Positions 1 through 42,973 of a stretch of 42,973 bases of DNA are shown here, piece after piece. This DNA is from Kagunavirus LM08P1. The stretch is from the sequence record OZ035812.1. One strand, 5' to 3'. The number at the start of each line of letters is the position of its first letter. Positions within the stretch are counted from its first letter, which is position 1. The translations under genes and the position numbers were made by a program. The notes beneath the pieces are model-generated. The model was not told the origin of the DNA, did not search any database, and was given only the letters and a program-made list of their open reading frames with translations.

Positions 1-29
1 GTAACAACGAACATGGGTGAGGTAGAGGA

Positions 30-1280
30 ATGAGTATTCAGCTATCCGCACCACAGGCACTGTTCCTGAATTGCGATAACAAATACAAGGCCTATGTCGG
101 AGGCTTCGGTAGCGGCAAGACATTTGTCGGCTGTCTCGACCTGCTTACGTTCATGCTCCGGAACCCGGGTACCCGCCTGGGCTACTTCGGCCCCACCTAC
201 CCGGCTATCCGCGACATCTTCTACCCGACATTCGAGGAAGCGGCTAACCTCCTCGGCCTCGATGTGCTGGTTAAATCTGGCGACAAAGAAGTCGTGGTCA
301 CTCGCGGTAAGACGGTGCTCGGAACTGTTATCTGCCGCTCGATGGATAACCCCGGCTCGATAGTCGGCTTCAAAATCGCGGCTGCGGTCGTGGATGAGCT
401 GGACGTATTGAGCCGTGAGAAAGCCGAGCTGGCGTGGAACAAAATCGTAGCCCGCATGCGTCTGGTTATCCCGGGGGTAATTAACCACATCTCCGTCACC
501 ACGACTCCGGAAGGGTTCAAGTTCGTTTACGCCAAGTTCAAGGAGAACCCGACGCCGAGTTACTCAATGGTGCAGGCGTCCACTCACGAGAACGCCAGAT
601 TCCTGCCGCCGGATTACATTAGCTCGCTGACTGAGACTTACCCGGCGCAACTGATTAACGCGTATCTGAACGGTGAGTTTGTCAACCTGACATCCGGAAG
701 CGTGTATTACGCATACGACCGACGCAAGCACCGCAGCAAAGAGACAATTCAACCGGGCGACACGCTGTACATCGGGCAGGACTTCAACGTTACGAAGAAC
801 GCCAGCGCCGTGTATGTGCAGCGTAAAGATGGATGGCACGCGGTTGCAGAACTGAAGGGCCTGTTCGATACGCCGGACACCGTGCGCGTAATTACCGAGA
901 AGTGGAAGTCACAAGGCCACCGCATCGTCGTTTACCCCGACGCTAGCGGCAAGAACCGTAAGACAAACTCGGCGTCAATCTCTGATATTGCATTACTCCA
1001 GCAGGCGGGTTTCGATGTTCGCGCTAAATCAGCCAACCCACCGGTTAAAGACCGCGTTTTAGCCGTGAACACCGCGCTGGAAAAAGGTAAGCTGTGGGTT
1101 AATGACCACTTATGTCCTGAGATAGCCAAGACGCTGGAACAGCAGGCATACGACGATAACGGAGAGCCGGCTAAAGACGGCGTCATTGACCATATGGCTG
1201 ATGCTCTCGGCTATCCTGTAGTTTATGAGATGCCGGTGGTTAAACCAGTAATCAACATCCCGGTGACTTTCGCACTTTAA
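30..1280 (+). CDS. terminase large subunit (ATPase/nuclease)
   Basis: 416 aa ORF; Walker A-like GGFGSGKT near N-terminus; ATG at 30 overlaps stop of upstream small-terminase frame (ATGA); followed by portal gene. Family assignment from memory (PBSX-like size class). Confidence 0.85.
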   Translation: MSIQLSAPQALFLNCDNKYKAYVGGFGSGKTFVGCLDLLTFMLRNPGTRLGYFGPTYPAIRDIFYPTFEEAANLLGLDVLVKSGDKEVVVTRGKTVLGTVICRSMDNPGSIVGFKIAAAVVDELDVLSREKAELAWNKIVARMRLVIPGVINHISVTTTPEGFKFVYAKFKENPTPSYSMVQASTHENARFLPPDYISSLTETYPAQLINAYLNGEFVNLTSGSVYYAYDRRKHRSKETIQPGDTLYIGQDFNVTKNASAVYVQRKDGWHAVAELKGLFDTPDTVRVITEKWKSQGHRIVVYPDASGKNRKTNSASISDIALLQQAGFDVRAKSANPPVKDRVLAVNTALEKGKLWVNDHLCPEIAKTLEQQAYDDNGEPAKDGVIDHMADALGYPVVYEMPVVKPVINIPVTFAL

Positions 1281-1292
1281 GAGGATTATTAA

Positions 1293-2768
1293 ATGTTAAC
1301 TATGAACGGTCAGAATCAGGGTGTTAAGACAAAACACCGGGAATGGCTGCATCACTTCGATAAATGGCAGAAGGTACGCCACGCGCTGGAAGGCGACCTT
1401 ATTCGCTATCTGCGCAACGTCGGGAAGAACGAACCTGACCCGACCTACGCAGCCCAGCGCCAGGAAGAATACGAGAACGGTGCTATCTGTTACAACTTCA
1501 CTAAACGTACCCTGGCGGGGATGACGGGGTCAGTGATGCGCAAAGACCCTGAGCAGATTATCCCGCCTGAACTTGAGTACCTGTTGCACAACGCTGACGG
1601 TTCGGGTGTAGGGCTGTGGCAGCACGCGCAGGATACGTTAATGGAGATTGACTCGATAGGACGCGGTGGGTTGCTGGTGGATGCCCCGGAAACAGCCGCA
1701 GCAACGGCGGCAGAGCAGAACGCGGGATTATTAAACCCGGTAATCGCATTCTATACCGCGGAGAACATTATCAACTGGAGACTCACCCGCATCGGTTCAG
1801 TGAACCGCGTGACGATGGTTGTATTGCGTGAGGCATGGGAATACTCGGAACCAGGCGCTGAGTTTGAAACAAAATTCGGCGAGCAATACCGCGTCCTTGA
1901 CCTGATTGACGGTCGCTACCGCCAGCGCATCTACCGCTTCGATGCCGAAGGTGGCGCACAGGATGAAGTAATCGAAATCTTCCCGGAACTCGGCGAACAG
2001 TTGCGCGGTAAAATCCCGTTCACGTTCATTGGCGCAAGCAACAACGACGCCACTATAGACGATGCGCCTTTACTGCCGTTAGCTGAGCTAAATATAGGAC
2101 ACTTCAGAAATTCGGCCGATGTGGAAGAGGCCAGCTTTATAGTAGGTCAACCGACACTGTTCATTGCCCCCGGCGAGAACATGAGCATGGAGCAGTGGAA
2201 AGAAGCCAACCCACACGGCATACGCATGGGGTCGCGTTCAGGCCACAACATCGGCTCCGGCGGAAATGCGTTTCTGGTTCAGGCGGCGGAAACTAACCTC
2301 GCCAAACAGAATATGCTGGATAAAGAGAATCAGGCCATCCAGATTGGCGCGCAGCTTATCACCCCGACGCAGCAAATCACCGCGGAATCGGCCCGCCTGC
2401 AACGCGGCGCCGACACGTCAGTCATGGCAACAATCGCACGTAACGTAAGCATGGCGTATACCGATGCGTTGCGCTGGGTGGCCGCGATGCTAGGGCTGCG
2501 TGAGGATACTGAAATTGAGTTCAAGCTGAATATGGAGTTCTTCCTGCAACCTATGACCGCTCAGGACCGTGCACAGTGGATGGCTGACATTAACGCAGGC
2601 CTGTTACCGGCTACTGCTTACTATGCTGCGTTGCGTAAGGCTGGCGTAACTGACTGGACCGACGAAGACATTCAGAACGCTATTGAAGACGCGCCGCTGC
2701 CGTTAGGCGCTGTTACTCAGGTGGCGGGAGAGATTCCGCAGTCGGCGCAGCAACAACAATCGGAGTAG
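1293..2768 (+). CDS. portal protein
   Basis: 491 aa ORF immediately after terminase large subunit; RBS GAGGA upstream; position and size typical of portal; no motif-level proof. Confidence 0.7.
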   Translation: MLTMNGQNQGVKTKHREWLHHFDKWQKVRHALEGDLIRYLRNVGKNEPDPTYAAQRQEEYENGAICYNFTKRTLAGMTGSVMRKDPEQIIPPELEYLLHNADGSGVGLWQHAQDTLMEIDSIGRGGLLVDAPETAAATAAEQNAGLLNPVIAFYTAENIINWRLTRIGSVNRVTMVVLREAWEYSEPGAEFETKFGEQYRVLDLIDGRYRQRIYRFDAEGGAQDEVIEIFPELGEQLRGKIPFTFIGASNNDATIDDAPLLPLAELNIGHFRNSADVEEASFIVGQPTLFIAPGENMSMEQWKEANPHGIRMGSRSGHNIGSGGNAFLVQAAETNLAKQNMLDKENQAIQIGAQLITPTQQITAESARLQRGADTSVMATIARNVSMAYTDALRWVAAMLGLREDTEIEFKLNMEFFLQPMTAQDRAQWMADINAGLLPATAYYAALRKAGVTDWTDEDIQNAIEDAPLPLGAVTQVAGEIPQSAQQQQSE

Positions 2769-2773
2769 AGAAA

Positions 2774-2804
2774 AAGGCCCCGTTATGGGGCCTTATTTTT
2801 ATTT
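2774..2804. terminator. intrinsic terminator hairpin (bidirectional)
   Basis: GGCCCCG-TTAT-GGGGCC hairpin flanked by A-run upstream and T-run downstream, between convergent portal (+) and 2799..3083 (-). Confidence 0.6.
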
Positions 2805-3083
2805 CTTTCCTAATGCTTTCTTGATTGCTCTGTTGGCCCGATTTAATGGATGGTCTTCATGGCAATCATCAGAAGATACTGCACAAACATCCTCGACGTA
2901 ATCGCGAAGCTGGCGAAGTGCTTCAAGTAACTCGGGTGCCGAGGTGATAAGTTTTGCGTTAGCTAATTTTACGGAGTCCTTTTCCCGCATACTCATTACC
3001 TCGGCCACATAAACGTCCCCCGCCCAGATAGCTGTTCCGTGATTAACCCATGCGCCGTCTGTACCTTTAAATTTGTGTGTCAT
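2799..3083 (-). CDS. hypothetical protein (opposite-strand gene in head module; possibly Ead/Ea22-like, motif APELLEAL recalled from memory)
   Basis: 94 aa ORF on minus strand with RBS AGGAGG upstream of ATG at 3083; own promoter element at 3107..3139; terminator at its 3' end. Confidence 0.55.
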   Translation of the reverse strand: MTHKFKGTDGAWVNHGTAIWAGDVYVAEVMSMREKDSVKLANAKLITSAPELLEALRQLRDYVEDVCAVSSDDCHEDHPLNRANRAIKKALGKK

Positions 3084-3106
3084 TTTTAACCTCCTGTTTA
3101 AGTTAA

Positions 3107-3139
3107 CTGAATAGTACCCTATTATATTGGTGTCTGCAA
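3107..3139 (-). promoter_or_regulatory. sigma70-like promoter with palindromic operator-like core (family 1), minus-directed
   Basis: Minus strand reads TTGCAG-N17-TACTAT with TATAATAGGG inside spacer; core TGAATAG-N4-CTATT inverted repeat; sits 24 nt upstream of minus gene start 3083. Confidence 0.55.
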
Positions 3140-3183
3140 ATATTATTTTTATGCGTTACACTGGCGATACTACAGGAGGGCAC

Positions 3184-4227
3184 ATGAGCTTACTTACATC
3201 CCTAATCAGCCACCAGATATGGCTGCAACGCACCGCATCCGGTGAAGTGAAAGACCTTGCGCCGTTTCTTCAGGAAATGCGGGACGAAATCAAACGGCAG
3301 GTCCTGTTATTCGGTGACGACGGGCGAAGCACTGCGCGACTGAATAAACTGTTGCGCGACCTCGAAGAAGCACTAACCGGACTTACCGGTGACTGGCAAA
3401 CAAAGCTGACAGAAGACCTTAAGGAGCTGGCAGCGTATGAGGCTGAGTGGAACACAAAGACACTGGCCGCCAACGTAAATGCGGAATTTGTTACGCCTAC
3501 TGCCGAGCAAGTGTGGGCCGCCGCCGAGTTTCAACCCTTATCATTAAGCGACAAACCTGTCGATTTCACTAAGCTGATGGATGGCTGGGGTGAAACCGAA
3601 GTCGCGCGCCTGGTAACTGGCGTTAAGATGGGCTTTGTCCAAGGCCAGACGACACGGCAGATTGTTAAGAATGTTGTTGGCGCTGGTGGACTAGCCGACA
3701 TCTCAGAACGTAACGCGACTACGGTAATCCGCACCGCGCTGTCCCACGTATCCAACGAGGCCCGTAACGAGACGTACCGCCAGAACGACAACATCATCGA
3801 GAAGTACGAGTGGGTGTCAACGCTTGACAGCCGCACCAGTACGATTTGCAGGGTCAGAGACGGGATGACGTGGGAAATTGGTAAGGGGCCGATGCCCCCA
3901 GCCCATCCGAACTGCCGGTCGTGCACGGCTCCGGTAATCAGTTCCGAGTTCGACTTCCTCGATAAAGGCGCAAAACGCGCGGCTAAAGGAGCGGACGGCG
4001 GTACTCAGGTAAGCACGGACACCACCTATTACGAGTTCCTTAAACAACAACCGGCGTGGTTTCAGGACCAGGCGCTCGGCCCGGTGCGAGGTAAGATTTT
4101 CCGTAACAGCGGTATATCGCCGGAAGAGTTTCGCGTAATATCTGTAGATGGTTTCGGGAATCCGCTCACGCTTAAGCAGATGGCGGAACTCGATAAACGT
4201 GTTGCTGATTATCTGAAAGGGGAATAA
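3184..4227 (+). CDS. head morphogenesis / minor head protein (Mu F / SPP1 gp7-like)
   Basis: ORF frame 3127..4227; most likely start ATG 3184 preceded by AGGAGGG; C-terminal region with conserved Cys/His pattern (STICRVRDG...PPAHPNCRSC) recalled as Mu F-like; position after portal. Confidence 0.65.
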   Translation: MSLLTSLISHQIWLQRTASGEVKDLAPFLQEMRDEIKRQVLLFGDDGRSTARLNKLLRDLEEALTGLTGDWQTKLTEDLKELAAYEAEWNTKTLAANVNAEFVTPTAEQVWAAAEFQPLSLSDKPVDFTKLMDGWGETEVARLVTGVKMGFVQGQTTRQIVKNVVGAGGLADISERNATTVIRTALSHVSNEARNETYRQNDNIIEKYEWVSTLDSRTSTICRVRDGMTWEIGKGPMPPAHPNCRSCTAPVISSEFDFLDKGAKRAAKGADGGTQVSTDTTYYEFLKQQPAWFQDQALGPVRGKIFRNSGISPEEFRVISVDGFGNPLTLKQMAELDKRVADYLKGE

Positions 4228-4688
4228 TGATGGGCTTTTTCAAAGTAACTGATGTACCTTCACGTCGCGTAGTCCAGTACGCCCGCGTGTCTGGCTCTGG
4301 CGAGAACGTGACCTACGTTGAGGATGAAAGTGTACTGGGTGAACCCGTAGACGAGATGCCATATGCGGATAAAACCGGTATCGCGCTGACGGCGGCAGGT
4401 ATGCTCTATGAGATTCCGTATCTGGCAGATGCTGGCGACGTGTATTTCTCGGTACAACCGCGGGACACGGAACTGGCTGACGGCAGCGCAGCTATCACTG
4501 TCGAAGTTAAAGCGGGTAAAGCGCCATATACGCTGACCTGGTACAAAGACGGGAAGGAAGTGGTAAACGCCCCGGAAGAGGCTTTGTCCCTGACGGTTAA
4601 CGCGACCGGCGAATACTTCGTTAAAGTTACTGATGCCGATGGTGTAGAGGCGGTGAGTAAAGCGGCGAAGGTTACTAAGCCAGAATGA
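4227..4688 (+). CDS. Ig-like domain protein (possible capsid-associated)
   Basis: 153 aa; C-terminal segment with alternating beta-strand pattern PYTLTWYKDGKEV...GEYFVKVTDADG resembling Ig-like (I-set) domains; start overlaps previous stop (TAATG). Confidence 0.5.
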   Translation: MMGFFKVTDVPSRRVVQYARVSGSGENVTYVEDESVLGEPVDEMPYADKTGIALTAAGMLYEIPYLADAGDVYFSVQPRDTELADGSAAITVEVKAGKAPYTLTWYKDGKEVVNAPEEALSLTVNATGEYFVKVTDADGVEAVSKAAKVTKPE

Positions 4689-4691
4689 TAA

Positions 4692-4720
4692 GAGGCCCCA
4701 TAATGGGGCCTTAGATTTTT
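4692..4720 (+). terminator. intrinsic terminator hairpin
   Basis: GGCCCCA-TAA-TGGGGCC hairpin followed by T-rich run TTAGATTTTT. Confidence 0.55.
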
Positions 4721-5025
4721 CCTATTAGATTTTTAATTCTGTCGCGTTCTATTCTTTTCCCTTCTTCTACTCCCTCATTGAAGTATCTTTCTACATCATC
4801 CTTATTGACCTTACGAACTGCTGCGCCCTCTTTATATAGCTCTTGATTGTCGCGCAATACCTTAATCTTAGCGATTATTTCATTAAAAGGTGCGTCAGCA
4901 CGTATTTTGAGCATAGACCTTACCTGTTCTACGAACCATGCAAAATTAGGCTTTTTTGATAATTTCTCTCTTAAAACAGCGTTCTCTTGTTCCGCTTTTG
5001 TGGCGCGAGCACGATAATCAATCAT
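4711..5025 (-). CDS. hypothetical protein (opposite-strand, AT-rich gene in head module)
   Basis: 104 aa ORF on minus strand, lysine/glutamate rich; ATG at 5025; promoter element at 5063..5095; visibly more AT-rich than flanking structural genes. Confidence 0.55.
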   Translation of the reverse strand: MIDYRARATKAEQENAVLREKLSKKPNFAWFVEQVRSMLKIRADAPFNEIIAKIKVLRDNQELYKEGAAVRKVNKDDVERYFNEGVEEGKRIERDRIKNLIGKI

Positions 5026-5062
5026 TTTAGCAAACCTCTATCTTCATTAAACAGCACCAATA

Positions 5063-5095
5063 ACTGAATAGTACCCTATTATATCGGGGCATGTA
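5063..5095 (-). promoter_or_regulatory. sigma70-like promoter with palindromic operator-like core (family 1), minus-directed
   Basis: Minus strand reads TTACAT-N17-TACTAT with TATAATAGGG in spacer; nearly identical to elements at 3107, 14187, 36341, 37776. Confidence 0.55.
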
Positions 5096-5111
5096 AACTA
5101 TTTATTTACGT

Positions 5112-5162
5112 ATTCCAGTTATTCCACTCAATTGTAAATGTTGGAATAAACTATTCGAATAG
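5112..5162 (+). promoter_or_regulatory. cluster of GGAAT/ATTCC motifs and 12-bp palindrome CTATTCGAATAG immediately upstream of promoter
   Basis: ATTCC at 5112 and 5121, GGAAT at 5143, perfect palindrome CTATTCGAATAG 5151..5162 abutting the -35 hexamer at 5163. Confidence 0.35.
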
Positions 5163-5191
5163 TTGACTTTTCACTAAAAATGTGCTAAGCT
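5163..5191 (+). promoter_or_regulatory. sigma70-like promoter (TTGACT-N17-TAAGCT, extended -10 TG) driving structured RNA element A
   Basis: -35 TTGACT 5163..5168, 17-nt spacer, -10 TAAGCT 5186..5191 with TG two nt upstream; same hexamers and spacing at 36032..36060 while spacer sequence differs. Confidence 0.55.
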
Positions 5192-5197
5192 CCACCT

Positions 5198-5397
5198 GAG
5201 CTTGTGAAGTATGAACAAGCGACCGCGGCGCGGGCAGGTAACGGAGCGGGACGTAAGTCCTGAGTGTAGTTACGCTGACGCGTTCGGAAGGGCCATACTC
5301 TATTGCTTGTGTAAAAAGTAACTGGTTTACTGAGATTACGCCGTTTCTATGTTTAAATGATAAGGACTAGCGCCCCGCTTTATGGCGGGGCTTTACT
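5198..5397 (+). ncRNA. candidate structured noncoding RNA / leader element, copy A (unidentified family)
   Basis: About 200 nt between promoter and terminator hairpin (5371..5391 + T-run); shares conserved blocks with copy B (36067..36300) with hairpin-preserving substitutions; no reading frame conserved between copies. Confidence 0.5.
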
Positions 5398-5415
5398 TAT
5401 CGAGAAAGGAGAAAC

Positions 5416-5802
5416 ATGAATCTTAAAGCAACTGTCGTAGCAGGAGCATGTTTCATCATCCTGTTATACACGCACGGCTACTATCAATACCGCAGCGGCT
5501 GGAACGGAGGCAGGGCTAATCTAGTTTCGCAGCAACAGCAGAAAGCACAGGCTGAGTTAGCGAAGAAAACACAACGGCAGCAGCAGGACGAATCAAAGGC
5601 CGCCGCCGCTGACAACGAAGGCAAGACGAAATCAGAGGTGATTACCCGTGAAGTCGTTAAGTACATTAAAACGCCTGGCCGCAGCGTGTGCACTTTCGAC
5701 GATGCTCGCGTCCTGCTCAAGTCCCGCGCCGTCGCAAACGCCAATTCCATCCCCGGATACGACGATGATGCAGCCGCCGTGCAAACTGGCTCCGCCAAGT
5801 AG
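5416..5802 (+). CDS. putative inner-membrane spanin (Rz-like)
   Basis: 128 aa; N-terminal hydrophobic helix (VVAGACFIILLY), Q/K/A-rich predicted coiled region; contains overlapping out-of-frame lipoprotein ORF, the classic Rz/Rz1 architecture. Confidence 0.5.
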   Translation: MNLKATVVAGACFIILLYTHGYYQYRSGWNGGRANLVSQQQQKAQAELAKKTQRQQQDESKAAAADNEGKTKSEVITREVVKYIKTPGRSVCTFDDARVLLKSRAVANANSIPGYDDDAAAVQTGSAK

Positions 5803-5911
5803 CGACGCCGACGAGGATTTAGCTATCGACGTTCAGAACGCCGAATGCGTACGGCAACTGCGCCTGAAGGTGTTCATGTTGCAGGATTACGTGAGGAATA
5901 TTCTGGAATAG
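5648..5911 (+). CDS. putative outer-membrane lipoprotein spanin (Rz1-like), overlapping in +1 frame
   Basis: GTG start with RBS GAGGTGA; signal peptide ending in lipobox LASC; proline-rich mature region (SPAPSQTPIPSPD...QPPCKLAPP); starts inside 5416..5802 in a different frame and extends beyond it. Confidence 0.5.
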   Translation: MKSLSTLKRLAAACALSTMLASCSSPAPSQTPIPSPDTTMMQPPCKLAPPSSDADEDLAIDVQNAECVRQLRLKVFMLQDYVRNILE

Positions 5912-5993
5912 TTGCCTTGCATGTTGGAATAATTTATTCTTGACATGTAAATCCGGGTGGCCCGGATTCCAACGTCCAGGGGACATACTGACT

Positions 5994-6695
5994 ATGAATC
6001 GTTTTTTACGTTATCCGTTCCAGGAAGAAGCTGGAACAGAAGATAAATCCGGTGGCGGTGACGCGCCGAAAATGTTCACCGCTGAAGAAGTTCAGGCGCT
6101 GATTGAGAAAGAAGTTGCCGGGCTTAAGGCTAATCAGGAAGCATTGCTGGCAGAGAAGAAAGAAGCCGCCCGTAAAGCAAAAGAGGCTGAAGAAGAACGG
6201 CAGCGCGCGCACCAGGAGGCATTAAAAGCCGCCGGTAAGATGGACGAGTTCGAAAAAACGATTCGTAGCCAGTATGACCCGGTGTTAGCCGAGAAAGATG
6301 GCCGCATCTCCAGAATGGCGGAGCGCATCCTCGGCAGCGAACGTAAAGCGGTGTTAGGCTCTTTCGCAGGTGATTTCATCACACCGGAAGCAGTAGACAT
6401 TCTTGCTCCGTTCGTTAAGACTGAGTTCGAAGGCGATGACGTGGTTACTAAGTTTGTAGGCGCAGACGGCAATGTAATCACGACTGACCCGGAACAGTTC
6501 CGCAAATACCTGCGGGAACACAAAGCATTTTCGCATTTGATTAAAGCAAATGCAGCTTCCGGCGGCGGGGCTTCCGGTAGCAAAGGCGGCGGGGCCGCAC
6601 CAGCGTTTAAAGACATGAGTGAAGCGGAGCGTTTAGCTCTGTATAAATCGAACCCTGCCGAATTTGAACGGCAACTTAAAGCCCTGAGGAAATAA
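5994..6695 (+). CDS. scaffolding protein
   Basis: ORF frame opens at 5940 (TTG); first ATG at 5994; highly charged K/E/A-rich predicted coiled coil; directly precedes major capsid gene. Confidence 0.55.
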   Translation: MNRFLRYPFQEEAGTEDKSGGGDAPKMFTAEEVQALIEKEVAGLKANQEALLAEKKEAARKAKEAEEERQRAHQEALKAAGKMDEFEKTIRSQYDPVLAEKDGRISRMAERILGSERKAVLGSFAGDFITPEAVDILAPFVKTEFEGDDVVTKFVGADGNVITTDPEQFRKYLREHKAFSHLIKANAASGGGASGSKGGGAAPAFKDMSEAERLALYKSNPAEFERQLKALRK

Positions 6696-6697
6696 TA

Positions 6698-7747
6698 ATG
6701 GCAATTACCACTATCGGCGATATCGTAACTGGCAACATCCCGGTCCTGGCGTCTTATATGACCGAGGACCCGGTAGAAAAAACCGCGTTCTTCCAGTCTG
6801 GTATTCTGACCCCGACTCCATACGCTGCCGAGATTGCCCGCGGCCCGTCCAACGTCGCTAATATTCCTTTCTGGAAAGCGATTGATACTTCTATCGAGCC
6901 TAACTACTCGAACGACGTATACCAGGACATCGCCACCCCGCGTAACGTGCAGACCGGCGAGATGATGGCCCGCGTTGCATACCTGAACGAAGGCTTCGGA
7001 CAGGCGGACCTGACTGTCGAACTGACCAGCCAGAACCCGCTGCAATCCGTAGCGTCCCGTCTGGACAACTTCTGGCAGCGCCAGGCACAACGCCGTCTGA
7101 TTGCTACCGCGCTTGGTCTGTACAACGACAACGTAGCCGCTACCGACGCTTACCACGAGCAGAATGACATGGTAATCGACGTGTCTGCTACTCTGGGCTT
7201 CGATGCGGGCGCGTTCATCGACGCTACCCAGACTATGGGTGATGCGCTGATTGGCAACGGCGGTGAAGTGCTGGGTGCTATCGCGATGCACAGCTTCGTA
7301 TATGCGCAGGCCCGTAAGCAGCAGCTTATTGACTTCATCCGTGACGCTGACAACAACACCATGTTTGCCACCTACCAGGGCTACCGCGTGATTGTTGATG
7401 ACAGCATGACTGTAGTTGGCACCGGCTCAAGCCGTAAGTTCATCTCCATCATCTTCGGTAACGGCGCTATCGGTTACGGTGAAGGTAACCCGTCCAACCC
7501 GCTGGAATACGAGCGCGAAGCGTCTCGCGGTAACGGTGGTGGTGTCGAAACCCTGTGGACCCGTAAGACCTGGTTGCTGCACCCACTGGGCTACAGCTTC
7601 ACCAGCGCGGTAATCACCGGTAACGGCACCGAGACTATCGCACGTTCTGCTTCCTGGCAGGACCTGGCGAACGCCTCCAACTGGAACCGTGTGGTTGAAC
7701 GTAAGCACGTACCGATTGCCTTCCTGGTAACTGGTGTAGGTGCTTAA
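6698..7747 (+). CDS. major capsid protein
   Basis: 349 aa ORF with RBS GAGGAA; follows scaffold; followed by strong terminator; codon usage typical of highly expressed structural gene. Fold not verifiable here. Confidence 0.7.
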   Translation: MAITTIGDIVTGNIPVLASYMTEDPVEKTAFFQSGILTPTPYAAEIARGPSNVANIPFWKAIDTSIEPNYSNDVYQDIATPRNVQTGEMMARVAYLNEGFGQADLTVELTSQNPLQSVASRLDNFWQRQAQRRLIATALGLYNDNVAATDAYHEQNDMVIDVSATLGFDAGAFIDATQTMGDALIGNGGEVLGAIAMHSFVYAQARKQQLIDFIRDADNNTMFATYQGYRVIVDDSMTVVGTGSSRKFISIIFGNGAIGYGEGNPSNPLEYEREASRGNGGGVETLWTRKTWLLHPLGYSFTSAVITGNGTETIARSASWQDLANASNWNRVVERKHVPIAFLVTGVGA

Positions 7748-7763
7748 GGTTAAGCTATAATCG

Positions 7764-7790
7764 AGAGGGACTTCGGTCCCTCTTTTCATT
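7764..7790 (+). terminator. intrinsic terminator
   Basis: GAGGGAC-TTCG-GTCCCTC hairpin followed by TTTTCATTT, 17 nt after capsid stop. Confidence 0.65.
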
Positions 7791-7806
7791 TACTAAGAGG
7801 TAAATT

Positions 7807-8106
7807 ATGGCCAAGACCGGAAAAGGCTTGCCGCGCAGCCTTCAGAATGTCGATTTCGGCGACTTTGATATCCCTGTCACACCTGCTACTACCAGCGTAG
7901 TTGGTGGGGTTAAAAAGTCAGCTACCGTAGCTGCACCCGCGGCCATTACCGCTGGTGCAGGGGTGCAGTCCGCCGCGGCTCCAACTAAGGAAGAGTTCGA
8001 CGCCCTTGTAGCGGAGTACAACAAACTCCGAACTGATGTTACCGCGCTGCGCACTACCGTAGCAAATCTGTTGACTGCGCTTAAAAACGCAGGAACCGTA
8101 AGCTAA
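7807..8106 (+). CDS. hypothetical head-associated protein
   Basis: 99 aa, Ala-rich, RBS AGAGG; located between capsid and Ig-like decoration-type protein. Confidence 0.5.
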   Translation: MAKTGKGLPRSLQNVDFGDFDIPVTPATTSVVGGVKKSATVAAPAAITAGAGVQSAAAPTKEEFDALVAEYNKLRTDVTALRTTVANLLTALKNAGTVS

Positions 8107-8118
8107 AGGAGCTTAAAA

Positions 8119-8472
8119 ATGGTTGATGTAATCAAACGTCGCATTACCGGTGTTTCTGACGACTCCCCGGCTGATGGTCAGGTAGAAATCGATATGGCAA
8201 ATATTGCCCCTGCATCTTTTTCCACACCACTCGGGGCGACTACCGCTGTTAGTGCGCCCGCCGCATTGACTCTTACCGTTGAGGCAACCGGCGGGATGAC
8301 ACCTTACTCCTACCAGTGGTACAAGAACAACAACGCTATTGCGGGCGCTACTGCAGCCACATACACCAAAGCCACCACTGTCGCGTCTGTCGATTCTGGC
8401 ACGTATAAAGTGGTTGTTCACGATGCCTATGGTAATATTATTTCTAGCAGCACCGTAGCAACTGTGTCTTAA
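8119..8472 (+). CDS. Ig-like domain protein (candidate capsid decoration)
   Basis: 117 aa; segment LTLTVEATGGMTPYSYQWYKNNNAIAG...SGTYKVVVHDAYGN resembles Ig-like/Big-type domain; RBS AAGGAG. Confidence 0.5.
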   Translation: MVDVIKRRITGVSDDSPADGQVEIDMANIAPASFSTPLGATTAVSAPAALTLTVEATGGMTPYSYQWYKNNNAIAGATAATYTKATTVASVDSGTYKVVVHDAYGNIISSSTVATVS

Positions 8473-8508
8473 TACAACGGCCCTTCGGGGCCGTAATAAG
8501 GAAAGGTC

Positions 8509-8688
8509 ATGGCAGATAATTATGTAATCCGCGAAAAGTACACCCACGTTGATGTTGTTGACGGTCAGGTGATGCCCGTTCGCGGTGTTGTAGAACCGGA
8601 TGAGCTTGTGGCAACGCAACCAGATAACGAAGAAGCGCACAACAACGGCGGTGGTACTAAACGTCGTCGCCGTAAGTCAGAGGAATAA
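8509..8688 (+). CDS. small hypothetical protein (59 aa, basic C-terminus)
   Basis: ATG 8509 preceded by AAGGAAAGG; ends KRRRRKSEE; below the 60 aa cutoff of the ORF track, found by manual reading. Confidence 0.4.
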   Translation: MADNYVIREKYTHVDVVDGQVMPVRGVVEPDELVATQPDNEEAHNNGGGTKRRRRKSEE

Positions 8689-8691
8689 TTT

Positions 8692-9204
8692 ATGCCTCTA
8701 ATCGTGGAAACGGGTGAAATCGTCCCTAATGCTGACAGTTACGTTAGTCTGGCTGACGCCCGCGCGTTAGCGGCTAATTATGGCCTGGAGTTGCCCGCGG
8801 ATGATACCGCCGCAGAGGTGGCCTTGCGTAATGGTGCAACGTATGTTGGGTTAGCAGAACCCCAGATGTGCGGTCGTCGTGTATCTGCCGAACAGTCACT
8901 GGCATATCCTCGCACTGGTGTAACGTTGAATGGTTTCCCAGTAGCTAACAATGTCATTCCGAAACAGGTAATTCTTGCGCAGGTAATCTCTGCCGTTACG
9001 TATGGTGAGGGTACTGAGGTGCGGGCCAACTCCGATGGGCGTTTGGTACAGACCGAGCGCGTAGAGGCCACAGTAACCGTCACCTACTTCAACAACGGCA
9101 ACAGCGGTGCCACGACCGCGATTACCGCTGCGGATGACGCCTTACGCCCGTTACTGTGCGGCGGTCTTAACAATGGCTTCTCGTTTAATGTGCGCCGGGG
9201 GTAA
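8692..9204 (+). CDS. head-tail adaptor / connector protein (putative)
   Basis: 170 aa; position after head genes; N-terminal motif SYVSLADARA recalled from head-tail joining proteins; RBS GAGGAA. Confidence 0.45.
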   Translation: MPLIVETGEIVPNADSYVSLADARALAANYGLELPADDTAAEVALRNGATYVGLAEPQMCGRRVSAEQSLAYPRTGVTLNGFPVANNVIPKQVILAQVISAVTYGEGTEVRANSDGRLVQTERVEATVTVTYFNNGNSGATTAITAADDALRPLLCGGLNNGFSFNVRRG

Positions 9205-9206
9205 AA

Positions 9207-9821
9207 ATGGCGAAGACTAAAACAGAGATGTTTACTCTTATCGGTGCAAATCTCCCCGATAATACCACTGGACTTATTACCCCCGCAGCGTTGCGCGAGG
9301 TAATGACACAGATGGCTGACTCGCCTATCTATGCCACTCCGGGGGTTAAAGAGGTTGAAGTTCTCCGTGCCGCGTCGACAGTAGCACAAGCACCATCCGC
9401 AGTGGACACAGCATTGCAAATAACTTTCGGTGCTGCCCAGGGAAGCGCGTCTAACCCGGTAATGATTAATGCTGCAGGGCTGGTTACATTCAACGCCGCG
9501 GGTAACTACGCCGTTCGCATCAAGTTACAGGCGGGGCGTACGGGTGCTAGTGGGACATCAATCCTTTTATCACGCATTCTTCTTAACGGCGCTCAGTACG
9601 GCTCACCCGCGGCCACGAAACTGGTAAGCGCGGATATTACAATCCCGATTGAATCCCGCGTCGTTATTAACCCCACCGCAGGCCAGACGTTTGCCGTTCA
9701 GATTATGCGGGATAGCGCCGGAAGCAACTACGGTGGCGTATACCCGCAAGCGGCTACTGTAACCGCATGGGGTACAGCACCATCCGCATTACTGGTTATC
9801 TCGAGACTGGAGGCAGCGTAA
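9207..9821 (+). CDS. neck/structural protein (putative)
   Basis: 204 aa ORF tightly packed in structural operon. Confidence 0.45.
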   Translation: MAKTKTEMFTLIGANLPDNTTGLITPAALREVMTQMADSPIYATPGVKEVEVLRAASTVAQAPSAVDTALQITFGAAQGSASNPVMINAAGLVTFNAAGNYAVRIKLQAGRTGASGTSILLSRILLNGAQYGSPAATKLVSADITIPIESRVVINPTAGQTFAVQIMRDSAGSNYGGVYPQAATVTAWGTAPSALLVISRLEAA

Positions 9822-10180
9822 TGAGCACCGCTTTCAGTAAACGTATGCAAGGCGTTGGTACACGCCTTCTAACCAAATTCGGTAGCACGGTATCTCTGAT
9901 TCGCGCCGGCTCGAAAGTGTGGGATGAAGTTCTCGGCGAGTACGTCTGGTCCGACGATGAAGTGTTGCCGTTGAAAGCTGTTCCGGTTCCGGTAAACGCG
10001 GGCCTGGTGAACGGTACGACGATTCAGGCTGGCGACATGATTGTTAAAGCCGATTACAGCGTCGTTCCTAAGATGGAAGACAAGGTACAATTCGGCGGCG
10101 AGCAATGGTCGGTTGTGGCTATCGAGAAGAAGATGGTTAACGATGATGTCGTGGCATACTTTATTCAGGTGAGAAAATGA
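9821..10180 (+). CDS. head closure / tail completion protein (putative)
   Basis: ORF frame 9767..10180; likely start ATG 9821 after GGAGG, overlapping previous stop (TAATG). Confidence 0.45.
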   Translation: MSTAFSKRMQGVGTRLLTKFGSTVSLIRAGSKVWDEVLGEYVWSDDEVLPLKAVPVPVNAGLVNGTTIQAGDMIVKADYSVVPKMEDKVQFGGEQWSVVAIEKKMVNDDVVAYFIQVRK

Positions 10181-10572
10181 GTTTCGCGCTTGATGTCTCT
10201 AAGTTCGTGGAAAAAGCGAAGAAGAACCCCGAGAAGGTGATGCGTCAGGTGTCTATCAAGCTGTTTTCCGCTATTATAAAGGCGACGCCAGTTGATACCG
10301 GTCGTGCGAGAAATAATTGGTTTGCGTCTGGCAGTACTCCGTCACAGGAAACTACCACCTACGGTGCACCGCAAGGAACGGCTACCATACAGCGTGTTAC
10401 TGCGGTTATAAACACCGCTACAGACTGGAGTGAGTTCACGCTGACAAATAACCTGCCGTATATACAGCGGCTGGAGTATGGCTGGTCACAACAGGCGCCA
10501 GCTGGGGTTGTCAGGACTAATGTGTCTCGCTTCCAGCAACTCATTAACGAAGAAGCCAACAAGGTGAAATGA
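10177..10572 (+). CDS. neck protein (putative, HK97 gp10-like by position)
   Basis: 131 aa; overlapping start/stop with neighbours; positional inference. Confidence 0.45.
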   Translation: MSFALDVSKFVEKAKKNPEKVMRQVSIKLFSAIIKATPVDTGRARNNWFASGSTPSQETTTYGAPQGTATIQRVTAVINTATDWSEFTLTNNLPYIQRLEYGWSQQAPAGVVRTNVSRFQQLINEEANKVK

Positions 10573-10985
10573 TGGGCTACTTTGAGGACTTAACCAAAGC
10601 GTTCGATGTGCCGCTGGTAGCCTTCGGAACCGCCAACGGCATCAAGGTTGCGCTTGAAAACATCGACGCGCCGACATCAACCGATACGCCGTATCTGGCG
10701 AGTTACATGTTGCTGGCGGATACGGAACAGGCTGATTTGTTCTTCACGGAACAACGCGCCGGTGTTTATCAGGTCGACATTAACTACGCATCGGTGAAAG
10801 GTAGCGCGCCAATCAATAAAATGGCAGACTTACTTAACACGGCGTTTAAAGCAGGTAAGTCATTTTCACGTAACGACATCTGCGCCGAGGTTCAATCGGT
10901 AAGCCTGGGGCCGCTGATTGTAGAAAACGGATGGGCCAAAAGACCATTGTCAATTAACTTTATTGCATTCACCAAGAGGCTGTGA
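10569..10985 (+). CDS. tail terminator / completion protein (putative)
   Basis: 138 aa immediately upstream of major tail protein; positional inference. Confidence 0.45.
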   Translation: MMGYFEDLTKAFDVPLVAFGTANGIKVALENIDAPTSTDTPYLASYMLLADTEQADLFFTEQRAGVYQVDINYASVKGSAPINKMADLLNTAFKAGKSFSRNDICAEVQSVSLGPLIVENGWAKRPLSINFIAFTKRL

Positions 10986-10987
10986 AT

Positions 10988-12154
10988 ATGGCTACAACTC
11001 CTTTTAAGGGCGCGAATACCGCGCAATTCTATGTGGCGGAAGTCACCCCGGGCGTAACACCGACTAACCCGGTATGGTCGCCGTTGCGTAACACAGGTGG
11101 CGTTCCCGCTATCACCCGCGACACGCTGACATCCAACGAACTGGACGGCAGCCGTGAAACTACATCCATCCGCACCGGTAACAAACAGGTTAGCGGTGAA
11201 TACGCGATCGAGCTTAGCTCTAAAAGCCAGGACGACTGGCTGGCGGGCGCTTTAGGTTCCACGTGGCAATCAGGTGTCTCTCTGTCAGGGCTGTCGATTA
11301 CCGTCGCGCCTGCAGGTAAGACATTTACACGCTCCACCGGTAGCTTTATTTCTGACGGCGTTGAAGTAGGCGACCTGATTGCGTTTACCGACTTAACCGG
11401 CGACAACGCAAAACCATTTATCGTCACTGCGGTAGAGGCACTGGTAGTGACCGGTGCGGGCATCCAGCACACTCTCACCACAGAGACCGCTACTACTGCT
11501 GCTAAGACAGGCGACAAACTGGAAACCGGTAGCCAGTGCAAGACGTTCTCTATTCTCACCTGGTACAAAGGCCAGTGCGGCGGGACTGACGCATACACGT
11601 TAACCAAAGGCGTGGAAGTTTCTGGTTTTACCGTTGAGCAGGCCGTTAACGCGATGGTAACGGGCAGCTTCCCGTTCATCGGGCGCAGCCAGGAGATTCT
11701 CACTACGCCACCGTCTGGTTCTGACTTCTCCTCTGTTACGTTTGGTGACGAGCCGTTCTCCTCGGTCGACGTTTCCGTGTTCGATGGCTCTACGCCGTTG
11801 CGTTGCGACAGCCTGACCATCACCAACGATAACAGCGCGTCCGCACAGTTCGAACTCGGCAACTCTAACGTTGCGTTTGTGGAGCGTAGCCGCGCGGCTA
11901 ACACCTTCTCCATCTCAGGCAAGCTGTATGACATGGCTATGATTCAGAAGTTTATCAACGAGCAGCAGGTAGAGATTAACTCTATTCTGGCGGGGGTAAA
12001 CGGAGCTATGTCTTTCAGCCTGAAACGCGCAGAGCTCACGGCGGTTACACCAGAAATATCCGGCCCGGAATCAATTACCCAAAGTATAGAAGGGCAGTCC
12101 ACAGGCAACCAATACCAGTCGTCTATCGTAATTCAACGTATTAGTTACGCATAA
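10988..12154 (+). CDS. major tail protein
   Basis: ORF frame from 10982 (GTG); ATG at 10988 with RBS AAGAGG; about 389 aa, T/S/G-rich; sits between neck genes and chaperone/tape-measure pair. Confidence 0.6.
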   Translation: MATTPFKGANTAQFYVAEVTPGVTPTNPVWSPLRNTGGVPAITRDTLTSNELDGSRETTSIRTGNKQVSGEYAIELSSKSQDDWLAGALGSTWQSGVSLSGLSITVAPAGKTFTRSTGSFISDGVEVGDLIAFTDLTGDNAKPFIVTAVEALVVTGAGIQHTLTTETATTAAKTGDKLETGSQCKTFSILTWYKGQCGGTDAYTLTKGVEVSGFTVEQAVNAMVTGSFPFIGRSQEILTTPPSGSDFSSVTFGDEPFSSVDVSVFDGSTPLRCDSLTITNDNSASAQFELGNSNVAFVERSRAANTFSISGKLYDMAMIQKFINEQQVEINSILAGVNGAMSFSLKRAELTAVTPEISGPESITQSIEGQSTGNQYQSSIVIQRISYA

Positions 12155-12156
12155 AA

Positions 12157-12184
12157 CTAAGGCCCCTTTCGGGGCCTTTTTCTT
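12157..12184. terminator. bidirectional intrinsic terminator
   Basis: AAGGCCCC-TTTC-GGGGCCTT hairpin with A-run upstream and T-run downstream; separates + major tail gene from - island; almost identical to terminator at 24206. Confidence 0.65.
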
Positions 12185-12413
12185 ACTCATCAATATTGCT
12201 TCGGTATTCCCGTAACTTCTCCAGACTTTCAATTGCTTCCGCTAAGTCGGTTCCGGTGTCCTTGTGTCCGCGCAAGCCCATGCACAATAGCTTCTTCAAT
12301 GCGTGCTGTAGCGCCGGGTCGCGTATATCGAAGGCGCGGAGCACATCATAAACGTCTACTGTCATAGTGCTGCCGTGAGTGTTTGTCATTGTGCGGTTGT
12401 ATTTTGAAGTCAT
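12183..12413 (-). CDS. hypothetical protein (island gene 4)
   Basis: 76 aa; start ATG 12413 overlaps stop of upstream gene (ATGA coupling). Confidence 0.5.
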   Translation of the reverse strand: MTSKYNRTMTNTHGSTMTVDVYDVLRAFDIRDPALQHALKKLLCMGLRGHKDTGTDLAEAIESLEKLREYRSNIDE

Positions 12414-12643
12414 AAATGGCTCTCATCTATAAGAACGATAACTGCCGAAATCGAAACGGCACCTACATATAAAAGACGCATCTCGGTCGGCGCTATAGCG
12501 GTAACAGCTTCGTACAGGCCCGAGAACACGGACAAATCCATAGAGATAAATGTTAAGACCGCCGCCATTCCTAGTACCGCGGTGGATAAAACCAGTAAAA
12601 CCACAACAGGCATTATGGCGAAAATCCACAAGGCTTTAATCAT
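12410..12643 (-). CDS. small membrane protein (two predicted TM helices)
   Basis: 77 aa, two long hydrophobic stretches; start ATG 12643 overlaps stop of metallophosphoesterase gene (ATGA). Confidence 0.5.
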   Translation of the reverse strand: MIKALWIFAIMPVVVLLVLSTAVLGMAAVLTFISMDLSVFSGLYEAVTAIAPTEMRLLYVGAVSISAVIVLIDESHL

Positions 12644-13770
12644 CCCAGCATCTCCGGTGAAATAGTTAAACGTGCGACCTCGCCATATTCGGCGCTATAA
12701 GTAATTACATTTGCGCTACGACCCGACATCCAGCCGCCTCTGGAGGCGTAGGCATCTTTAGCCGCCAGGGTGCGGTGTTGCTCAACAATCATGTTACGGC
12801 TTTCTACAATCTTCTGATGGTGCAGGTGGCCTACGTGGGCGTAACTGTAAACACTCTCGCCGAACGCTTTGCGGAACTTGGCAATCATAACCGGTTCGAT
12901 AGCGTCGAAGCGTGCTTTATGCCCGTGATGGAAGAACAGCGTCGTTTTGCCGTGTTGCACCATCTTGTAAACATCCGGCGACGTATCGACGAACACACGA
13001 GGCTCGTTGTCGTATAGCGTACTGAACATCTCAGCCAACCAAATCATTCCGCTTTCGTCATGATTCCCTTGCACGATAAGCAAGCGAACATTTTTATGCT
13101 TAACAAGGGCCATATCGACAACACGGCGCACCATACGAATCATGTAGCGGACGAGTTTCTGATAGCGGGTGTCAGCGTCAAGAACATGACCGCTTGCCGG
13201 TGTAACGGCGTCCAGACTATCGAAGTGCGCAAGGTCCCCCAGCAGACTAATAACTCCTGTTCCTGCGTCCGGCGCTTTCTGAAACGCCGCGTCGAACCAG
13301 CGTGAGAACAGGTCTTCCGCAATCTTCATATCCCAGTCGTCGCCGCTCTCGTCGGCCCAGGCCAGCATACCGAGATGGAAATCAGATACCGTGTAAAGAT
13401 TGAGTAGCTTGTCGTCACGTTTGGCGCGAACGGCTTTAACAGGTGCAACTGGCGTAATCTCTGACTTCATGCCTTCGATCACGGCTTTCATCAATTCAAC
13501 CTGACGTTCAGCGTCAGTGTCAGTCTTAACCCATTGCAGTTTAGTGTTGCCAAACTCATCGACAAGGGATGACGTTCCTTTAATCTTGTAGCCATCTGGC
13601 ACAAGGTGGCTAACGTCGCGCCCGTGGCCTACACCTTTCTTTGCCAGCTTCGCTTTGCGGATGCGAATAACGCGGTCTGAGATGCCATATTTACGAGCTA
13701 TATCGATAGTTTTAACTCCGGCGTTCAATTCTTCCTGTAACTGTTCGTCGGTTATTTTCTTCCGGGCCAT
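12640..13770 (-). CDS. HTH domain fused to calcineurin-like metallophosphoesterase
   Basis: 376 aa; N-terminal HTH-like segment (TIDIARKYGISDRVIRIRKAKL); metallophosphoesterase signature motifs in order: DFH, GDLAHFD, GNHDE, HHGH, GHLHH; RBS GAGGAAG. Confidence 0.75.
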   Translation of the reverse strand: MARKKITDEQLQEELNAGVKTIDIARKYGISDRVIRIRKAKLAKKGVGHGRDVSHLVPDGYKIKGTSSLVDEFGNTKLQWVKTDTDAERQVELMKAVIEGMKSEITPVAPVKAVRAKRDDKLLNLYTVSDFHLGMLAWADESGDDWDMKIAEDLFSRWFDAAFQKAPDAGTGVISLLGDLAHFDSLDAVTPASGHVLDADTRYQKLVRYMIRMVRRVVDMALVKHKNVRLLIVQGNHDESGMIWLAEMFSTLYDNEPRVFVDTSPDVYKMVQHGKTTLFFHHGHKARFDAIEPVMIAKFRKAFGESVYSYAHVGHLHHQKIVESRNMIVEQHRTLAAKDAYASRGGWMSGRSANVITYSAEYGEVARLTISPEMLG

Positions 13771-13835
13771 GCTTACTTCCTCGTGTTTAGGATTTGTCCT
13801 ATTTAACCACAGTGGATTCCTTTAAATAAAGGCAA

Positions 13836-14162
13836 CTATTTACTTTCTGCGCCTATCGCCCACCCTGTCATTACCATTTGCAGACGGGTGGCTGTCAGCA
13901 GGCTATAGAAAGCATCTCCGTTTTTCTCTACAGAACGTATTACCGTGTATGTTACGGCTTGCGGAGGCAGGCCCGATTTACCAACCTCTACGGCTGCCTC
14001 ACACTCGCGAACGGTAGAGTCCTTAAATGCCTTTACAATAGTAGGGTCGGCTCTATCAAGCACACCAGAAGTCATAAGAACGGATTCACTAAACACCTGT
14101 TCACACGGAGACCCAAAAGTAGCAAAAGACATAAAACCAAGAGCTAACACTAATTTACGCAT
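13836..14162 (-). CDS. secreted/periplasmic hypothetical protein
   Basis: 108 aa with N-terminal signal-peptide-like segment MRKLVLALGFMSFATFG; RBS GAGGAAA; first gene downstream of promoter 14187..14220. Confidence 0.5.
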   Translation of the reverse strand: MRKLVLALGFMSFATFGSPCEQVFSESVLMTSGVLDRADPTIVKAFKDSTVRECEAAVEVGKSGLPPQAVTYTVIRSVEKNGDAFYSLLTATRLQMVMTGWAIGAESK

Positions 14163-14186
14163 AATTATTTCCTCAGTAAGTTACAG

Positions 14187-14220
14187 GTGAATAGTACCCT
14201 ATTATATTGGGGTGTGCAAG
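14187..14220 (-). promoter_or_regulatory. sigma70-like promoter with palindromic operator-like core (family 1), minus-directed
   Basis: Minus strand reads TTGCAC-N17-TACTAT with TATAATAGGG in spacer; 31 of 33 positions identical to plus-strand element at 36341..36373. Confidence 0.55.
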
Positions 14221-14326
14221 TAGTGTGCTAGAATAAGTTTGCGCCTAGTGTCGCACACGAAAAGCGGGTGGTTCCCGTCTGGCGCGTCAACCTTAACCTG
14301 TAACCTCTTAACCAAAGGACTAAAGA

Positions 14327-14743
14327 ATGAAACTTTCTGATTTCTATTTTGCCGACCGCCACGCCGCCGGTACTAAAATGCCTATCCTTCTGCCCAGTGG
14401 TAAAGATTCCGGTGAATGGTTGCAGGTCATCGGCCCCGATTGTGACGCTGGTGTTCGTGCGGGCCGTGCCTACACAACGGCAATTCGACGCCTTACGGAA
14501 GAACTTGCGCCATTAGATAAAGAGTGCGAGGCGCTGAATAACTGGGCGCGCTATAATGATGAGAAGGGCTGGCGGGTGATGGACCTGAACAAGCAGCTTG
14601 CCGTGGAAATCGTCACCGGTTGGTCATTCGACGAACCATTCAGCAAAGAGGCGCTTGCTAACCTGTTCGACCAGTACAGTGGGTTGGCAGAGGCCGTAGT
14701 TAAGCATCACACCGATAGCCGTGAGAAACTCTCGGAAAAGTAA
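14327..14743 (+). CDS. tail assembly chaperone (G-like)
   Basis: 138 aa ORF immediately upstream of tape measure gene; overlapping downstream ORF in -1 frame. Confidence 0.6.
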   Translation: MKLSDFYFADRHAAGTKMPILLPSGKDSGEWLQVIGPDCDAGVRAGRAYTTAIRRLTEELAPLDKECEALNNWARYNDEKGWRVMDLNKQLAVEIVTGWSFDEPFSKEALANLFDQYSGLAEAVVKHHTDSREKLSEK

Positions 14744-15105
14744 AAGCGCTGTATGAATTTGCGCAATGGTGCTTTGTCGACCGCCACAAACGTAAGCAAT
14801 TCGACGACATCGCGGCGGGCCACCAGGCGGCTTTGATTGCAATGGGCGTGATTAAAGAACCGCAGATGAAAGAAGCGACGGGGCCGGAATGCCCCGTTTC
14901 TCTTATCGACGTGTTCGAGAAATACCGTGCCATTAAATTCCTACAGCGCGAAACAGATGATACTATCGTTATAATCCCGCGCGATGCGCTCAAATGGCAA
15001 GATTTGGTAGCGTTTCGTGATGTCGCCGGTTACGGCATAAGTTTGTTCGAAGCCGAGGTTATCATGGGCTTAGACGGAATATTTGAGGGCAGAGAAGATG
15101 GCTGA
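14725..15105 (+). CDS. tail assembly chaperone frameshift extension (T-like segment, -1 frame)
   Basis: Open frame from 14725 to stop at 15103..15105 in the -1 frame relative to 14327..14743; overlap contains GGAAAAG (14734..14740), resembling known slippery heptamers; ends overlapping tape measure start. Confidence 0.4.
   Translation, partial: ETLGKVKALYEFAQWCFVDRHKRKQFDDIAAGHQAALIAMGVIKEPQMKEATGPECPVSLIDVFEKYRAIKFLQRETDDTIVIIPRDALKWQDLVAFRDVAGYGISLFEAEVIMGLDGIFEGREDG
14734..14740 (+). other. candidate -1 programmed ribosomal frameshift slippery site (G GAA AAG)
   Basis: Located in last codons of chaperone ORF where the -1 frame is open; not a canonical X XXY YYZ heptamer, so tentative. 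Confidence 0.3.
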
Positions 15106-17407
15106 TACGGCTTCCCTAATTGCCAGAGTAAAAACAGAAGGCGCTGATGTAGCCGCTAAACAGCTTGACGCTATGGCGGCATCCGCAGACCGTGCGGACA
15201 CATCCGTAAACAAACTAACGCCGGATGTTAATAAAGTAAACTCCGCTACGTCTAAAGCGGCTTCTGACGGTTTCGCTAAATTCCGTAACGCCGCCGGGCA
15301 GGTAGGCTTCCAGGTGCAGGACATGGTCGTCCAGTTGCAGTCCGGCACGTCTGCATTCGTAGCAATCGGGCAACAAGGCTCTCAGCTTGCGGGTGCTTTC
15401 GGCCCTGGTGGCGCGGTGCTTGGGGCTGTAATTGCTCTCGCATCAGCAATTGGCGGTGTCCTGTATAAATCACTAACGGAGGCCGAAGGTAGCTCAAAAG
15501 ACCTCGAGGCCGCGCAAAAGCAGTTAAAAGACACCTTCCAACAAACGGCATCCGGCTCTCTCGAACTGACAGACGGCCTTATCCAGCTTACCCAAATAAG
15601 CCGAGAAGCGGCGGAGACTCAACTTGCTTTGGCTAAGGCTAACGCAGACCTTATCGCGCAGCAAACAGCTAAAGCCGTTCGTGAGGACGCAGAGTCGTGG
15701 GAGACGTGGAAAGCCTCCACGGCATCAGCTATCAGCCAGTACGATGCATTGGTCTCTAAAGGTGCGGATGTAGGCGACACGTTAGAAAAACTCGGTGGCA
15801 CTTACGAGGGTAACATCGTAGGCGTCAACATGCTGGCGCAGAATATCGCAGAGCTTAGCAGTAAGTTTGGGGTTAACCGTGACCAGGCGCTGGAGATGAT
15901 AGCGGCGCAGAGTGCGTTTAACAAAGAGCCAACCGCCGAGAATGCCCGTCGCATCGCCGATGTGTTTACCGACTGGCTCGGTAATACAAAACAGTTGAAC
16001 CCGGAACTTATCCGCCTGACCGACAATGCCAACAAGAACGCCACGGCACTGGAGAACGCGGAGAAGTCCGCAAACGCGGCGGCGGAGGCCCAAAAGAATC
16101 TTGGTCGTAACGTCAACTCAACAACGCAGAGATTCCAGGAACAGAACGAAGCTATCGTCAAAAACCAGCAAATCGCTATCTTAAGTGACCGCGAGCGTAT
16201 CCGTGCGCAAGCTGAACTGGATAAGCAGGCGTTCGCTAAACGTGAAGCTGTCACCAAAGAACAGATCGCCGCGTATAATGCTGCGCGTGACACGGAAGCA
16301 CAACAAGACATCGCTCGCATCGACGCTACCGAAAAAGCGAAGGCCGACCGCGAGGCCAAATCGAACGAGAAACGGCTGGCGGCACAAGCCAAACGCGAAG
16401 AAACGGCGGCTGAACGACAGAAAAAAGCGGCGGAAGATTTCCTGGCTACTGTCGACCGCACAACCGGAGATGAGATTTCGCGCATTACCGCTGCGGAAGA
16501 GCAGAAACTGGCAAAACTGGAAGAGTTTAACAGAGCTGGGACTATAAGCCAGCAGCAATACGAAAACGCCAGGACGCAGATTATGCTCTCGGCCGAACAG
16601 GCCCGCCAGGAAGAACTCGCCAAGCGAGAGAAAGAACGACAGGAGAAGAACCAGAAAGGCGAAGACTTCATGGCTCAGATTATGGGCCAAAACGCCGCTG
16701 AGCTTGAGCTTCTGGAGATTCAGGAGCAACAAAAACTGGACGTTGCTGACAGGTATCGCGAACAGAATCTGATTAACGAAGAACAGTACCAGGCCGCGGT
16801 TAATGCTATAAATGACCAGTACGCGTTAAAACGTGCTAACGCAACGGGTAACGCTTTTGGCATGATGGCGGATAATATTAAATCGTCGCTTGGCGAAGCG
16901 TCTACTGCGTACAAAGCTTTCGCTATTGCGCAGGCCACTATTGCCACATACACCTCCGCTATAGAGGCTTATAAATCTGCATCGGCTATCCCTATTGTTG
17001 GATGGGTGCTCGGGCCTGTAGCCGCCGCCGCCGCCGTAGCCGCGGGGCTCGCAAACATTGGCAAAATTCGTTCGGCCCGTGAGCAGGGCGGTAACTTAGC
17101 TGCAGGTCAGTTATCTACTATCGCGGAACGTAACAAGCCAGAAGTTATTATGCCTGCAGGGGCGTCACGCGTCCGTACCGCAGAACAGATGCGCCAGATT
17201 ATGGGCGAGAACGGCAACAAGTCAGGCGGTGACAGCGTTACAATCGTCAACAACACCACCGGACGTGTTGATTCCGCCGTTACAGAGCGTGACGACGAAG
17301 GGCGGTTACGTGTTATCATCAGCGAAACAGTATCGGCGGCGTTACAAGACAGCAACAGTGCAATCTCTAAGTCACGCCGTGCTACACGAAACCAGCCGGG
17401 GTATTAA
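15098..17407 (+). CDS. tail tape measure protein
   Basis: ORF frame opens 15083 (TTG); ATG 15098 after GAGGG; about 769 aa, Ala/Gln/Glu-rich with long predicted helical regions; follows chaperone pair. Confidence 0.8.
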   Translation: MADTASLIARVKTEGADVAAKQLDAMAASADRADTSVNKLTPDVNKVNSATSKAASDGFAKFRNAAGQVGFQVQDMVVQLQSGTSAFVAIGQQGSQLAGAFGPGGAVLGAVIALASAIGGVLYKSLTEAEGSSKDLEAAQKQLKDTFQQTASGSLELTDGLIQLTQISREAAETQLALAKANADLIAQQTAKAVREDAESWETWKASTASAISQYDALVSKGADVGDTLEKLGGTYEGNIVGVNMLAQNIAELSSKFGVNRDQALEMIAAQSAFNKEPTAENARRIADVFTDWLGNTKQLNPELIRLTDNANKNATALENAEKSANAAAEAQKNLGRNVNSTTQRFQEQNEAIVKNQQIAILSDRERIRAQAELDKQAFAKREAVTKEQIAAYNAARDTEAQQDIARIDATEKAKADREAKSNEKRLAAQAKREETAAERQKKAAEDFLATVDRTTGDEISRITAAEEQKLAKLEEFNRAGTISQQQYENARTQIMLSAEQARQEELAKREKERQEKNQKGEDFMAQIMGQNAAELELLEIQEQQKLDVADRYREQNLINEEQYQAAVNAINDQYALKRANATGNAFGMMADNIKSSLGEASTAYKAFAIAQATIATYTSAIEAYKSASAIPIVGWVLGPVAAAAAVAAGLANIGKIRSAREQGGNLAAGQLSTIAERNKPEVIMPAGASRVRTAEQMRQIMGENGNKSGGDSVTIVNNTTGRVDSAVTERDDEGRLRVIISETVSAALQDSNSAISKSRRATRNQPGY

Positions 17408-17410
17408 CCA

Positions 17411-18802
17411 ATGAGTGATTTGAGATTCCCTATGTCCCTTCGACCTATAGTGTCGAAGGGGTACTCCCAGACCAGGGGGAGTAATATCTGGCGCACCGAG
17501 GTTCAGGGTGGCTTACCCCGCCAGGGGCGAGACACGTACTTCGAACCGGTGCCGATTAGCGTGACGCTCGTCGTATCGTCTCTCGGTCGTCAGGCGTTTT
17601 ATAGCTTCCTGAACAACATCGACGGCGGGGCGTCCTCGTTTATCATGCCCCATGATACGGGTATGGGCATCGAGGACCACCAGGTGCTCATCACCTCTAC
17701 GATTAGTGACAGCACCGACGACGGTAAGAACTGGGTAATCTCGTTCACAGCAACAGCAGAACGCACAGCAATTCAGGAAGACACTTGCCTTACTAAGAAT
17801 CTGCCAGATTTGTATGGTTGTTTTGGGGATTGTCTGGGTAGTTTCCTGAAAATATACGCGAACTATCAGACGACGTTCCCGCGCATCTGGAGCAATGAAG
17901 GACCTGCAGGTTACCCACCGATTAACCTTCTGGCGTCGACTCTTGATAGCCGCATTGTTTACGATGGTCCGCAGGTTTATTACATCAACCGAAACGGCAA
18001 TCTTGTGCAGTCCGCCACCAATGAATGGCCTCTTACGTTTATCGATGGGGTTGCTGTTGGGCGTGTGCCGCCGGAGTTGATGGGGGTGAATAGGGTTCTC
18101 TATTCGAGCGATATCATATCTTCTCCTTGGGTAAAAGTACGGACCGACGTAACGCTTGCTCCGGGTTATCTGACGTCTGACAATACCTTCAAATTAACAC
18201 CAACCATCGTAAATGGGGCACATTACATACAACAAAGTATAGAGGGAGAGTTTGGTGAAGATGAATTTTACACGTTCAGTTGTTTTGCCAAATCTGACGG
18301 TTACAAATACGCAAGACTACGTGCGGCTGATGGCGCCGGTTTCATATCTGACGTCGTAGTTAATTTGGAAACTGGAGACATCTATTCCGGGCAACAGAAT
18401 AGCCTAGTAACATATATCGGTGGTGGGTGGTTCAGATTTACGGAACTGATTGTCGTGCGTGGAAACGGGGCAAATAAGCTAGATATCACCATTGGGGTTA
18501 ATGATAATTCAACCCAACTAACGTATCCCGGCGACGGTTCAAGTGGGATACTCGTATCATCACCTCAAATAGAAAAATCAGAATTTGCCACTTCGCCAAT
18601 AGTAACCGATGCGTCACCGGTAACCCGACACTCGGCATCGGCAAAAGTAACCATGAACGGCGCGACAAGCATCGACATTACCTATTCCGACGGCACTGTG
18701 GTAAACGTTCCATCTGTAGATGATTACGCGACTATCCCCCAAGCGGATTCTGCGTGGGGTAGTAAATATATCACCCGTATTGATTTTAATGTGGACGGTT
18801 AA
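17411..18802 (+). CDS. minor tail / distal tail protein (putative)
   Basis: 463 aa directly after tape measure; positional inference. Confidence 0.5.
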   Translation: MSDLRFPMSLRPIVSKGYSQTRGSNIWRTEVQGGLPRQGRDTYFEPVPISVTLVVSSLGRQAFYSFLNNIDGGASSFIMPHDTGMGIEDHQVLITSTISDSTDDGKNWVISFTATAERTAIQEDTCLTKNLPDLYGCFGDCLGSFLKIYANYQTTFPRIWSNEGPAGYPPINLLASTLDSRIVYDGPQVYYINRNGNLVQSATNEWPLTFIDGVAVGRVPPELMGVNRVLYSSDIISSPWVKVRTDVTLAPGYLTSDNTFKLTPTIVNGAHYIQQSIEGEFGEDEFYTFSCFAKSDGYKYARLRAADGAGFISDVVVNLETGDIYSGQQNSLVTYIGGGWFRFTELIVVRGNGANKLDITIGVNDNSTQLTYPGDGSSGILVSSPQIEKSEFATSPIVTDASPVTRHSASAKVTMNGATSIDITYSDGTVVNVPSVDDYATIPQADSAWGSKYITRIDFNVDG

Positions 18803-18805
18803 CTT

Positions 18806-19321
18806 ATGAGCCAGGAATCAGTAGAAGCAGCCTATCGCCGTAAACTGGCCTCCAACCCGGACGGCGAAATTGACTACACGACGCTGGAGATAGTGCATCC
18901 GCTTCTTTCGAAGCGGTATTTACTTGTGCGCGGAACTTCTGACCTGACGGCAACGTTAGAGACCGGAGAAGTAGTTACGTTTGAGGCCACACCAATGGAG
19001 GCTAAAGGGGCCGCCAACAATAATGATATGGACCAGCGGGCATCATTCGCACTACCCGACATCGGCAACCAGTTAGACGATGAGATGGATAGGATACCCC
19101 CCGATAATACCGTGTTGCCTAAGTTTATATTCCGCCGTTTTGTTAGTACCGATTTGTCTTATCCGGCGGATGGGCCAGTTGTATACGAGTTGCAGTCGAT
19201 AAACCAGGAAAAGGGGGTATTCACAGCTGACGTCGGCGTCCCTATGTTGAACCAAAGAGCCACCGGTGAACTAATGACCCCTTCGGTAATCCCATTGTTG
19301 CGTGGTGTTTTGTCTACATGA
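18806..19321 (+). CDS. minor tail protein (putative)
   Basis: 171 aa; tail-tip module position. Confidence 0.45.
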   Translation: MSQESVEAAYRRKLASNPDGEIDYTTLEIVHPLLSKRYLLVRGTSDLTATLETGEVVTFEATPMEAKGAANNNDMDQRASFALPDIGNQLDDEMDRIPPDNTVLPKFIFRRFVSTDLSYPADGPVVYELQSINQEKGVFTADVGVPMLNQRATGELMTPSVIPLLRGVLST

Positions 19322-19683
19322 ATATTAATTCTTATACTGGGTTGCCGTACGATTTTCGCCGTCGTAATTGCTGGCACCACGTGCGTAACGTTCGTACCGA
19401 CGCTGGTCTTTTTACGCCAGAGTTTAACGTCGCTTCACCAACACAGATTAACGACGCCTTCGAAGAAGGCCATAAAGACACTAAAGGCCTCGTACGCGTA
19501 GAAACTCCGCAAAACTTCGATGCCGTGTTGATGGCGACACGGCACAGAAACCGTGTAATCTGGCACGCTGGAGTATACTATGACGGTATGGTAAGCCATT
19601 GCGAGCTGGCGAGTCGCCAGGTACGGTTAGACCGACTGGAAGACTTGCGCGAAACTTATGCGGAGATAGAATTTTGGCGCTGA
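19318..19683 (+). CDS. tail assembly protein with NlpC/P60-like cysteine peptidase motif (lambda K-like, putative)
   Basis: 121 aa; candidate Cys-His pair (NCWHHV ... VIWHAGVYY) and position before J-like protein; from memory. Confidence 0.45.
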   Translation: MNINSYTGLPYDFRRRNCWHHVRNVRTDAGLFTPEFNVASPTQINDAFEEGHKDTKGLVRVETPQNFDAVLMATRHRNRVIWHAGVYYDGMVSHCELASRQVRLDRLEDLRETYAEIEFWR

Positions 19684-22226
19684 TATTACATTACACCCGT
19701 AACGAAGACGGTACTTTTGACCGCAAACGGTATAACGTACCTCCGATGGAATACGTCGTTGCTAACATCCCAGACGGGGTACCTGTGCGTATTTACCGCG
19801 GCGAGATTGGTGATGATACAGACGTAACGGAAAACTTCGAAGCGCTGAAAGAAGATGACGTTTTCCATATCATAGAGGGTGCTGGCGGCGGTGGTGGTTT
19901 TCTTGGTAAACTCCTGGACCCTTTGGGTGTGCTTAAATTTGTTACCAAGTTGATTTCTCCGTCGCAGAAAACGCCTAAAACGAGTTTAGCGAACCAGCAG
20001 GCGGAGTCTCCCAACAACAGCCTGACGGACCGAAACAATAAACCGCGTCCGTATGAACGGTCGTATGATATTTGCGGCAGGGTCCAGACTATCCCTAATG
20101 ACCTCATGACTACGTATAAGGTCTTCAATGACGCAGGTGTGGTAGTTGAATACGGTTACTATGACGCCGGTCGCGGGTATCTTGATATTAAGGCGGAGGA
20201 CATCACAGACGGCGATACTAAAGTGCAGGAGATTACAGGAACTTCTGTAGCGGTATACGCCCCATTCACATCCCCTAACAATACAAATACGCCTCAGCTT
20301 CTGGTGGGGGACCCTATCAATCAGAATCTGTACATAACTATCGCCTCAAACGAGGTAGACGGCGCTGTTCTGAAAGCGCAGAACGGCATCAGGGTTAATC
20401 CCAGTGATACCGGTGAGATTTCATTGCAGGGGGCAACGGGTGTCGTCCGCGATAACACTGGCGACTCTGCTTTCTCTGAGATTTTATCAGTTGGGGACAT
20501 AGCTGTTTTTAACCTTATTCTGGTAAAAGACGTAGCTAACGTCAGTGGTAGCTATACCGTTACATACGTAGATGACTTTGAGGTAAGAGTAGCCGCCGGA
20601 GGGATGTTGTCAGAATGGCAAAAATTGCCATCGGGATTCACTCCTTTAACGCAAGGTACCGAAGCATGGATTTCACCGTCGAACACTTACGATAAGTCGT
20701 TAACGGACTGGACTACTTTAAACCGCCTGGAAGTTGAACGCGTAGTAGCCAACATCGCGGCCGCGAACGGTATGTATAAAGACAACGGCAGTAAATTGCG
20801 TACATCTGTAACTGTGGAGCTTCAGTATCAACTCCTTGATGAAACTGGCGTGCCGTACGGTGATGTTTACTCAAAACAGTCCGTTATATCAGGTCGTTCT
20901 GCAGATTACACAGGTGTTACTATTTACGCCGACTTGCCCATGCGGTCGAAAGTTAGGGTACGGGCCCGCCGCGTCACTGACCTGGACCTCAGTTTTGAGG
21001 GAACCGTGGTAGATGAGGTTTCCTACATCAATCTTTATGGGCAGGTACGCGACACTACGCCGCATTACGGCAACCGTACTACCGTGCACTCCGCACGTAA
21101 GCAGACGCCGCGGGCCGCGGAGATTAAGCAGCCGCAACTACGTATGGTTGCCACAGAGATGGTGTACAAATACCTCGGCAACGGCGTATTCGACACGGTT
21201 ATGACACCGAATACTCAGGCGATTCAGTCCTTAATCCGTCTTGCCCGCGACCCGGTAGTAGGTAATCTCAACCTAACCACATCCAATATGGACAAGTTGT
21301 TAGCGACTCAGAACGAGATAGAAAACTATTTCGGTAACGCAGAGGCTGGTCAATTCTGCTACACTTTTGACGATTATAAAATGACTATGCAGGACATAAT
21401 CAGCACAATAGCCGACGCTATTTTCTGCACACCATATCGTAAAGGGCAGGACATATTACTGGATTTCGAGCGCCCGCGTATTGGCCCGGAGATGGTGTTC
21501 ACCCACCGCAGTAAGACAACGGCTTCGGAAAAGTGGACGCGCACATTCAACGACGCTCAGGTATACGATAGTCTTAAGTTCTCCTATATTGACCCCGACA
21601 CCAACGTAAAAGAGACTATTAGCATCCCGGCAGAAGGAGGTGTTAATACTGAAACGTATGACTCCAAAGGTATACGTAATTATCGTCAGGCGTACTGGGC
21701 GGCGTACCGTCGGTACCAGAAGAACCTGTTGAAGAAAGTCACGGTGTCCTTTACGGCGACAGAAGAAGGAGTTTTTGTGCTGCCGGGTCGCGCAATAAGC
21801 GTCGTTAAAGGTTCACGCGTAGCGCCTCAAGACGGCTATGTTGTTGCCGTTAATGGTCTTACTCTGACTTTATCACAGCCTGTCACATTTACTCCGGGTG
21901 ACGACCACTCTTTAATCCTTAAGAAGCGCGACGGTGGTGTCCAGAGCGTCGCTGTAGTTCCTGGAAGCCACGACCGTGAAGTGGTTATGCTCTCTGCGCC
22001 TCAGGAGGCGATATACACAGGGAATAGCGCACTAAAAACTGAGTTTTCATTCGGCAACGAAGCAAGGCATAATGCTCAGATGATTCTTGTTTCTACAGTT
22101 GACCCCGGAGATGACAGAACAGTTAAGATTACCGGGATTAACTATGAAGCAGATTTCTATAAATACGACGGCGTCGCGCCTTTCGGCAGCGGTTTCTCCG
22201 GCGGATTCAGCAACGGTTTTAGTTAA
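19674..22226 (+). CDS. central tail fibre / host-specificity protein (J-like)
   Basis: Long ORF frame 19599..22226; proposed TTG start at 19674 with GGAG 8 nt upstream (alternative ATG at 19746 lacks RBS); Gly-rich C-terminal tail FGSGFSGGFSNGFS. Confidence 0.55.
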   Translation: MALILHYTRNEDGTFDRKRYNVPPMEYVVANIPDGVPVRIYRGEIGDDTDVTENFEALKEDDVFHIIEGAGGGGGFLGKLLDPLGVLKFVTKLISPSQKTPKTSLANQQAESPNNSLTDRNNKPRPYERSYDICGRVQTIPNDLMTTYKVFNDAGVVVEYGYYDAGRGYLDIKAEDITDGDTKVQEITGTSVAVYAPFTSPNNTNTPQLLVGDPINQNLYITIASNEVDGAVLKAQNGIRVNPSDTGEISLQGATGVVRDNTGDSAFSEILSVGDIAVFNLILVKDVANVSGSYTVTYVDDFEVRVAAGGMLSEWQKLPSGFTPLTQGTEAWISPSNTYDKSLTDWTTLNRLEVERVVANIAAANGMYKDNGSKLRTSVTVELQYQLLDETGVPYGDVYSKQSVISGRSADYTGVTIYADLPMRSKVRVRARRVTDLDLSFEGTVVDEVSYINLYGQVRDTTPHYGNRTTVHSARKQTPRAAEIKQPQLRMVATEMVYKYLGNGVFDTVMTPNTQAIQSLIRLARDPVVGNLNLTTSNMDKLLATQNEIENYFGNAEAGQFCYTFDDYKMTMQDIISTIADAIFCTPYRKGQDILLDFERPRIGPEMVFTHRSKTTASEKWTRTFNDAQVYDSLKFSYIDPDTNVKETISIPAEGGVNTETYDSKGIRNYRQAYWAAYRRYQKNLLKKVTVSFTATEEGVFVLPGRAISVVKGSRVAPQDGYVVAVNGLTLTLSQPVTFTPGDDHSLILKKRDGGVQSVAVVPGSHDREVVMLSAPQEAIYTGNSALKTEFSFGNEARHNAQMILVSTVDPGDDRTVKITGINYEADFYKYDGVAPFGSGFSGGFSNGFS

Positions 22227-22238
22227 AGAGGACTCTAT

Positions 22239-24203
22239 ATGTCAAGCGGATGCGGTGACGTTTTAAGCCTGGCGGATTTACAAACCGCCAAGAAACACCA
22301 GATTTTTGAGGCTGAAGTAATTACCGGCAAATCCGGCGGAGTTGCTGGCGGCACTAATATCGACTACGCAACTAACCCGGTTACGCTGCAAACGCAGAAG
22401 ACAATGCCTGCTATTCTGCGCGACATCGGCTTTCAGCCAGCATCATTCGACTTCACTTCTGGGGGGACACTCACCACAGACGACCGAAACAAGGCTGTGT
22501 TGTGGCCTTTGGCCGATGGTGGTGATGGGGATTGGTATTACTGGGAGGGCGCGCTGCCGAAGGTTATCCCAGCGGCATCAACTCCGGCGTCTACTGGTGG
22601 TGTTGCCGAAGGTGCCTGGAGGCCTGTGGGGGATATTACGTTACGCAGAGAACTAGCTAGTACTAACGGAGCCCAGGCTATTGGTACCTTATCGGGCGGT
22701 AGCGTACAAGATGAATTAACTAAGCTACCCTTAACGTATATCGCCCAGCAAAAATCACCTATTACCATCACAGTAGGGCCTTCTGGTGATTTTTCAACTA
22801 TCAATGACGCGATAACTAGCGTGGCGAAGTATCAGTATGTCCTCGCTTCGGGTAATACTGGTATCCGTATCACCCTGTTAAGCGGTTTTTTGATGGAAGA
22901 ACAGGTCATTGTCGACTTTTTAAATCTTTCGTTTATAGAAATATACTCAACGTCGGTTGTGCATATATCTCGCGCGGCGCTTACAACCGCGGTTGAGGGG
23001 TACTACCCTGCCTTTTGCGCAAAAAATTCAGCGGTCCTACCAAAGATAAACGCCTCTTTTGATATGGGTTGGACCTCCGGGGCTCAAGACCAATCTGTGG
23101 CATTTCTGGCCTACGGAGCTGGGTCCGCAATATCTATTGCAAGCGGTAAAGGATGTATTAGGAGTTACGGGTTCGGCATTCTAGCGTCTAATGGCGCTAT
23201 GTTCAGCGCCGACGGTACTGTGTGGGACGATTGCGCCGGTGATGGGGTTTCTGTGTACGCAGGAGGCTCAGGCTCCGCTAAAAACGCAACGGCAAACCGT
23301 TGCTACAATGGGTTCGTTGCGAATGGTGGCGTACTTGATGCCACAAGCTCTGTTGCGAAAGGAACCAGAAGTGCTGGCTTTGCGGCCAGAAAATCTGGGG
23401 TGCTGAACGCTGAATTTGCGGATGCGCAAAACGGGGTAACGTACGGCTTCTATTCCGCGGTAAGTTCGATGCTAAACGCTACCCGTGGTAACTGTAGCGG
23501 TTGCCGGTTTGGCATATCTGCGCAGAGAAGCTCAAAAGTCGCAGCGGAAGAGGTTACAGCTGATAATTGCCTGGAAACGAATATATCAGCCCGCAGGTAC
23601 TCAGAGATTGAGGCACAAAGCTGTCATGCCGTAAACACCACTACGACTCCGCTCTACTGTATTCGCGCCAACTATTCAGGGTCGGTTGTTGTTGAGTCCG
23701 GAACTATAGGCGGGGCTTGCACACATAATATTTGCCGGGCGACCACCAACGCAGAGATACAAGCTACCGATACTAAGATGTCAGGGGCGATAGGTACATC
23801 GATTGCGGTCTTCGTTGACGAGTCGTCAAACTTTAACGGACGCAGGATGAACCTGAACCATTCAACCTCGGAGGGGACCGCAGTTCATGTTCTCCGGGGG
23901 AGCACTGCGGACATTAGCGATAGTACTATAGTTGCGGGTAATAACTATGGGGTGGTGTCCCAGTATTGCGCTAACGTAGCTGCGGATAACGCGAAAGTGA
24001 ACGGCTCTTCGGATTATAGTGTATACGCTACCGACGGCGGGAAAATATCAGTAACTAACAGTAATGTCAGGCGCGACAACTCGACAGACCAAAATACGGA
24101 CATTGTAATATCTCGTGGTGGTATTATTTCGGCATTTGGTGCATTAGGCGGCGTAAACACAACAGTTAACGCTGTATCTGAAAAAGGCATAATCTTCAAA
24201 TAA
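22239..24203 (+). CDS. tailspike / receptor-binding protein with probable beta-helix (possible depolymerase)
   Basis: 654 aa, last gene of tail module; G/S/N/A-rich repetitive segments typical of right-handed beta-helix proteins; function inferred. Confidence 0.5.
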   Translation: MSSGCGDVLSLADLQTAKKHQIFEAEVITGKSGGVAGGTNIDYATNPVTLQTQKTMPAILRDIGFQPASFDFTSGGTLTTDDRNKAVLWPLADGGDGDWYYWEGALPKVIPAASTPASTGGVAEGAWRPVGDITLRRELASTNGAQAIGTLSGGSVQDELTKLPLTYIAQQKSPITITVGPSGDFSTINDAITSVAKYQYVLASGNTGIRITLLSGFLMEEQVIVDFLNLSFIEIYSTSVVHISRAALTTAVEGYYPAFCAKNSAVLPKINASFDMGWTSGAQDQSVAFLAYGAGSAISIASGKGCIRSYGFGILASNGAMFSADGTVWDDCAGDGVSVYAGGSGSAKNATANRCYNGFVANGGVLDATSSVAKGTRSAGFAARKSGVLNAEFADAQNGVTYGFYSAVSSMLNATRGNCSGCRFGISAQRSSKVAAEEVTADNCLETNISARRYSEIEAQSCHAVNTTTTPLYCIRANYSGSVVVESGTIGGACTHNICRATTNAEIQATDTKMSGAIGTSIAVFVDESSNFNGRRMNLNHSTSEGTAVHVLRGSTADISDSTIVAGNNYGVVSQYCANVAADNAKVNGSSDYSVYATDGGKISVTNSNVRRDNSTDQNTDIVISRGGIISAFGALGGVNTTVNAVSEKGIIFK

Positions 24204-24205
24204 AA

Positions 24206-24232
24206 CTAAGGCCCCATTTGGGGCCTTTTCTC
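24206..24232. terminator. bidirectional intrinsic terminator
   Basis: AAGGCCCC-ATTT-GGGGCCTT hairpin with T-run; lies between convergent tail (+) and replication (-) blocks. Confidence 0.65.
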
Positions 24233-24369
24233 TACTCTTCTGATAACTTCTCAAGTACAAACGCCAGTTGTGCGTTAGCGGCATCTCTTTGCTGCCGTAG
24301 GCGTAGAACCTCCTCCTCAAGTTCCTTGATACGTTTTTGCAATGCCGGAATCGGGGCTATGATGTTCAT
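24232..24369 (-). CDS. small hypothetical protein (45 aa, predicted helical)
   Basis: Found manually; ATG 24369 overlaps helicase stop (ATGA) with AGGAG upstream; sequence MNIIAPIPALQKRIKELEEEVLRLRQQ... Confidence 0.3.
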   Translation of the reverse strand: MNIIAPIPALQKRIKELEEEVLRLRQQRDAANAQLAFVLEKLSEE

Positions 24370-25790
24370 TTCTTACTCCTTCTCTTCATATAATTAAGTA
24401 GTTCATCCTGTACAGACCTTTTCTCGTCTGTACGCGCGGCGACAACTTCATCAAGAGTATCTCTGGCTATTATTTGATAAATGAATACAGACCGTTTGTA
24501 CCCAGACTGCATCTGCCTTACTGGGCCTATACGCTCGATAACCTGCAAATAATGTTCCAGGTTCCATCCCTGACTCATAAATGCCATGTGATGCCCGCCG
24601 TGTTGTAGCGACAGCCCGTGACCCGCGGAGGCTGGGTGTATCAGGAGCATAGGTATCTCCCCTCGGTTCCACGCTTCCATCTGCTTATTACCCTTCGCAC
24701 CTTTGGCAAACGCCTGTGCCTGCGGGAATCGCTTAAGGATGCGCTCCAGTTCGTGCTTGAACTGATAGGCTACCAGCAACGGTGCGCCCTGTAATTCCTC
24801 AACAATCGACTCCAGCGCATCCAGTTTCGTGTCGTGCACTTTCTCCCAGTCTTTCGTTGCCTCACCGTCTGGCCCCGACACATATACGGCACCGGAGGCA
24901 ATCTGCAAACACTTTGACGTCTTTGCCGCCGCGTTAGCCGCTTCAACTTCTCCGCTCTCCAGTTCCGCGAATAACTTCTCCTCCATATCGATGTACGCCT
25001 GACGCGCCTTCTTCGGCAGGTCGATTTCAACCGGAACAATAATCGGCGCTTCACAACCAAACCACTCGGCGGGGTCGATAGTCAGGCTGATGTCTTTCAT
25101 CTTCTGATGAATCTCATTATCAGCGCCAGGGCGCGCATGATACTCCCGCGCCATCGCCGACTTACCTTTCTGTACCGAGTTAAACCAGCGGTCGGTGAAT
25201 GCGGTGTATGATGAGCCAAGGCGCTCGCCTGCGTCGATAAACCAGTTCTGGCCCCACAAGTCTTTGAGGCCGTTTGGCGACGGTGTACCAGTCAGGTTGA
25301 TAAAACGCTTAACCTTTCCGAACGCCACTTTACTTAGCGCCTTCGCCCTCTTGCTACCGCCAGACCGGCTACGGAATGATTTAAGCTTCGTGCTTTCATC
25401 GGCAACAATAACAGTAAAAGGCCAGTCGTCTTTGCCATAGTAGTCAATCAGCCACTCGATAACTTCGTAGTTTGTACACACCACGTTAGCGTCAGACTCC
25501 AGCGCCGCGATGCGGCGCTTCTCTGAACCTGTCGCATCGACGACGCGCAGACAAGGGAATTGCCATTTCTCTTGCTCTGCGGGCCACGTACCTGATGCAA
25601 CGCGCAACGGGGCGAGGATTAACACGCGGTCCCCTTCGGCAAGCTGCCCATTACGGAACAGGCGGTTTAAAACCCACATAGTAGAGGAGGTTTTACCCCC
25701 TCCCATGCCGCACCAGATATTACAGCGCGGATGCTGTAGCATGAACGAAGTCATGAGCTTCTGGTATTCGCGCCTTTGAAACTTACTCAT
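24366..25790 (-). CDS. ATP-dependent helicase (SF2, DEAD/SNF2-like)
   Basis: 474 aa; Walker A-like CGMGGGKTSS, DExx-like VIVADEST; C-terminal helicase-like region. Confidence 0.7.
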   Translation of the reverse strand: MSKFQRREYQKLMTSFMLQHPRCNIWCGMGGGKTSSTMWVLNRLFRNGQLAEGDRVLILAPLRVASGTWPAEQEKWQFPCLRVVDATGSEKRRIAALESDANVVCTNYEVIEWLIDYYGKDDWPFTVIVADESTKLKSFRSRSGGSKRAKALSKVAFGKVKRFINLTGTPSPNGLKDLWGQNWFIDAGERLGSSYTAFTDRWFNSVQKGKSAMAREYHARPGADNEIHQKMKDISLTIDPAEWFGCEAPIIVPVEIDLPKKARQAYIDMEEKLFAELESGEVEAANAAAKTSKCLQIASGAVYVSGPDGEATKDWEKVHDTKLDALESIVEELQGAPLLVAYQFKHELERILKRFPQAQAFAKGAKGNKQMEAWNRGEIPMLLIHPASAGHGLSLQHGGHHMAFMSQGWNLEHYLQVIERIGPVRQMQSGYKRSVFIYQIIARDTLDEVVAARTDEKRSVQDELLNYMKRRSKK

Positions 25791-25978
25791 TTCGCCACCA
25801 GAACTAACTCTTTACGCCCGAACGCCGTAACGTTACCAGTTACATCTTCGATAACCAGTTTACCGTTCGACTCTACGTACACCGTATCAACGGCAACAGG
25901 GCGACGGGTCTTAACATTGAAAATCATGTCGCCCGGTACGATGTCACGTGCTGGTTTGCGGTCGTATTCGTGTTTCAT
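25787..25978 (-). CDS. hypothetical protein
   Basis: 63 aa; RBS AAGGAA; stop overlaps helicase start (ATGA). Confidence 0.45.
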   Translation of the reverse strand: MKHEYDRKPARDIVPGDMIFNVKTRRPVAVDTVYVESNGKLVIEDVTGNVTAFGRKELVLVAK

Positions 25979-26017
25979 TTCTCAATTCCTTATAGTTAAG
26001 GCCCCGAAGGGCCTGTA

Positions 26018-26272
26018 TTAGTTAGATAATTCGGCTTGAACTTGCTTAATAAGTTCTCCAGCCGTTGTGAAGTCTACGGACAGCCGTTTAGCTACGTCTT
26101 CCGCAAGCACTTTGCGGCCAACCGACCCGAAACCCAGGATACGGTTTACTTCCGAAACCTTCATATACCATGAGTAATTAACTGATGCCCCTGTGTACTT
26201 ACAGATTCGAACAGATGAATCGATTGAACCCATAATCATGGTATTTACTGACAGTTGAAGTTCGATAGCCAT
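26018..26272 (-). CDS. hypothetical protein
   Basis: 84 aa; RBS AAGGAA; preceded by strong minus-strand promoter 26307..26335. Confidence 0.5.
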   Translation of the reverse strand: MAIELQLSVNTMIMGSIDSSVRICKYTGASVNYSWYMKVSEVNRILGFGSVGRKVLAEDVAKRLSVDFTTAGELIKQVQAELSN

Positions 26273-26273
26273 T

Positions 26274-26588
26274 TTATAATTCCTTATATTGTTGGGGTAT
26301 GTGCTTACTATAATAGTCTGCTATTAGGGTGTCAATCTGTTTTATCGAACCAACGACAAAAACATTCGCGCCACGTTTACGCATCCGCTCGTGCTCGCGT
26401 AACTGGTGTGGGTCTGGCTTCGTGCTTTCATCTTTCTTAACCTCAACGAACCAGATGATGCCGCCGGGGAGGATTACCAACAGGTCGGGCGCTCCGTTTC
26501 GGCCCTCATACACCATCTTACGAACGAGGCCCCCCAGGGCCTCGAATCGGTCTTTCGCGTATTTCTGTACGCGGCCCTCTTTAGTCAT
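26274..26588 (-). CDS. VRR-NUC domain nuclease
   Basis: ORF frame to 26603 (TTG); ATG 26588 in ATGA overlap with upstream small ORF; PD-(D/E)xK-type motif ...PDLLVIL...VEVKK... recalled as VRR-NUC. Confidence 0.6.
   Translation of the reverse strand: MTKEGRVQKYAKDRFEALGGLVRKMVYEGRNGAPDLLVILPGGIIWFVEVKKDESTKPDPHQLREHERMRKRGANVFVVGSIKQIDTLIADYYSKHIPQQYKEL
26307..26335 (-). promoter_or_regulatory. sigma70 promoter (TTGACA-N17-TATAGT) with palindromic core (family 2), minus-directed
   Basis: Minus strand reads TTGACA ccctaatagcagactat TATAGT; lies inside 3' end of VRR-NUC coding sequence, about 28 nt upstream of start of 26018..26272. Confidence 0.55.
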
Positions 26589-26737
26589 GGGCGTAGAACC
26601 CAAGTAAGGAAAGCCCCTCCTAGAACGGCAACACCGACAAACTTAAAGAACAGGCCATAACAGAACATCGTGGCTATTCCCGCCCCGAGTAACAGTGCAA
26701 GCATGGTTACTATTGTCCAAAATACAAACATTGTCAT
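26585..26737 (-). CDS. small hydrophobic protein (50 aa)
   Basis: Manual ORF; ATG 26737 with RBS GAGGGGTG; stop overlaps VRR-NUC ATG (ATGA); two hydrophobic stretches. Confidence 0.35.
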   Translation of the reverse strand: MTMFVFWTIVTMLALLLGAGIATMFCYGLFFKFVGVAVLGGAFLTWVLRP

Positions 26738-26819
26738 AATACGCACCCCTCACGTTTCGTGTGCTCAATCCCGCAGCGCGGACAGATTCGACAGTCTTCT
26801 TCATAGAACCAGTAGATTT

Positions 26820-26951
26820 TCATTCCAGCACCCACAGATAAATTGCGATGAACATACCTAATACGGCTACAATCATGCCGTATTGGCCCTCGTGACAGTA
26901 GACACCGGCGGCAAATCCCGCCAGTACTGCGATAATCAGTTTACTTAGCAT
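26820..26951 (-). CDS. small hydrophobic protein (43 aa)
   Basis: Manual ORF; ATG 26951 overlapping polymerase stop; sequence MLSKLIIAVLAGFAAGVYCHEGQYGMIVAVLGMFIAIYLWVLE. Confidence 0.3.
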   Translation of the reverse strand: MLSKLIIAVLAGFAAGVYCHEGQYGMIVAVLGMFIAIYLWVLE

Positions 26952-29214
26952 AACGGTACACCTCTTCCCCAGCCCATGTTAACGGGAACCCTTCGGCCCA
27001 CTCAGGTAATGAGCATAGCAGGTCACCCATCTCTTTAACCGTGTACTCTGGCGTGTCTGGCGTTTCGGCAACACATTCGTCATGTACGTGGAGTACAATT
27101 GGGTAGCCCGCCGCCTCGACCGTCAGGAGTCCGTTAACCAGTAAATCACGGCACAACGCCTGGATGATGTTTTCACACAATTTTCCGCCGTGGGTGTACA
27201 AAGTTGTCCACTGGCGGGTGGTCTGATTTTCACCCTGATACTTAATGCGGACGTTAGTAGTAACGCGCCCATCCTCGTCAGTCTCTTTAGTGACGCTTAA
27301 GCCTATGCCAGGGTAGGACATGATGCGCCCAGACGGCAGTTCCACGCACAACCACCAACCCGGAACCGGATTACCGTGGTTGTCTTTTTCTTTGGTACGC
27401 CAGATGCGGATGGCTCTGTCGCCGTTAAGGCGTACTCGGGCCCCTGCCCAAAACTCTCGTCCCGGATTTCTGATGGCGGCTATCACCGAATCCTTAAGGT
27501 CATTCCAGAATTTCACTGTTTCCGGATGGGCTTCCCGCCACATGCGCTTAATGGCGTCACAGGTGCGCCAGACTTCTTTAGGCAGCACATAAGAGGCCCG
27601 TTCATCTTTTTTACCAGGCTTTGGCGGGCGTTTAGCCTCCTGAATTCTGGCCCATTCGTAGCCACGGGCGGTAGCCGCCCAAATGTGGTCGGGGAACGTG
27701 CCCCGCATTGTCTCTGTCATTTTAAAGAGGTCCAGCCCGTAAGTTTTAGCCATAGTCATAAAAGCCCCTACGCCCCCCTCGTAGCCGAGGCCGAGTTCGC
27801 AACATTTCCCGACCTGACGTAGGTCCTTACGGGTGGCTTTTAGTTCTACGGGATCCATGCCAAACATCTTGCCCGCGGTGGCGCAATAAATATCAATCCC
27901 TGCGCGGAAGGTCTCAAGCGCGGATGTCTCCCCCGCGGTCCAGGCCAACCCGCGCCCTTCTACGTTTGAGTAGTCGGCAACGAGCAACTTATTACCTTTT
28001 TCCGGGATGATGCAACTGCGAACAGTCGAGGCTGTCAGCTTGGACACATCGAAACGGCGATGCGCCCGGCCCTTTAAAAGCAAATTGATGCCAAATGATA
28101 GCGGGTTAAGCCTGCGGTTCCAGTCTTCGTCGGACTCCCACGGCTGGCGCACAAGTTTCTTTTCCTCGTTAGTCGGGTCGTCGTGGTAGTACCCGCGCGA
28201 CAGGTTCTGCGGTTGGAACCCTTTACCCGCAAATCGTAAAGTGCGCTTTGCCCCACCGTACTGGATGCAACCGCGGCGGCGGCCGTCTTTGGACCGTCCT
28301 AGCAGGAGCGGTTTGTATTTTGTCGACGCCGTGGAGGCCGCGCCGAGGCGCATCTCAATGATTGTGCGCGCATCGTCAGGTAAGTCGTCGTCCTCTAGCA
28401 AACCTTCGAGCGTTGCTTTCTGTGCATTATAGATATTGTAGGCCGGTGCCAGCTCCCGAAGGATTGGCAGGAAGTCTTTACCCGTTAGCTTGCCGCCAAA
28501 TTTAGCCCTGGCCTCGTTTTTTAGCTCTTGCTTGTGGCGTTCAACTGCTGCTACCGCCGCCTCAGCAAGAGCCGCATCAACAAAGAAGCCTCGGTCGTTG
28601 ATTAACTGGTCAAGTTCAAGTACACGGTCCTCGAAATCGGAGTTACCCCAACGTGGCAGCTTATGGAAGACTTCACGCATCGCTGTGATGTCGCTCACGG
28701 CATACTTGATGAACAGGGCCCACTCGTCAGGGTGAGTTTCTGCGGTGTAGCGGCGGATTTTGTAGTTCTTCGGCGTCGGTTTAGAGAAACGCTTAATCAG
28801 CGCCTTGCCGCGTTTATCTTTTGCATTGTCGGCGGATACGCCCAGCACTTCGCACAATGCGTCAAGTGACCCCGGCAGCGCGTGACGAAACGCCCAAATC
28901 ATCGTATCAATGGTGTTGCTTACCGGAATATCAAAGTCCCAGCAGTGCTTCATGACGAGCCTGTCGAACATTGAGCCGTTGTGCCACACCATCTTAATAC
29001 GACTGTTTGGCTTAACCAGGCGGCGCAAGGCGCGGTGCAAATCGCCCGGCATGTCGCTGCCGTCGGTGCAGTCCCATACCTGCACAGGCTCGTCGTCAAA
29101 AGCATATGCGCAGATGAGCACTTCGGTAGTTGGGTGTTCTGCGTAAGCGTAGGAACCGACTTTCTTCAAATCGGCTTCGGAGAAGGTTTCAAAGTCTAAG
29201 AACAGATAACTCAT
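26941..29214 (-). CDS. DNA polymerase I-type (family A) with N-terminal 3'-5' exonuclease domain
   Basis: 757 aa; N-terminal DnaQ-like Exo I motif FLDFETFS; polymerase motif A-like DYSNVEGR and motif C-like VLHVHDE. Confidence 0.9.
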   Translation of the reverse strand: MSYLFLDFETFSEADLKKVGSYAYAEHPTTEVLICAYAFDDEPVQVWDCTDGSDMPGDLHRALRRLVKPNSRIKMVWHNGSMFDRLVMKHCWDFDIPVSNTIDTMIWAFRHALPGSLDALCEVLGVSADNAKDKRGKALIKRFSKPTPKNYKIRRYTAETHPDEWALFIKYAVSDITAMREVFHKLPRWGNSDFEDRVLELDQLINDRGFFVDAALAEAAVAAVERHKQELKNEARAKFGGKLTGKDFLPILRELAPAYNIYNAQKATLEGLLEDDDLPDDARTIIEMRLGAASTASTKYKPLLLGRSKDGRRRGCIQYGGAKRTLRFAGKGFQPQNLSRGYYHDDPTNEEKKLVRQPWESDEDWNRRLNPLSFGINLLLKGRAHRRFDVSKLTASTVRSCIIPEKGNKLLVADYSNVEGRGLAWTAGETSALETFRAGIDIYCATAGKMFGMDPVELKATRKDLRQVGKCCELGLGYEGGVGAFMTMAKTYGLDLFKMTETMRGTFPDHIWAATARGYEWARIQEAKRPPKPGKKDERASYVLPKEVWRTCDAIKRMWREAHPETVKFWNDLKDSVIAAIRNPGREFWAGARVRLNGDRAIRIWRTKEKDNHGNPVPGWWLCVELPSGRIMSYPGIGLSVTKETDEDGRVTTNVRIKYQGENQTTRQWTTLYTHGGKLCENIIQALCRDLLVNGLLTVEAAGYPIVLHVHDECVAETPDTPEYTVKEMGDLLCSLPEWAEGFPLTWAGEEVYRYAK

Positions 29215-29228
29215 TATTTTGACCCTTA

Positions 29229-29252
29229 GTAAAAAGGCCCAATAAAGGGCCT
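29229..29252 (-). terminator. intrinsic terminator / attenuator hairpin between DUF2815-like gene and polymerase
   Basis: On minus strand AGGCCC-TTTATT-GGGCCT followed by TTTTT, upstream of polymerase RBS. Confidence 0.4.
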
Positions 29253-29272
29253 TAATTAAACAGATTCAGATA

Positions 29273-29905
29273 TTAACCACGGCGACGACGTTCGCGGCGC
29301 GGTGCTTCATCTTCTTCGTCGTCTTCCAGGTCGTCGGTGCTCGCTACTACACTGGAGCCGCCGAAGCGTTTACCTTCGCCCATATACTTGATGCCGAGGA
29401 TGGTAGCGCACAGGTTTTTCCAATCTTTGTGCCACCATAATTCTACAGATACGTTTGCGATACATCCGCTATATACCTGCTCGCCTTCTATTTCTTTCCC
29501 GTCGATGTTGAAATCAGGCTCGGTTTGTTTTTCACCTTTAGCCGATGTCATAATCACCGGTTGGCGGTTGTTTGTAGCGCGGAAATACAGACCTTCTTCA
29601 AAATCCTCAATCGGATTATCTCGCATTGCCAGGTCACGGACGCAGCATTTGTCTGCGTGGTGGTCTACACCGTAGTTGGCCTTCATCCATTTCTCGGCAG
29701 CAGCGGCCCCGATTGCATCTGTTACAACTTCCAACGCGGTGTCGTAAAGCGCATCAATTTGAGGATGGTCAGGCTGCATAAGAACAGTAACCTGATACTT
29801 ACCCTTAATCAGTTTACCGGTTTTCTTGTCCTCAGAGTCGGCGGCACGTTCAAATACGTTAACCCAGGCGGTGTTTACTTTACGCAGATTCAGTTTAATA
29901 CCCAT
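29273..29905 (-). CDS. DUF2815-like protein (putative ssDNA-binding protein)
   Basis: 210 aa; acidic then basic C-terminal tail; synteny with DUF2800-like nuclease and family A polymerase, which is recalled as a common phage replication module. Confidence 0.5.
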   Translation of the reverse strand: MGIKLNLRKVNTAWVNVFERAADSEDKKTGKLIKGKYQVTVLMQPDHPQIDALYDTALEVVTDAIGAAAAEKWMKANYGVDHHADKCCVRDLAMRDNPIEDFEEGLYFRATNNRQPVIMTSAKGEKQTEPDFNIDGKEIEGEQVYSGCIANVSVELWWHKDWKNLCATILGIKYMGEGKRFGGSSVVASTDDLEDDEEDEAPRRERRRRG

Positions 29906-29958
29906 CTTGATTTCTCGCTTTTAAGTTTACTCCGGGAACTGCCCGGCCAGTGATTAGA

Positions 29959-29988
29959 AATATAATAGCTAACTATTCAGGTGTCAAC
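29959..29988 (-). promoter_or_regulatory. sigma70 promoter (TTGACA-N17-TATATT) with palindromic core (family 2), minus-directed
   Basis: Minus strand reads TTGACA cctgaatagttagctat TATATT; core TGAATAG-N4-CTATT; upstream of start 29905. Confidence 0.55.
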
Positions 29989-30235
29989 CCTTCCAGCCAG
30001 TTATTTTCTCAACTATCTCAATATACTTGTTGGGCCATTTCATGTTGTTTATGAATCGAAGCGCCTGTGTCTTCCACGATTTATCGCTCAGGATAGCTTC
30101 GATGTCGCGAGTTTGTGTTATACATACCGTAATACACATTAAGATAAATGTTGGTAGCGTTAGTGGCATCATAAGAACCCAGAAAACAATACACGCTATA
30201 AGCCCACCAAAAATCCTGAACGTTTTACGAATCAT
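29984..30235 (-). CDS. small membrane protein (two predicted TM helices)
   Basis: ORF frame to 30265 (GTG); ATG 30235 with AGGAGG 7 nt upstream and ATGA overlap with upstream nuclease gene. Confidence 0.5.
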   Translation of the reverse strand: MIRKTFRIFGGLIACIVFWVLMMPLTLPTFILMCITVCITQTRDIEAILSDKSWKTQALRFINNMKWPNKYIEIVEKITGWKG

Positions 30236-31473
30236 TCCAAATCCTCCTCTGTTACCTGATTCCACTCAGGACGTTTGTCGTCTGCCGTTGCGACGCATGG
30301 CGTGCCAGGCTTACGGGTAATAAAGTCTTTCAGTTCATCTTCCGACACAACTTTAACCGCTTCGGTCGGCGTCATGAGCACTTCTTTAGTCAGCTTGTCG
30401 CCGTAGAGTTCTGCCACTTTCTCCGCGTCTTTCCACGCGCGATTACCCGGGCGACCCTCAACCAGCTTGTACCCCGGAACTTTCTTACCGGAATGCAACG
30501 CGGCGGCCATAGCTTTCTCAACCTTGTCGATGTGCTGGCGCAATAACGGCAACTTCTCATACTCAGCTACGAGTTGCTCAGGGGTCAGTTCCAGTGCAAA
30601 GTCGTCTTCCAGTTCTTCCGCCAGTGCAGAGTTAACGGTTTTTGTACGCGCGGCGCACTGTTCAGAGAACCGGCACCACTGACACCCATCTACCGACGGT
30701 CTGAAGTCCGACGCTTTCAGGTTCTTCTTTCCACGGAAATAGGCGTCAAGCGCTAACAATGCACGTTTCTGCGCGAACTTAGCGAACAGTTCCAGACCTT
30801 CAACCGAGATGTCCCACTCGGACGCACCGCCAGCATACGGCTGGAAGATAACAAGACGAACAACTGTGATGTTATAACGTCTCCTGAGTCGGCGGTAAAC
30901 ACCGAGAGCGTAAAGCATTAGCTGCTTGTTTTCTTTCGCTTCGACACGATGCCGTCCCGTTTTAAGGTCGCCAATAATGAGCATGTGCTCGTCAGTGTTT
31001 GCCAGTTCCTGAACGGCAACAAGGTCGGCGGTGCCGAACGTCTCAATGCCTTCGTAGCCCGGATGCAATACCTCAGTAAGATTGACGCGCCTTTCCAGCT
31101 TGGCGTAAGTCGCTACATCGATAATCGCTTTGCAGTAATCGGTGTACTTGCGCACCTGCTCAATCATATCCGTCGTAATCAGTACCGCACCTTTCATCGG
31201 GCTTATTAGCGCCTTAATCTGGCCTTTACCTTCATCCAGCACGTAAGCACCGACTTCACGCTCTAATGGCAACGCAGTACCGCGTATATAGGCGTTGAGA
31301 TGTACCTCAGCTATGGTGTGACACGCGGTCCCTATAACGGCGGATTTACCCGAAGTGTTAGGAATATCTTTTTCACAGGCCAGTGACGCCGCGCATGACA
31401 GCCACTTTTTAGCGCCTGACGGTGACAGTAAGGCGTGTACATCATTATTGCCGCCTCGTTCTTTTAGTTTCAT
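30232..31473 (-). CDS. PD-(D/E)XK Cas4-like exonuclease (DUF2800-like) with C-terminal Cys cluster
   Basis: ORF frame to 31494; ATG 31473 with RBS GGGTGGGAG; C-terminal CQWCRFSEQC cysteine cluster typical of Cas4/AddB-type Fe-S nucleases; synteny with DUF2815-like gene and polymerase. Confidence 0.6.
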   Translation of the reverse strand: MKLKERGGNNDVHALLSPSGAKKWLSCAASLACEKDIPNTSGKSAVIGTACHTIAEVHLNAYIRGTALPLEREVGAYVLDEGKGQIKALISPMKGAVLITTDMIEQVRKYTDYCKAIIDVATYAKLERRVNLTEVLHPGYEGIETFGTADLVAVQELANTDEHMLIIGDLKTGRHRVEAKENKQLMLYALGVYRRLRRRYNITVVRLVIFQPYAGGASEWDISVEGLELFAKFAQKRALLALDAYFRGKKNLKASDFRPSVDGCQWCRFSEQCAARTKTVNSALAEELEDDFALELTPEQLVAEYEKLPLLRQHIDKVEKAMAAALHSGKKVPGYKLVEGRPGNRAWKDAEKVAELYGDKLTKEVLMTPTEAVKVVSEDELKDFITRKPGTPCVATADDKRPEWNQVTEEDLE

Positions 31474-31767
31474 GCTCTTAAACTCCCACCCCATTTAACT
31501 TTACGCGTTTTGCGCTTGTAGGCGCACGTGTCACCGCTACGGTTGAATATAATCAGCCAAGTCGAGTTGCTTACTCGAAAAGGCTGGTGACGTTTAATAA
31601 AGATAAGTCGCGCTTTACGGTTCGTCATTCTTCTACCCTCTCCACCCAAGCATCGTCAAAAGTATCAAAATCAAGATTATCGTATGCTGCGTATGCGTCA
31701 TCTACATCCAGGTATCGGCTGTGCTCTGTAGCCACGCCGTTAGTGTAAGTAAATATCGCCCAGTAAA

Positions 31768-32040
31768 TCATGCTCTGCTCTCCCACTGGTCAATTAAATG
31801 TCTTGTCTTATAGTCACAGTGCATGGCCCAGCTGTACATCGACTCAAAGACATAAAAGTCAGGTTTGGCGAATGTCGTGCGCTTAATCTGTGACACGTGT
31901 CGGCCTATATCTTTAGGCCGAGGTACTTTGCCTAAGTACGCCATCTCTTCCATCTGGTGCGCACCGGACGGCGCACGTAACAGCCATAACACCTCTGTGT
32001 TGTCCCGCCTGTCTACGGCTCGGTAGAGTTGGTAAATCAT
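31768..32040 (-). CDS. hypothetical protein
   Basis: ORF frame to 32067 (GTG); ATG 32040 with RBS GAGGGTAAA, ATGA overlap with upstream gene. Confidence 0.45.
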   Translation of the reverse strand: MIYQLYRAVDRRDNTEVLWLLRAPSGAHQMEEMAYLGKVPRPKDIGRHVSQIKRTTFAKPDFYVFESMYSWAMHCDYKTRHLIDQWESRA

Positions 32041-32240
32041 TTCTTTACCCTCACAGAATCCATCCACGCGAAAACGTCATCCATAGAAAAATCACCGTCG
32101 AAAACTTTTTGTGTTTTATCCGACTTTTGTACATACGTAGGGCGTTTATTATCTACCGCGTGGAAGCATACGAAGTTATCCGTTTCTTCTATAACCCGCC
32201 CTGAAATCATAAGACCACTTTTCTTAGCTAAAATAGCCAT
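32037..32240 (-). CDS. hypothetical protein
   Basis: 67 aa; RBS GAGGGTCGG. Confidence 0.45.
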   Translation of the reverse strand: MAILAKKSGLMISGRVIEETDNFVCFHAVDNKRPTYVQKSDKTQKVFDGDFSMDDVFAWMDSVRVKK

Positions 32241-32295
32241 ATTTCCGACCCTCAGTATGGTGCCCTCACGTATGAGGGCACCATAAGTTAAGTAG

Positions 32296-32784
32296 TTATT
32301 CTTCTTCGAAATACTTGTTCTTGATTGCCGTCAGGCGTTCCAGGTATTCGGCCAGGTCTTCGTCTTTAATCGCGGCAATCTTCATCTTCTTACCGGTGAA
32401 CTCTTCCAGCAGTTCATCGGAATCATCGCACGCGGCATCGCTCGGACCTTCATTAATCGCATCGTCGATAGCCTGAATCTGATCACGAAGAGACTGGTAA
32501 TCGACTTCTTCTTTCTCTTCTTGCGGCTCTGGCGTTGGCTCCTCTACTTTAGGTTTACGCGGCTTGCGTTTCGGCTTCTCTTCTTCTGCCGGTTTAGTGT
32601 CGACGAGGTCTTCACCTTCTACCGTGATTTCTTTTGTCGCTTCTTTCGCAACAACATCACGAACACTATCTGCGATGTTTGCATCTGCCTTAAGTTCATA
32701 CACAGGTTTTTTCGCGCTATTCGCAGCAATCAGTTCATGCGCAACTACGAAACGTTCCAGTAATTTTAAGAATTGGTCTAACAT
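32296..32784 (-). CDS. highly acidic hypothetical protein (first gene of minus-strand early operon)
   Basis: 162 aa, very high Asp/Glu content with a central KPKRKPRKPK basic patch; RBS GAGGAGAG; immediately downstream of promoter 32816..32845. Confidence 0.55.
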   Translation of the reverse strand: MLDQFLKLLERFVVAHELIAANSAKKPVYELKADANIADSVRDVVAKEATKEITVEGEDLVDTKPAEEEKPKRKPRKPKVEEPTPEPQEEKEEVDYQSLRDQIQAIDDAINEGPSDAACDDSDELLEEFTGKKMKIAAIKDEDLAEYLERLTAIKNKYFEEE

Positions 32785-32815
32785 TTGTTTCTCTCCTCTC
32801 GTTTGGTATGGGCTA

Positions 32816-32845
32816 ACTATAATAGCGAACTATTCATGTTGTCAA
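32816..32845 (-). promoter_or_regulatory. sigma70 promoter (TTGACA-N18-TATAGT) with palindromic core (family 2), minus-directed
   Basis: Minus strand reads TTGACA acatgaatagttcgctat TATAGT; core TGAATAG-N4-CTATT; divergent from HTH regulator gene. Confidence 0.55.
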
Positions 32846-32861
32846 TGGGCTTTCCTAAAAT

Positions 32862-32890
32862 AATTAATATGGTACTATTCACATATAAAC
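32862..32890 (+). promoter_or_regulatory. candidate plus-directed promoter/operator upstream of HTH regulator gene
   Basis: TAATATGG-TACTATTCA resembles family-1 core (TACTAT -10) but -35 is weak; 20 nt upstream of RBS AAGGAG of 32910..33125. Confidence 0.35.
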
Positions 32891-32909
32891 TAACTAAGGA
32901 GTAACTGAC

Positions 32910-33125
32910 ATGCAACCATCTGAACTAGGCATCCGCGTAGAACAACGCCGCAAAGAACTAGGCATCTCTCAGCGCCGTCTGGCGGTTTTGGCTGGCGTTT
33001 CCCAGGGCGCGATTAACCAGCTGGCACTCGGCGTAACTCAGGACGTCCGCCCGGCGACGCTGTTTAAACTGGCGGAAGTGCTGGAAGTAGACGCCAAGTG
33101 GCTGGCGTTCGGTGAAGGGGCTTAA
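32910..33125 (+). CDS. XRE-family helix-turn-helix transcriptional regulator (Cro/CI-like)
   Basis: 71 aa; classic HTH segment ISQRRLAVLAGVSQGAINQLALG; lone plus-strand gene between two minus-strand operons. Confidence 0.8.
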   Translation: MQPSELGIRVEQRRKELGISQRRLAVLAGVSQGAINQLALGVTQDVRPATLFKLAEVLEVDAKWLAFGEGA

Positions 33126-33140
33126 CGCCCCTTTCTTTTT
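33117..33140 (+). terminator. intrinsic terminator
   Basis: GGGGC-TTAAC-GCCCC hairpin followed by TTTCTTTTT between convergent genes. Confidence 0.5.
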
Positions 33141-33142
33141 AC

Positions 33143-35410
33143 CTATTCCAAATCCTCCGCTGTCACCACCAGCATTTCATTCGGTTCGTATATTGTCTTC
33201 GGAATCTTGTTATCCGTTATCCTGGTGTTAAGCCGGTAGCGGCCAGGTATTATCTGATTGTTTTCGTCAGTCCCCGGAACAAGATACCCGGCCTCAACCA
33301 TTTTCTTAATCTTCCCGCGTTCTATGGCTTCTTTGGAGTTAAACGCCTTTGCGTTGGGGTCTGACTGAGCGAGCTTATTCGCTGCGGCCACCGTGATACC
33401 TTCATTGCCGTTGTAGGTTCCTTCTGCCAGTTCAAACGCTGCCAGTATCGTGGCTTCCGAACTGTTGACGGCGTTCTCTACGGTTTTACGTACGTTTTCT
33501 TTACCTTCCTTTGTCAGCCCTTCTTCCCGCTCTTTCTCCTCGTCAGTTTTGAACGGCTCGAAGCCCCACGGCATCAGTACAAGCGCCTTGTGCGGTTCAG
33601 GCAGGTCGAGGTTTACGATTGTGCCGTATTCCTCTGTGCTACCCAGGAACTCAACCGCGCGATACTCTTTCGGCGGCGGGGCTTCACGGAACTGTACTGA
33701 CTCCAACACCATACCAACCGTCTTCTGTTGAGGCCCGTGCTTAAATTTAGAGTGGTATACGTTTATCTGGCGGTCGGTAGCGCGTTCGATTGTCAGCTCC
33801 ACGTCGACGCCCGCATACAGCGCCCCACTGCCACGGGCCTTCTTTCCACCCTTCGGCGTATGGTGGACAACGCCTACCGCAGCTTTAGTCGCATCACGTA
33901 CTTCTTTCAGGATGGCAATGACTTTACCCATGCCGATTGCCGTCGATGAACTGTTCTCGTCGAACTTATCAATCGTCAGGGCCAGCGTCTGGTTAAGGGT
34001 GTCGAATGCGACCATGCCAATTGGCTCGTCACCCGCAGTTTCACGCATTAACTTAATCAGGTTTTTCAGTTTTCCGACTTCGCCCATGTCGATAACATGT
34101 ACATAATCTTTACCTTCCTCGCCATATTTAGCCGCGAGTGCATCTATACGTGTGCGTGTAGCTGCGCCTCCCTCACCGTCGATATAGAAATGGTGGCAAC
34201 GCTGGGTATCCGCCCCGGCAAACCGGTATCCGGCGGCGCTCAGGTACATCATCCCCAGCGTATAGAACGATTTGTACGTGCCGGATTCCCCAACAATATC
34301 CCAGATACAATCTGACGGCATGTACCCCTCAACGACGAAATCAGCCTTTACCGGTTCCAGTAACTCGTCCTCCTCTGAGCCATCATCGTCTTCCAGGTCG
34401 TCGAGGCTGCATGAGACAGATTCACGCGCGCCCCAGCCGATAGCCTCGGCCACTTCACTGAACGGCAACCCGGTCGCATCACACGCGTATTTCCACACCT
34501 CTTTCGGTGACATGCCTTCGGTTGCCGTAATGTCGGTGTCGTGAATCATGGTTACGTTCGGCGCTTCGTAGCCCTCGCGCGGGAAGCACAGCAGGAAGTC
34601 ATCCGGGCGCGGCGTCGGGTCACTGTAGTTCTCCGCGTGTTCTGGTGTGGCGGGCATCTTAAGGCCGCGCGGCGTCATGATGCCACCGTACTCAAACGCC
34701 AGTGCTTCAAACGCATCCGTAAACGCGGTGCGTAGTTCTTCCGGTATCTGGTAACCCGATGCACTGCTAACGTCAACGGCTGGTACACCTTCCAGTAACT
34801 CTTCCGGGTCAATCAGGTCGTTACGGCGCGACCAGATAACGGTGGAGCCAACCGGCGGCAGGTACATCGGTTGCGACAGAGTGAACCCGCTGCGGTCAGC
34901 GCCCATACCTTTGAAGAAGTGCTCCAGCAATCCGTGACGAACGCGGATGATGTCACCACCTTCAACCGGACGCCCCAGCGGCATGACGACGCGAAAGCGC
35001 GGGGACTCATCGGCATGTGATGCTGTGGTGTAGAGGCACATCGCCTGGCGGCTGCGTTTAACCAGTTGCACCGCTTCCTGATACTCTTCCGTCGTTGCGC
35101 TGTCGAAGTCCAGATACGCCAGTGACGATTTGCTTACAGACGCGTCACAGCGATAGAAGAAGCCTTTACGCGCTTGCTTAAAGTCACCGGTTTCCGGGTC
35201 TTTTACGGTGCTGTGCGTCGAGTCGCACGCGGCAGTGATATAGCCCGGTGCGGTCTTCGGATTAATTCCGTCTCGAACGGCATCGAGCGGCTGGAGTAGC
35301 TCTTTCAGGTCGCCCAGTGTCGCCGTGTGTGTTGTTCTGACGTTTATATCCTTTTTCTCCGCCCGCGCGTTGCGACGTGACCACGAGTAGGATAAAATTA
35401 CATCGGACAT
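33143..35410 (-). CDS. primase / replicative helicase-type protein (N-terminal primase-like region plus RecA-like ATPase domain)
   Basis: 755 aa; Walker A-like GESGTYKS within RecA/DnaB-like region; large N-terminal domain of primase-polymerase size; RBS AAGGAAA. Domain identities from memory. Confidence 0.6.
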   Translation of the reverse strand: MSDVILSYSWSRRNARAEKKDINVRTTHTATLGDLKELLQPLDAVRDGINPKTAPGYITAACDSTHSTVKDPETGDFKQARKGFFYRCDASVSKSSLAYLDFDSATTEEYQEAVQLVKRSRQAMCLYTTASHADESPRFRVVMPLGRPVEGGDIIRVRHGLLEHFFKGMGADRSGFTLSQPMYLPPVGSTVIWSRRNDLIDPEELLEGVPAVDVSSASGYQIPEELRTAFTDAFEALAFEYGGIMTPRGLKMPATPEHAENYSDPTPRPDDFLLCFPREGYEAPNVTMIHDTDITATEGMSPKEVWKYACDATGLPFSEVAEAIGWGARESVSCSLDDLEDDDGSEEDELLEPVKADFVVEGYMPSDCIWDIVGESGTYKSFYTLGMMYLSAAGYRFAGADTQRCHHFYIDGEGGAATRTRIDALAAKYGEEGKDYVHVIDMGEVGKLKNLIKLMRETAGDEPIGMVAFDTLNQTLALTIDKFDENSSSTAIGMGKVIAILKEVRDATKAAVGVVHHTPKGGKKARGSGALYAGVDVELTIERATDRQINVYHSKFKHGPQQKTVGMVLESVQFREAPPPKEYRAVEFLGSTEEYGTIVNLDLPEPHKALVLMPWGFEPFKTDEEKEREEGLTKEGKENVRKTVENAVNSSEATILAAFELAEGTYNGNEGITVAAANKLAQSDPNAKAFNSKEAIERGKIKKMVEAGYLVPGTDENNQIIPGRYRLNTRITDNKIPKTIYEPNEMLVVTAEDLE

Positions 35411-35468
35411 GTTGTATTTCCTTCAGCAAGTAATTTGGCCTCGGCGTTCACCGCGTCGGGGCTTTCTT

Positions 35469-35759
35469 TTATCTATTAGCCAGACATTCCATCAAATGCG
35501 CGTACTTACGATAATAATCTACGACAATCTCATCACCGAAATACTGATAAACGTACGCTAAGTGGTCAGAGACATCGATGGAAGCCGACATTGTGCTGAG
35601 TCTTCGGAGACTAATCAACTGTAATTCTTCTGTAACGCAAAACGGTGAATAAGAGTCCAGCTTACAAGAAACGTTAAAGCACAACGCATATTCGCCTTGC
35701 ACTAAATAAACCATATAAGCACTGTCATTTTCTTTATCGTGGAAAATTACACCTTTCAT
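35469..35759 (-). CDS. hypothetical protein
   Basis: 96 aa; ATGA overlap with upstream HTH gene. Confidence 0.45.
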   Translation of the reverse strand: MKGVIFHDKENDSAYMVYLVQGEYALCFNVSCKLDSYSPFCVTEELQLISLRRLSTMSASIDVSDHLAYVYQYFGDEIVVDYYRKYAHLMECLANR

Positions 35760-35926
35760 TTCACGTTCTCCTTAATCCACGCCTCAACTTTATTACGGTC
35801 AAATGTACCAGGTAAACGGCGACCCATTACTTTAACGCTGCAATCAGGAAACTTTCCACTCTTAATCCAGTTATTGATTGTCTGGCGGGTGACTCCGATT
35901 AATTCTGCAACTTCATTGATAGTCAT
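35756..35926 (-). CDS. small HTH DNA-binding protein (AlpA/excisionase-like fold, putative transcription regulator)
   Basis: ORF frame to 36016; ATG 35926 with RBS AGGAGA; HTH segment INEVAELIGVTRQTINNWIKSG. Confidence 0.6.
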   Translation of the reverse strand: MTINEVAELIGVTRQTINNWIKSGKFPDCSVKVMGRRLPGTFDRNKVEAWIKENVK

Positions 35927-35955
35927 TTCGCGCTCTCCTGTGTAAGATGTATCGA

Positions 35956-35984
35956 AGTATAAGGCGGTAACTTTGTAAAAGCAA
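35956..35984 (-). promoter_or_regulatory. candidate sigma70 promoter (TTGCTT-N17-TATACT), minus-directed
   Basis: Read on minus strand upstream of HTH gene start 35926. Confidence 0.4.
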
Positions 35985-36031
35985 CCAAAACTGAACACAA
36001 AGTTACTAAGATACAAAAGATGCTACTGGTA

Positions 36032-36060
36032 TTGACTTTTACTTAAAAATATGCTAAGCT
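36032..36060 (+). promoter_or_regulatory. sigma70-like promoter (TTGACT-N17-TAAGCT, extended -10 TG) driving structured RNA element B
   Basis: Hexamers identical to 5163..5191 with same spacing but diverged spacer. Confidence 0.55.
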
Positions 36061-36066
36061 TCACTG

Positions 36067-36300
36067 AGCTTGTGAGATATCGCAAGCGACCGCGGAGCGG
36101 CAGGGAACGCAACGCGTGCCATTAGGCACTTGAGTGTAGTTCCGCTGGCGCTTTCGGAAGGGCCAAAGTCTATTGTTAATCCCGCCTAAATACCCAAGTC
36201 ACTGATAATTAAAAGTTTCTATAGTTGCCGTAAGCAAGGTGGAGAGTACTTCACTCCGCTGGGGTGGGCTAACGCCCACCCACTGCGTTGCGTACTCTTT
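36067..36300 (+). ncRNA. candidate structured noncoding RNA / leader element, copy B (unidentified family)
   Basis: Shares conserved sequence blocks with copy A; compensatory hairpin differences; ends in long hairpin (36242..36296) followed by CTTTT; no conserved ORF. Confidence 0.5.
36242..36300 (+). terminator. terminator-like long hairpin closing RNA element B
   Basis: GAGAGTAC...GTGGGC-TAAC-GCCCAC...GTACTCT followed by TTTTAAG. Confidence 0.45.
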
Positions 36301-36340
36301 TAAGAAACGAAAGAATCACAACGGCAACGTAACTTTTCTC

Positions 36341-36373
36341 TTGCACACCCCAACATAATAGGATACTATTCAC
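36341..36373 (+). promoter_or_regulatory. sigma70-like promoter with palindromic operator-like core (family 1), plus-directed
   Basis: TTGCAC-N17-TACTAT with CATAATAGG in spacer; 22 nt upstream of RBS GAGGAGTGAGGG of 36395. Confidence 0.55.
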
Positions 36374-36394
36374 TTATAGAAACGAGACAGAGGA

Positions 36395-36592
36395 GTGAGG
36401 GTTATGTTTAAACGTGGTCAGTTGGTTAAAGCTGTAAATAGCAATTATTTCATTGTTGAAAGCGAGTCTGCAGTTTTTCCGGGGGCTTATAGGGTAAGTT
36501 TTCTCGGGGAAAGATTAGGAGCAATAACCTGGTTCCGTGGAGATGAGCTAACACTCATCGGCAACAATTTTAAATTCAAAGGGGCGAAGTGA
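36395..36592 (+). CDS. hypothetical early protein
   Basis: 65 aa; strong RBS; first gene after promoter. Confidence 0.5.
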   Translation: MRVMFKRGQLVKAVNSNYFIVESESAVFPGAYRVSFLGERLGAITWFRGDELTLIGNNFKFKGAK

Positions 36593-36846
36593 TGGAAGAA
36601 TTAATTTGTATTGAATCCAGCCAGGATGTGCAGGATTGGTTTGTTAAAGGTAACAGATATTCGTCCGGAGTATATTCCGACGGCCGTCGATATGTTTTAG
36701 ATGAAGACGGTGATGAATGGGATTTAAATGACGATGTAAGAGAAACTTTAACCGTTAGCAGGGTCAATGCTGTTTCTGCCTCATTCACAACGGCATCGAA
36801 TCATGATGCTCGTGCCGACGACTCTGAGGGAGGTTGCCGTGAATAA
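36589..36846 (+). CDS. hypothetical early protein (acidic)
   Basis: 85 aa; start overlaps previous stop. Confidence 0.5.
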   Translation: MMEELICIESSQDVQDWFVKGNRYSSGVYSDGRRYVLDEDGDEWDLNDDVRETLTVSRVNAVSASFTTASNHDARADDSEGGCRE

Positions 36847-36894
36847 TTACCCGTTTATTTTAATAGTCAGCGCCGTTTATGTGGTGCATGCGTT

Positions 36895-37128
36895 ATGGGG
36901 GCTGGTATGAGAAAACACATAATAAAGGTAGACCATCTGGACGGAGTTAAATTGCCGACGAATAAAGTAGAAACGTGGTGTGGGGCCACCCCATCGTACG
37001 GTGAATGGTTGTTCCAGGATGCTCAACACGCCTTAATTGCTGTAGAAAACGGATTCAGGCAAGAGCCTTGCGCACAGTGTTTATCCGCTATCGCCCAGAT
37101 CGCAACTCAGGCGTTAAGTGAGGACTAA
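36895..37128 (+). CDS. hypothetical early protein
   Basis: 77 aa; alternative ATG at 36907 after GGGGG. Confidence 0.45.
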   Translation: MGAGMRKHIIKVDHLDGVKLPTNKVETWCGATPSYGEWLFQDAQHALIAVENGFRQEPCAQCLSAIAQIATQALSED

Positions 37129-37131
37129 GTT

Positions 37132-37275
37132 ATGAGAGAAGCATTCGAACGGTGGGCCGTCGTCGAGGGTCTGCCGGTTAACAAGGGTTCGAAGAAAGAG
37201 TACCTGAACGTTAAGACGCGTCTCGCGTGGCGGGCGTGGAAAGCTGGTGTGTTGTTTATCGCGAATCGGAGGTGA
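37132..37275 (+). CDS. small hypothetical protein (47 aa)
   Basis: Manual ORF; RBS GAGGA; stop overlaps RBS/start of next gene. Confidence 0.4.
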   Translation: MREAFERWAVVEGLPVNKGSKKEYLNVKTRLAWRAWKAGVLFIANRR

Positions 37276-37278
37276 TTT

Positions 37279-37464
37279 ATGGGTGAGTGGATTAAGTGTA
37301 GTGAGCGGATGCCTGAGCCTTATGAATACGTTCTTGTAACTGATTGTTTTGTTGGCTGTGAGGTTATGCGTGTTAATTCAGATGGCTACTGGGGGCCTGC
37401 AAAGAGTTTATATCACGGTGATATAACGCACTGGATGCCGTTACCTGAGCCGCCGGAGGTGTGA
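37279..37464 (+). CDS. DUF551-like protein
   Basis: 61 aa ending ...HWMPLPEPPEV, a motif recalled as characteristic of DUF551 phage proteins; RBS GGAGGTGA. Confidence 0.55.
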   Translation: MGEWIKCSERMPEPYEYVLVTDCFVGCEVMRVNSDGYWGPAKSLYHGDITHWMPLPEPPEV

Positions 37465-37598
37465 TGTTCAATAGTTTGGTATTTTACTGAGTGACTTACG
37501 CTGCTACACAGCAGCGTACAACTTTAGATTAGTGTCGTCAAAAAGCGACACTTCCACCAAACGAAACAATAGGAGCGACTATTGCAGGAGACGCAACA

Positions 37599-37769
37599 AT
37601 GAAACTGAATGACATCGTAACCTGGACTGGTAGAAACGGAGAAAAGCGATTCGGGCTTATTGTTGCGTCAGACGGCAACAAGTACCGTGTTATGCGATGG
37701 CGTCAGTGGGCACGACGCCCGAGGTACTACTGGATTCGTGGCGAACGATTATCTTTAAAACACCAATAA
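37599..37769 (+). CDS. small hypothetical protein (56 aa, basic)
   Basis: Manual ORF; RBS CAGGAG 9 nt upstream of ATG 37599. Confidence 0.4.
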   Translation: MKLNDIVTWTGRNGEKRFGLIVASDGNKYRVMRWRQWARRPRYYWIRGERLSLKHQ

Positions 37770-37775
37770 AATTTA

Positions 37776-37808
37776 CTTGCACACACAGATATAATAGACT
37801 ACTATTCA
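37776..37808 (+). promoter_or_regulatory. sigma70-like promoter with palindromic operator-like core (family 1), plus-directed
   Basis: TTGCAC 37777..37782, 17-nt spacer containing TATAATAG, -10 TACTAT 37800..37805; upstream of ATG 37835. Confidence 0.55.
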
Positions 37809-37834
37809 GTTATCGAAACGAGAGGAGAGAGAAG

Positions 37835-37972
37835 ATGGGCTGGTACGGTAGCTGGGCATTAGGTGAACTGGTAGACGCTTACGAAATAATGGGTAGCACT
37901 TCGGTATGCGACGGTGACACTAAATCGCTGCTAGTCGGGGTCGATGAGAAAAGGGGTGAAGACGATGAATAA
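37835..37972 (+). CDS. small hypothetical protein (45 aa)
   Basis: ATG 37835 with RBS GAGAGGAGAGAGAAG; the longer track ORF 37697..37972 would start upstream of its own promoter. Confidence 0.4.
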   Translation: MGWYGSWALGELVDAYEIMGSTSVCDGDTKSLLVGVDEKRGEDDE

Positions 37973-38120
37973 TTTCGTGGTGCAAGCAATGTACGCTGAG
38001 GAAATGGCAAAAAGTATGTTAGAGCAAACATTACATTTCGCTAAGCTGCAAGGGTTCGACGTACAGACAGTAGGCGACGAAATAGTATTGACCGAGAAGT
38101 CGGAGAACGGCGATGAGTAA
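37965..38120 (+). CDS. small hypothetical protein (51 aa)
   Basis: Manual ORF; RBS AGGGGTGA; stop overlaps next start. Confidence 0.4.
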   Translation: MNNFVVQAMYAEEMAKSMLEQTLHFAKLQGFDVQTVGDEIVLTEKSENGDE

Positions 38121-38571
38121 CAATGACGAAGTATTCGAGTACCTGATTGACCAACTACGGCAGCAGGTAAACAACAAGTGCGAAGACCTGGCGCATGAGG
38201 TGCAGTCACTTAAGAATCAGTTACGTGATATGTCGGAGCTGGTGGACGAGCTACTCGGGACAATAACGCTAATGAACGGGGATGTAGAGGCGTACAAAGT
38301 TCTACGCAAAGGTGGGTACGTTAATGGGGGTCAGCGATACGTAGTAGGAGAACACGGACCTGAGCAATCTGGTTGCCGTAAGGAAGACGTTCAGGAATGC
38401 GTGCACGAGTGGGCGCTTGATGAAAAAGGTGACTACTTCGTTTGCACTAAATGCGGTAAGCAAGAGGCGGAATTGAACGATTGCCAACACACTAATACCG
38501 TTGGTTTGCGTAAGGGTTTTGCGCCGGGGTTTACTATAAAGTGCCTGGATTGCGGGGCTAAACTGAGATGA
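38113..38571 (+). CDS. hypothetical protein with Cys-rich (zinc-ribbon-like) C-terminal half
   Basis: 152 aa; paired CxxC-like motifs (CTKCGK ... CLDCGAK). Confidence 0.5.
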   Translation: MSNNDEVFEYLIDQLRQQVNNKCEDLAHEVQSLKNQLRDMSELVDELLGTITLMNGDVEAYKVLRKGGYVNGGQRYVVGEHGPEQSGCRKEDVQECVHEWALDEKGDYFVCTKCGKQEAELNDCQHTNTVGLRKGFAPGFTIKCLDCGAKLR

Positions 38572-38771
38572 CCAGCATCCTCTTTATCTGGGTATTGTCC
38601 GCAGGCCAGATGCACCTGGCGGCCTCAGAAACGTTTTACTCGATGGAGGCGTGCCAGTCAGCGGCACGCGCCGCAGAGAACGCGCACTTCCTGTTTCAGG
38701 GCGACAAGCCAAACGATTCGGAGGTACGTGCTATCTGCTCACCTAAGCGACTTGGTAAACAGGAGAAATAA
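38568..38771 (+). CDS. small secreted/membrane-anchored hypothetical protein
   Basis: 67 aa with N-terminal hydrophobic segment ILFIWVLSAGQMHLAA. Confidence 0.45.
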   Translation: MTSILFIWVLSAGQMHLAASETFYSMEACQSAARAAENAHFLFQGDKPNDSEVRAICSPKRLGKQEK

Positions 38772-39052
38772 TGTCTCTGGCAACTGACATCCTGAAACGA
38801 AGCGGCCTTGCGCCGCTGTCGCCTAAAGTTAAGACGCGAGCGCGTAACGCAACTTACAATGAACTGGCAGAACGGCGTAAAGCTGTCCGCGCCTGTGGAT
38901 TCCAGAACGGGAAGGCCGTGAATCTCGGTGAGTTTAAAACACAGGAACGCGCAGCTATCGCTAATCGGCTATTTAATTACTGGAAATCGCTAGGGTACGA
39001 TGATATTCCGACGAAACCGCAGAGACGGCAATACATCTGGAGACACAAATAA
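38771..39052 (+). CDS. hypothetical protein
   Basis: 93 aa, basic. Confidence 0.45.
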   Translation: MSLATDILKRSGLAPLSPKVKTRARNATYNELAERRKAVRACGFQNGKAVNLGEFKTQERAAIANRLFNYWKSLGYDDIPTKPQRRQYIWRHK

Positions 39053-39127
39053 ACCGTTATTAGGATAATTCCTACCCGTGGTATCCTCCAGTTACTGCAT
39101 ACTTAATACGCACCTGGAGGATTCATC

Positions 39128-39436
39128 TTGGATAAATTTACTGAAACAGTGACGGGCTGGCTTCTCGCTGCCGCACTCGCCGGAGGGGTCATCGGACTAC
39201 GACAACATAAGTCCGTTATTTCTGGCCCTATCGACGGCTTCTGCTTCATCGCTACTGGTTTCGCCTGCGCCGTATTTGGCGCCCCTCTTGCAGCTCAATG
39301 GTTCGGTATCACGGGCGACCGTGAAATCGCTGGCCTGGGCTTTATCATCGCTATTCTCTGGATGCCTATTTATTCCCGTCTCTCCGGTATTGTTGCCGGA
39401 GAATACATCTCACGTCGAGGAGGCCCGGATGAATGA
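39128..39436 (+). CDS. putative holin (multi-TM small membrane protein)
   Basis: 102 aa starting at TTG with GGAGG upstream; three hydrophobic segments; immediately upstream of endolysin. Confidence 0.45.
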   Translation: MDKFTETVTGWLLAAALAGGVIGLRQHKSVISGPIDGFCFIATGFACAVFGAPLAAQWFGITGDREIAGLGFIIAILWMPIYSRLSGIVAGEYISRRGGPDE

Positions 39437-39701
39437 GTTATTCTGGTTCGCCGTAATGTTGGCGATGGGCGCTTCGTCCCTGTTCAACGTGTATAATGAA
39501 TGTGTTGACGACGGGCTATTCGGTCGGGTGCTCTATATCCTGACTGCTATCGTCTGCGCCGCCGGATGTATCCACCTGTTACAGGGCAGCATGTCACCTA
39601 CGCTGCCAGAAACCTTAATCACATTAGTTGCGCTGCGCCAGATTCGTCAGGCGTGGCTGTCATACGGAGGACATAAGCGTGTCTCGAAATATTTCAGATA
39701 A
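39429..39701 (+). CDS. second small membrane protein of lysis cassette (holin/antiholin-like)
   Basis: ATG 39429 after GGAGG; 90 aa with two hydrophobic segments; overlaps endolysin start. Confidence 0.4.
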   Translation: MNELFWFAVMLAMGASSLFNVYNECVDDGLFGRVLYILTAIVCAAGCIHLLQGSMSPTLPETLITLVALRQIRQAWLSYGGHKRVSKYFR

Positions 39702-40164
39702 TGGATTGCATTTTACCGCTGCGTTTGAGGGATTCCGTGGAACCGCGTATCGTGCTACACCAAACGAGAAGTACTTAACCATAGGCTACGGGCACTACGG
39801 GCCAGACGTGACCCCCGGTAAAACCATCACCCCGGGCCAAGGCCTCCTGTTACTGAATCGCGATATGGCTAAAGCCGTAGCTGCGGTTGATGCAGCAGCA
39901 CGCCATTCATTGACACAGGCACAGTTCGATGCAGTGTGCGACCTGGTGTATAACGCTGGTGCTGGTGCCATTGCGGCTACTACAGGCACGGGTAAGGCCC
40001 TGCGTTCCGGTGATATTTCGACGCTGCGGGCTAAGCTGACGCTGTTCATCAACCAGAACGGCAAACCGTTACTCGGCCTGCGTCGCCGTACCGCAGGCCG
40101 CCTGGCGCTGTTCGATGGTAAGCCGTGGCAAGAGGCTGAGGCTATCGGGAGGGCTGTTAAATGA
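39679..40164 (+). CDS. endolysin (lysozyme-like muramidase, GH24-type)
   Basis: ORF frame 39628..40164; proposed GTG start 39679 with GGAGG upstream; motif FEGFRGTAYRATPNEKYLTIGYGHYG consistent with phage lysozyme catalytic region (from memory). Confidence 0.75.
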   Translation: MSRNISDNGLHFTAAFEGFRGTAYRATPNEKYLTIGYGHYGPDVTPGKTITPGQGLLLLNRDMAKAVAAVDAAARHSLTQAQFDAVCDLVYNAGAGAIAATTGTGKALRSGDISTLRAKLTLFINQNGKPLLGLRRRTAGRLALFDGKPWQEAEAIGRAVK

Positions 40165-40294
40165 TGGACGAATATGAAGGCGTTTAGTAAACTTATCCCT
40201 ACGCTGTTTGTGCTTGCATACTAAGCCCCGGTAAACCCGAAGCAGCAGCCCAAGCGGTGGAGACTGCGTAGGGTTCAGGGGCTTATGACCGAAA

Positions 40295-40322
40295 CCCGGA
40301 CCGCGAATCCGGGTTTTATTTT
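40295..40322 (+). terminator. intrinsic terminator
   Basis: CCCGGA-CCGCGAA-TCCGGG hairpin followed by TTTTATTTT. Confidence 0.65.
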
Positions 40323-40327
40323 ACCAA

Positions 40328-40356
40328 TTGACACCTAAGACTAATCCGACGATACT
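40328..40356 (+). promoter_or_regulatory. candidate sigma70 promoter (TTGACA-N17-GATACT)
   Basis: Perfect -35 and plausible -10, located between two terminators. Confidence 0.45.
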
Positions 40357-40362
40357 TAAATC

Positions 40363-40428
40363 ACCTCCTGTTCCATCCCTCTGCTCTCCAGTTTTATCCC
40401 GGCCCTGACCCAGCCGGGATTTTTTTTA
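40363..40428 (+). ncRNA. candidate short RNA (about 65 nt) with pyrimidine-rich CCUCC segment
   Basis: Bounded by promoter 40328..40356 and terminator hairpin CCCGGC...GCCGGG plus T8 (40398..40428); no ORF. Confidence 0.35.
40398..40428 (+). terminator. intrinsic terminator
   Basis: CCCGGC-CCTGACCCA-GCCGGG hairpin followed by ATTTTTTTT. Confidence 0.65.
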
Positions 40429-40449
40429 TCTGTTTTCCACAATGACTAG

Positions 40450-40478
40450 TTGACTATTACCATCGACCCTATTATATT
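40450..40478 (+). promoter_or_regulatory. candidate sigma70 promoter (TTGACT-N17-TATATT) containing CCCTATTATAT core
   Basis: Upstream of gene starting 40512; shares CCCTATTATATT with family-1 elements. Confidence 0.45.
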
Positions 40479-40511
40479 TACTCCATCGACAACGAGAACG
40501 GAGTATAGAAG

Positions 40512-40661
40512 ATGAAAATCACAGATATCGAAGCATTCAAAGACGCACAACTGATGGCACGTATCGCCGTTAGTAACCTTAGTAGCAGTATCCCCGCTGA
40601 CGCGTTCTGGTTCGCAGCGATGCAGACCCTGAAAGCAGCTTATGCAGGAGAGAAGAAATGA
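40512..40661 (+). CDS. small hypothetical protein (49 aa)
   Basis: Manual ORF; RBS ACGGAG; stop overlaps next ATG (ATGA). Confidence 0.4.
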   Translation: MKITDIEAFKDAQLMARIAVSNLSSSIPADAFWFAAMQTLKAAYAGEKK

Positions 40662-40816
40662 GCGAACAAGGTCAGGTAAGCCAACCGTTACGAGTAGGCC
40701 GTAAAGTCAGTCACACCCCGTTCCCTACACGCGAGGAACTGATGAAACGTAACAGTTTCCCTGGGCCGGACAAGAACAAGTATCTCAATCGCATGTGGGG
40801 AGAGCGTAAAGAATGA
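40658..40816 (+). CDS. small hypothetical protein (52 aa)
   Basis: Manual ORF translationally coupled to neighbours. Confidence 0.4.
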   Translation: MSEQGQVSQPLRVGRKVSHTPFPTREELMKRNSFPGPDKNKYLNRMWGERKE

Positions 40817-41049
40817 CTGACCGTGAATACGAAAAGATAATGGTAGAGGCCGTCAACGGCGGCGTAGACATCGGTCATGTGATGCGCGTCCTGAATACTA
40901 AAATCGCTGTAGCCGAGCAAATGGTAGAGTCGCTTTACGAGACACGACGTGAACTGATTAACCGCTTCAACCTGAACAAACCTGCTCCTACTAACGACGA
41001 TTTTGATGGCGATTACAGAAATGGTGATTTTTATGAGGGAGCAGAATAA
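40813..41049 (+). CDS. hypothetical protein
   Basis: 78 aa ORF from track; coupled to neighbours. Confidence 0.45.
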   Translation: MTDREYEKIMVEAVNGGVDIGHVMRVLNTKIAVAEQMVESLYETRRELINRFNLNKPAPTNDDFDGDYRNGDFYEGAE

Positions 41050-41288
41050 TGCCTAAAATCACAATCGCATCGCTGGAGCGCCGTATTCTGGTGCTTGAGT
41101 CAGAGAAACAGACGTTAGGAGGGCAATTGTCGATTAACGGTGAATTTCAACTGGAGGCGTTTAAGATGTTGCTTGATAAGTTGAAAGCGGACGAAAAGCC
41201 TTGCGAGCACGATTACTACCTACATGTGGTTGGTGGATTACATCGGGCCACGTGCATCAAATGCGGTAAAGCGTATGGAGTCGCCTAA
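41049..41288 (+). CDS. hypothetical protein with C-terminal Cys/His cluster
   Basis: 79 aa; CEHDYYLH...CIKCGK pattern. Confidence 0.45.
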   Translation: MPKITIASLERRILVLESEKQTLGGQLSINGEFQLEAFKMLLDKLKADEKPCEHDYYLHVVGGLHRATCIKCGKAYGVA

Positions 41289-41457
41289 GCCGGTAGTTAT
41301 TGAGGGCGTCCTGTGGAAACCTTACTCGGTTAACCACATCGACGCCGACGGGAAGAAGTTCAGCTTCTACATTTTTGCAATTAGCCGTGAGCACGCAGCT
41401 TGTGTGGTAGATGATATACGAGAAACGGCGTGGCTTGGCGATGAGATAGTGGGGTGA
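41275..41457 (+). CDS. hypothetical protein
   Basis: ORF frame 41224..41457; first ATG at 41275 overlapping previous gene end. Confidence 0.4.
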   Translation: MESPKPVVIEGVLWKPYSVNHIDADGKKFSFYIFAISREHAACVVDDIRETAWLGDEIVG

Positions 41458-41461
41458 GAGT

Positions 41462-41545
41462 ATGAGTCTTGAGGTTGTTATAAGTCTGGTCGGCCTTAGT
41501 TACTTCATAGGGTTGTTGGTTGGCGTTCTGTGGGGTAAATATTAA
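41462..41545 (+). CDS. very small hydrophobic peptide (27 aa)
   Basis: Manual ORF MSLEVVISLVGLSYFIGLLVGVLWGKY; stop overlaps next ATG. Confidence 0.3.
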   Translation: MSLEVVISLVGLSYFIGLLVGVLWGKY

Positions 41546-41715
41546 TGTTCAGTGACATTAACGCGGCAATCGAAGAGGCAATCTGGCGCCGCTACAATGG
41601 CGAGCAACAGCGGCACTTCTGCCTGGTGCAACGGGGTAACATGATTGCCGTAGTACAGGACCGCGATAACAAGTATACGAATGCGATGTGGACAACGAGG
41701 AATTTCTTAGGATGA
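41545..41715 (+). CDS. small hypothetical protein (56 aa)
   Basis: Manual ORF; ATGA overlap with next gene. Confidence 0.35.
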   Translation: MFSDINAAIEEAIWRRYNGEQQRHFCLVQRGNMIAVVQDRDNKYTNAMWTTRNFLG

Positions 41716-41948
41716 TTACCAGCATTCCGAATCTGATTAAAGAATTTGGCACGATGGCGGAGACATGCCGTCAAACAGGCATCAACGAAATGACGATTGC
41801 GAAGTACAGTAAAGACGTTAACTGTGAGCGCCATGTAATTTATAACAACCGGCTGATGACGCACGTTAAGACAAGCCCGGTGTTATTCACACGCCGGGGT
41901 ATCACTAAAACTGAGCAACGTATAGCTAAAGAGGAGAGTGGGGAATGA
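41712..41948 (+). CDS. hypothetical protein
   Basis: ORF frame 41688..41948; ATG at 41712. Confidence 0.45.
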   Translation: MITSIPNLIKEFGTMAETCRQTGINEMTIAKYSKDVNCERHVIYNNRLMTHVKTSPVLFTRRGITKTEQRIAKEESGE

Positions 41949-42241
41949 GTGAGATGAAACCTTGCAGATGTTGTGGCATTAAACAAAGCCCGGTTGATGA
42001 AAAGAACGCTGAATACGAAACACTCGTCAGCTTAGTGCTTCAATGTGGTGATGAGAAGCAATTATTGACTCTTATCGACATTATGCGGTCCAAGATAACA
42101 ACCTGTGTATCGTCGTCTGACCCTAACAAACTGCCGTACCCTGATAAAGAGTTGTGGCACGTACGAATCATGGCTGATGCTGTTATGATTTTGCAGGATA
42201 AGTTATTAACCCGTAGTATGCGAAAGGAGGGCGGGGAATGA
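41945..42241 (+). CDS. hypothetical protein
   Basis: 98 aa; RBS GAGGAGAGTGGGG; N-terminal CRCCG cysteine cluster. Confidence 0.5.
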   Translation: MSEMKPCRCCGIKQSPVDEKNAEYETLVSLVLQCGDEKQLLTLIDIMRSKITTCVSSSDPNKLPYPDKELWHVRIMADAVMILQDKLLTRSMRKEGGE

Positions 42242-42339
42242 GACTACTAATCATCCCCAACGCATGGGCTATCGCCGTAGCTAACGACCATTACGGCGGC
42301 GATGGTAAAAGAGCACCACGACACGGCCTATATAACTGA
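42238..42339 (+). CDS. very small hypothetical protein (33 aa)
   Basis: Manual ORF after GGAGGG; followed by terminator. Confidence 0.3.
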   Translation: MRLLIIPNAWAIAVANDHYGGDGKRAPRHGLYN

Positions 42340-42344
42340 TACAA

Positions 42345-42367
42345 GCCCTCTACGGAGGGCTTTTCTG
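42345..42367 (+). terminator. intrinsic terminator
   Basis: GCCCTC-TACG-GAGGGC hairpin followed by TTTTCTG. Confidence 0.6.
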
Positions 42368-42460
42368 TACATCCCGCCCAATCCCCTTATATAATCCCTT
42401 TAGACGCGTAGGGCGCGTCTGGTGCGCTCTGATGGTCAGACGCATATGCAAGGGGATTCT

Positions 42461-42973
42461 ATGAAGCTGAAACTCAAGCAGCCATCGCCAGAGGTGGTGC
42501 AAGCCGCGCATGAAGAGGCTGTTAGTGCCAACCGTCGCCGTAAACGGCCACGCGGCAAACAGAGCCTTTACCAGTCATCCCGTAATTCTGCGGCATTGTG
42601 GGACCCGGACTATTGTGACGAACTGATTCGTTTCTTTGACCGCAACTCGTGGGAACTTGTGCCCACGTCCAAGGGTGATGAACGTCCTCTTATTCAGGAT
42701 AAGCCCCCGTCACTGGCCCGCTTCGCCTTACACATCGGCGTCACTATCCCTATTATTAAGCTTTGGCTGCGTGAGATTCCCGCATTTGCAGAAGCCTGGG
42801 AGACAGCACAGGCGCTGGAAGAGGCATACTTCACTGAGACAGGGGCTGCGGGCATCTCGGCTACGTTTGCCGCGGCTAAACTGGGCCTCAGCAAAGAGAA
42901 ACCGGTTGCATCCACCGAAGAACCAGCACCGACTGAGATTGTTTTCAGTGTTGCGGAGCCTGTAGGTAAAATC
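42461..42973 (+). CDS. terminase small subunit (3' end runs off window; frame continues at 1..33)
   Basis: ATG 42461 with RBS AAGGGGA; 171 codons without stop to window end; HTH-like segment SLARFALHIGVTIPIIKLWLREIPAFAEAWE typical of small terminase DNA-binding domains; not in ORF track because no stop inside window. Confidence 0.7.
   Translation, partial: MKLKLKQPSPEVVQAAHEEAVSANRRRKRPRGKQSLYQSSRNSAALWDPDYCDELIRFFDRNSWELVPTSKGDERPLIQDKPPSLARFALHIGVTIPIIKLWLREIPAFAEAWETAQALEEAYFTETGAAGISATFAAAKLGLSKEKPVASTEEPAPTEIVFSVAEPVGKI

Follow-up and report, generated by a model that had tools for sequence, protein, structure and literature searches.

A predicted −1 ribosomal frameshift at a conserved A_AAG site in the tail assembly chaperone genes of a Kagunavirus

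The DNA analysed here, referred to below as the window, is a stretch of 42,973 nucleotides from Kagunavirus LM08P1 (OZ035812.1), an E. coli siphophage of the Guernseyvirinae. A query of 1.1 kb around the locus of interest identified Escherichia phage 590B as the nearest genome (99.7% identity), and over the same 1.1 kb the identity to K1H, K1G-type, and BASEL Bas70-76 phages is 94-99%. The usual order of tail tube gene, G/GT, and tape measure gene is kept (Table 1), with the G/T pair directly upstream of the tape measure gene, whose start is overlapped by the end of T by 8 nt. The one deviation from this order is a 2.2-kb cassette on the minus strand (12183..14162), which lies between the tube gene and G and which is missing from the metagenomic relatives L026, L028, and L029, where the tube gene adjoins G on its upstream side. 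The cassette encodes a 376-aa metallophosphoesterase, called 'DNA repair exonuclease' in annotations of relatives, a protein of 108 aa that looks secreted, and small ORFs of membrane-like character. Given that the tube gene and G adjoin in these metagenomic relatives and are split here by a cassette on the opposite strand, G probably needs a promoter of its own within 14163..14326. A weak sigma-70-like match is present upstream of G at 14180..14208.

Table 1. Features of the tail assembly chaperone locus and its neighbours (positions in the window)
Feature	Position	Strand	Basis or remark
Tail tube protein gene	10982..12154	+	Pfam Phage_tube_2, 133 bits; ORF list
Gene G, tail assembly chaperone	14327..14743	+	138 aa in frame 0, TAA at 14741..14743; ORF list and profile matches given in the text
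Two-frame overlap	14725..14743	+	19 nt (GAAACTCTCGGAAAAGTAA); −1 frame TGA at 14722..14724
Predicted shift site G_GAA_AAG (GGAAAAG)	14734..14740	+	Conserved core A_AAG at 14737..14740
Block G-N-A-A-A-G-T, invariant among relatives	14735..14741	+	17 of 17 diverged contexts
Frame-0 stop TAA, candidate 'shifty stop'	14741..14743	+	Directly after the slip codon AAG
T segment	14740..15105	+	−1 frame, 121 codons and TGA at 15103..15105; C-terminal half of the predicted fusion
Terminator-like GC-rich hairpin, GACGGGGCC-GGAATG-CCCCGTT then TCTCTTATCG	14877..14898 (tail to 14908)	+	Terminator scan
Tape measure protein gene	15098..17407	+	769 aa from ATG 15098; phrog_1538, E=2e-189; annotated in relatives

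The G ORF, which ends with CGT GAG AAA CTC TCG GAA AAG TAA, encodes a protein that matches Pfam Phage_TAC_4 with 34.5 bits (curated cut-off 21.1) and is annotated as 'tail assembly chaperone' in K1H, Bas75, and fFiEco02. Its end is overlapped by a second ORF in the −1 frame, which has neither a conserved start codon nor a ribosome-binding site of its own; the first ATG in this frame, at 14842, has no counterpart in the alignment in some relatives, Shemara among them. The T segment matches Pfam Phage_TAC_18 with 62.6 bits (cut-off 27). Moreover, both products align collinearly to phrog_15027 'tail assembly chaperone', G with positions 1-138 (E=1e-65) and T with positions 140-259, and because one profile of 259 positions spans the two, it was evidently built from fused sequences. 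The predicted GT coding sequence, join(14327..14740,14740..15105), translates into 259 aa with the junction ...REKLSEK|VKALYEF..., in which the first codon of the −1 frame is GTA (Val), its second base being the T of the frame-0 stop TAA. A sequence search of solved structures gave no meaningful match. Trypsin cuts the predicted junction into LSEK, VK, and ALYEFAQWCFVDR, such that the junction peptide is uninformative with this protease. The earlier note had placed the chaperone ORF at 14327..14743 and had described a −1 frame that opens at 14725, runs to 15105, and overlaps the start of the tape measure gene; all of these coordinates are exact. At the far end of T, the strongly conserved C-terminus IFEGREDG* (15083..15105) shares its nucleotides with a Shine-Dalgarno-like element, GAGG, and with the ATG start of the tape measure gene (GAGGGCAGAGAAGATGGCTGA), and this short region is therefore under two overlapping constraints.

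Any ribosomal shift that joins G to T must take place within the overlap of the two frames because nowhere else are frame 0 and frame −1 open at the same time. The same minimal overlap of 19 nt is found in K1ind3, fEg-Eco19, and the metagenomic locus L028. Within it lies GGAAAAG, which the earlier note had considered similar but not identical to canonical slippery heptamers, and rightly so, as it reads G_GAA_AAG in frame 0 and departs from X_XXY_YYZ in its first triplet, G-G-A; only the tetramer rule Z_ZZN holds, in the form of A_AAG. After a slip, the first triplet would be GGA against the GAA anticodon. An in-frame A_AAG preceded by a codon ending in A is found at 14735..14740 (GAA_AAG) and in 17 of 17 relatives, and such in-frame NNA_AAG pairs are rare, amounting to five among the 2920 codon pairs in the structural ORFs of the window. 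No other in-frame motif of the Z_ZZN or X_XXY_YYZ type occurs in the overlap. The predicted shift site is pinned to A_AAG within G_GAA_AAG, a non-canonical but deeply conserved sequence. Thus, while the earlier note was right that the heptamer is not a canonical one, the position of the site, which it had left uncertain, is less so than claimed because the 19 nt and the comparative data leave no candidate other than the core A_AAG, in the setting GNA_AAG_U.

A tblastn search with the conceptual fusion retrieved 501 phage records, for the most part from Jerseyvirus and Cornellvirus phages of Salmonella and Kagunavirus phages of Escherichia. Of these records, 488 contain the two halves as separate pieces in different frames, with identities as low as ~50%, and the −1 frame is therefore conserved as protein in homologues, a point that had been singled out beforehand as a check. 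A search of a large protein collection with the same query returned G-type homologues only (50-65% identity), and neither fusions nor close relatives were among the matches; these homologues are informative on the diversity of the C-terminus. Junctions were compared in 17 contexts, namely 11 diverged loci of phages and viral contigs and six more distant metagenomic lineages reached via G homologues, which together span Kagunavirus, Jerseyvirus, Cornellvirus, a Klebsiella phage, and seven metagenomic lineages. The block G-N-A-A-A-G-T is invariant at all 17 junctions, and its flanks diverge. The middle base of GNA varies to give GAA (Glu), GCA (Ala), or GTA (Val), thereby changing the penultimate residue of G; the codon before it may be TCG, ATG, CAG, TTG, TCC, AAC, TCA, or TAC, and the frame-0 stop may be TAA, TAG, or TGA. 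The −1 reading K-V-x-A-L is nevertheless kept throughout (17/17). Besides the G_GAA_AAG found here, relatives have C_GCA_AAG, A_GCA_AAG, or G_GTA_AAG. All five lineages with GAA have a G in front of it, supplied by four different codons, and those with GCA have C or A there. In 15 contexts, AAG is directly followed by the stop, which comes one codon later in the other two (L024 and L025); there, TTA or TTG (Leu) stands between AAG and the stop, yet both keep the T at +1 and the Val (GTT) of the −1 frame. Given that the −1 frame opens 19 to 97 nt upstream among the lineages, A_AAG is the sole position usable in all of them.

The same fusion protein would result if RNA polymerase slipped on the run of four A in the overlap (14736..14739), or if ribosomes shifted at another point of the overlap, but both routes fit the comparison poorly. 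Transcriptional slippage generally needs homopolymer runs much longer than four. In relatives with GCA_AAG or GTA_AAG the run is down to three, and with a run of 3-4 nt only, slippage by the polymerase was rejected. As for a ribosomal shift elsewhere, a second in-frame slip motif is lacking within the 19 nt, and nothing in the overlap apart from the invariant block is conserved across lineages. Either of these routes is therefore regarded as very improbable.

The way in which variability is distributed around the site argues that the shift is used. Upstream of it, column entropy is highest at the third position of frame 0 (1.56 vs 1.05 and 0.89), whereas from +4 to +93 it is highest at the third position of frame −1 (1.30 vs 0.64 and 0.60). 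The latter stretch precedes every ATG and TTG of the T frame in the source phage, and since the switch in variability sets in before these codons, the stretch appears to be translated in the −1 frame; as this translation starts from +4, only a shift at A_AAG could deliver ribosomes there. That the open −1 frame is a matter of chance, or a decaying feature without function, has nothing in its favour beyond the non-canonical heptamer and is scarcely credible. In dinucleotide-preserving shuffles of 14740..15102, the frame stayed open for 121 codons in 10 of 5000 cases (0.2%), and the number of matching records at identities as low as about 50%, the variation concentrated at third positions, and the match to a curated Pfam family effectively refute this explanation.

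The only serious rival to a frameshift is the separate synthesis of T, either by re-initiation, after termination at the stop of G, at CTG 14749 (TTG in Jerseyviruses) or by internal initiation at TTG 14833 or ATG 14842. This is how T is presented in several GenBank records, which list it as a gene of its own. Its start is a CTG located 6 nt past the stop in Bas75 (PQ850596), a TTG at that place in f18SE (NC_028698), SETP13 (KF562864), and Shashou (MK931440), and an internal codon in 590B (MW722821), Ivi (PV841871), and fEg-Eco19 (NC_073314). The sequence offers it some footing as well, since the Leu codon YTG 6 nt past the stop is conserved and, together with the GCG before it, is invariant in 17/17 contexts with third positions included, and in Jerseyvirus-type sequences the TTG is preceded by AGGA at a distance of 12 nt. 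In the source phage, by contrast, the codon is CTG, with only GGA upstream. CTG is commonly considered to initiate translation very poorly in E. coli. Re-initiation would also leave unexplained why A_AAG is invariant and preceded by a codon that always ends in A even as the residue changes, and why L024 and L025 keep the T at +1 and the Val although that T is no longer part of the stop. Starts within T fare no better, given that the internal Met is not conserved and that coding selection in frame −1 acts on the 33 residues before it. In addition, the T of lambda is functional only as a fusion with G (review PMC5009743). Taken together, separate synthesis is quite improbable. The invariance of GCG-YTG itself (GCGCTG at 14746..14751, +6..+11, Ala-Leu in the −1 frame) exceeds what amino-acid constraint predicts and could reflect a role as a 3′ context element of the shift, as part of a 3-bp GC stem of low stability, or as a codon for re-initiation.

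It is therefore very probable that a −1 frameshift of the G/GT type yields a short and a long chaperone from a single start. The frameshift itself is a prediction, with slippage read from the anatomy of the locus, homology, conservation, and the switch of frame in selection. The G/GT arrangement proposed in the earlier note is upheld by the matches to Phage_TAC_4/Phage_TAC_18 and phrog_15027, by GNAAAGT in all contexts, by the frame-switched periodicity, and by a protein from K1H that is identical to the predicted fusion. In the proposed course of events, most ribosomes would read ...GAA AAG, stop at TAA, and release the 138-aa G. A small fraction would slip back by one base on A_AAG, the tRNA-Lys re-pairing from AAG to AAA; in the source phage, the tRNA-Glu may also re-pair from GAA to GGA, for which one G-U pair would be needed. 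The shifted ribosomes would then read GTA AAA GCG CTG... up to 15105 and produce the 259-aa G-T fusion (...SEK|VKALYEF...). Because the GCA lineages allow no re-pairing in the P site, slippage of the Lys tRNA appears to be the common denominator. The adjacent stop may supply a pause as a 'shifty stop', although it is not strictly required because L024 and L025 have a sense codon before the stop. The roles of the two products are assigned by homology and by analogy with gpG and gpGT of lambda: many copies of G and a few of GT would coat the tape measure protein, the T domain would bring in the tail tube protein, and neither G nor GT would be present in the virion.

Searches for a stimulatory element were negative. 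The fold of 14741..14840 has a z-score of +0.98, the consensus fold of nine diverged homologues has three invariant pairs at −0.43 kcal/mol and no covariation, and the folds of +5..+64 in individual homologues have z-scores from −1.0 to +1.6, scattered around 0. On these three grounds, a conserved hairpin or pseudoknot downstream of the site was rejected. Inspection by eye of the aligned 50 nt upstream found no conserved Shine-Dalgarno-like (GGAG-like) element. No tetramer shifts more readily in E. coli than A_AAG, and reporters carrying it shift at only ~0.15% in the absence of a stimulator and at up to 5.6% with a strong pseudoknot (PMC4066793). NNA_AAG sites are used naturally in IS1222 and occur in cdd of B. 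subtilis, with an efficiency that is modulated by the identity of the preceding codon (PMC5009743). The shift rate here is probably low, at most a few per cent. A low rate would fit the need, as the G:GT ratio in lambda is about 30:1 (PMC5009743).

The reference system is the gpG/gpGT shift of lambda at G_GGA_AAG, together with the tail-chaperone frameshift that is conserved in long-tailed phages (Levin 1993; Xu, Hendrix & Duda 2004; both cited in PMC5009743). As in lambda, two overlapping ORFs lie directly upstream of the tape measure gene, the second of which is in the −1 frame and lacks a convincing start, the shift falls near the 3′ end of G, the A-site AAG would re-pair to AAA, and a short abundant product would be accompanied by a rare fusion. 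The slip codons differ. The P-site codon is GAA preceded by G, rather than GGA preceded by G, and because the first triplet does not consist of three identical bases, its re-pairing would need a G-U pair; the sister lineages with GCA_AAG go further in that they allow no P-site re-pairing at all. Unlike in lambda, no further sense codon separates the slip codon from the stop, and an inverted cassette separates the tube gene from G. The comparison with lambda concerns the arrangement and the slip site, the families of G and T here being Phage_TAC_4 and Phage_TAC_18.

Closer to the present site in sequence are the characterized NNA_AAG sites, that is, A_AAG in reporters, G_CGA_AAG in IS1222, and A_CGA_AAG in Bacillus subtilis cdd (PMC5009743, PMC4066793). 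In these, too, only the Lys tRNA re-pairs cognately, the preceding codon ends in A, and low efficiency is expected. In contrast to the present site, for which no conserved structure was found, they required a hairpin or pseudoknot on the 3′ side or had their shifting measured in its presence; in addition, the preceding codon here is GAA, GCA, or GTA, not CGA. The structure-stimulated −1 signals of dnaX, IS911, and IS3 type have a hairpin or pseudoknot 5-9 nt downstream, a Shine-Dalgarno-like stimulator upstream, or both, features that were not found in conserved form at the present site. The direct contact of slippery codon and stop in 15 of the 17 lineages recalls the 'shifty stop' type of frameshifting (Weiss et al. 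1987, cited in PMC5009743; RF2 and antizyme for +1); slow decoding of the stop could let the tRNA-Lys slip. In contrast, the well-studied natural cases are +1 shifts, whereas the shift here is −1, and in two lineages TTA or TTG comes before the stop.

At the level of annotation, the fusion is already known, having been deposited for close relatives. An exact-sequence look-up showed that the predicted fusion is letter for letter the K1H ORF19B protein (ADA82316.1 / YP_009168853.1), named 'tail assembly chaperone', and the same K|V junction is found in ORF22B of K1ind2/3 (ADA82419.1 / ADA82468.1), FE2_026 of fFiEco02 (QNO11587.1), and gp24 of Shemara (QEA10354.1). The records with an annotated fusion carry two-piece joined CDS features, and the junction of these fusions was deduced from exact identity of the protein sequences. 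In the nearest genome, 590B, and in many others, the fusion is not annotated. The genome note for Shashou reports 'no canonical slippery sequence' and for that reason declines to annotate a frameshift (PMC6776780); Shashou nonetheless carries CAG_GAA_AAG_TAG. A GenBank note cites the description of the Jerseyvirinae (PMID 25663216) for a predicted frameshift. In the literature searched, we found no experimental demonstration of this frameshift for Guernseyvirinae and no paper that pairs GGAAAAG with phage frameshifting. The genome should carry the joined coding sequence given above and not a separate 'hypothetical protein' that starts with CTG or TTG, an error that is present in many Kagunavirus and Jerseyvirus records. 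What is known of tail assembly is unchanged by the finding. The family would rather offer a clean and deeply conserved natural example of a −1 shift, with a bare GNA_AAG beside a stop and no detectable RNA stimulator, and may help to train frameshift predictors, which miss sites that are not heptamers.

The T segment holds a second feature, the terminator-like hairpin of Table 1, which lies ~137 nt past the shift site and is not required for the frameshift. Most of the 17 lineages (L018, L019, L024, L025, L028, L029, and others) have a GC-rich hairpin with a T-run at this position, often a much stronger one, as in K1ind3 (GGGGTGGGCC-AGAATG-CCCGCCCC TTTTTAT). In AG11, the peptide at this place differs, and so does the hairpin. 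In nine of the 17 lineages, the stability of the region exceeds that of at least 97% of synonymous-codon shuffles, and the hairpin is absent in the Jerseyvirus clade and in Shemara. The RNA of the T segment would be mostly untranslated because nearly all ribosomes leave at the stop of G. One may speculate that Guernseyvirinae make GT through a minimal GNA_AAG_U at the stop, with no structure, and that the hairpin in T serves as a partial terminator or 3′ stabiliser that favours G over the tape measure, a combined proposal that we consider rather unlikely. If true, the hairpin would set G well above the tape measure and distal tail proteins, and recoding and transcription attenuation would share one segment of 360 nt.

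Outside the compared contexts, a distant G homologue (29% identity) is found in Serratia phage Tlacuache (NC_074757, about 1300..1340). It ends with ...GGC_CGA_AAG_GGT_CGG_AAA_TAA, and a long open −1 frame runs into the next gene; the record has two separate hypothetical proteins. The in-frame C_CGA_AAG is of the hexamer type of IS1222, but it lies four codons before the stop. This case (L023 in our set) suggests that A_AAG-type sites may be used more widely in the chaperone family.

Follow-up and report, generated by a model that had tools for sequence, protein, structure and literature searches.

The closest described counterpart of the locus examined here is the Cro protein of phage 434, a protein of 71 aa like the Kagunavirus regulator and its best match by both sequence and structure. 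The 434 operators are 14-bp dyads of 5-4-5 layout whose centre is not contacted, and the Gln at the first position of the 434 recognition helix reads operator base A1. The sites described below share this design with the 434 OR and OL operators, namely a length of 14 bp, outer half-sites of 5 bp, and between them 4 bp that vary and are presumably not contacted. The recognition-helix Gln is kept, the first operator base is likewise A, and, as in 434, the sites overlap core promoters and are of unequal quality (a perfect O1 and an imperfect O2). The locus departs from 434 in that its regulator lacks a divergent cI partner and a tripartite OR, in its half-site (AATAG here, ACAA in 434), and in the spread of its sites, which lie over at least nine promoters of a virulent genome, as opposed to two operator clusters in a temperate phage.

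Other well-described repressors resemble the locus in part. As with lambda Cro, the proposed role is that of a small, early-made repressor lowering PL/PR-type early promoters and its own synthesis during lytic growth; however, lambda Cro has a winged alpha/beta fold, unlike the five-helix 434 type found here, and the putative Kagunavirus regulon adds replication operons and moron-like genes. The Kagunavirus gene is also convergent with the primase operon rather than being an operon leader as lambda cro is, although its Cornellvirus ortholog does lead one. Genome-wide silencing through dispersed sites is known for P1 C1, for L5 gp71 with its “stoperators”, and for the Streptomyces phage phiC31 c repressor with its conserved inverted repeats. 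The arrangement of one small repressor and many short sites at or near promoters is common to P1 C1, mycobacteriophage L5 gp71, phiC31 c and, as proposed here, the present phage, but the former are temperate immunity repressors whereas the present phage has no lysogeny apparatus, and unlike the asymmetric P1 and L5 sites, the strong sites here are without exception symmetric dyads embedded in core promoters. Finally, the restriction-modification (R-M) controller proteins C.AhdI, C.BclI and C.Esp1396I are small dimeric HTH_3 proteins acting as concentration-dependent timers through paired unequal dyads at their own promoter. C proteins have one target, an operon next to R-M genes that they first activate and later repress, whereas the present locus has many putative targets and no R-M genes, and the positions of its sites (-20 to -7, or within the spacer) predict repression only.

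The regulator gene and its divergent control region

The DNA analysed here (42,973 nt, hereafter the window) is a near-complete genome of Kagunavirus (Guernseyvirinae), a virulent E. coli phage. An open reading frame on its plus strand (32910..33125) encodes a 71-aa, 434-Cro-like regulator of the HTH_3 (XRE) family. Its assignment to the Cro/CI-type helix-turn-helix (HTH) proteins, made earlier in a preliminary description of this DNA, was borne out by a Pfam HTH_3 (PF01381) match across residues 11-65 (47.2 bits against a cutoff of 23, E 2.3e-12), by matches to PHROG transcription-regulator families (E about 1e-10), and by a best PDB sequence match to 434 Cro (E 5.4e-7, about 38-40% identity). 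An AF2 model (pLDDT 84), of moderate confidence because it was built from a single sequence, contained five helices (5-17, 21-28, 32-39, 48-57 and 62-66) in the fold of the 434 Cro and repressor DNA-binding domains, a five-helix bundle with helices 2 and 3 forming the HTH. The top Foldseek match of this model in the PDB was 2cro (40% identity, TM 0.73-0.79), followed by 1pra and 3cro, and R-M C proteins were also among the matches.

The gene has a ribosome-binding site, AAGGAG, at 32896-32901 and ends in an intrinsic terminator (33114..33134, plus strand) that overlaps its stop codon and is also annotated in the relatives Shelanagig and fBC-Eco01. As originally described, it is the sole plus-strand gene of the 24.4-36 kb minus-strand block, and its ortholog is the sole plus-strand CDS there in fFiEco03 and Shelanagig; for one doubtful small ORF (29984-30265), a relative with the same insert has a minus-strand annotation. 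Its neighbours encode a primase/helicase, with whose operon the gene is convergent, and, divergently, a 162-aa protein that had no match in a Pfam scan and belongs to PHROG 3127, a family of unknown function. Since the terminator has no minus-strand T-tract, transcription running leftward from the primase gene should continue across the regulator gene in antisense. In Cornellvirus, the regulator ortholog opens a rightward operon with the primase/helicase next, which is the classical cro position, and the lone plus-strand layout in Kagunavirus is attributable to a relative inversion of the segment running from the primase to a second HTH gene (HTH_17, see below). Neither a second XRE/CI gene nor R-M genes near the regulator are annotated in relatives, so that the locus shows neither the divergent CI gene and shared multi-site operator of a CI/Cro switch nor the adjacent R-M pair that defines C proteins. 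Across the entire window, no Rfam family reached its gathering score, and a ctRNA match at about 36000-36400 that remained below threshold (E 0.068) was taken as chance.

Two palindromes had been reported upstream of the regulator, and both are present: O1 (AATAGCGAACTATT, AATAG-CGAA-CTATT; 32821..32834) is a perfect 5-4-5 dyad, and O2 (AATATGGTACTATT, AATAT-GGTA-CTATT; 32866..32879) is a dyad with one mismatch. They lie 45 bp apart at back-to-back promoters, one palindrome per promoter. O1 occupies the spacer of a predicted leftward promoter (32816..32845, minus strand; TTGACA at 32845-32840, 18 nt, TATAGT at 32821-32816) that agrees with the consensus at 11 of 12 positions and serves the 162-aa gene and a downstream nuclease module. 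O2 lies over the -10 of the regulator's own promoter, predicted from the sequence as an extended -10 element (TGgTACTAT, 32870..32878, plus strand) with a transcription start near 32885. The hexamer itself, TACTAT (32873-32878), is preceded by TGg and has no good -35, so that the earlier label “weak” was fair for this promoter.

Both sites are strongly conserved. Among 37 loci (25 distinct sequences), the entropy of O1 was 0.00 bit in the half-sites and 0.57 bit in the central 4 bp. The G-to-T mismatch of O2 was identical in 37 of 37 loci and creates the TG of the extended -10, which is kept across loci while the base following it varies (G, A or C). A mismatch that is fixed and at the same time makes an extended -10 (TGn) fits a deliberately weaker autoregulatory site, and with one copy of the dyad in each divergent promoter the region retains the layout of an autoregulated repressor that had been proposed for it.

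The dyad across the genome and the subfamily

Genome-wide, AATAG-N4-CTATT was found 13 times with at most one mismatch, against 1.07 expected, a count reached in none of 100 shuffles. With eight perfect copies it is also the commonest 5+5 palindrome in the genome, the runner-up having three, which are terminator stems. Nine strong dyads lie in predicted core promoters of small early, moron-like and replication genes, all nine within the non-coding ~10% of the genome and 24-58 nt upstream of start codons. Only three sequences in the genome match the sigma-70 consensus at 11 of 12 positions, and each of the three holds a dyad in its spacer. The preliminary description had presented a local operator pair beside the regulator; while O1 and O2 do exist, the dyad is distributed genome-wide over at least nine core promoters, so that a regulator reading it would be global and not a local switch.

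Relative to the promoter, the dyad takes one of two positions. In class A (TTGCAC-N10-AATAGnnTACTATT) it lies over the -10, and promoters of this class are predicted to serve the small early genes transcribed rightward, three moron-like units on the minus strand (the Imm-like gene among them) and the regulator's own gene. The minus-strand units are predicted to be driven from dyad-bearing promoters at 3110..3123 (TTGCAG-17-TACTAT, for a 94-aa gene at 2799-3083 whose start codon lies 26 nt away), at 5067..5080 (TTTACA-18-TACTAT, for a 104-aa gene at 4711-5025), and at 14190..14203 (TTGCAC-17-TACTAT, for the Imm-like gene at 13836-14162 and the metallophosphoesterase operon). The last of these dyads also falls in the spacer of a promoter-like sequence on the plus strand, GTTACA-17-TATATT, which faces the tail genes. 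Two plus-strand promoters, both TTGCAC-17-TACTAT, stand at the head of the rightward small-gene block (dyad at 36357..36370, block from 36395 onward) and within it (dyad at 37793..37806).

In class B, the dyad fills the spacer (TTGACA-N4-AATAG-N4-CTAT directly followed by TATAGT) at three leftward replication/recombination operons. Besides O1, these sites lie on the minus strand at 26312..26325, within TTGACA-17-TATAGT (26335-26307) and predicted to drive VRR-NUC and SNF2 helicase genes, and at 29964..29977, within TTGACA-17-TATATT (29987-29959) and predicted to drive DUF2815 and DNA polymerase genes. A possible weak operator, ACTAG-TTGA-CTATT (40445..40458, plus strand), overlaps the -35 of TTGACT-17-TATATT (40450-40478); it is kept in Kagunavirus and takes the form AATAGTTGACTAGT in Jerseyvirus. 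Promoters without a dyad include two copies of TTGACT-17-TAAGCT with a structured leader, as well as TGTACA-18-TATAAT upstream of the terminase genes. For the leftward operon running from HTH_17 to the primase, no convincing promoter was found, the best candidate (TTGCTT-17-TATACT, 35984-35956, 8/12) having no dyad.

Over 33-37 Kagunavirus loci, the half-sites were nearly invariant (0.00-0.23 bit, and at most 0.11 bit at five of six sites), compared with 0.25-0.83 bit in the dyad centre and 0.15-0.86 bit in the flanks. The class B sites illustrate this: the dyad at 26312..26325 was perfect in 30 of 33 loci, with half-site entropies of 0.05-0.11 bit against 0.83 bit in the centre, and the one at 29964..29977 was perfect in 35 of 37. 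The left half-site is invariant although sigma-70 does not read the promoter spacer in which it lies. Overall, this pattern of conservation resembles an operator-type footprint.

The motif extends to the related genus Jerseyvirus, in which nine dyad matches (1.13 expected) were found at orthologous promoters, including a counterpart of the Imm-like-gene dyad at position 15200 of one locus (L003). For Cornellvirus, a blind palindrome census revealed no enriched exact 5+5 dyad, only a degenerate pattern: related dyads (A[AT]TA[CG]-N4-[CG]TA[AT]T) occur there with the same promoter geometry, and one adjoins the HTH_3 gene. Five such dyads were present in PhiSTP2 (0.33-0.5 expected), and three in a 28.5-kb partial locus of VSiA (0.3 expected), a number inside the shuffle range, whose maximum was five.

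Candidate readers of the dyad

We lean towards the view that the 71-aa protein is a dimeric Cro-like repressor that acts through the dyad, both on its own expression and as a global brake on early and middle sigma-70 promoters, and consider this somewhat probable on the basis of sequence and predicted structure. A regulator dimer would bind the 14-bp AATAG-N4-CTATT and deny host RNA polymerase access to the promoter. All dyad promoters would fire once the phage DNA had been injected, and the regulator would at first be made slowly because of its extended -10 without a -35 and the opposing leftward read-through; as its level rose, it would switch off the early and middle promoters. Occupancy would begin with the perfect O1, at the neighbouring leftward promoter, and reach the imperfect O2 only at higher concentration, resulting in negative autoregulation, and the dyad-free promoters (the two TTGACT-17-TAAGCT and TGTACA-18-TATAAT) would stay active.

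Binding of the dyad by the regulator is suggested by the motif itself, which is enriched, shares the geometry of 434 operators and varies in its 4-bp centre; inverted repeats of perfect 5-4-5 form are the hallmark of dimeric HTH_3 proteins of the 434/P22 type. Because the dyad sits on nearly every early and middle promoter, the copies beside the regulator are weak and unspecific evidence that this protein is the binder. The recognition helix offers a mixed picture. The regulator is 96-100% identical in 36 Kagunavirus loci and 80% identical in one further locus (L042), and its helix, SQGAINQL, is invariant across these loci except for SQSAINQL in L036. The Gln at its first position is kept in Kagunavirus, Jerseyvirus and Cornellvirus. 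The Jerseyvirus protein is 52% identical to that of Kagunavirus, and their helices (SQSLITH and SQGAINQ, respectively) differ at 4 of 7 positions while the half-site is identical. The Jerseyvirus helix is nearer to that of Cornellvirus (TQSAISH), and yet the Cornellvirus dyad differs, so that Cornellvirus combines a Jerseyvirus-like helix with a shifted half-site.

The only Kagunavirus RNA-seq study placed the Imm-like and DNA polymerase genes in its “late” class (PMC12645636), which does not obviously fit an early shut-off. Its gene 004, a middle-class gene labelled “specific DNA binding”, may be the 71-aa regulator. The study sampled from 5 to 120 min in an infection with a latent period of 30 min, which we judged too coarse for the timing model, and its supplement consists of host gene tables.

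The main rival to the regulator as dyad binder is the 56-aa product of HTH_17 (35756..35926, minus strand), an early gene of the excisionase/AlpA type (Pfam HTH_17 E 1e-9; PHROG 66). This protein could bind the dyad as an early-to-middle switch, either activating or repressing, and the HTH_3 protein would then have its target elsewhere or act only locally. HTH_17 is 79% identical between Kagunavirus and Jerseyvirus, against 52% for HTH_3, and these two genera share the exact motif. It was not detected in Cornellvirus, which has an HTH_3 ortholog but lacks the exact motif, and its phyletic pattern thus matches that of AATAG-N4-CTATT. HTH_17 is also the first gene of the leftward early operon, with a probable ortholog among the only four “early” genes in the K1B4 RNA-seq, and it would have precedents in the MerR-type and Q/AlpA-type factors that bind between -35 and -10.

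We nevertheless regard HTH_17 as an unlikely reader. A 56-aa winged HTH of the excisionase type is normally a monomer on direct repeats, whereas the dyad is a 5-4-5 inverted repeat. The P. aeruginosa AlpA protein, for which binding between -35 and -10 has been described, has HTH contact residues up to position 142, and so is well above 100 aa; it acts as a single molecule on a 6-bp non-palindromic element and needs an N-terminal ring domain (PMC9371919) which a 56-aa protein cannot supply. Class B promoters, with 11/12 consensus positions and spacers of 17-18 nt, need no MerR-type activation. As to the choice between the two proteins, Cornellvirus has no detected HTH_17 but still carries related dyads, placed in its promoters in the same way, and this genus would thereby discriminate in favour of HTH_3. 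A separate candidate, AlpA/Q-type antitermination at the spacer dyad, was rejected because HTH_17 has only 56 aa and the site is symmetric; systems of this type were defined by a protein above 100 aa with a ring domain, a single-copy non-palindromic element, and a sigma-dependent pause element at about -1 to +5.

Lifestyle, other readings of the motif and significance

The preliminary description took the gene for a lytic-cycle regulator and not a lysogeny repressor, on the grounds that no integrase is present. Consistent with this, no integrase is annotated in two complete relatives, and no recombinase was found in a Pfam scan of the integrase-sized ORFs of the window, whose matches were to Mu F, tail tube, metallophosphoesterase and DUF2800 nuclease (two scanned ORFs, 6698-7747 and 17411-18802, had no Pfam match). 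Nor did the search for partition or plasmid-maintenance genes return any, among the annotations of complete relatives or the scanned window ORFs. A copy of the regulator region (30000-36400 of the window) was found in 0 of 5,426 complete E. coli genomes, the single match being a 35-nt CRISPR spacer, and GTDB species representatives contained no relative above 50% identity. Taking the searches of complete E. coli genomes, PLSDB and GTDB together, the sole positive was one “plasmid” record, CP088689.1, a complete circular Kagunavirus genome of 44,086 bp deposited as “plasmid pC16EC0033-2” from an E. coli isolate recovered from blood. With this sole exception, the integration or maintenance genes and the prophage occurrence that mark a temperate immunity repressor were not found, and as neither an integrase nor a CI-like partner nor a prophage copy was detected, a lytic-cycle role is indeed the likelier one.

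The regulator might still bind the dyads in the service of immunity, either silencing almost all of the early and middle promoters so that the phage persists in a quiescent, episomal carrier state (pseudolysogeny), or blocking superinfection by related phages; protein and dyads would then make up a silencing circuit complete in itself. Dispersed operators on most promoters do resemble the regulons of P1 C1, L5 gp71 and phiC31 c, the Imm-like superinfection gene lies inside the same putative regulon, and the “plasmid” record might be seen as such a carrier state. However, that single record can be lysate carry-over or contamination, and the absence of partition, integrase and plasmid-maintenance genes from the annotations and ORFs covered, together with the prophage searches above, makes this reading improbable. 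The group is moreover described as lytic in the literature, and neither positive feedback nor a partner for bistability is obvious for the weak, autoregulated promoter.

The motif has been seen before, under a different interpretation. Using PHIRE, the fBC-Eco01 paper (Arch Virol 2023, PMC9825357) listed seven sites, PP1-PP7, as “phage RNAP promoters” with the consensus tgAATAGTa-ccTATTat-T; these correspond to the same motif at orthologous positions, including one before the HTH gene. The part of that paper describing the sites does not discuss dyad symmetry, sigma-70 embedding or a link to the HTH protein, and this “promoter” listing is the only literature we found bearing on a Guernseyvirinae operator or regulon. 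In line with it, the motif could be the promoter element itself, either a phage-specific consensus or a by-product of AT-rich, -10-like hexamers, in which case O1 and O2 would merely mark the promoters of the two divergent units: the right half-site overlaps the -10 in class A (TACTAT) or abuts it in class B (CTAT followed by TATAGT), and in its extended form, ATAATAG...CTATTAT, hexamers resembling a -10 can be read on either strand. Yet the complete relatives have no annotated RNA polymerase gene, none was found among the subset of window ORFs scanned, and the sites have the -35 and -10 hexamers of ordinary sigma-70 promoters. The left half-site does not vary even though sigma-70 has no base preference in the spacer where it lies, the two registers of the dyad with respect to the -10 would be incompatible with an element recognised by a polymerase, and dyad symmetry about a free centre of 4 bp is what the site of a dimer typically shows. 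Being a promoter element is thus a distinctly improbable role for the motif, and the reading as “phage RNAP promoters” is thereby corrected. Least probable is a host (E. coli or Salmonella) transcription factor tying phage promoters to host physiology: although the motif is identical in E. coli and Salmonella phages whose HTH_3 proteins are just 52% identical, no E. coli regulator is known to have the consensus AATAG-N4-CTATT, the boxes of FNR and CRP being of 5-4-5 shape but of another sequence, and Cornellvirus, also on Salmonella, uses a different half-site, which argues for a phage-encoded reader co-varying with the phage lineage.

A regulator with promoter-embedded dyads acting as a global lytic repressor is no new kind of system. 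The outcome of this analysis is a candidate operator consensus and a map of at least nine putatively controlled promoters, which may also provide compact repressor, operator and promoter parts for synthetic biology. For the subfamily, the identity of the gene has practical weight, as few phages are put forward more often than the Guernseyvirinae (Kagunavirus, Jerseyvirus) for therapy and biocontrol directed at Salmonella and E. coli. GenBank labels for the Guernseyvirinae XRE gene are inconsistent (“repressor”, “Cro” or “hypothetical”), and at least one lifestyle screen uses transcriptional repressors as a lysogeny marker. If the carrier state were true, it would mean lysogeny-like silencing without integrase or partition genes in therapeutic Kagunavirus and Jerseyvirus phages regarded as “strictly virulent”, and would bear on their safety assessment. 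Most likely, however, the XRE gene of these phages belongs to a lytic-cycle regulon.

The regulator gene and its two palindromes

The 2-kb stretch around the regulator gene is 98% identical to that of LM08P2 (Kagunavirus, 42,999 bp) and 89-93% identical to many Kagunavirus Escherichia phages (K1G, K1H, K1ind, fFiEco03). Judged by sequence, the window is a near-entire phage genome of the genus Kagunavirus, subfamily Guernseyvirinae, so a search of the full genome for integrase or partition genes can be made within it. The regulator gene (32910-33125, plus strand) encodes a 71-aa protein matching Pfam HTH_3 at 47.2 bits (curated threshold 23), with the ribosome-binding site AAGGAG on the same strand, 8 nt 5' of its ATG. 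It ends in a plus-strand intrinsic terminator (33114-33134) with the stop codon inside the loop and a T-tract on the plus strand only. The preliminary description, which was accurate at the coordinates it gave, had presented this as a lone plus-strand gene in a minus-strand block. Annotation of fFiEco03 and of the Jerseyvirus Shelanagig bears this out, the ortholog being the sole plus-strand coding sequence from the tailspike gene to the rightward small-gene block, and the only small ORF in doubt within the window (29984-30265) has a minus-strand annotation in a relative with the same insert.

Upstream of the regulator gene lie two copies of the 14-bp dyad AATAG-N4-CTATT, one per divergent promoter as previously claimed. 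The first, O1 (AATAGCGAACTATT, 32821-32834), occupies the spacer of TTGACA-18-TATAGT, a promoter on the minus strand with 11/12 consensus positions. The second, O2 (AATATGGTACTATT, 32866-32879), overlaps the regulator's -10, the hexamer TACTAT (32873-32878), which is preceded by TGg, lacks a good -35 and reads as a predicted extended -10 promoter. The single G-to-T mismatch of O2 is identical in 37/37 loci and creates the TG two bases 5' of TACTAT; this TG is fixed, while the next base is G, A or C. We therefore read O2 as a putative extended -10 promoter and lower-affinity operator combined in one site.

Three further features were observed in this region. The insert at 29906-30231, ~250 bp beyond fFiEco03 (gap of 326 nt vs 86 nt) and present in only a subset of Kagunavirus genomes, holds a small gene of 93 aa on the minus strand (29984-30265), flanked by the nuclease and DUF2815 genes. 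At 35437-35463, inside the minus-strand block and between the 96-aa gene and the primase/helicase start, an 11-bp GC-rich hairpin with a T-run after it scores as a plus-strand terminator, with no plus-strand transcription unit evident around it. Finally, 33073-33107, in the 3' part of the regulator gene, matches 35/35 nt of a spacer (1501-1535 of fetched locus L045) in the type I-E CRISPR array of E. coli 2017.09.02CC (NZ_AP025214.2).

A dispersed motif set within predicted core promoters

Allowing at most one mismatch, 13 copies of AATAG-N4-CTATT are found in the window where 1.07 are expected, and none of 100 shuffles gave as many. A blind count of every 5+5 palindrome (spacer 0-8 nt) also puts it first, with eight perfect copies; the runners-up, at three copies, are terminator stems. 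Promoter-like sequence underlies nine dyads, namely the eight perfect ones and O2, in two geometries. Class A dyads lie over the -10 (TTGCAC-N10-AATAGnnTACTATT), at 36357 and 37793 for rightward small genes, at 3110, 5067 and 14190 for minus-strand units within the structural block (14190 heading an Imm-like and metallophosphoesterase operon), and at O2 for the regulator itself. Class B dyads lie in the spacer (TTGACA-N4-AATAG-N4-CTAT running into TATAGT), at O1 in the leftward promoter adjoining the regulator gene, at 29964 for DUF2815 and DNA polymerase, and at 26312 for VRR-NUC and SNF2 helicase; these three promoters are the sole 11/12 sigma-70 matches genome-wide. All nine promoter dyads (9/9) are non-coding, a category covering ~10% of the genome, and stand 24-58 nt 5' of a start codon. 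Among the other one-mismatch copies, those at 5158 and 40445 overlap the -35 of two further promoters, that at 37470 is in an intergenic spacer, and that at 21317, within a tail gene, is probably due to chance.

The 14190 dyad also falls within the spacer of a plus-strand promoter-like sequence, GTTACA-17-TATATT (14180-14208), directed toward the tail-assembly chaperone and tape-measure genes, so that a single operator may govern a divergent pair of overlapping promoters, of which one serves late genes. At 5144-5171, everted half-sites (CTATT-cg-AATAG) are followed by a one-mismatch dyad over the -35 (AATAGTTGACTTTT), directly 5' of the first copy of the class C promoter; the second copy (36033) is without this arrangement.

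Two features of transcription were noted alongside the motif set. A promoter-plus-leader is duplicated at 5163-5391 and 36033-36290 (both plus strand; copies ~80% identical), each with a dyad-less TTGACT-17-TAAGCT promoter (at 5163 and 36033) and a conserved, ORF-free leader of ~110-200 nt. The RNAalifold prediction for 12 distinct Kagunavirus versions of the leader has a long-range helix and a hairpin at the 5' end, with 4/22 predicted pairs kept through two-sided changes (most clearly 38:97, as UA, CG and AU, and 48:86, as AU, GC and UA) and compensatory changes visible by eye in the apical hairpin; no Rfam family matched the leader. The first copy runs to an intrinsic terminator (5372-5391) just 5' of the first capsid-block gene at 5416, the second precedes the rightward small-gene block, and the leader is a candidate small RNA gene or put-like antitermination/attenuation leader. 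In addition, GC-rich hairpins of nearly identical sequence (AAGGCCCC-loop-GGGGCCTT) form a family with copies at 2772-2800, 4690-4718, 12151-12191, 24200-24240 and 29231-29259, scoring as terminators on both strands at 2774, 4692 and 12159 and on the minus strand only at 24208, with the 29231 copy unscored. Several of these bracket minus-strand inserts in the plus-strand structural block, which means that rightward late transcription has to rely on repeated re-initiation or antitermination.

Conservation of the dyad and the protein that probably reads it

Using the regulator protein as query, 38 IMG/VR loci were fetched, with regulator identities of 96-100% in 36/38 (80% in L042 and 40% in L043). 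The recognition helix SQGAINQL is invariant in the 37 Kagunavirus-type loci save L036 (SQSAINQL). Over six orthologous operator positions compared in 33-37 loci, half-site mean entropy was 0.00-0.23 bit (<=0.11 at 5/6 sites), with 0.25-0.83 bit for the central four bases and 0.15-0.86 bit for the 10-nt flanks. At O1, for instance, AATAG and CTATT are constant around centres of CGAA, CTAA, TGAA, CAAA, CGAG or CTAG. Since sigma-70 holoenzyme reads no bases in the promoter spacer, promoter function cannot explain the invariance of the left half-site located there. This pattern is the footprint that would be expected of an operator bound by an HTH dimer that leaves the centre uncontacted.

The motif extends beyond the genus. 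Jerseyvirus Shelanagig has the same gene order, a regulator 52% identical, and nine copies of the same motif (1.13 expected) at orthologous promoters. In Cornellvirus (VSiA and PhiSTP2, the latter grouped here as a related phage and left unclassified within Guernseyvirinae in its record), the ortholog is ~40% identical and is the first gene of a rightward operon, followed on the same strand by primase/helicase, which is where cro classically stands in a divergent control region. In Kagunavirus and Jerseyvirus, the segment with primase, the 96-aa gene and the HTH_17 gene is on the opposite strand and the regulator is convergent with primase (window 33143-36016 compared with L004 19992-22826 and L005 19992-22643), so the relative inversion of this segment, primase to HTH_17, accounts for their lone plus-strand gene. 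Cornellvirus has no exact AATAG-N4-CTATT. It does carry related dyads, A[AT]TA[CG]-N4-[CG]TA[AT]T, set in promoters with the same geometries: five in PhiSTP2 vs 0.33-0.5 expected, and three in the 28.5-kb partial VSiA locus vs 0.3 expected, the latter being within the shuffle range (maximum 5) and weak alone. One of them occupies the leftward promoter's spacer next to the regulator gene, with half-sites kept and a centre that varies between the two genomes.

The presence of a dyad beside the regulator gene is only weak evidence for the regulator as binder, because the dyad is found on so many promoters. Among proteins of solved structure, the regulator's best match is Cro of phage 434, which has the same length of 71 aa (E 5.4e-7), and an AlphaFold2 model built from the single sequence (five helices, pLDDT 84) matches 2cro first in the PDB, then 434 repressor, SinR, HipB, P22 c2 and R-M controller proteins. 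Operators of 434 are 14-bp dyads whose outer bases are conserved and whose centre is not contacted, the same geometry as the Kagunavirus dyad, and the Gln at position 1 of the 434 recognition helix, which reads adenine 1, is kept in all three genera. However, 4/7 recognition-helix positions differ between Kagunavirus and Jerseyvirus despite their common half-site. The 56-aa early protein HTH_17 (35756-35926, minus strand), 79% identical between these two genera and undetectable in Cornellvirus, has instead a distribution that fits the exact motif. We nevertheless rank it lower as reader of the dyad: Cornellvirus core promoters retain dyads without any HTH_17, HTH_17 proteins of the excisionase type and as small as this normally bind direct repeats as monomers, and the near-consensus class B promoters, with 17-18 nt spacers, have no need of MerR-type activation. 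Binding between -35 and -10 in the manner of Q/AlpA involves a single molecule on a 6-bp asymmetric element and a ring domain in a protein well over 100 aa (PMC9371919), a size that HTH_17 does not approach.

Lifestyle and a putative repression circuit

The absence of an integrase, as claimed in the preliminary description, holds: the annotations of two complete relatives contain no integrase, recombinase, partition or CI-like gene, and the integrase-sized window ORFs with a Pfam match are Mu F, tail tube, metallophosphoesterase and DUF2800/PD-(D/E)XK nuclease (ORFs 6698-7747 and 17411-18802 had no Pfam match). Across 5,426 complete E. coli genomes, window 30000-36400 was not found, the only match being the 35-nt CRISPR spacer, and the 185,579 GTDB species representatives contained no relative above 50% identity. 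Published descriptions call phages of this group lytic. One complete Kagunavirus genome matching window 30229-36389 is deposited as a circular 44,086-bp non-mobilizable plasmid, pC16EC0033-2 (CP088689.1), from an E. coli blood isolate from Korea. It has the HTH_3 gene and dyad operators and no plasmid-maintenance genes, and may represent a carrier state or simple carry-over.

On entry, host sigma-70 polymerase would fire every class A and class B promoter. The extended -10 promoter of the regulator, which has no -35, would yield a monocistronic mRNA of ~250 nt. Because the T-tract at 33114-33134 is only on the plus strand, leftward primase-operon transcripts should read antisense through the regulator gene and its promoter, which we infer would delay expression. 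Accumulating dimers would then occupy the perfect dyads and occlude polymerase at replication operons, small early genes and moron-like units, with the imperfect O2 filling last and capping the regulator's own synthesis. Dyad-less promoters would keep firing, including TGTACA-18-TATAAT (42366-42395, 5' of the terminase genes) and the two TTGACT-17-TAAGCT promoters. The sole Kagunavirus transcriptome places a "specific DNA binding" gene adjoining an AAA-domain gene in the middle class and a "Helix-turn-helix domain" gene in the early class (PMC12645636), which is compatible with this model, but its sampling is coarse and the gene identification is inferred.

GenBank names for the regulator gene include "transcriptional repressor", "Cro" and "XRE family regulator". 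The complete relatives examined have no annotated RNA polymerase gene. We found no literature describing the motif as an operator set or tying it to the HTH protein. On sequence grounds, the system is most likely a Cro-type repressor in a virulent phage, with dispersed operators embedded in core promoters, and would, as a side effect, repress superinfecting relatives.

Follow-up and report, generated by a model that had tools for sequence, protein, structure and literature searches.

A structured RNA present in two copies in a Kagunavirus genome appears to form a new RNA family, with a proposed role as a transcription leader

The put RNA of bacteriophage HK022 acts in cis without protein factors: it binds the zinc-binding domain of the beta-prime subunit of RNA polymerase and suppresses pausing and termination. 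Lambda Q works via a DNA site and a sigma-dependent pause, and the 6S RNA of lambda needs no conserved fold. HK022 has two copies of put, each located behind an early promoter, and putL starts at the 5' end of the transcript (PMC9378689). StxS is a short terminated transcript of a phage late promoter acting in trans (PMC7547250). These systems are compared here with a structured element found twice in a window of 42,973 bp (the whole stretch of DNA analysed), which represents a complete or nearly complete genome of a Kagunavirus, subfamily Guernseyvirinae.

According to the gene map taken from annotated relatives, morphogenesis genes are located on the plus strand at 0–24.2 kb, broken by short minus-strand cassettes, and replication genes occupy the minus strand at 24.2–36.0 kb. 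The plus-strand block from 36.4 kb to the end comprises many small genes of unknown function, two holin genes, endolysin, ninH, and the terminase small subunit, and, the genome being permuted, its continuation comprises the terminase large subunit and portal genes. Copy A of the element adjoins the spanin, scaffold, and capsid genes, being located just upstream of these. Copy B, at 36032–36301, consists of an extended -10 promoter, an RNA core of about 115 nt, an A/U-rich linker, and a composite terminator (Table 1). The two copies were matched by the covariance model (CM) with 110 and 135 bits, and CM search revealed no third copy in the window. On the minus strand upstream of copy B there are genes for an HTH protein (35756–35932) and a primase-helicase (33143–35410). 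Downstream lies a family-1 promoter, which is the reverse complement of repeat family D1 and is conserved in Jerseyvirus, and then the first gene of the block, starting with GTG at 36395 or ATG at 36404. The region 35900–36420 is 99.8% identical to Escherichia phage AV104 and Kagunavirus LM08P2. The anatomy given in the initial annotation, namely a conserved core, a different terminator-like hairpin, a family-1 promoter, and the first gene in a divergent control region, could be read from the sequence as described. Copy B does head the plus-strand block, as also claimed, but this block cannot be called early as a whole: it includes holins, endolysin, and the terminase small subunit, followed by the terminase large subunit and portal genes.

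Table 1. Coordinates of copies A and B and of the features of the copy B region (positions in the window)
Feature	Position	Strand	Composition and basis
Promoter P_B	36032..36060	+	-35 TTGACT (36032-36037), 17-nt spacer, TG (36052-36053), -10 TAAGCT (36055-36060), i.e. TTGACT-17-TGcTAAGCT; read from sequence
Copy B core	36062-36179	+	Direct-repeat search, pairwise alignment, CM match
P1, hairpin at RNA 5' end	36068..36087	+	GCUUGUGA / UCGCAAGC; seen in single-sequence folds
P2, long irregular hairpin	36090..36157	+	Lower stem CCG.GGAGCG / CGCUUU.CGG, two invariant G-U pairs; folds and compensatory pairs
P2 5'-strand segment ACGCAACGC	36107..36115	+	Perfect complement of GCGUUGCGU (36285-36293), terminator 3' strand; possible alternative long-range helix
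Conserved single-stranded tail AAGGGCCAAAGUCUAUUG	36158..36175	+	Alignments; tail of form AAGGGCC..UCUAUUG
A/U-rich linker	36176..36241	+	Block ACUGAU..UUGCCGUA, common to copy A and type II leader
Composite intrinsic terminator t_B	36242..36301	+	Outer stem AGAGUAC / GUACUCU, inner stem GGGUGGGC / GCCCACCC, then UUUU
Family-1 promoter	36341..36369	+	TTGCAC (36341-36346), 17 nt, TACTAT (36364-36369); downstream of t_B, serves first block genes
Copy A	5163..5392	+	Promoter 5163-5191, core 5194-5309, linker, t_A 5372-5391

Promoter hexamers and their spacing were reported initially to be common to copies A and B, and this is correct: TTGACT, 17 nt, and TAAGCT, together with the TG extension, are found in both. 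Within the window the 29-nt promoter motif occurs only in these two copies, with 0.16 matches expected by chance, and it is unchanged across 37 distinct homologue sequences. A generic consensus scan did not call P_B, TAAGCT agreeing with TATAAT at just three of six positions; therefore, the status of P_B as a promoter rests on the TG extension and the invariance of the motif. The predicted start site of P_B is at about 36066–36068, and both P_B and its counterpart in copy A, P_A, are predicted to drive transcription.

The approximately 110 nt following P_B are GC-rich and give way to an A/U-rich stretch. Folding of the copy B plus strand gave P1, P2, and the terminator with an energy z-score of -3.2, and the fold of copy A matches that of copy B. 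All six pairs of P1 are retained in every sequence, and its sequence is nearly invariant; the stem is shorter in the SETP3 type. The internal loops of P2 (AACG.A.C and GAGUGUAG) are conserved, while the sequence of its apical hairpin is variable, with the apical loops GUAA, AUUA, GUCA, and UGUAG. The motif CGGAAGGG in the single-stranded tail is the best-conserved element over all three genera of the subfamily considered here and can still be made out in Cornellvirus.

A total of 41 distinct core sequences was obtained from whole GenBank relatives and by pattern-scanning viral contigs and metagenomes; they sort into classes A, B1 (copy B of the window), and B2 to B5, the main difference being in P2. 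The architecture of P1 and P2 was reached independently by the single-sequence fold of each class. In the alignment fitted to the covariance model R1 (115 positions, 28 pairs), 93.9% of pair cells were paired versus 29%–40% with partners slid by one to three columns, and seven pairs had changes on both sides; with the SETP3-type homologues added, 93.5% of cells were paired and nine pairs showed compensatory change. Register-shifted controls overall gave 28%–40%. Fitting to the model biases the counts towards it; the independent single-sequence folds agree with R1. The covariation score was reached by none of 500 shuffles. One pair of the P2 lower stem is represented by C-G 14 times, U-A six times, and A-U three times, and an upper pair by A-U (10), U-A (10), and G-C (3). 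The lower stem also contains two neighbouring G-U pairs that never vary and would give C-A mismatches on the opposite strand; therefore, the selected structure belongs to the plus-strand transcript. Compensatory changes in homologues, which the initial annotation had named as the test of its claim that a structured RNA is under selection, are reproduced. The substitution pattern indicates that copy B is a real structured RNA with a covariation-supported fold under selection.

A protein-coding function was rejected. The open reading frames in the region have only 22–39 codons, and the compensatory changes and G-U pairs favour an RNA. The 36-residue frame annotated over copy A in some records was not supported. 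A leader mini-ORF (GGAAGGG, 10 nt, UUG) was discarded as well: its length is 1–10 codons depending on the class, and the UUG is lost in the SETP3 type (CUG) and in CTH7 (UCG).

The location of copy B at the switch from minus-strand to plus-strand genes, beside the primase-helicase gene and at the minimum of the cumulative GC skew (about 35–36 kb), could be explained if it were an origin-associated transcript, either a primer or an activating RNA, and such a transcript was among the functions offered initially. However, the same core is present at 5.2 kb with no inflection of the skew, which tracks gene orientation anyway, and selection acts on a folded RNA rather than on a hybrid-forming one. 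In Cornellvirus the likely origin iterons (GGGGGAGA repeats) adjoin the primase gene, and no such RNA is found beside them. An origin function is highly improbable. Another of the functions offered, cis-acting control of termination, fits the anatomy best.

A search with the capsid protein identified about 460 Guernseyvirinae records. Copy A of the window type was found in 180 GenBank records of phages with E. coli and Salmonella hosts, in 179 of them at an identity of at least 95% over all 238 nt. Between copy A of the window and that of Jerseyvirus FSL SP-101 the element is 93%–100% identical and the adjacent coding sequence 63%–93%; no other part of the region is as conserved as the copy A unit from promoter to ribosome-binding site. 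The remaining approximately 269 records are SETP3-type Jerseyviruses carrying a diverged homologue at the copy A site. In this homologue the promoter reads TAGACT-17-TGtTACGCT, and P2 differs in its upper part but not in the lower stem, with CGGAAGGGCC likewise unchanged; the R1 score is 38–44 bits, and the terminator stem also covaries. Cornellvirus FSL SP-031 has an equivalent layout ahead of the spanin genes, with just GACCGCG and CGGAAGGGUC recognisable and an R1 score that is not significant. The order of promoter, RNA, terminator, and spanin is retained in all three genera (Kagunavirus, Jerseyvirus, and Cornellvirus) despite the divergence of the RNA sequence. Klebsiella phage VLCpiS6a, the nearest outgroup by capsid (44% identity), has no element, and its head-gene block is contiguous.

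No BLAST match was found in 5,426 complete E. coli genomes and no pattern match in 100,044 species genomes, and an origin from the host or a prophage was rejected on the basis of the genomes searched. The single match among plasmids, a 44-kb record with both copies, probably represents a Kagunavirus genome deposited under that label. The same RNA classes were recovered in three viral-contig scans and in one scan of metagenomes, almost all on contigs of 40–45 kb or fragments thereof; one further match, in a high-GC contig, is a chance one.

An A-like core at the B locus is present in only about 50 Kagunavirus records. The B locus of FSL SP-101 contains the promoter TTGACA-17-TAAGTT, a non-homologous structured RNA of about 290 nt, a terminator, and a family-1 promoter. 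This type II RNA folds into a 5' hairpin followed by a long hairpin (z = -4.5). It is the RNA that most relatives have at the B locus and was found in 363 records, including Kagunaviruses in which a single A-like element was found, such as SZH-1. The two B-locus RNA types have just one linker block in common (ACUGAU..GCCGUAG). Copy A is the ancestral member and is near-universal, and copy B is best read as the product of a lineage-specific exchange, in which a copy A paralogue took the place of the 5' domain of a leader already present. Recombination of the module is indicated by classes B4 and B5, which are natural recombinants with an A-like P2 joined to a B1-type terminator, and by one A-locus copy with a B5-type P2.

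Screening of the whole window against Rfam at gathering scores gave no match, riboswitches, C4 antisense RNA, 6S RNA, and phage pRNA included, and only chance-level matches appeared at E ≤10 for 35950–36420 and at E ≤1 for 5120–5430. In architecture and position the element resembles HK022 put: there are two paralogous copies, each behind a sigma-70 promoter at the head of a terminator-containing operon, of about 70–110 nt with two irregular stem-loops and conserved bulges, and, like putL, the element sits at the 5' end of the transcript. Homology to put was excluded by covariance models in both directions. The put model R2 was built from seven put sequences, with putL and putR located in HK022 and homologues collected; it scored 94.5 bits for putL and 45.5 bits for putR, and across the window it found nothing at either copy, the only hit being a noise match at 13222–13311 (E = 8.6). 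Conversely, R1 gave no match at E ≤10 in two HK022 segments covering 19000–33000, with putL and putR inside, and BLAST with putL found only lambdoid phages. Unlike HK022, the phage is virulent, the element has its own terminator, and P2 is far longer than either put stem. No description of the element was found in the literature on transcription, antitermination, or small RNAs of Kagunavirus, Jerseyvirus, and Guernseyvirinae, and the one time-course RNA-seq paper on a Kagunavirus reports genes only (PMC12645636). The element appears to represent a new, previously undescribed RNA family, for which the function given below is a proposal.

In both copies the element starts no more than a few nucleotides from the predicted start of its promoter, and it ends in a terminator before genes of the same strand. 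The t_A hairpin folds at -17.9 kcal/mol and has the tail UUUACUUAU (UUUA..); the t_B hairpin (36242–36298) folds at -30.6 kcal/mol and is followed by UUUUAAG. A simple terminator scan did not detect t_B, and the hairpin at this position differs in B2-type relatives, where it is followed by ACGUUCGUUUCG and makes a poor terminator. We consider t_A and t_B to be moderate terminators at which transcription is predicted to stop. Their U-tracts are short; the terminators may leak, and the downstream genes would then need no antitermination. The ribosome-binding site and start codon of the spanin (5416) are 24 nt past the end of the t_A stem (5391). No match to the sigma-70 promoter consensus was found between t_A and the spanin start codon, nor after the element's own promoter. 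Upstream of copy A, the plus-strand operon closes at a bidirectional terminator (4692–4712), which is followed by a minus-strand gene. Therefore, the spanin gene would need read-through of t_A, unless plus-strand transcription passes the upstream terminator. Other plus-strand intrinsic terminators beyond copy A are at 7763–7784, after the capsid gene, and at 12159–12178; the copy B block, via the wrap-around of the permuted genome, meets the terminators 2774–2794 and 4692–4712.

In Cornellvirus the element precedes just two spanin genes and a terminator, and the scaffold/capsid operon has its own plain promoter. Therefore, what accompanies copy A throughout is the spanin, a lysis gene, and the link between the element and the long late operon is not universal. 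The rest of the lysis cassette is carried in the copy B block.

On this basis we tentatively propose, as a reading that is possible but somewhat short of probable, that the element is a cis-acting leader governing read-through of its own and downstream terminators, similar in logic to put and nut and homologous to neither. Host sigma-70 RNA polymerase would initiate at the extended -10 promoter, and the first approximately 110 nt would fold on emergence into P1, P2, and the conserved tail. Depending on the folded core, the polymerase would then either stop at the built-in terminator or continue. In the first case a discrete RNA of about 235 nt (copy B) or about 200 nt (copy A) would be released. 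In the second case transcription from copy B would continue past its own and later intrinsic terminators into the small early genes, holins, endolysin, and terminase, and transcription from copy A into the spanin, scaffold, capsid, and tail-tube genes. Processive antitermination is the preferred version. The core could either hold on to the elongating polymerase alone, as HK022 put does, or recruit a phage or host factor, as lambda nut recruits N; a recruited factor would also supply timing.

The linker and terminator are wholly different between classes A, B1, and B2, while the core is conserved. Such a pattern would follow if the target of the core were the polymerase and not one particular terminator hairpin, and for this reason a polymerase-modifying mechanism is preferred. 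The composition of the B locus also supports the proposed leader, since it always consists of a promoter, a structured RNA, and a terminator, and the RNA, whether A-like or type II, has a similar two-hairpin build. HK022, with its two put copies, provides a precedent (PMC9378689). As copy A precedes the spanin (lysis) gene in nearly all phages of the subfamily, control of transcription read-through into lysis and late genes is the probable role of the element. Further considerations go against the proposal: the copy B genes do not depend on P_B, because a separate promoter follows copy B, and a constitutive put-like device on a strong promoter would leave a virulent phage without temporal control.

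The layout of copy A also resembles the P_R'/6S RNA/t_R'/Q module of lambda, with a sigma-70 promoter and a terminated transcript of about 200 nt just before lysis and then morphogenesis genes; for copy B the likeness lies in a block that contains holins and endolysin. In contrast to this module, the conserved thing here is an RNA fold, and there is no conserved -10-like pause element. A sigma-dependent pause was rejected, as judged by eye, because the -10-like xAxxxT hexamer in the P1 loop of copy A is missing in copy B. An RfaH ops element was rejected in the same way: GGCAGGTAAC is just loosely like GGCGGTAG and is not conserved in copy B. With lambda nut the element shares the presence of two related RNA sites near the starts of two operons and a hairpin that could recruit a factor to polymerase. 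However, the apical loops are variable, so there is no recognition loop like that of boxB, and boxA (CGCUCUUUA-like) had no match with up to one mismatch on the plus strand of 5163–5400 and 36032–36300. No antiterminator of the Q or N type was recognised by PHROGs among 19 proteins of the plus-strand block and the adjacent minus-strand HTH protein, or by Pfam among 10 proteins. A conserved protein of 56 residues (37599–37769), of unknown function, has an arginine-rich C-terminus and is predicted to form a small SH3-like barrel (pLDDT 89.6), with best matches to ribosomal L21e, Tudor, and NdhS folds at E of at least 0.02. This SH3-like, arginine-rich protein may be considered a candidate RNA partner, as a lead only.

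The main rival to the cis-acting leader is a trans-acting small RNA. According to this explanation, which we regard as doubtful though worth keeping in view, the terminated transcripts themselves are the product: abundant stable RNAs made from strong promoters upon DNA entry. Their partner would be either a host or phage protein, which they titrate or guide, or a target RNA, with which they pair, and they would serve host takeover, anti-defence, or timing. That they are located before operons would be a coincidence, and terminator leak would supply the downstream genes. Each copy is indeed a self-contained unit from promoter to terminator giving an RNA of 200–235 nt, the 5'-terminal hairpin and the 3' terminator hairpin favour stability, and two paralogues would double the dose. 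The conservation of the loops, the tail, and even the sequence of the P1 stem is what is expected of a binding surface, and an independent promoter follows copy B. StxS, likewise a short terminated leader transcript from a phage promoter, provides a precedent (PMC7547250), but it differs from the element in lacking any homology to it, and the element has no long U tail and no known target. No convincing phage target was identified, the sole complementarity of 9–10 nt being at the chance level. Small RNAs of the Hfq type have an intrinsic terminator with about seven or more U, and the U tails of three to four residues found here are short for such RNAs. The spacing of 24 nt between the t_A stem and the spanin, free of promoter matches, and retention of this arrangement across three genera are hard to call incidental. 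Finally, a non-homologous RNA is accepted at the B locus, so a positional role in cis fits better than a specific partner in trans.

RNAalifold analysis of full-length B RNAs first proposed that the 5' strand of P2 pairs with the terminator's 3' side, as would fit an attenuator or riboswitch-like switch. Here, P2 would be a sensor opened by a ligand, a protein, or slow folding, and its freed 5' strand would pair with the terminator region and block termination. In comparison with shuffles, 9-nt perfect matches occur at the corresponding P2 site in B1 (ACGCAACGC/GCGUUGCGU, P ~0.004) and in B2 (GCGAAACGA/UCGUUUCGC, P ~0.007), although about ten tests were run and these P values are only suggestive; cross-class matches reach just 4–5 nt. 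In B1 the alternative fold and the minimum-energy fold are equally stable (-89.6 versus -90.3 kcal/mol), and for full-length B2 and B3 the alternative is itself the minimum-energy fold. In class A, however, which is the universal member, the match extends over 6 nt and is not significant (P 0.19). The recombinant classes B4 and B5 also lack a significant one, and the converse pairing, in which the 3' strand of P2 would join the 5' strand of the terminator, did not reach significance. No riboswitch was matched in Rfam either. A switch of this kind is quite unlikely as the function of the element, and the long-range pairing in B1 and B2 may be an expression platform of some B leaders, end-pairing of the terminated RNA, or chance.

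P1 starts 1–3 nt from the predicted 5' end, and the messages downstream are long and polycistronic, as would suit a stabiliser or processing signal whose structured 5' end shields them from 5'-end-dependent decay. This explanation leaves the intervening terminator, the sequence conservation of the loops and tail, and the duplication unaccounted for, and we consider it very unlikely.

To return to the proposed cis-acting leader, a more far-reaching form of it can be formulated, which we hold to be rather unlikely. The element would belong to a second family of antiterminator RNAs, unrelated to put and riding host RNA polymerase. It would provide a protein-independent or single-small-protein switch for the late genes and for the split lysis cassette of Guernseyvirinae, with spanins behind copy A and holins and endolysin behind the B-locus leader. 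Its specificity types (A-like core versus type II RNA at the B locus) would be interchangeable, as nut/N and qut/Q have been exchanged among lambdoid phages.

Members of Guernseyvirinae (Kagunavirus, Jerseyvirus, and Cornellvirus) are often put forward for phage therapy and for the biocontrol of E. coli and Salmonella, and their gene regulation is essentially unstudied. Among the non-coding stretches examined, the element, present in about 450 sequenced genomes, is the best conserved; in most annotations it is left blank or covered by a spurious small ORF. If it acts in trans, it would be a highly expressed phage product with an unknown host target. These phages now grow on laboratory E. coli K-12 derivatives (bioRxiv 10.1101/2024.09.12.612763), which provides a concrete experimental handle under either reading. 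If the element does control read-through into lysis and morphogenesis genes, it would be the timing switch of these phages and only the second such RNA family after put, as well as, at about 115 nt, a part compact enough for transfer to synthetic circuits.

The leader RNA locus at the head of the plus-strand block (copy B in the window) can hold either a core like that of its paralogue, copy A, or a non-homologous "type II" leader. The latter was found in 363 phage records and had no Rfam match; in Salmonella phage FSL SP-101 its RNA had an energy z-score of -4.5. In the B2-type leaders, whose core differs from those of the other classes mainly in P2, the linker contains a (CUCA)n repeat whose sequence complements the conserved P2 motif GAGUGAG, and its copy number differs among phages (about 7 units in SCS44, 3 or 4 in fTaEco01). 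In several GenBank records, of which Snoke (6449-6559) is one, a "hypothetical protein" of 36 codons has been placed across the copy A core (window 5211-5321); this is probably a spurious call.

Coordinates of features in the window and in related phages
Feature	Position	Description
Inverted repeat GTAACTTTGT ... ACAAAGTTAC	35967-35976, 35997-36006	Perfect 10-bp arms, 20 bp apart
Non-coding gap	37465-37598	134 bp, within plus-strand block
Conserved 56-residue protein	37599-37769	Predicted SH3-like small beta-barrel (pLDDT 89.6)
Candidate small RNA	40328-40427	In 350-bp gap 3' of endolysin gene
Its promoter	40328-40356	TTGACA-17-GATACT
Its terminator	40398-40427	CCCGGC..GCCGGG, then eight U
Second promoter	40450-40478	TTGACT-17-TATATT, downstream of that terminator
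TTGCAC-17-TACTAT family member	3104-3160	Minus-strand sense
TTGCAC-17-TACTAT family member	5061-5117	Minus-strand sense
TTGCAC-17-TACTAT family member	14184-14240	Minus-strand sense
TTGCAC-17-TACTAT family member	36341-36373	Plus-strand sense
"Type II" leader	FSL SP-101 35090-35400	Promoter, ~290-nt structured RNA, terminator
(CUCA)n repeat	L037 37790-37830; L038 34775-34800	Linker of B2-type leaders
GGGGGAGA-type repeat cluster	Cornellvirus FSL SP-031 1750-1960	Immediately 3' of primase-helicase gene

The GTAACTTTGT/ACAAAGTTAC inverted repeat is located between the minus-strand HTH gene and the promoter of copy B. It shares sequence with a likely promoter on the minus strand, TTGCTT-17-TATACT, and may be an operator. 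Further downstream, the candidate small RNA has a predicted transcript of ~65 nt that is C/U-rich (ACCUCCUGUUCC..CUCUCC) and similar to an anti-Shine-Dalgarno sequence.

Within the plus-strand block, the non-coding gap contains two hairpins, GCUGCU..AGCAGC and GUGUCG..CGACAC, both lacking a U-tract after the stem. The predicted SH3-like protein has an arginine-rich C-terminus, RWRQWARRPRYYWIRGER, and could bind nucleic acid. Cornellvirus FSL SP-031 carries a comparable small ORF with an ARRPR motif (2488-2673), the likeness being judged by eye from the sequence. The GGGGGAGA-type repeats of the same phage look like origin iterons.

The TTGCAC-17-TACTAT promoters of the window form a family with a repeat unit of ~57 nt, and a palindrome, AATAG-N4-CTATT, spanning their -10 region has the appearance of an operator to which one of the HTH proteins would bind. 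Read on the other strand, the motif contains TATATT, so the sites may promote transcription in both directions. The TTGCAC-17-TACTAT promoters drive the cassettes on the minus strand as well as the first genes past copy B.

Follow-up and report, generated by a model that had tools for sequence, protein, structure and literature searches.

A conserved promoter-terminator unit of Guernseyvirinae phages that may encode a trans-acting anti-Shine-Dalgarno RNA

Downstream of the endolysin gene of Kagunavirus LM08P1 lies a self-contained unit of promoter, short non-coding RNA and terminator that is conserved in the two genera Kagunavirus and Jerseyvirus of the Guernseyvirinae. It is very probably an undescribed, functional and conserved non-coding RNA gene, and a new phage sRNA family is the probable classification. 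Our main reading, to which we give a rough probability of 0.55, is that the unit encodes a trans-acting small RNA (sRNA) of about 65 nt that would pair with Shine-Dalgarno (SD) regions. The parts of this reading differ in strength. A discrete RNA is likely to be made from the unit; that it acts by base pairing at ribosome-binding sites is somewhat favoured over its not doing so; and that its main targets are the phage's own leader cassettes is a tentative proposal.

The window is the whole stretch of 42,973 nucleotides of LM08P1 (sequence record OZ035812.1). The region is 99% identical to Escherichia phage BUCT789 and Kagunavirus LM08P2, and the window, a Kagunavirus (Guernseyvirinae), is collinear with the genome of phage K1G. 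Terminase, head and tail genes are on the plus strand, followed by replication genes on the minus strand and then by small ORFs, holins and the endolysin on the plus strand; no RNA polymerase gene is found among the annotated genes of these phages. The unit starts at 40328, between the endolysin (39628-40164) and the small-ORF block leading to the terminase genes, and thus stands downstream of the endolysin where a reading made from the LM08P1 sequence alone (the sequence-only reading) had put it. Deposited annotations have at most 'promoter' and 'terminator' at this place. Elsewhere in the window, about 320 bp between the divergent minus-strand and plus-strand blocks (36017-36340) are non-coding and contain a G+C hairpin, GGGTGGGC-TAAC-GCCCACCC, at about 36262-36281; this stretch might serve as a control region or origin. 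The elements of the unit are as follows.

40292..40322, plus strand: upstream intrinsic terminator T1, recognized by its fold, with a 10-bp stem and UUUUAUUUU tail, within an insert of about 160 bp
40328..40356, plus strand: promoter P1, with -35 TTGACA (40328-40333), 17-nt spacer and -10 GATACT (40351-40356)
40363..40427, plus strand: predicted sRNA of 65 nt, from the presumed start A40363 to the end in the U8 run
40363..40369, plus strand: 5'-terminal anti-SD-like ACCUCCU, of which only CUCCU is conserved across genera
40373..40389, plus strand: core seed CCAUCCCUCU (40373-40382) followed by the clade-specific GCUCUCC (40383-40389)
40390..40395, plus strand: U-rich single-stranded AGUUUU, directly 5' of the hairpin
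40396..40427, plus strand: terminator T2, an 8-bp hairpin AUCCCGGC-CCUGACCCA-GCCGGGAU (40396-40420) with a 9-nt loop, then U8

The hexamers of P1 match the consensus at 10 of 12 positions. One promoter-like match alone is not significant, with 11 such matches found in the surrounding 4.5 kb against 4.3 expected, and it is because of the comparative evidence, not the single match, that the arrangement of P1, RNA and terminator is taken to be more than chance. We collected 57 copies from GenBank and IMG/VR, of which 42 were unique (alignment A3), and in these 42 the hexamers and their 17-nt spacing are kept. Mean pairwise identity in A3 is 0.98 for both promoter hexamers, 0.64 for the spacer and 0.60 for the discriminator/start region. 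The spacer occurs in at least four unrelated versions, all of them 17 nt long (LM08P1 and TPH05A are only 12% identical here), and across these the promoter has, in silico, the form TTGAC(A/G)-17-(G/C)ATACT. Hexamers and spacing conserved over a free spacer are a classic sign of a working promoter, and the TTGACA-N17-GATACT promoter of the sequence-only reading is in this way borne out at 40328-40356.

At least five unrelated upstream contexts all join exactly at the -35 TTGACA of P1, and in many relatives the blastn match starts with the first T of this hexamer. Most relatives have the TGA stop codon of the endolysin gene inside the -35 and are without an upstream terminator, from which T1 is seen to be a lineage-specific addition. 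The description of the unit as lying between two terminators consequently applies to this lineage, where T1 and T2 are both present, and not to most relatives, which are without T1. A simple terminator scan listed neither of the two; the 9-nt loop of T2 exceeds the limit of that scan. The insert that carries T1 (40165-40327) separates the endolysin from P1, is missing in most relatives and has a possible 16-aa hydrophobic ORF, MKAFSKLIPTLFVLAY, at 40174-40224; a 30-aa ORF is annotated at the equivalent place in TPH05A. A different insertion, of about 95 nt, is found between the P1 -10 and the seed on the reverse strand of IMGVR_UViG_3300015181_000003. It has perfect 14-nt terminal inverted repeats, GTTAGGCGAGTAGT ... 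ACTACTCGCCTAAC, follows exactly after GATACTTA, resembles a miniature mobile or palindromic element and would give the RNA a structured 5' extension.

The -10 of P1 is followed by UAAAUCACCUCCUGUUCCAUCCCUCUGCUCUCC. The start of the RNA, A40363, was placed by its distance to the -10 (7 nt after it), and from here to U40427 the predicted transcript has 65 nt, so that sequence and fold agree with the earlier description of about 65 nt ending in a terminator hairpin. The 5' 33 nt are predicted to be unpaired and to be followed by the hairpin, and the same fold was obtained for all five divergent variants folded. The strongest constraint in the RNA falls on the core UCAUCCCUCU at 40373-40382. The tract as a whole is C/U-rich (14 C and 3 G in 35 nt), and all clades retain, just 5' of the hairpin (40390-40395 in LM08P1), a U-rich stretch of the form UUU(U/C)AU, which matches the published Hfq-binding module. 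T2 has a folding energy of -13.8 kcal/mol (z = -3.5). A stem of 8-10 bp and a tail of U7-U14 vary among copies, and hairpin and tail are present in every one. One pair of the stem is compensatory, C-G in Kagunavirus having its counterpart in U-A in Jerseyvirus, and there is one G-U variant; 92% of its cells in the alignment are paired compared to 21-51% when the partner is slid. The loop, CUGACC(C) at 40404-40412, is also conserved across genera.

The anatomy of enterobacterial Hfq-type sRNAs is that of a promoter and a short RNA without structure, followed by a U-rich stretch, a hairpin of G+C and at least seven U. In silico, the unit has its own conserved promoter, a conserved unstructured seed and a terminator with at least seven U after the U-rich stretch. 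The proposal that it is the kind of unit that makes a trans-acting sRNA accordingly fits a self-contained promoter, short non-coding RNA and terminator with that anatomy. The anti-SD stretch to which the sequence-only reading had drawn attention, CACCUCCU, fared less uniformly. The single-stranded part is indeed anti-SD-like, but CACCUCCU is specific to Kagunavirus and is not the conserved element: its counterparts are CUGCUCCUG in Jerseyviruses and CACUCCUU in RP180, and only CUCCU is common to the subfamily. Moreover, its first base is probably upstream of the transcription start.

The unit is not a coding sequence. Its only overlapping ORFs are two mechanical ones with TTG starts, 26 and 28 aa long, and the gaps between genera in A3 are 4, 2 and 4 nt. 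Since these are not multiples of three, there is no conserved reading frame, and a coding role was rejected; the absence of an ORF asserted earlier is thus confirmed. A cis-antisense RNA of the OOP/Sar type was rejected as well, the opposite strand having only a 28-aa TTG-start ORF with a frame that is not conserved.

By blastn, the unit is present in 444-450 phage records, nearly all of them Guernseyvirinae (about 110 Escherichia/Kagunavirus and about 330 Salmonella/Jerseyvirus), and 430 records cover at least 80% of the Jersey module. The conserved module is about 190 bp long and consists of P1, the short RNA, T2, a second promoter P2 and its leader, with mosaic genes on both sides and about 77% identity between the Kagunavirus and Jerseyvirus versions. 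Within the RNA part of A3, mean pairwise identity is 0.92-0.93 for the hairpin arms and 0.58 for GCUCUCC after the core (AGCUCC in Jerseyvirus); for the core, CAUCCCUCU, it is 0.97, a value inflated by the retrieval of most IMG/VR copies with a core-containing pattern. A search anchored in P2, free of the core condition, returned the rare core variants CAUACCUCU, CACACCUCU and CAUCCAUCU. Outside these phages, no match to similar DNA was found in 5,426 complete E. coli genomes, and among one genome per GTDB species the only matches were three small contigs of the Taishania pollutisoli assembly (NZ_JACVEL01, Bacteroidota). These carry Jerseyvirus DNA with the endolysin end, the sRNA module and P2, and are most likely assembly contamination.

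A third Guernseyvirinae lineage, Salmonella phage GRNsp27 (ON720976.1, 21990-22150), has the same synteny of lysin, terminator and promoter. The terminator is kept but the C/U-rich seed is not; the piece before the hairpin is a different one of about 24 nt, UAUUCCACCCAGCCAGCUUUG, the -35 is weak, and the leaders are without the AACGAGA motif discussed below. As an independent test of covariation this lineage was uninformative, with seed and leaders both different and a best match of 9 nt (P = 0.047).

The terminator without the seed in GRNsp27 is one of several observations in line with a simpler view, in which the unit is operon punctuation only. Here, T2 would end the lysis operon, the C/U tract would be a spacer or a Rho-loading (rut-like) backup, P1 would be an auxiliary early promoter with read-through adding to P2, and there would be no function in trans. 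The exact position at the operon boundary, with the endolysin stop in the -35 in most relatives, the C-rich and G-poor composition of the tract, and the existing annotations are all compatible with this. Neither a spacer nor a rut site needs a near-invariant 10-mer, however, and a promoter that feeds downstream genes would not precede a strong hairpin and U7-14 in every copy, the more so as P2 stands directly downstream and is itself near-consensus. We consider punctuation alone unlikely, although it is the foremost of the alternatives to an sRNA.

If the unit encodes a trans-acting sRNA, its partners may be sought in a family of promoter-leader cassettes shared by these phages. They have the form TTGAC/TTGCAC-17-TAnnnT ... 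AACGAGA, a purine-rich SD and ATG, and are conserved across Kagunavirus and Jerseyvirus, with a mosaic first ORF behind each. Their appearance is that of portable expression cassettes placed where recombination has its boundaries. Four were located in the window.

36341..36406, plus strand: cassette PL1, ... AACGAGACAGAGGAGUGAGGGUUAUG; candidate target
37777..37837, plus strand: cassette PL2, TTGCAC-N17-TACTAT ... AACGAGAGGAGAGAGAAGAUG; best candidate target in Kagunavirus
40450..40514, plus strand: cassette P2, TTGACT-N17-TATATT (promoter 40450-40478) with leader CAUCGACAACGAGAACGGAGUAUAGAAGAUG; candidate target
32782..32845, minus strand: cassette PL4, in the replication-gene block; weak candidate target

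P2 is co-conserved with the sRNA together with its 5' UTR as far as the ATG, and in Schulenburg the operon headed by PL2 runs through the holins and the endolysin to T2. The PL2 operon also encodes a 152-aa protein of unassigned function (38113-38571, plus strand; phrog_6094) with CxxC pairs in its C-terminal half, which is possibly a zinc-binding regulator. Outside the subfamily, Escherichia phage Phagiculus (Drexlerviridae, T1-like) has at 595-640 the leader TTCATCGACAACGAGATGGAGTTAGAGAAATG, directly after a terminator hairpin. Because this leader is nearly identical to the Guernseyvirinae P2 type, it suggests that the leader cassette moves between phage families.

The sRNA resembles the reverse complement of the cassette leaders. 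In Kagunavirus, CCAUCCCUCUGCUCUCC of the sRNA faces GGAGAG(A)CAGA(AG)AUGG of PL2, and in Jerseyvirus, AUUCAUCCCUCUAGCUCC faces GGAGCUA(A)GAG--AUGAAU, so that the change between clades in the sRNA (CU vs AG) is mirrored in the PL2 leader (AG vs CU). When all annotated initiation regions of Schulenburg and Jersey were ranked, leader cassettes made up two of the top five in both genomes. The duplex energy of the Jersey sRNA summed over three leaders is -71.2 kcal/mol compared to -45.1 +/- 6.3 kcal/mol for composition-matched shuffles, none of 1000 of which reached it, and the Jersey gp54 leader has a 12-nt perfect match to the sRNA. Structure-aware co-folding in Jersey gave P = 0.005 for PL1, 0.010 for PL2 and 0.05 for P2. 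Cognate pairs were better than pairs swapped between genera by about 4-10 kcal/mol in both directions (9 PL2 by 6 sRNA variants).

In Kagunavirus, the energies between sRNA and leaders are about -13 to -19 kcal/mol, no better than those of composition-matched shuffles (P = 0.09-0.26; PL2 variants, P = 0.03-0.13), which means that any RNA of such composition would pair with the Kagunavirus leaders. A general anti-SD effect on all phage initiation regions was rejected, being significant in Jersey (0 of 200 shuffles) and not in Schulenburg (0.235). The specificity of pairing rests mainly on Jerseyvirus, and the covariation of sRNA and leader at the clade level is essentially one evolutionary event. 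Some variants of the sRNA are uncompensated in the leaders, namely G to A in CUCUGCUC and GAUU vs UAUU. Target prediction, recommended by the sequence-only reading, hence gave a divided answer within the phage genomes: Jersey leaders stand out by duplex and co-folding energy at P<=0.01 (PL1 and PL2), and Kagunavirus leaders do not rise above shuffles. Computationally, the best lead lies in the phage's own leader cassettes and not in ribosome-binding sites in general.

Several other sites were considered. A perfect complement of the core was not found elsewhere in these phage genomes, for which reason it is quite possible that the core serves a host target. The closest sequence to such a complement, with one mismatch, is the TerL initiation region UAGAGGAAUGA, conserved in both genera; it is a weak candidate only (P = 0.29 and 0.047 by duplex, 0.26 and 0.08 by co-folding). 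In a whole-genome RNAduplex scan the real sRNA was no better than shuffles. A 15-bp contiguous match in the helicase gene (about 24955-24973, minus strand) was rejected: the site is unchanged in Jersey, where the sRNA is unable to pair with it, and it is broken in K1G. The T2 loop is complementary to GG(G)UCAG at 36416-36422, codons 5-7 of the first ORF after PL1 (MFKRGQLV...). The evidence for this pairing is mixed, with one change compensated (Jersey) and two uncompensated; the loop variant of K1G/K1ind1 is not compensated.

In another alternative, the RNA is a decoy or sponge for proteins. Instead of base pairing, it would titrate a host RNA-binding factor, with the U tail and U-rich module binding Hfq or the C-rich tract binding Rho, or else it would be a general mimic of the anti-SD of 16S rRNA. 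The 3' end resembling an Hfq module is kept in all clades, the composition is C-rich and G-poor, and affinity for the Kagunavirus leaders is a matter of composition, not of order. Furthermore, the 10 nt at 40359-40368, AUCACCUCCU, are identical to the E. coli 16S rRNA 3' end. This identity is confined to Kagunavirus and not conserved in Jerseyvirus, which speaks against mimicry; the sequence-specific complementarity in Jerseyvirus and the near-invariant core argue for base pairing instead. We regard a sponge as very improbable.

Base pairing could also take place within one molecule. Whether it forms the 3' UTR of the operon from PL2 to the lysis genes or is part of read-through from P1, the C/U tract might fold onto the leader SD of the same transcript and tune its translation, comparable to the 5'-3' UTR pairing of S. 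aureus icaR. The tract is complementary to PL2 at the head of the same operon, and when a read-through RNA was modelled, its minimum-energy fold had CUCUGCUCUCC paired with the SD of the P2 leader; this fold is nevertheless no better than shuffles (z = -1.3). An element acting in cis would leave the conserved P1 unexplained, and in LM08P1 T1 ends the operon before the tract. Such a role appears improbable, somewhat less so than a sponge.

We return to an sRNA acting in trans, for which the following course of events may be envisaged. P1, a near-consensus host sigma-70 promoter, would start transcription at about A40363. The predicted RNA would join an unstructured C/U-rich 5' part (CUCCU, the core and GCUCUCC) to the U-rich stretch and to a strong terminator with its long run of U. 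In most relatives this piece doubles as the 3' end of the lysis operon, so that the RNA could come both from P1 and from the operon 3' UTR. Pairing of its C/U-rich part with purine-rich SD/AUG regions would decrease translation or stability of the target mRNAs. The best-supported candidates are the AACGAGA-SD-AUG cassettes that head operons driven by host RNA polymerase, one of them with the lysis genes, and the RNA might in this manner be a built-in brake or timer on cassette-headed operons. One speculative extension is a self-targeting timer, in which the 3' end of the lysis operon, with its own promoter, gives an RNA that pairs with leaders including that of the holin/endolysin operon; we hold this to be a possibility on the doubtful side.

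A short terminated RNA from a strong promoter upstream of the terminase, head and tail block also brings to mind antitermination as at lambda pR'-6S-tR'. P1 would then be constitutively active and give a leader that is short and terminated, until a phage factor allowed transcription past T2 to reach the small ORFs, the terminase and the structural genes. No Q-like protein was detected among 20 small ORFs scanned against PHROGs, the initial transcribed sequence ACCUCCUGUUCCAUCCC has no -10-like pause element (TAnnnT-like), and with a near-consensus P2 directly after T2 read-through is not needed. Of the alternatives, we find this one the least credible.

No Rfam 15 family reached its gathering threshold in the whole window. 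The best match was RF02278 (Betaproteobacteria toxic sRNA) at 25 bits against a threshold of 50, mostly through the terminator and UCUCC, and membership was rejected on the score and on the different lineage and host range. Other sub-threshold matches scored at most 20 bits and were nearly all trans-acting sRNAs. A literature search yielded neither a study of sRNAs, transcriptomes or RIL-seq data in these phages nor any text with the seed sequence.

Whereas regulatory RNAs of temperate phages and prophages have been documented well, hardly any are on record for strictly lytic siphophages. The Guernseyvirinae (Jersey-like, K1-type) are common isolates for biocontrol and therapy of Salmonella and E. 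coli. If the reading is correct, the conserved sRNA and the cassettes would be a simple handle on expression and lysis scheduling in these phages, and a timer RNA would couple operon shut-down and lysis timing to RNA accumulation without a protein regulator. About 450 deposited genomes would receive one more annotation.

Judged by its sequence features, the RNA probably belongs to a known kind, that of phage-encoded, Hfq-type, anti-SD sRNAs at the 3' end of an operon. Like the Hfq-dependent type I 3'-UTR sRNAs of enterobacteria such as DapZ and MicL, it has in most relatives a promoter that reaches into the end of the preceding coding sequence and an intrinsic terminator in common with the operon; a short unpaired seed, a U-rich stretch 5' of the hairpin and the long tail of U are further points of agreement. 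Unlike these, it is encoded by a virulent phage, its use of Hfq is putative and there is no sequence or Rfam relationship; in LM08P1, T1 and the 160-bp insert separate the unit from the operon. The known phage-encoded sRNAs reviewed in PMC12197685 include lambda OOP, PreS/LPR1 and 6S, P22 Sar, P1/P7 c4, VP882 VpdS, and EHEC AgvB/AsxR, and this review does not mention Jersey-like phages. With these the predicted RNA shares its short length, a host-type promoter and an intrinsic terminator, and several of them use Hfq and act on SD regions. Almost all of them, however, are encoded by temperate phages or prophages, and cis-antisense RNAs are frequent among them, whereas here we deal with a strictly lytic siphophage subfamily, with no gene on the opposite strand and with candidate targets 0.1-4 kb away on the same strand. 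The pyrimidine-rich anti-SD sRNAs (RF02278, the S. aureus UCCC-motif RNAs and the icaR 3'-UTR) have a comparable C/U-rich single-stranded anti-SD motif with a terminator after it; RF02278 differs in lineage and hosts, as described above. Finally, the lambda pR'-tR' 6S RNA is likewise a short terminated transcript (here predicted) from a strong constitutive promoter adjoining lysis and late genes, but in the Guernseyvirinae no Q homologue was found, the pause element is missing, and an independent promoter follows right after the terminator.

Follow-up and report, generated by a model that had tools for sequence, protein, structure and literature searches.

A Kagunavirus genome linearised within terS, and a predicted two-hairpin RNA leader upstream of its terminase genes

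P22 and Sf6 are headful phages in which the pac site lies inside terS. In SPP1, pacL, pacC and pacR are arranged around the start of gene 1, and the signal adjoins or overlaps the promoter region of terS. At the level of RNA, the ompA leader of E. coli carries 5'-terminal stem-loops that stabilise the mRNA. The putL element of phage HK022 consists of two stem-loops just downstream of PL and acts over >10 kb (PMC9378689).

Packaging has been described for several phages close to the one considered here. Headful (pac) packaging has been predicted by PhageTerm from sheared libraries for four Kagunavirus phages, Shashou, Sciku, Snoke and Schulenberg. The Jerseyvirus K47 is also headful by PhageTerm; its restriction map is of the circular type and its PFGE band is broad. 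The termini of fBC-Eco01 were not detectable. In published TerL trees, K1G-like and Jersey-like phages are placed near headful packagers.

The window analysed here is the whole of a 42,973-nucleotide stretch of DNA (OZ035812.1). [quoted passage not shown] The overall explanation put forward below, which we hold with high confidence, is that this complete genome was cut at an arbitrary point within terS, that its DNA would be packaged by the headful route as in its relatives, and that a predicted terminator, promoter and RNA leader lie upstream of terS. Coordinates are those of the window, and all features located by them are on its plus strand unless otherwise stated.

terS and the region upstream

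A preliminary description of the window had proposed that a small terminase gene runs off its last base and resumes at its first. Read directly, the terS frame is free of stops from the ATG at 42461 to base 42973, a run of 171 codons whose probability by chance, (61/64)^171, is 3e-4 by our own arithmetic. Bases 1-33 (GTA ACA ACG AAC ATG GGT GAG GTA GAG GAA TGA) carry terS on in phase for 10 codons, up to a TGA at 31-33. When the ends of the window are joined, terS is whole, with 546 nt and 182 codons (181 amino acids and the stop), which is the length found in intact homologues. Codons 1-171 (42461-42973), open to the last base, belong to a protein that matches phrog_3064 and has a matching AF2 model, and codons 172-181 with the stop (1-33) supply a C-terminus like that of intact TerS. 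The large terminase gene, terL (30-1280; recognised by Pfam and PHROG), has its ATG at 30-32, so that the start of terL and the stop of terS overlap as ATGA, an arrangement common to all relatives. By this overlap, terS is predicted to be translationally coupled to a terL of the T4 type. The terS ATG is preceded, at a distance of 4 nt, by a Shine-Dalgarno-like AAGGGGA (42450-42456) that is unpaired in all folds; this purine-rich block is conserved in relatives.

The layout further upstream was obtained from an alignment of 42 distinct sequences. The last gene before terS is a 33-codon ORF (42238-42339), annotated or called in hz69 and L011, whose start overlaps the stop of the gene before it, again as ATGA. 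It is followed at 42343-42364 by a hairpin, AAGCCCTC-TACG-GAGGGCTT, with a perfect 8-bp inverted repeat and a T run. The position of the hairpin and T run at the end of a gene leads to the prediction of an intrinsic terminator for the preceding genes. Across the 42 sequences its stem is 99% paired and includes a compensatory change from U-A to G-C, and the element is present in distant relatives as well; in Rfam it has weak matches, only to the terminator ends of sRNAs. The hairpin itself (42343-42362) marks the end of a mosaic block of variable upstream sequence and small ORFs.

The TATAAT that had been proposed as a possible promoter is present at 42390-42395, with TGTACA 18 nt upstream of it. 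Together the two hexamers make a sigma70-like promoter, here named PterS (42366-42395), with 10 of the 12 consensus positions matched. The combination TGTACA-18-TATAAT occurs once in the window, against 0.02 occurrences expected. Both hexamers are invariant, and the spacer varies between Kagunavirus and Jerseyvirus. In relatives whose TerS is 56-64% identical, TAYAAT keeps the same distance to the first hairpin of the leader; the -35 element is weak in the most distant of them. PterS is classed on these grounds as a sigma70-type promoter, and the start of transcription is predicted from the consensus only. As a separate observation, the -10 region is complementary to the Shine-Dalgarno/AUG region, which hints at translational control of read-through transcripts.

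The mRNA leader predicted from this promoter is about 60 nt long, and its first 45 nt form two abutting hairpins, followed by the unpaired Shine-Dalgarno site. Hairpin 1 (42401-42421), which begins at about the predicted +1, is drawn from the MFE fold, RNAalifold and pair counts, and contains the inverted repeat AGACGCG/CGCGTCT (42402-42408 and 42414-42420) remarked on in the preliminary description. Hairpin 2 (42422-42445), drawn from folds and covariation, has 10 bp, one bulge and a UGG loop, and holds both GTG 42422 and a second AGACGC. The repetition of AGACGC noted earlier is thus real, with the second copy at 42438-42443, but the copies do not constitute a repeat family: one belongs to the 5' arm of hairpin 1 and the other to the 3' arm of hairpin 2. 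Genome-wide, AGACGCG is not enriched, with 10 copies against 8.2 expected. An alternative pairing between GCGTCTG and CAGACGC (42415-42421 and 42437-42443) is broken in Jerseyvirus, and hairpin 2 is preferred to it. A search of the window returned no second copy of the leader, which is therefore a single-copy element of the genome.

The evidence that these hairpins are maintained comes from the way in which they vary. Hairpin 1 is 100% paired in the 42 sequences, where each one-sided change yields a G.U pair, and it shows compensatory changes in distant relatives. Hairpin 2 has compensatory changes in eight of its ten pairs. In the set used for leader covariation, a small sample of 11 diverse sequences of which five are truly divergent, the G-C and A-U pairs that close the (U/C)GG loop of hairpin 2 are conserved and 11 of the 16 leader pairs show compensatory change. 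Pairing is found in 95.5% of the leader cells, compared with 75.7% in shuffled alignments and 24-53% in slid controls, and on every measure the real alignment exceeded all 500 shuffles. The same order of terminator, TAYAAT, two hairpins and Shine-Dalgarno site is found, with stems that differ in sequence, in five Logan contigs that encode a TerS 53-57% identical to that of the window.

G.U pairs outnumber A.C mismatches by 115:1 in the alignment of 42 sequences and by 18:2 in that of 11. This excess, together with the changes that preserve pairing, points to a constraint on single-stranded RNA from the plus strand and not on a palindrome in duplex DNA. The leader fold has a modest z-score (-2.0) when read from the plus strand, and the minus strand scores more strongly (-3.3); for this reason the assignment of strand rests on the G.U asymmetry. 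The leader hairpins had no match in Rfam. A scan of IMG/VR with 16-mers from the core of hairpin 2 recovered mostly the same contigs and probable chance matches, and scans of JGI metagenomes and IMG/VR yielded no TerS relatives more divergent than those already in hand. The two-hairpin leader RNA is a previously undescribed motif and a modestly interesting one. The analysis of this upstream region supplies the first evidence-based map of late-operon control in a widely isolated, therapy-relevant group of phages.

Possible roles of the leader

The late operon is on the plus strand and extends over about 24 kb from terS to the tailspike gene. Within it, strong terminator-like hairpins are located at 2774, 4692, 5372, 7763, 12159 and 14877, and another, less strong, at 18899. 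Most of these hairpins have counterparts at the corresponding positions of EF2-1, LM08P2 and LM02P1. No second copy of the PterS motif was found in the window or in the late operon, and near-consensus sigma70 promoters are confined to the replication genes of the minus strand.

The two hairpins are conserved in different ways. Hairpin 1 begins about 0-2 nt from the predicted +1 in all relatives and is free to vary in sequence and loop; its location at the predicted 5' end, combined with this freedom, fits a 5'-terminal protective stem-loop. The conservation of the (U/C)GG loop of hairpin 2, and of the pairs that close it, suggests specific recognition. In the mechanism proposed, hairpin 1 would protect the transcript at its 5' end, and hairpin 2 would be recognised through its loop and would affect, in cis, how the 24-kb late operon is expressed. 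The likeliest role for hairpin 2 would be to carry RNA polymerase past the conserved intrinsic terminators within the operon. Action of the leader in antitermination, argued by analogy, is to be placed somewhere between unlikely and possible. The fuller proposal, in which the leader would be a new cis-acting RNA, either put-like and sufficient alone or nut-like and dependent on a phage factor, with a single late promoter serving the operon, is doubtful. If it is true, one late promoter would drive all 24 kb of the packaging, head and tail genes in the Guernseyvirinae operon despite six to seven conserved intrinsic terminators. A search of the literature linking Guernseyvirinae with antitermination found none, and the map of the leader yields a directly testable hypothesis for transcription through internal terminators.

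The leading alternative gives the leader no part in elongation: its hairpins may merely stabilise the mRNA, in the manner of ompA, or tune the translation of terS. A generic protective hairpin would be expected to sit near +1 in all relatives and to vary in sequence and loop, as hairpin 1 does, and the complementarity between the -10 region and the Shine-Dalgarno/AUG region can be read in favour of translational tuning. This account is a serious possibility, short of probable. It leaves unexplained why the (U/C)GG loop of hairpin 2 and the pairs that close it are conserved, and how polymerase gets past the six to seven conserved terminators in the late operon. The late genes could instead be served by partial read-through or by unrecognised internal promoters.

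A different view is that the inverted repeats at 42401-42445 act as duplex DNA, either as pac or another TerS-binding site or as the operator of a repressor. The repeats adjoin terS in a strongly conserved block, hairpin 1 lies across the predicted +1 in the position typical of an operator, and SPP1, with pacL upstream of gene 1, provides a precedent. However, the substitutions keep the pairing and not the sequence, with the large excess of G.U over A.C described above, the stems of distant relatives are wholly different while the fold is retained, and AGACGCG is not a motif repeated through the genome. A duplex-DNA role in place of the RNA role is consequently improbable; an additional DNA role beside the RNA role of 42401-42445 is possible. 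The preliminary description had suggested that the upstream region might hold a packaging or a regulatory site, and only the regulatory half of this suggestion is borne out, by the predicted terminator, promoter and RNA leader; for a pac site in this region no support was found.

It is also conceivable that the region of hairpin 2 is coding. The terS frame is open from the in-frame GTG at 42422, which would give a protein of 194 amino acids, and this start is used by several gene callers and GenBank records (EM1, 1NRH, sam, Shashou and P0001). Yet of the 13 extra residues, six are not the same in Kagunavirus and Jerseyvirus, compared with a divergence of about 7% over the next 145 residues, and third positions hold no excess of the nucleotide changes. 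Moreover, the supposed start alternates between GTG and ATG exactly as the G.U/A-U pair of hairpin 2 alternates, the Shine-Dalgarno sequence precedes ATG 42461 instead, and it is the hairpin and not the peptide that is conserved in distant relatives. Initiation at GTG 42422 is thus very unlikely, and ATG 42461 is the preferred start of terS on these patterns of conservation.

Terminases, packaging and the ends of the genome

The naming of the ORF at 42461 as a small terminase, already made in the preliminary description, agrees with profile and fold comparisons of the joined protein. Its best PHROG match is phrog_3064, 'terminase' (head and packaging), with an E-value of 3.9e-72. The TerS of the window had no Pfam match at E<=0.1, the small-terminase families GP3_package and Sf6_terminase (PF20901) included, and direct sequence searches of the PDB likewise yielded nothing useful. 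An exhaustive profile search recovered at least 500 remote relatives, and Pfam GP3_package (PF16677) was matched at E<=3e-4 by eight of ten remote homologues tested, two of them above the gathering score. Searched against the PDB, the family profile had Sf6 gp1 as its top four entries (E 0.008-0.03). A first AF2 model, built from 17 close homologues, was unusable (pLDDT 50); a second, from an alignment of 100 sequences, reached pLDDT 82, and in a Foldseek search of the PDB its top five matches were chains of the P22 gp3 nonamer (3P9A), with probabilities of 0.96-0.99. The profile and fold scores are modest yet consistent, and they agree with the GenBank record of the relative Shashou, which notes an HHpred result of 99% for a TerS of the P22 gp3/Sf6 gp1 type. 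The ORF is accepted here, with the help of the model, as a probable small terminase with a fold of this type. TerL of the window matches Pfam Terminase_6N (1.7e-21) and Terminase_6C (4.4e-11) and the large terminase subunit in PHROG; Terminase_6N/6C denotes the T4-like type, and no PDB sequence match was found for TerL.

The two terminase genes share a variable cassette. Up to about 42888 the window shares 98% identity with the genomes of hz69 and AV104; there they diverge, and similarity resumes at about 1268, at the end of terL. The segment at 42887-42973, where similarity to hz69 and AV104 breaks, encodes the variable C-terminal tail of TerS, which goes on in bases 1-30 and forms one cassette with terL. 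The C-terminal stretch of about 38 residues in TerS, which includes those from the 10 codons at the start of the window, exists in four unrelated versions, whereas the first 142 residues are nearly invariant. Over 64 loci, the four tail types are perfectly linked to four unrelated TerL alleles. Because tail and terL diverge as one block (42888 to about 1268), the cut that made the window falls inside this cassette. The linkage of tail and allele marks a probable contact region, the tail being probably the TerL-binding segment, and may be useful for the engineering of chimeric packaging modules.

By analogy with the relatives described at the outset, packaging is probably headful, in which case the virion DNA would be terminally redundant and circularly permuted. 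Headful packaging leads to assemblies that close to a circle, on which any start point is arbitrary. As for the site of initiation, the examples of P22 and Sf6 make pac more likely to lie inside terS than upstream of it. A scan of synonymous-site diversity along terS for an embedded pac showed no convincing constrained stretch; the mean is 0.32, and diversity dips only slightly, to 0.19-0.22, at codons 16-30.

Alignment to related phage genomes, which the preliminary description had called for, leaves the joined terS frame intact and the junction contiguous, without an indel. The uninterrupted TerS of ULINTec2 is also 181 amino acids long, and its C-terminus, ...VGKIVTTNMGEVEE, is identical to that of the joined TerS of the window; length and C-terminus are likewise identical at 32 further loci. 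A query of 1400 nt, made by joining the end of the window to its start, has single-piece matches across the junction in at least 41 GenBank phage records. In addition, eight independent metagenome or Logan contigs encode an identical TerL, each with an ORF of 181-194 amino acids that ends in the same 4-nt overlap, and all eight align in register over the junction (for L012, with no gaps over 2018 nt). In EF2-1 the bases corresponding to 42973 and 1 of the window are neighbours, at 11075 and 11076, contiguous and without an indel. The window as a whole maps collinearly and once around EF2-1, which was linearised elsewhere, and across the ends of the EF2-1 record itself. The earlier proposal that the window is a full unit-length genome of about 43 kb with a coherent gene order is in this way upheld.

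The gene set is complete, with terminases, portal (1293-2768), head morphogenesis, major head, tail, tape measure and tailspike genes; lysis and replication are represented by an endolysin, helicases, a DNA polymerase and a primase-helicase. Genome-wide nucleotide similarity to Kagunavirus members is at least 70%, and the gene order is shared with them, as is expected of a member of the genus. The nearest record, LM08P2 (OZ035738.1), has 96.6% identity over 97% of positions 1-25000 of the window and about 95.7% over 93% of the remainder. The split of terS is thus the ordinary result of linearising, at an arbitrary point, a complete phage genome that closes to a circle. We infer that the source assembly was circular or circularly closing.

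The circle was opened 29 nt upstream of the start codon of terL, with 33 nt of terS still to come. The window keeps no terminally redundant sequence, as the 10- to 20-mers at its two extremities each occur once. LM08P2 starts and ends at bases homologous to the ends of the window, and the last base of the window has its homologue, within one base, at the end of further records in the same ENA series (OZ0357xx/OZ0358xx). The records of other groups, Jersey among them, open at the equivalent of 42422, the start of the long form of terS, and other laboratories place their starts elsewhere, by stated convention. The clustering of GenBank starts at 42410 and 42422, in or next to hairpin 1, was considered as a pac terminus of the PhageTerm kind and rejected.

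That the window ends at the physical ends of virion DNA, whether through cleavage at pac, at cos or at the edge of a direct terminal repeat inside terS, would be in keeping with the pac sites that P22 and Sf6, whose small terminases resemble this one, are known to carry inside terS, and with the several ENA records that begin at exactly this position. Against it stands LM02P1, of the same series, in which terL has its ATG at base 30 even though its terS-tail/terL allele is unrelated (one such record was checked); the start therefore tracks the annotation of terL and not a site in the DNA. The paper on that ENA collection describes Nextera libraries and single SPAdes contigs and leaves PhageTerm and termini unmentioned; with Nextera tagmentation the ends of molecules are not recovered. 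Together with the lack of a repeat at the window ends and with starts that differ among laboratories by convention, this makes physical ends highly implausible. The ends of the window are a choice of database bookkeeping. Record ends of this kind are uninformative about packaging, and the genome is best treated as circular for gene calling, as terS is otherwise lost or truncated.

Least credible of all, to the point of being barely conceivable, is that the window is a piece of something longer (a prophage or larger contig) with a coincidental in-phase continuation, given that many independent assemblies run through the junction without interruption and in register, that the window circles EF2-1 once, that relatives are described as strictly lytic, and that no contig with an identical TerL is longer than 50 kb (0 of 69 index blocks), which argues against a prophage or larger replicon.

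Comparison with described systems

In gene order and in its size, within the range of 41-45 kb, the genome resembles those of Kagunavirus, including LM08P2, AV104 (OR352935.1), hz69 (ON556632.1), EF2-1 (PQ571290.1) and the prototype K1G. It is identical to none of the records in the phage collection searched, and differs from hz69, AV104 and LM02P1 in having another terS-tail/terL cassette.

With P22 gp3 and Sf6 gp1, the TerS described here shares the location of its gene immediately upstream of terL, a helix-turn-helix-like core and the motif ...W...P.F..A.e.A. Compared with their structures (3P9A and 3HEF), the model of the window TerS has an extra basic N-terminal segment, at residues of about 1-45, and a beta-hairpin insert at 64-78. 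The pac region of SPP1 provides a contrast of another sort, as the substitutions upstream of terS in the present phage point to a constraint at the level of RNA and not of DNA.

Like the ompA leader, that of the phage starts with a stable hairpin, and a second one precedes the ribosome-binding site, which is unpaired. It differs in that hairpin 2 of the phage leader has a conserved loop, which suggests specific recognition, and any stabilising effect of the phage leader is putative. The leader is also shorter than HK022 put (about 45 nt, compared with about 70 nt), and its near-perfect simple stems are without the bulges and triplex of put. Being shorter and simpler, and without a match in Rfam, it is not filed as put. 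The setting is different too, being the late operon of a lytic siphovirus in the one case and the early operons of a lambdoid phage in the other. Its likeness to putL of HK022 lies in the arrangement, with two abutting stem-loops, predicted in the present phage, that come right after a promoter and head a long operon containing terminators.

Start codon, leader and upstream boundary of terS

The small terminase gene, terS, is preceded by a GTG at 42422, in frame with the preferred ATG at 42461, and 15 of 42 relatives have an ATG at the same place. Gene callers and several GenBank records consequently annotate a TerS of 194 aa. A 186-aa version, with its start at ATG 42446, is also called in L013, one of the contigs with a related terS. 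Conservation across 42422-42460 tracks the RNA hairpin rather than a peptide.

The -10 box of the terS promoter, together with the bases 3' of it (ATATAATCCCTTT, 42389-42401), is complementary to the Shine-Dalgarno/AUG region (AAGGGGATTCTAT, 42450-42462), as is 42380-42393 to 42445-42458. This pairing could form only on transcripts running through the upstream terminator and, where formed, would block the terS ribosome-binding site. In the alignment 89.9% of cells pair, with compensatory changes at two pairs, and the signal is only barely above the shuffle control. Among related contigs, the pairing is retained in L145, L148 and L149 and absent in L144 and L146, as judged by eye.

Directly 5' of the terminator hairpin (~42326-42343, and the equivalent positions in L013, L024 and L006) there are several unrelated sequence variants, and all the phages are alike from the hairpin onward. 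By this comparison, the terminator ahead of terS marks a boundary of mosaic recombination.

Hairpins, promoters and antisense frames across the genome

Strong terminator-like hairpins also lie on the plus strand between the late structural genes, at 2774-2794, 4692-4712, 5372-5391, 7763-7784, 12159-12178, 14877-14898, 18899-18916 and 24208-24227. Most are present at homologous positions in the Kagunavirus relatives EF2-1, LM08P2 and LM02P1. Several of the hairpins are bidirectional, and they border small genes on the minus strand that are inserted into the late operon at 2799-3083, 4711-5025 and 12183-14162.

Three near-consensus sigma70 promoters stand ahead of the replication gene blocks of the minus strand, at 32845-32816, 29987-29959 and 26335-26307. 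Each has TTGACA and, after 17-18 nt, TATAGT or TATATT (11 of 12 consensus matches), and these three are probably the early promoters.

Two long antisense frames on the minus strand, one of 385 codons opposite the scaffold and major-head genes (6134-7291) and one of 301 codons opposite the major-tail gene (11029-11934), are probably spurious. tRNA genes are absent from the whole genome, and nowhere in it does an Rfam family reach its gathering threshold. A perfect 10-bp palindrome, AGACGCGTCT, at 37214-37223 contains the heptamer of hairpin 1, the first hairpin of the terS leader; this heptamer occurs 10 times in the window against 8.2 expected, so that there is no overall enrichment.

Variable segments and the terminase cassette

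DNA polymerase A (26941-29214, minus strand) is 757 aa long, compared with 723 aa in EF2-1. Its residues ~468-563 match phrog_93, a PHROG 'endonuclease' family, and the DNA beneath this segment (27795-28178) has no alignment to EF2-1. This segment may represent an endonuclease-like insertion or another kind of variable sequence. The frame at 17411-18802 encodes 463 aa where EF2-1 has a tail protein of 157 aa; 17890-18806 has no counterpart in that phage, and no Pfam match was found for the 463-aa protein. A tail gene may have gained an insertion or an additional domain here.

Within the terminase genes, the C-terminal tail of TerS (~38 aa) and the entire large terminase gene, terL, are swapped as a single cassette (42887-42973 plus 1-1280). 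Across 64 loci, four unrelated types of TerS tail correspond to four unrelated TerL alleles with perfect linkage, and TerS residues 1-142 are nearly invariant in the same loci. A second variable patch lies within this otherwise invariant core, at residues ~66-80 (42656-42700), with the variants ELVPT-SKGDERPLIQ and EAMPTGAHGDMKAVIA, plus others; it overlaps a predicted beta-hairpin, which in the model is inserted into a helical domain. The combination of TerS tail and TerL carried by the window is also found in phage Jersey itself.
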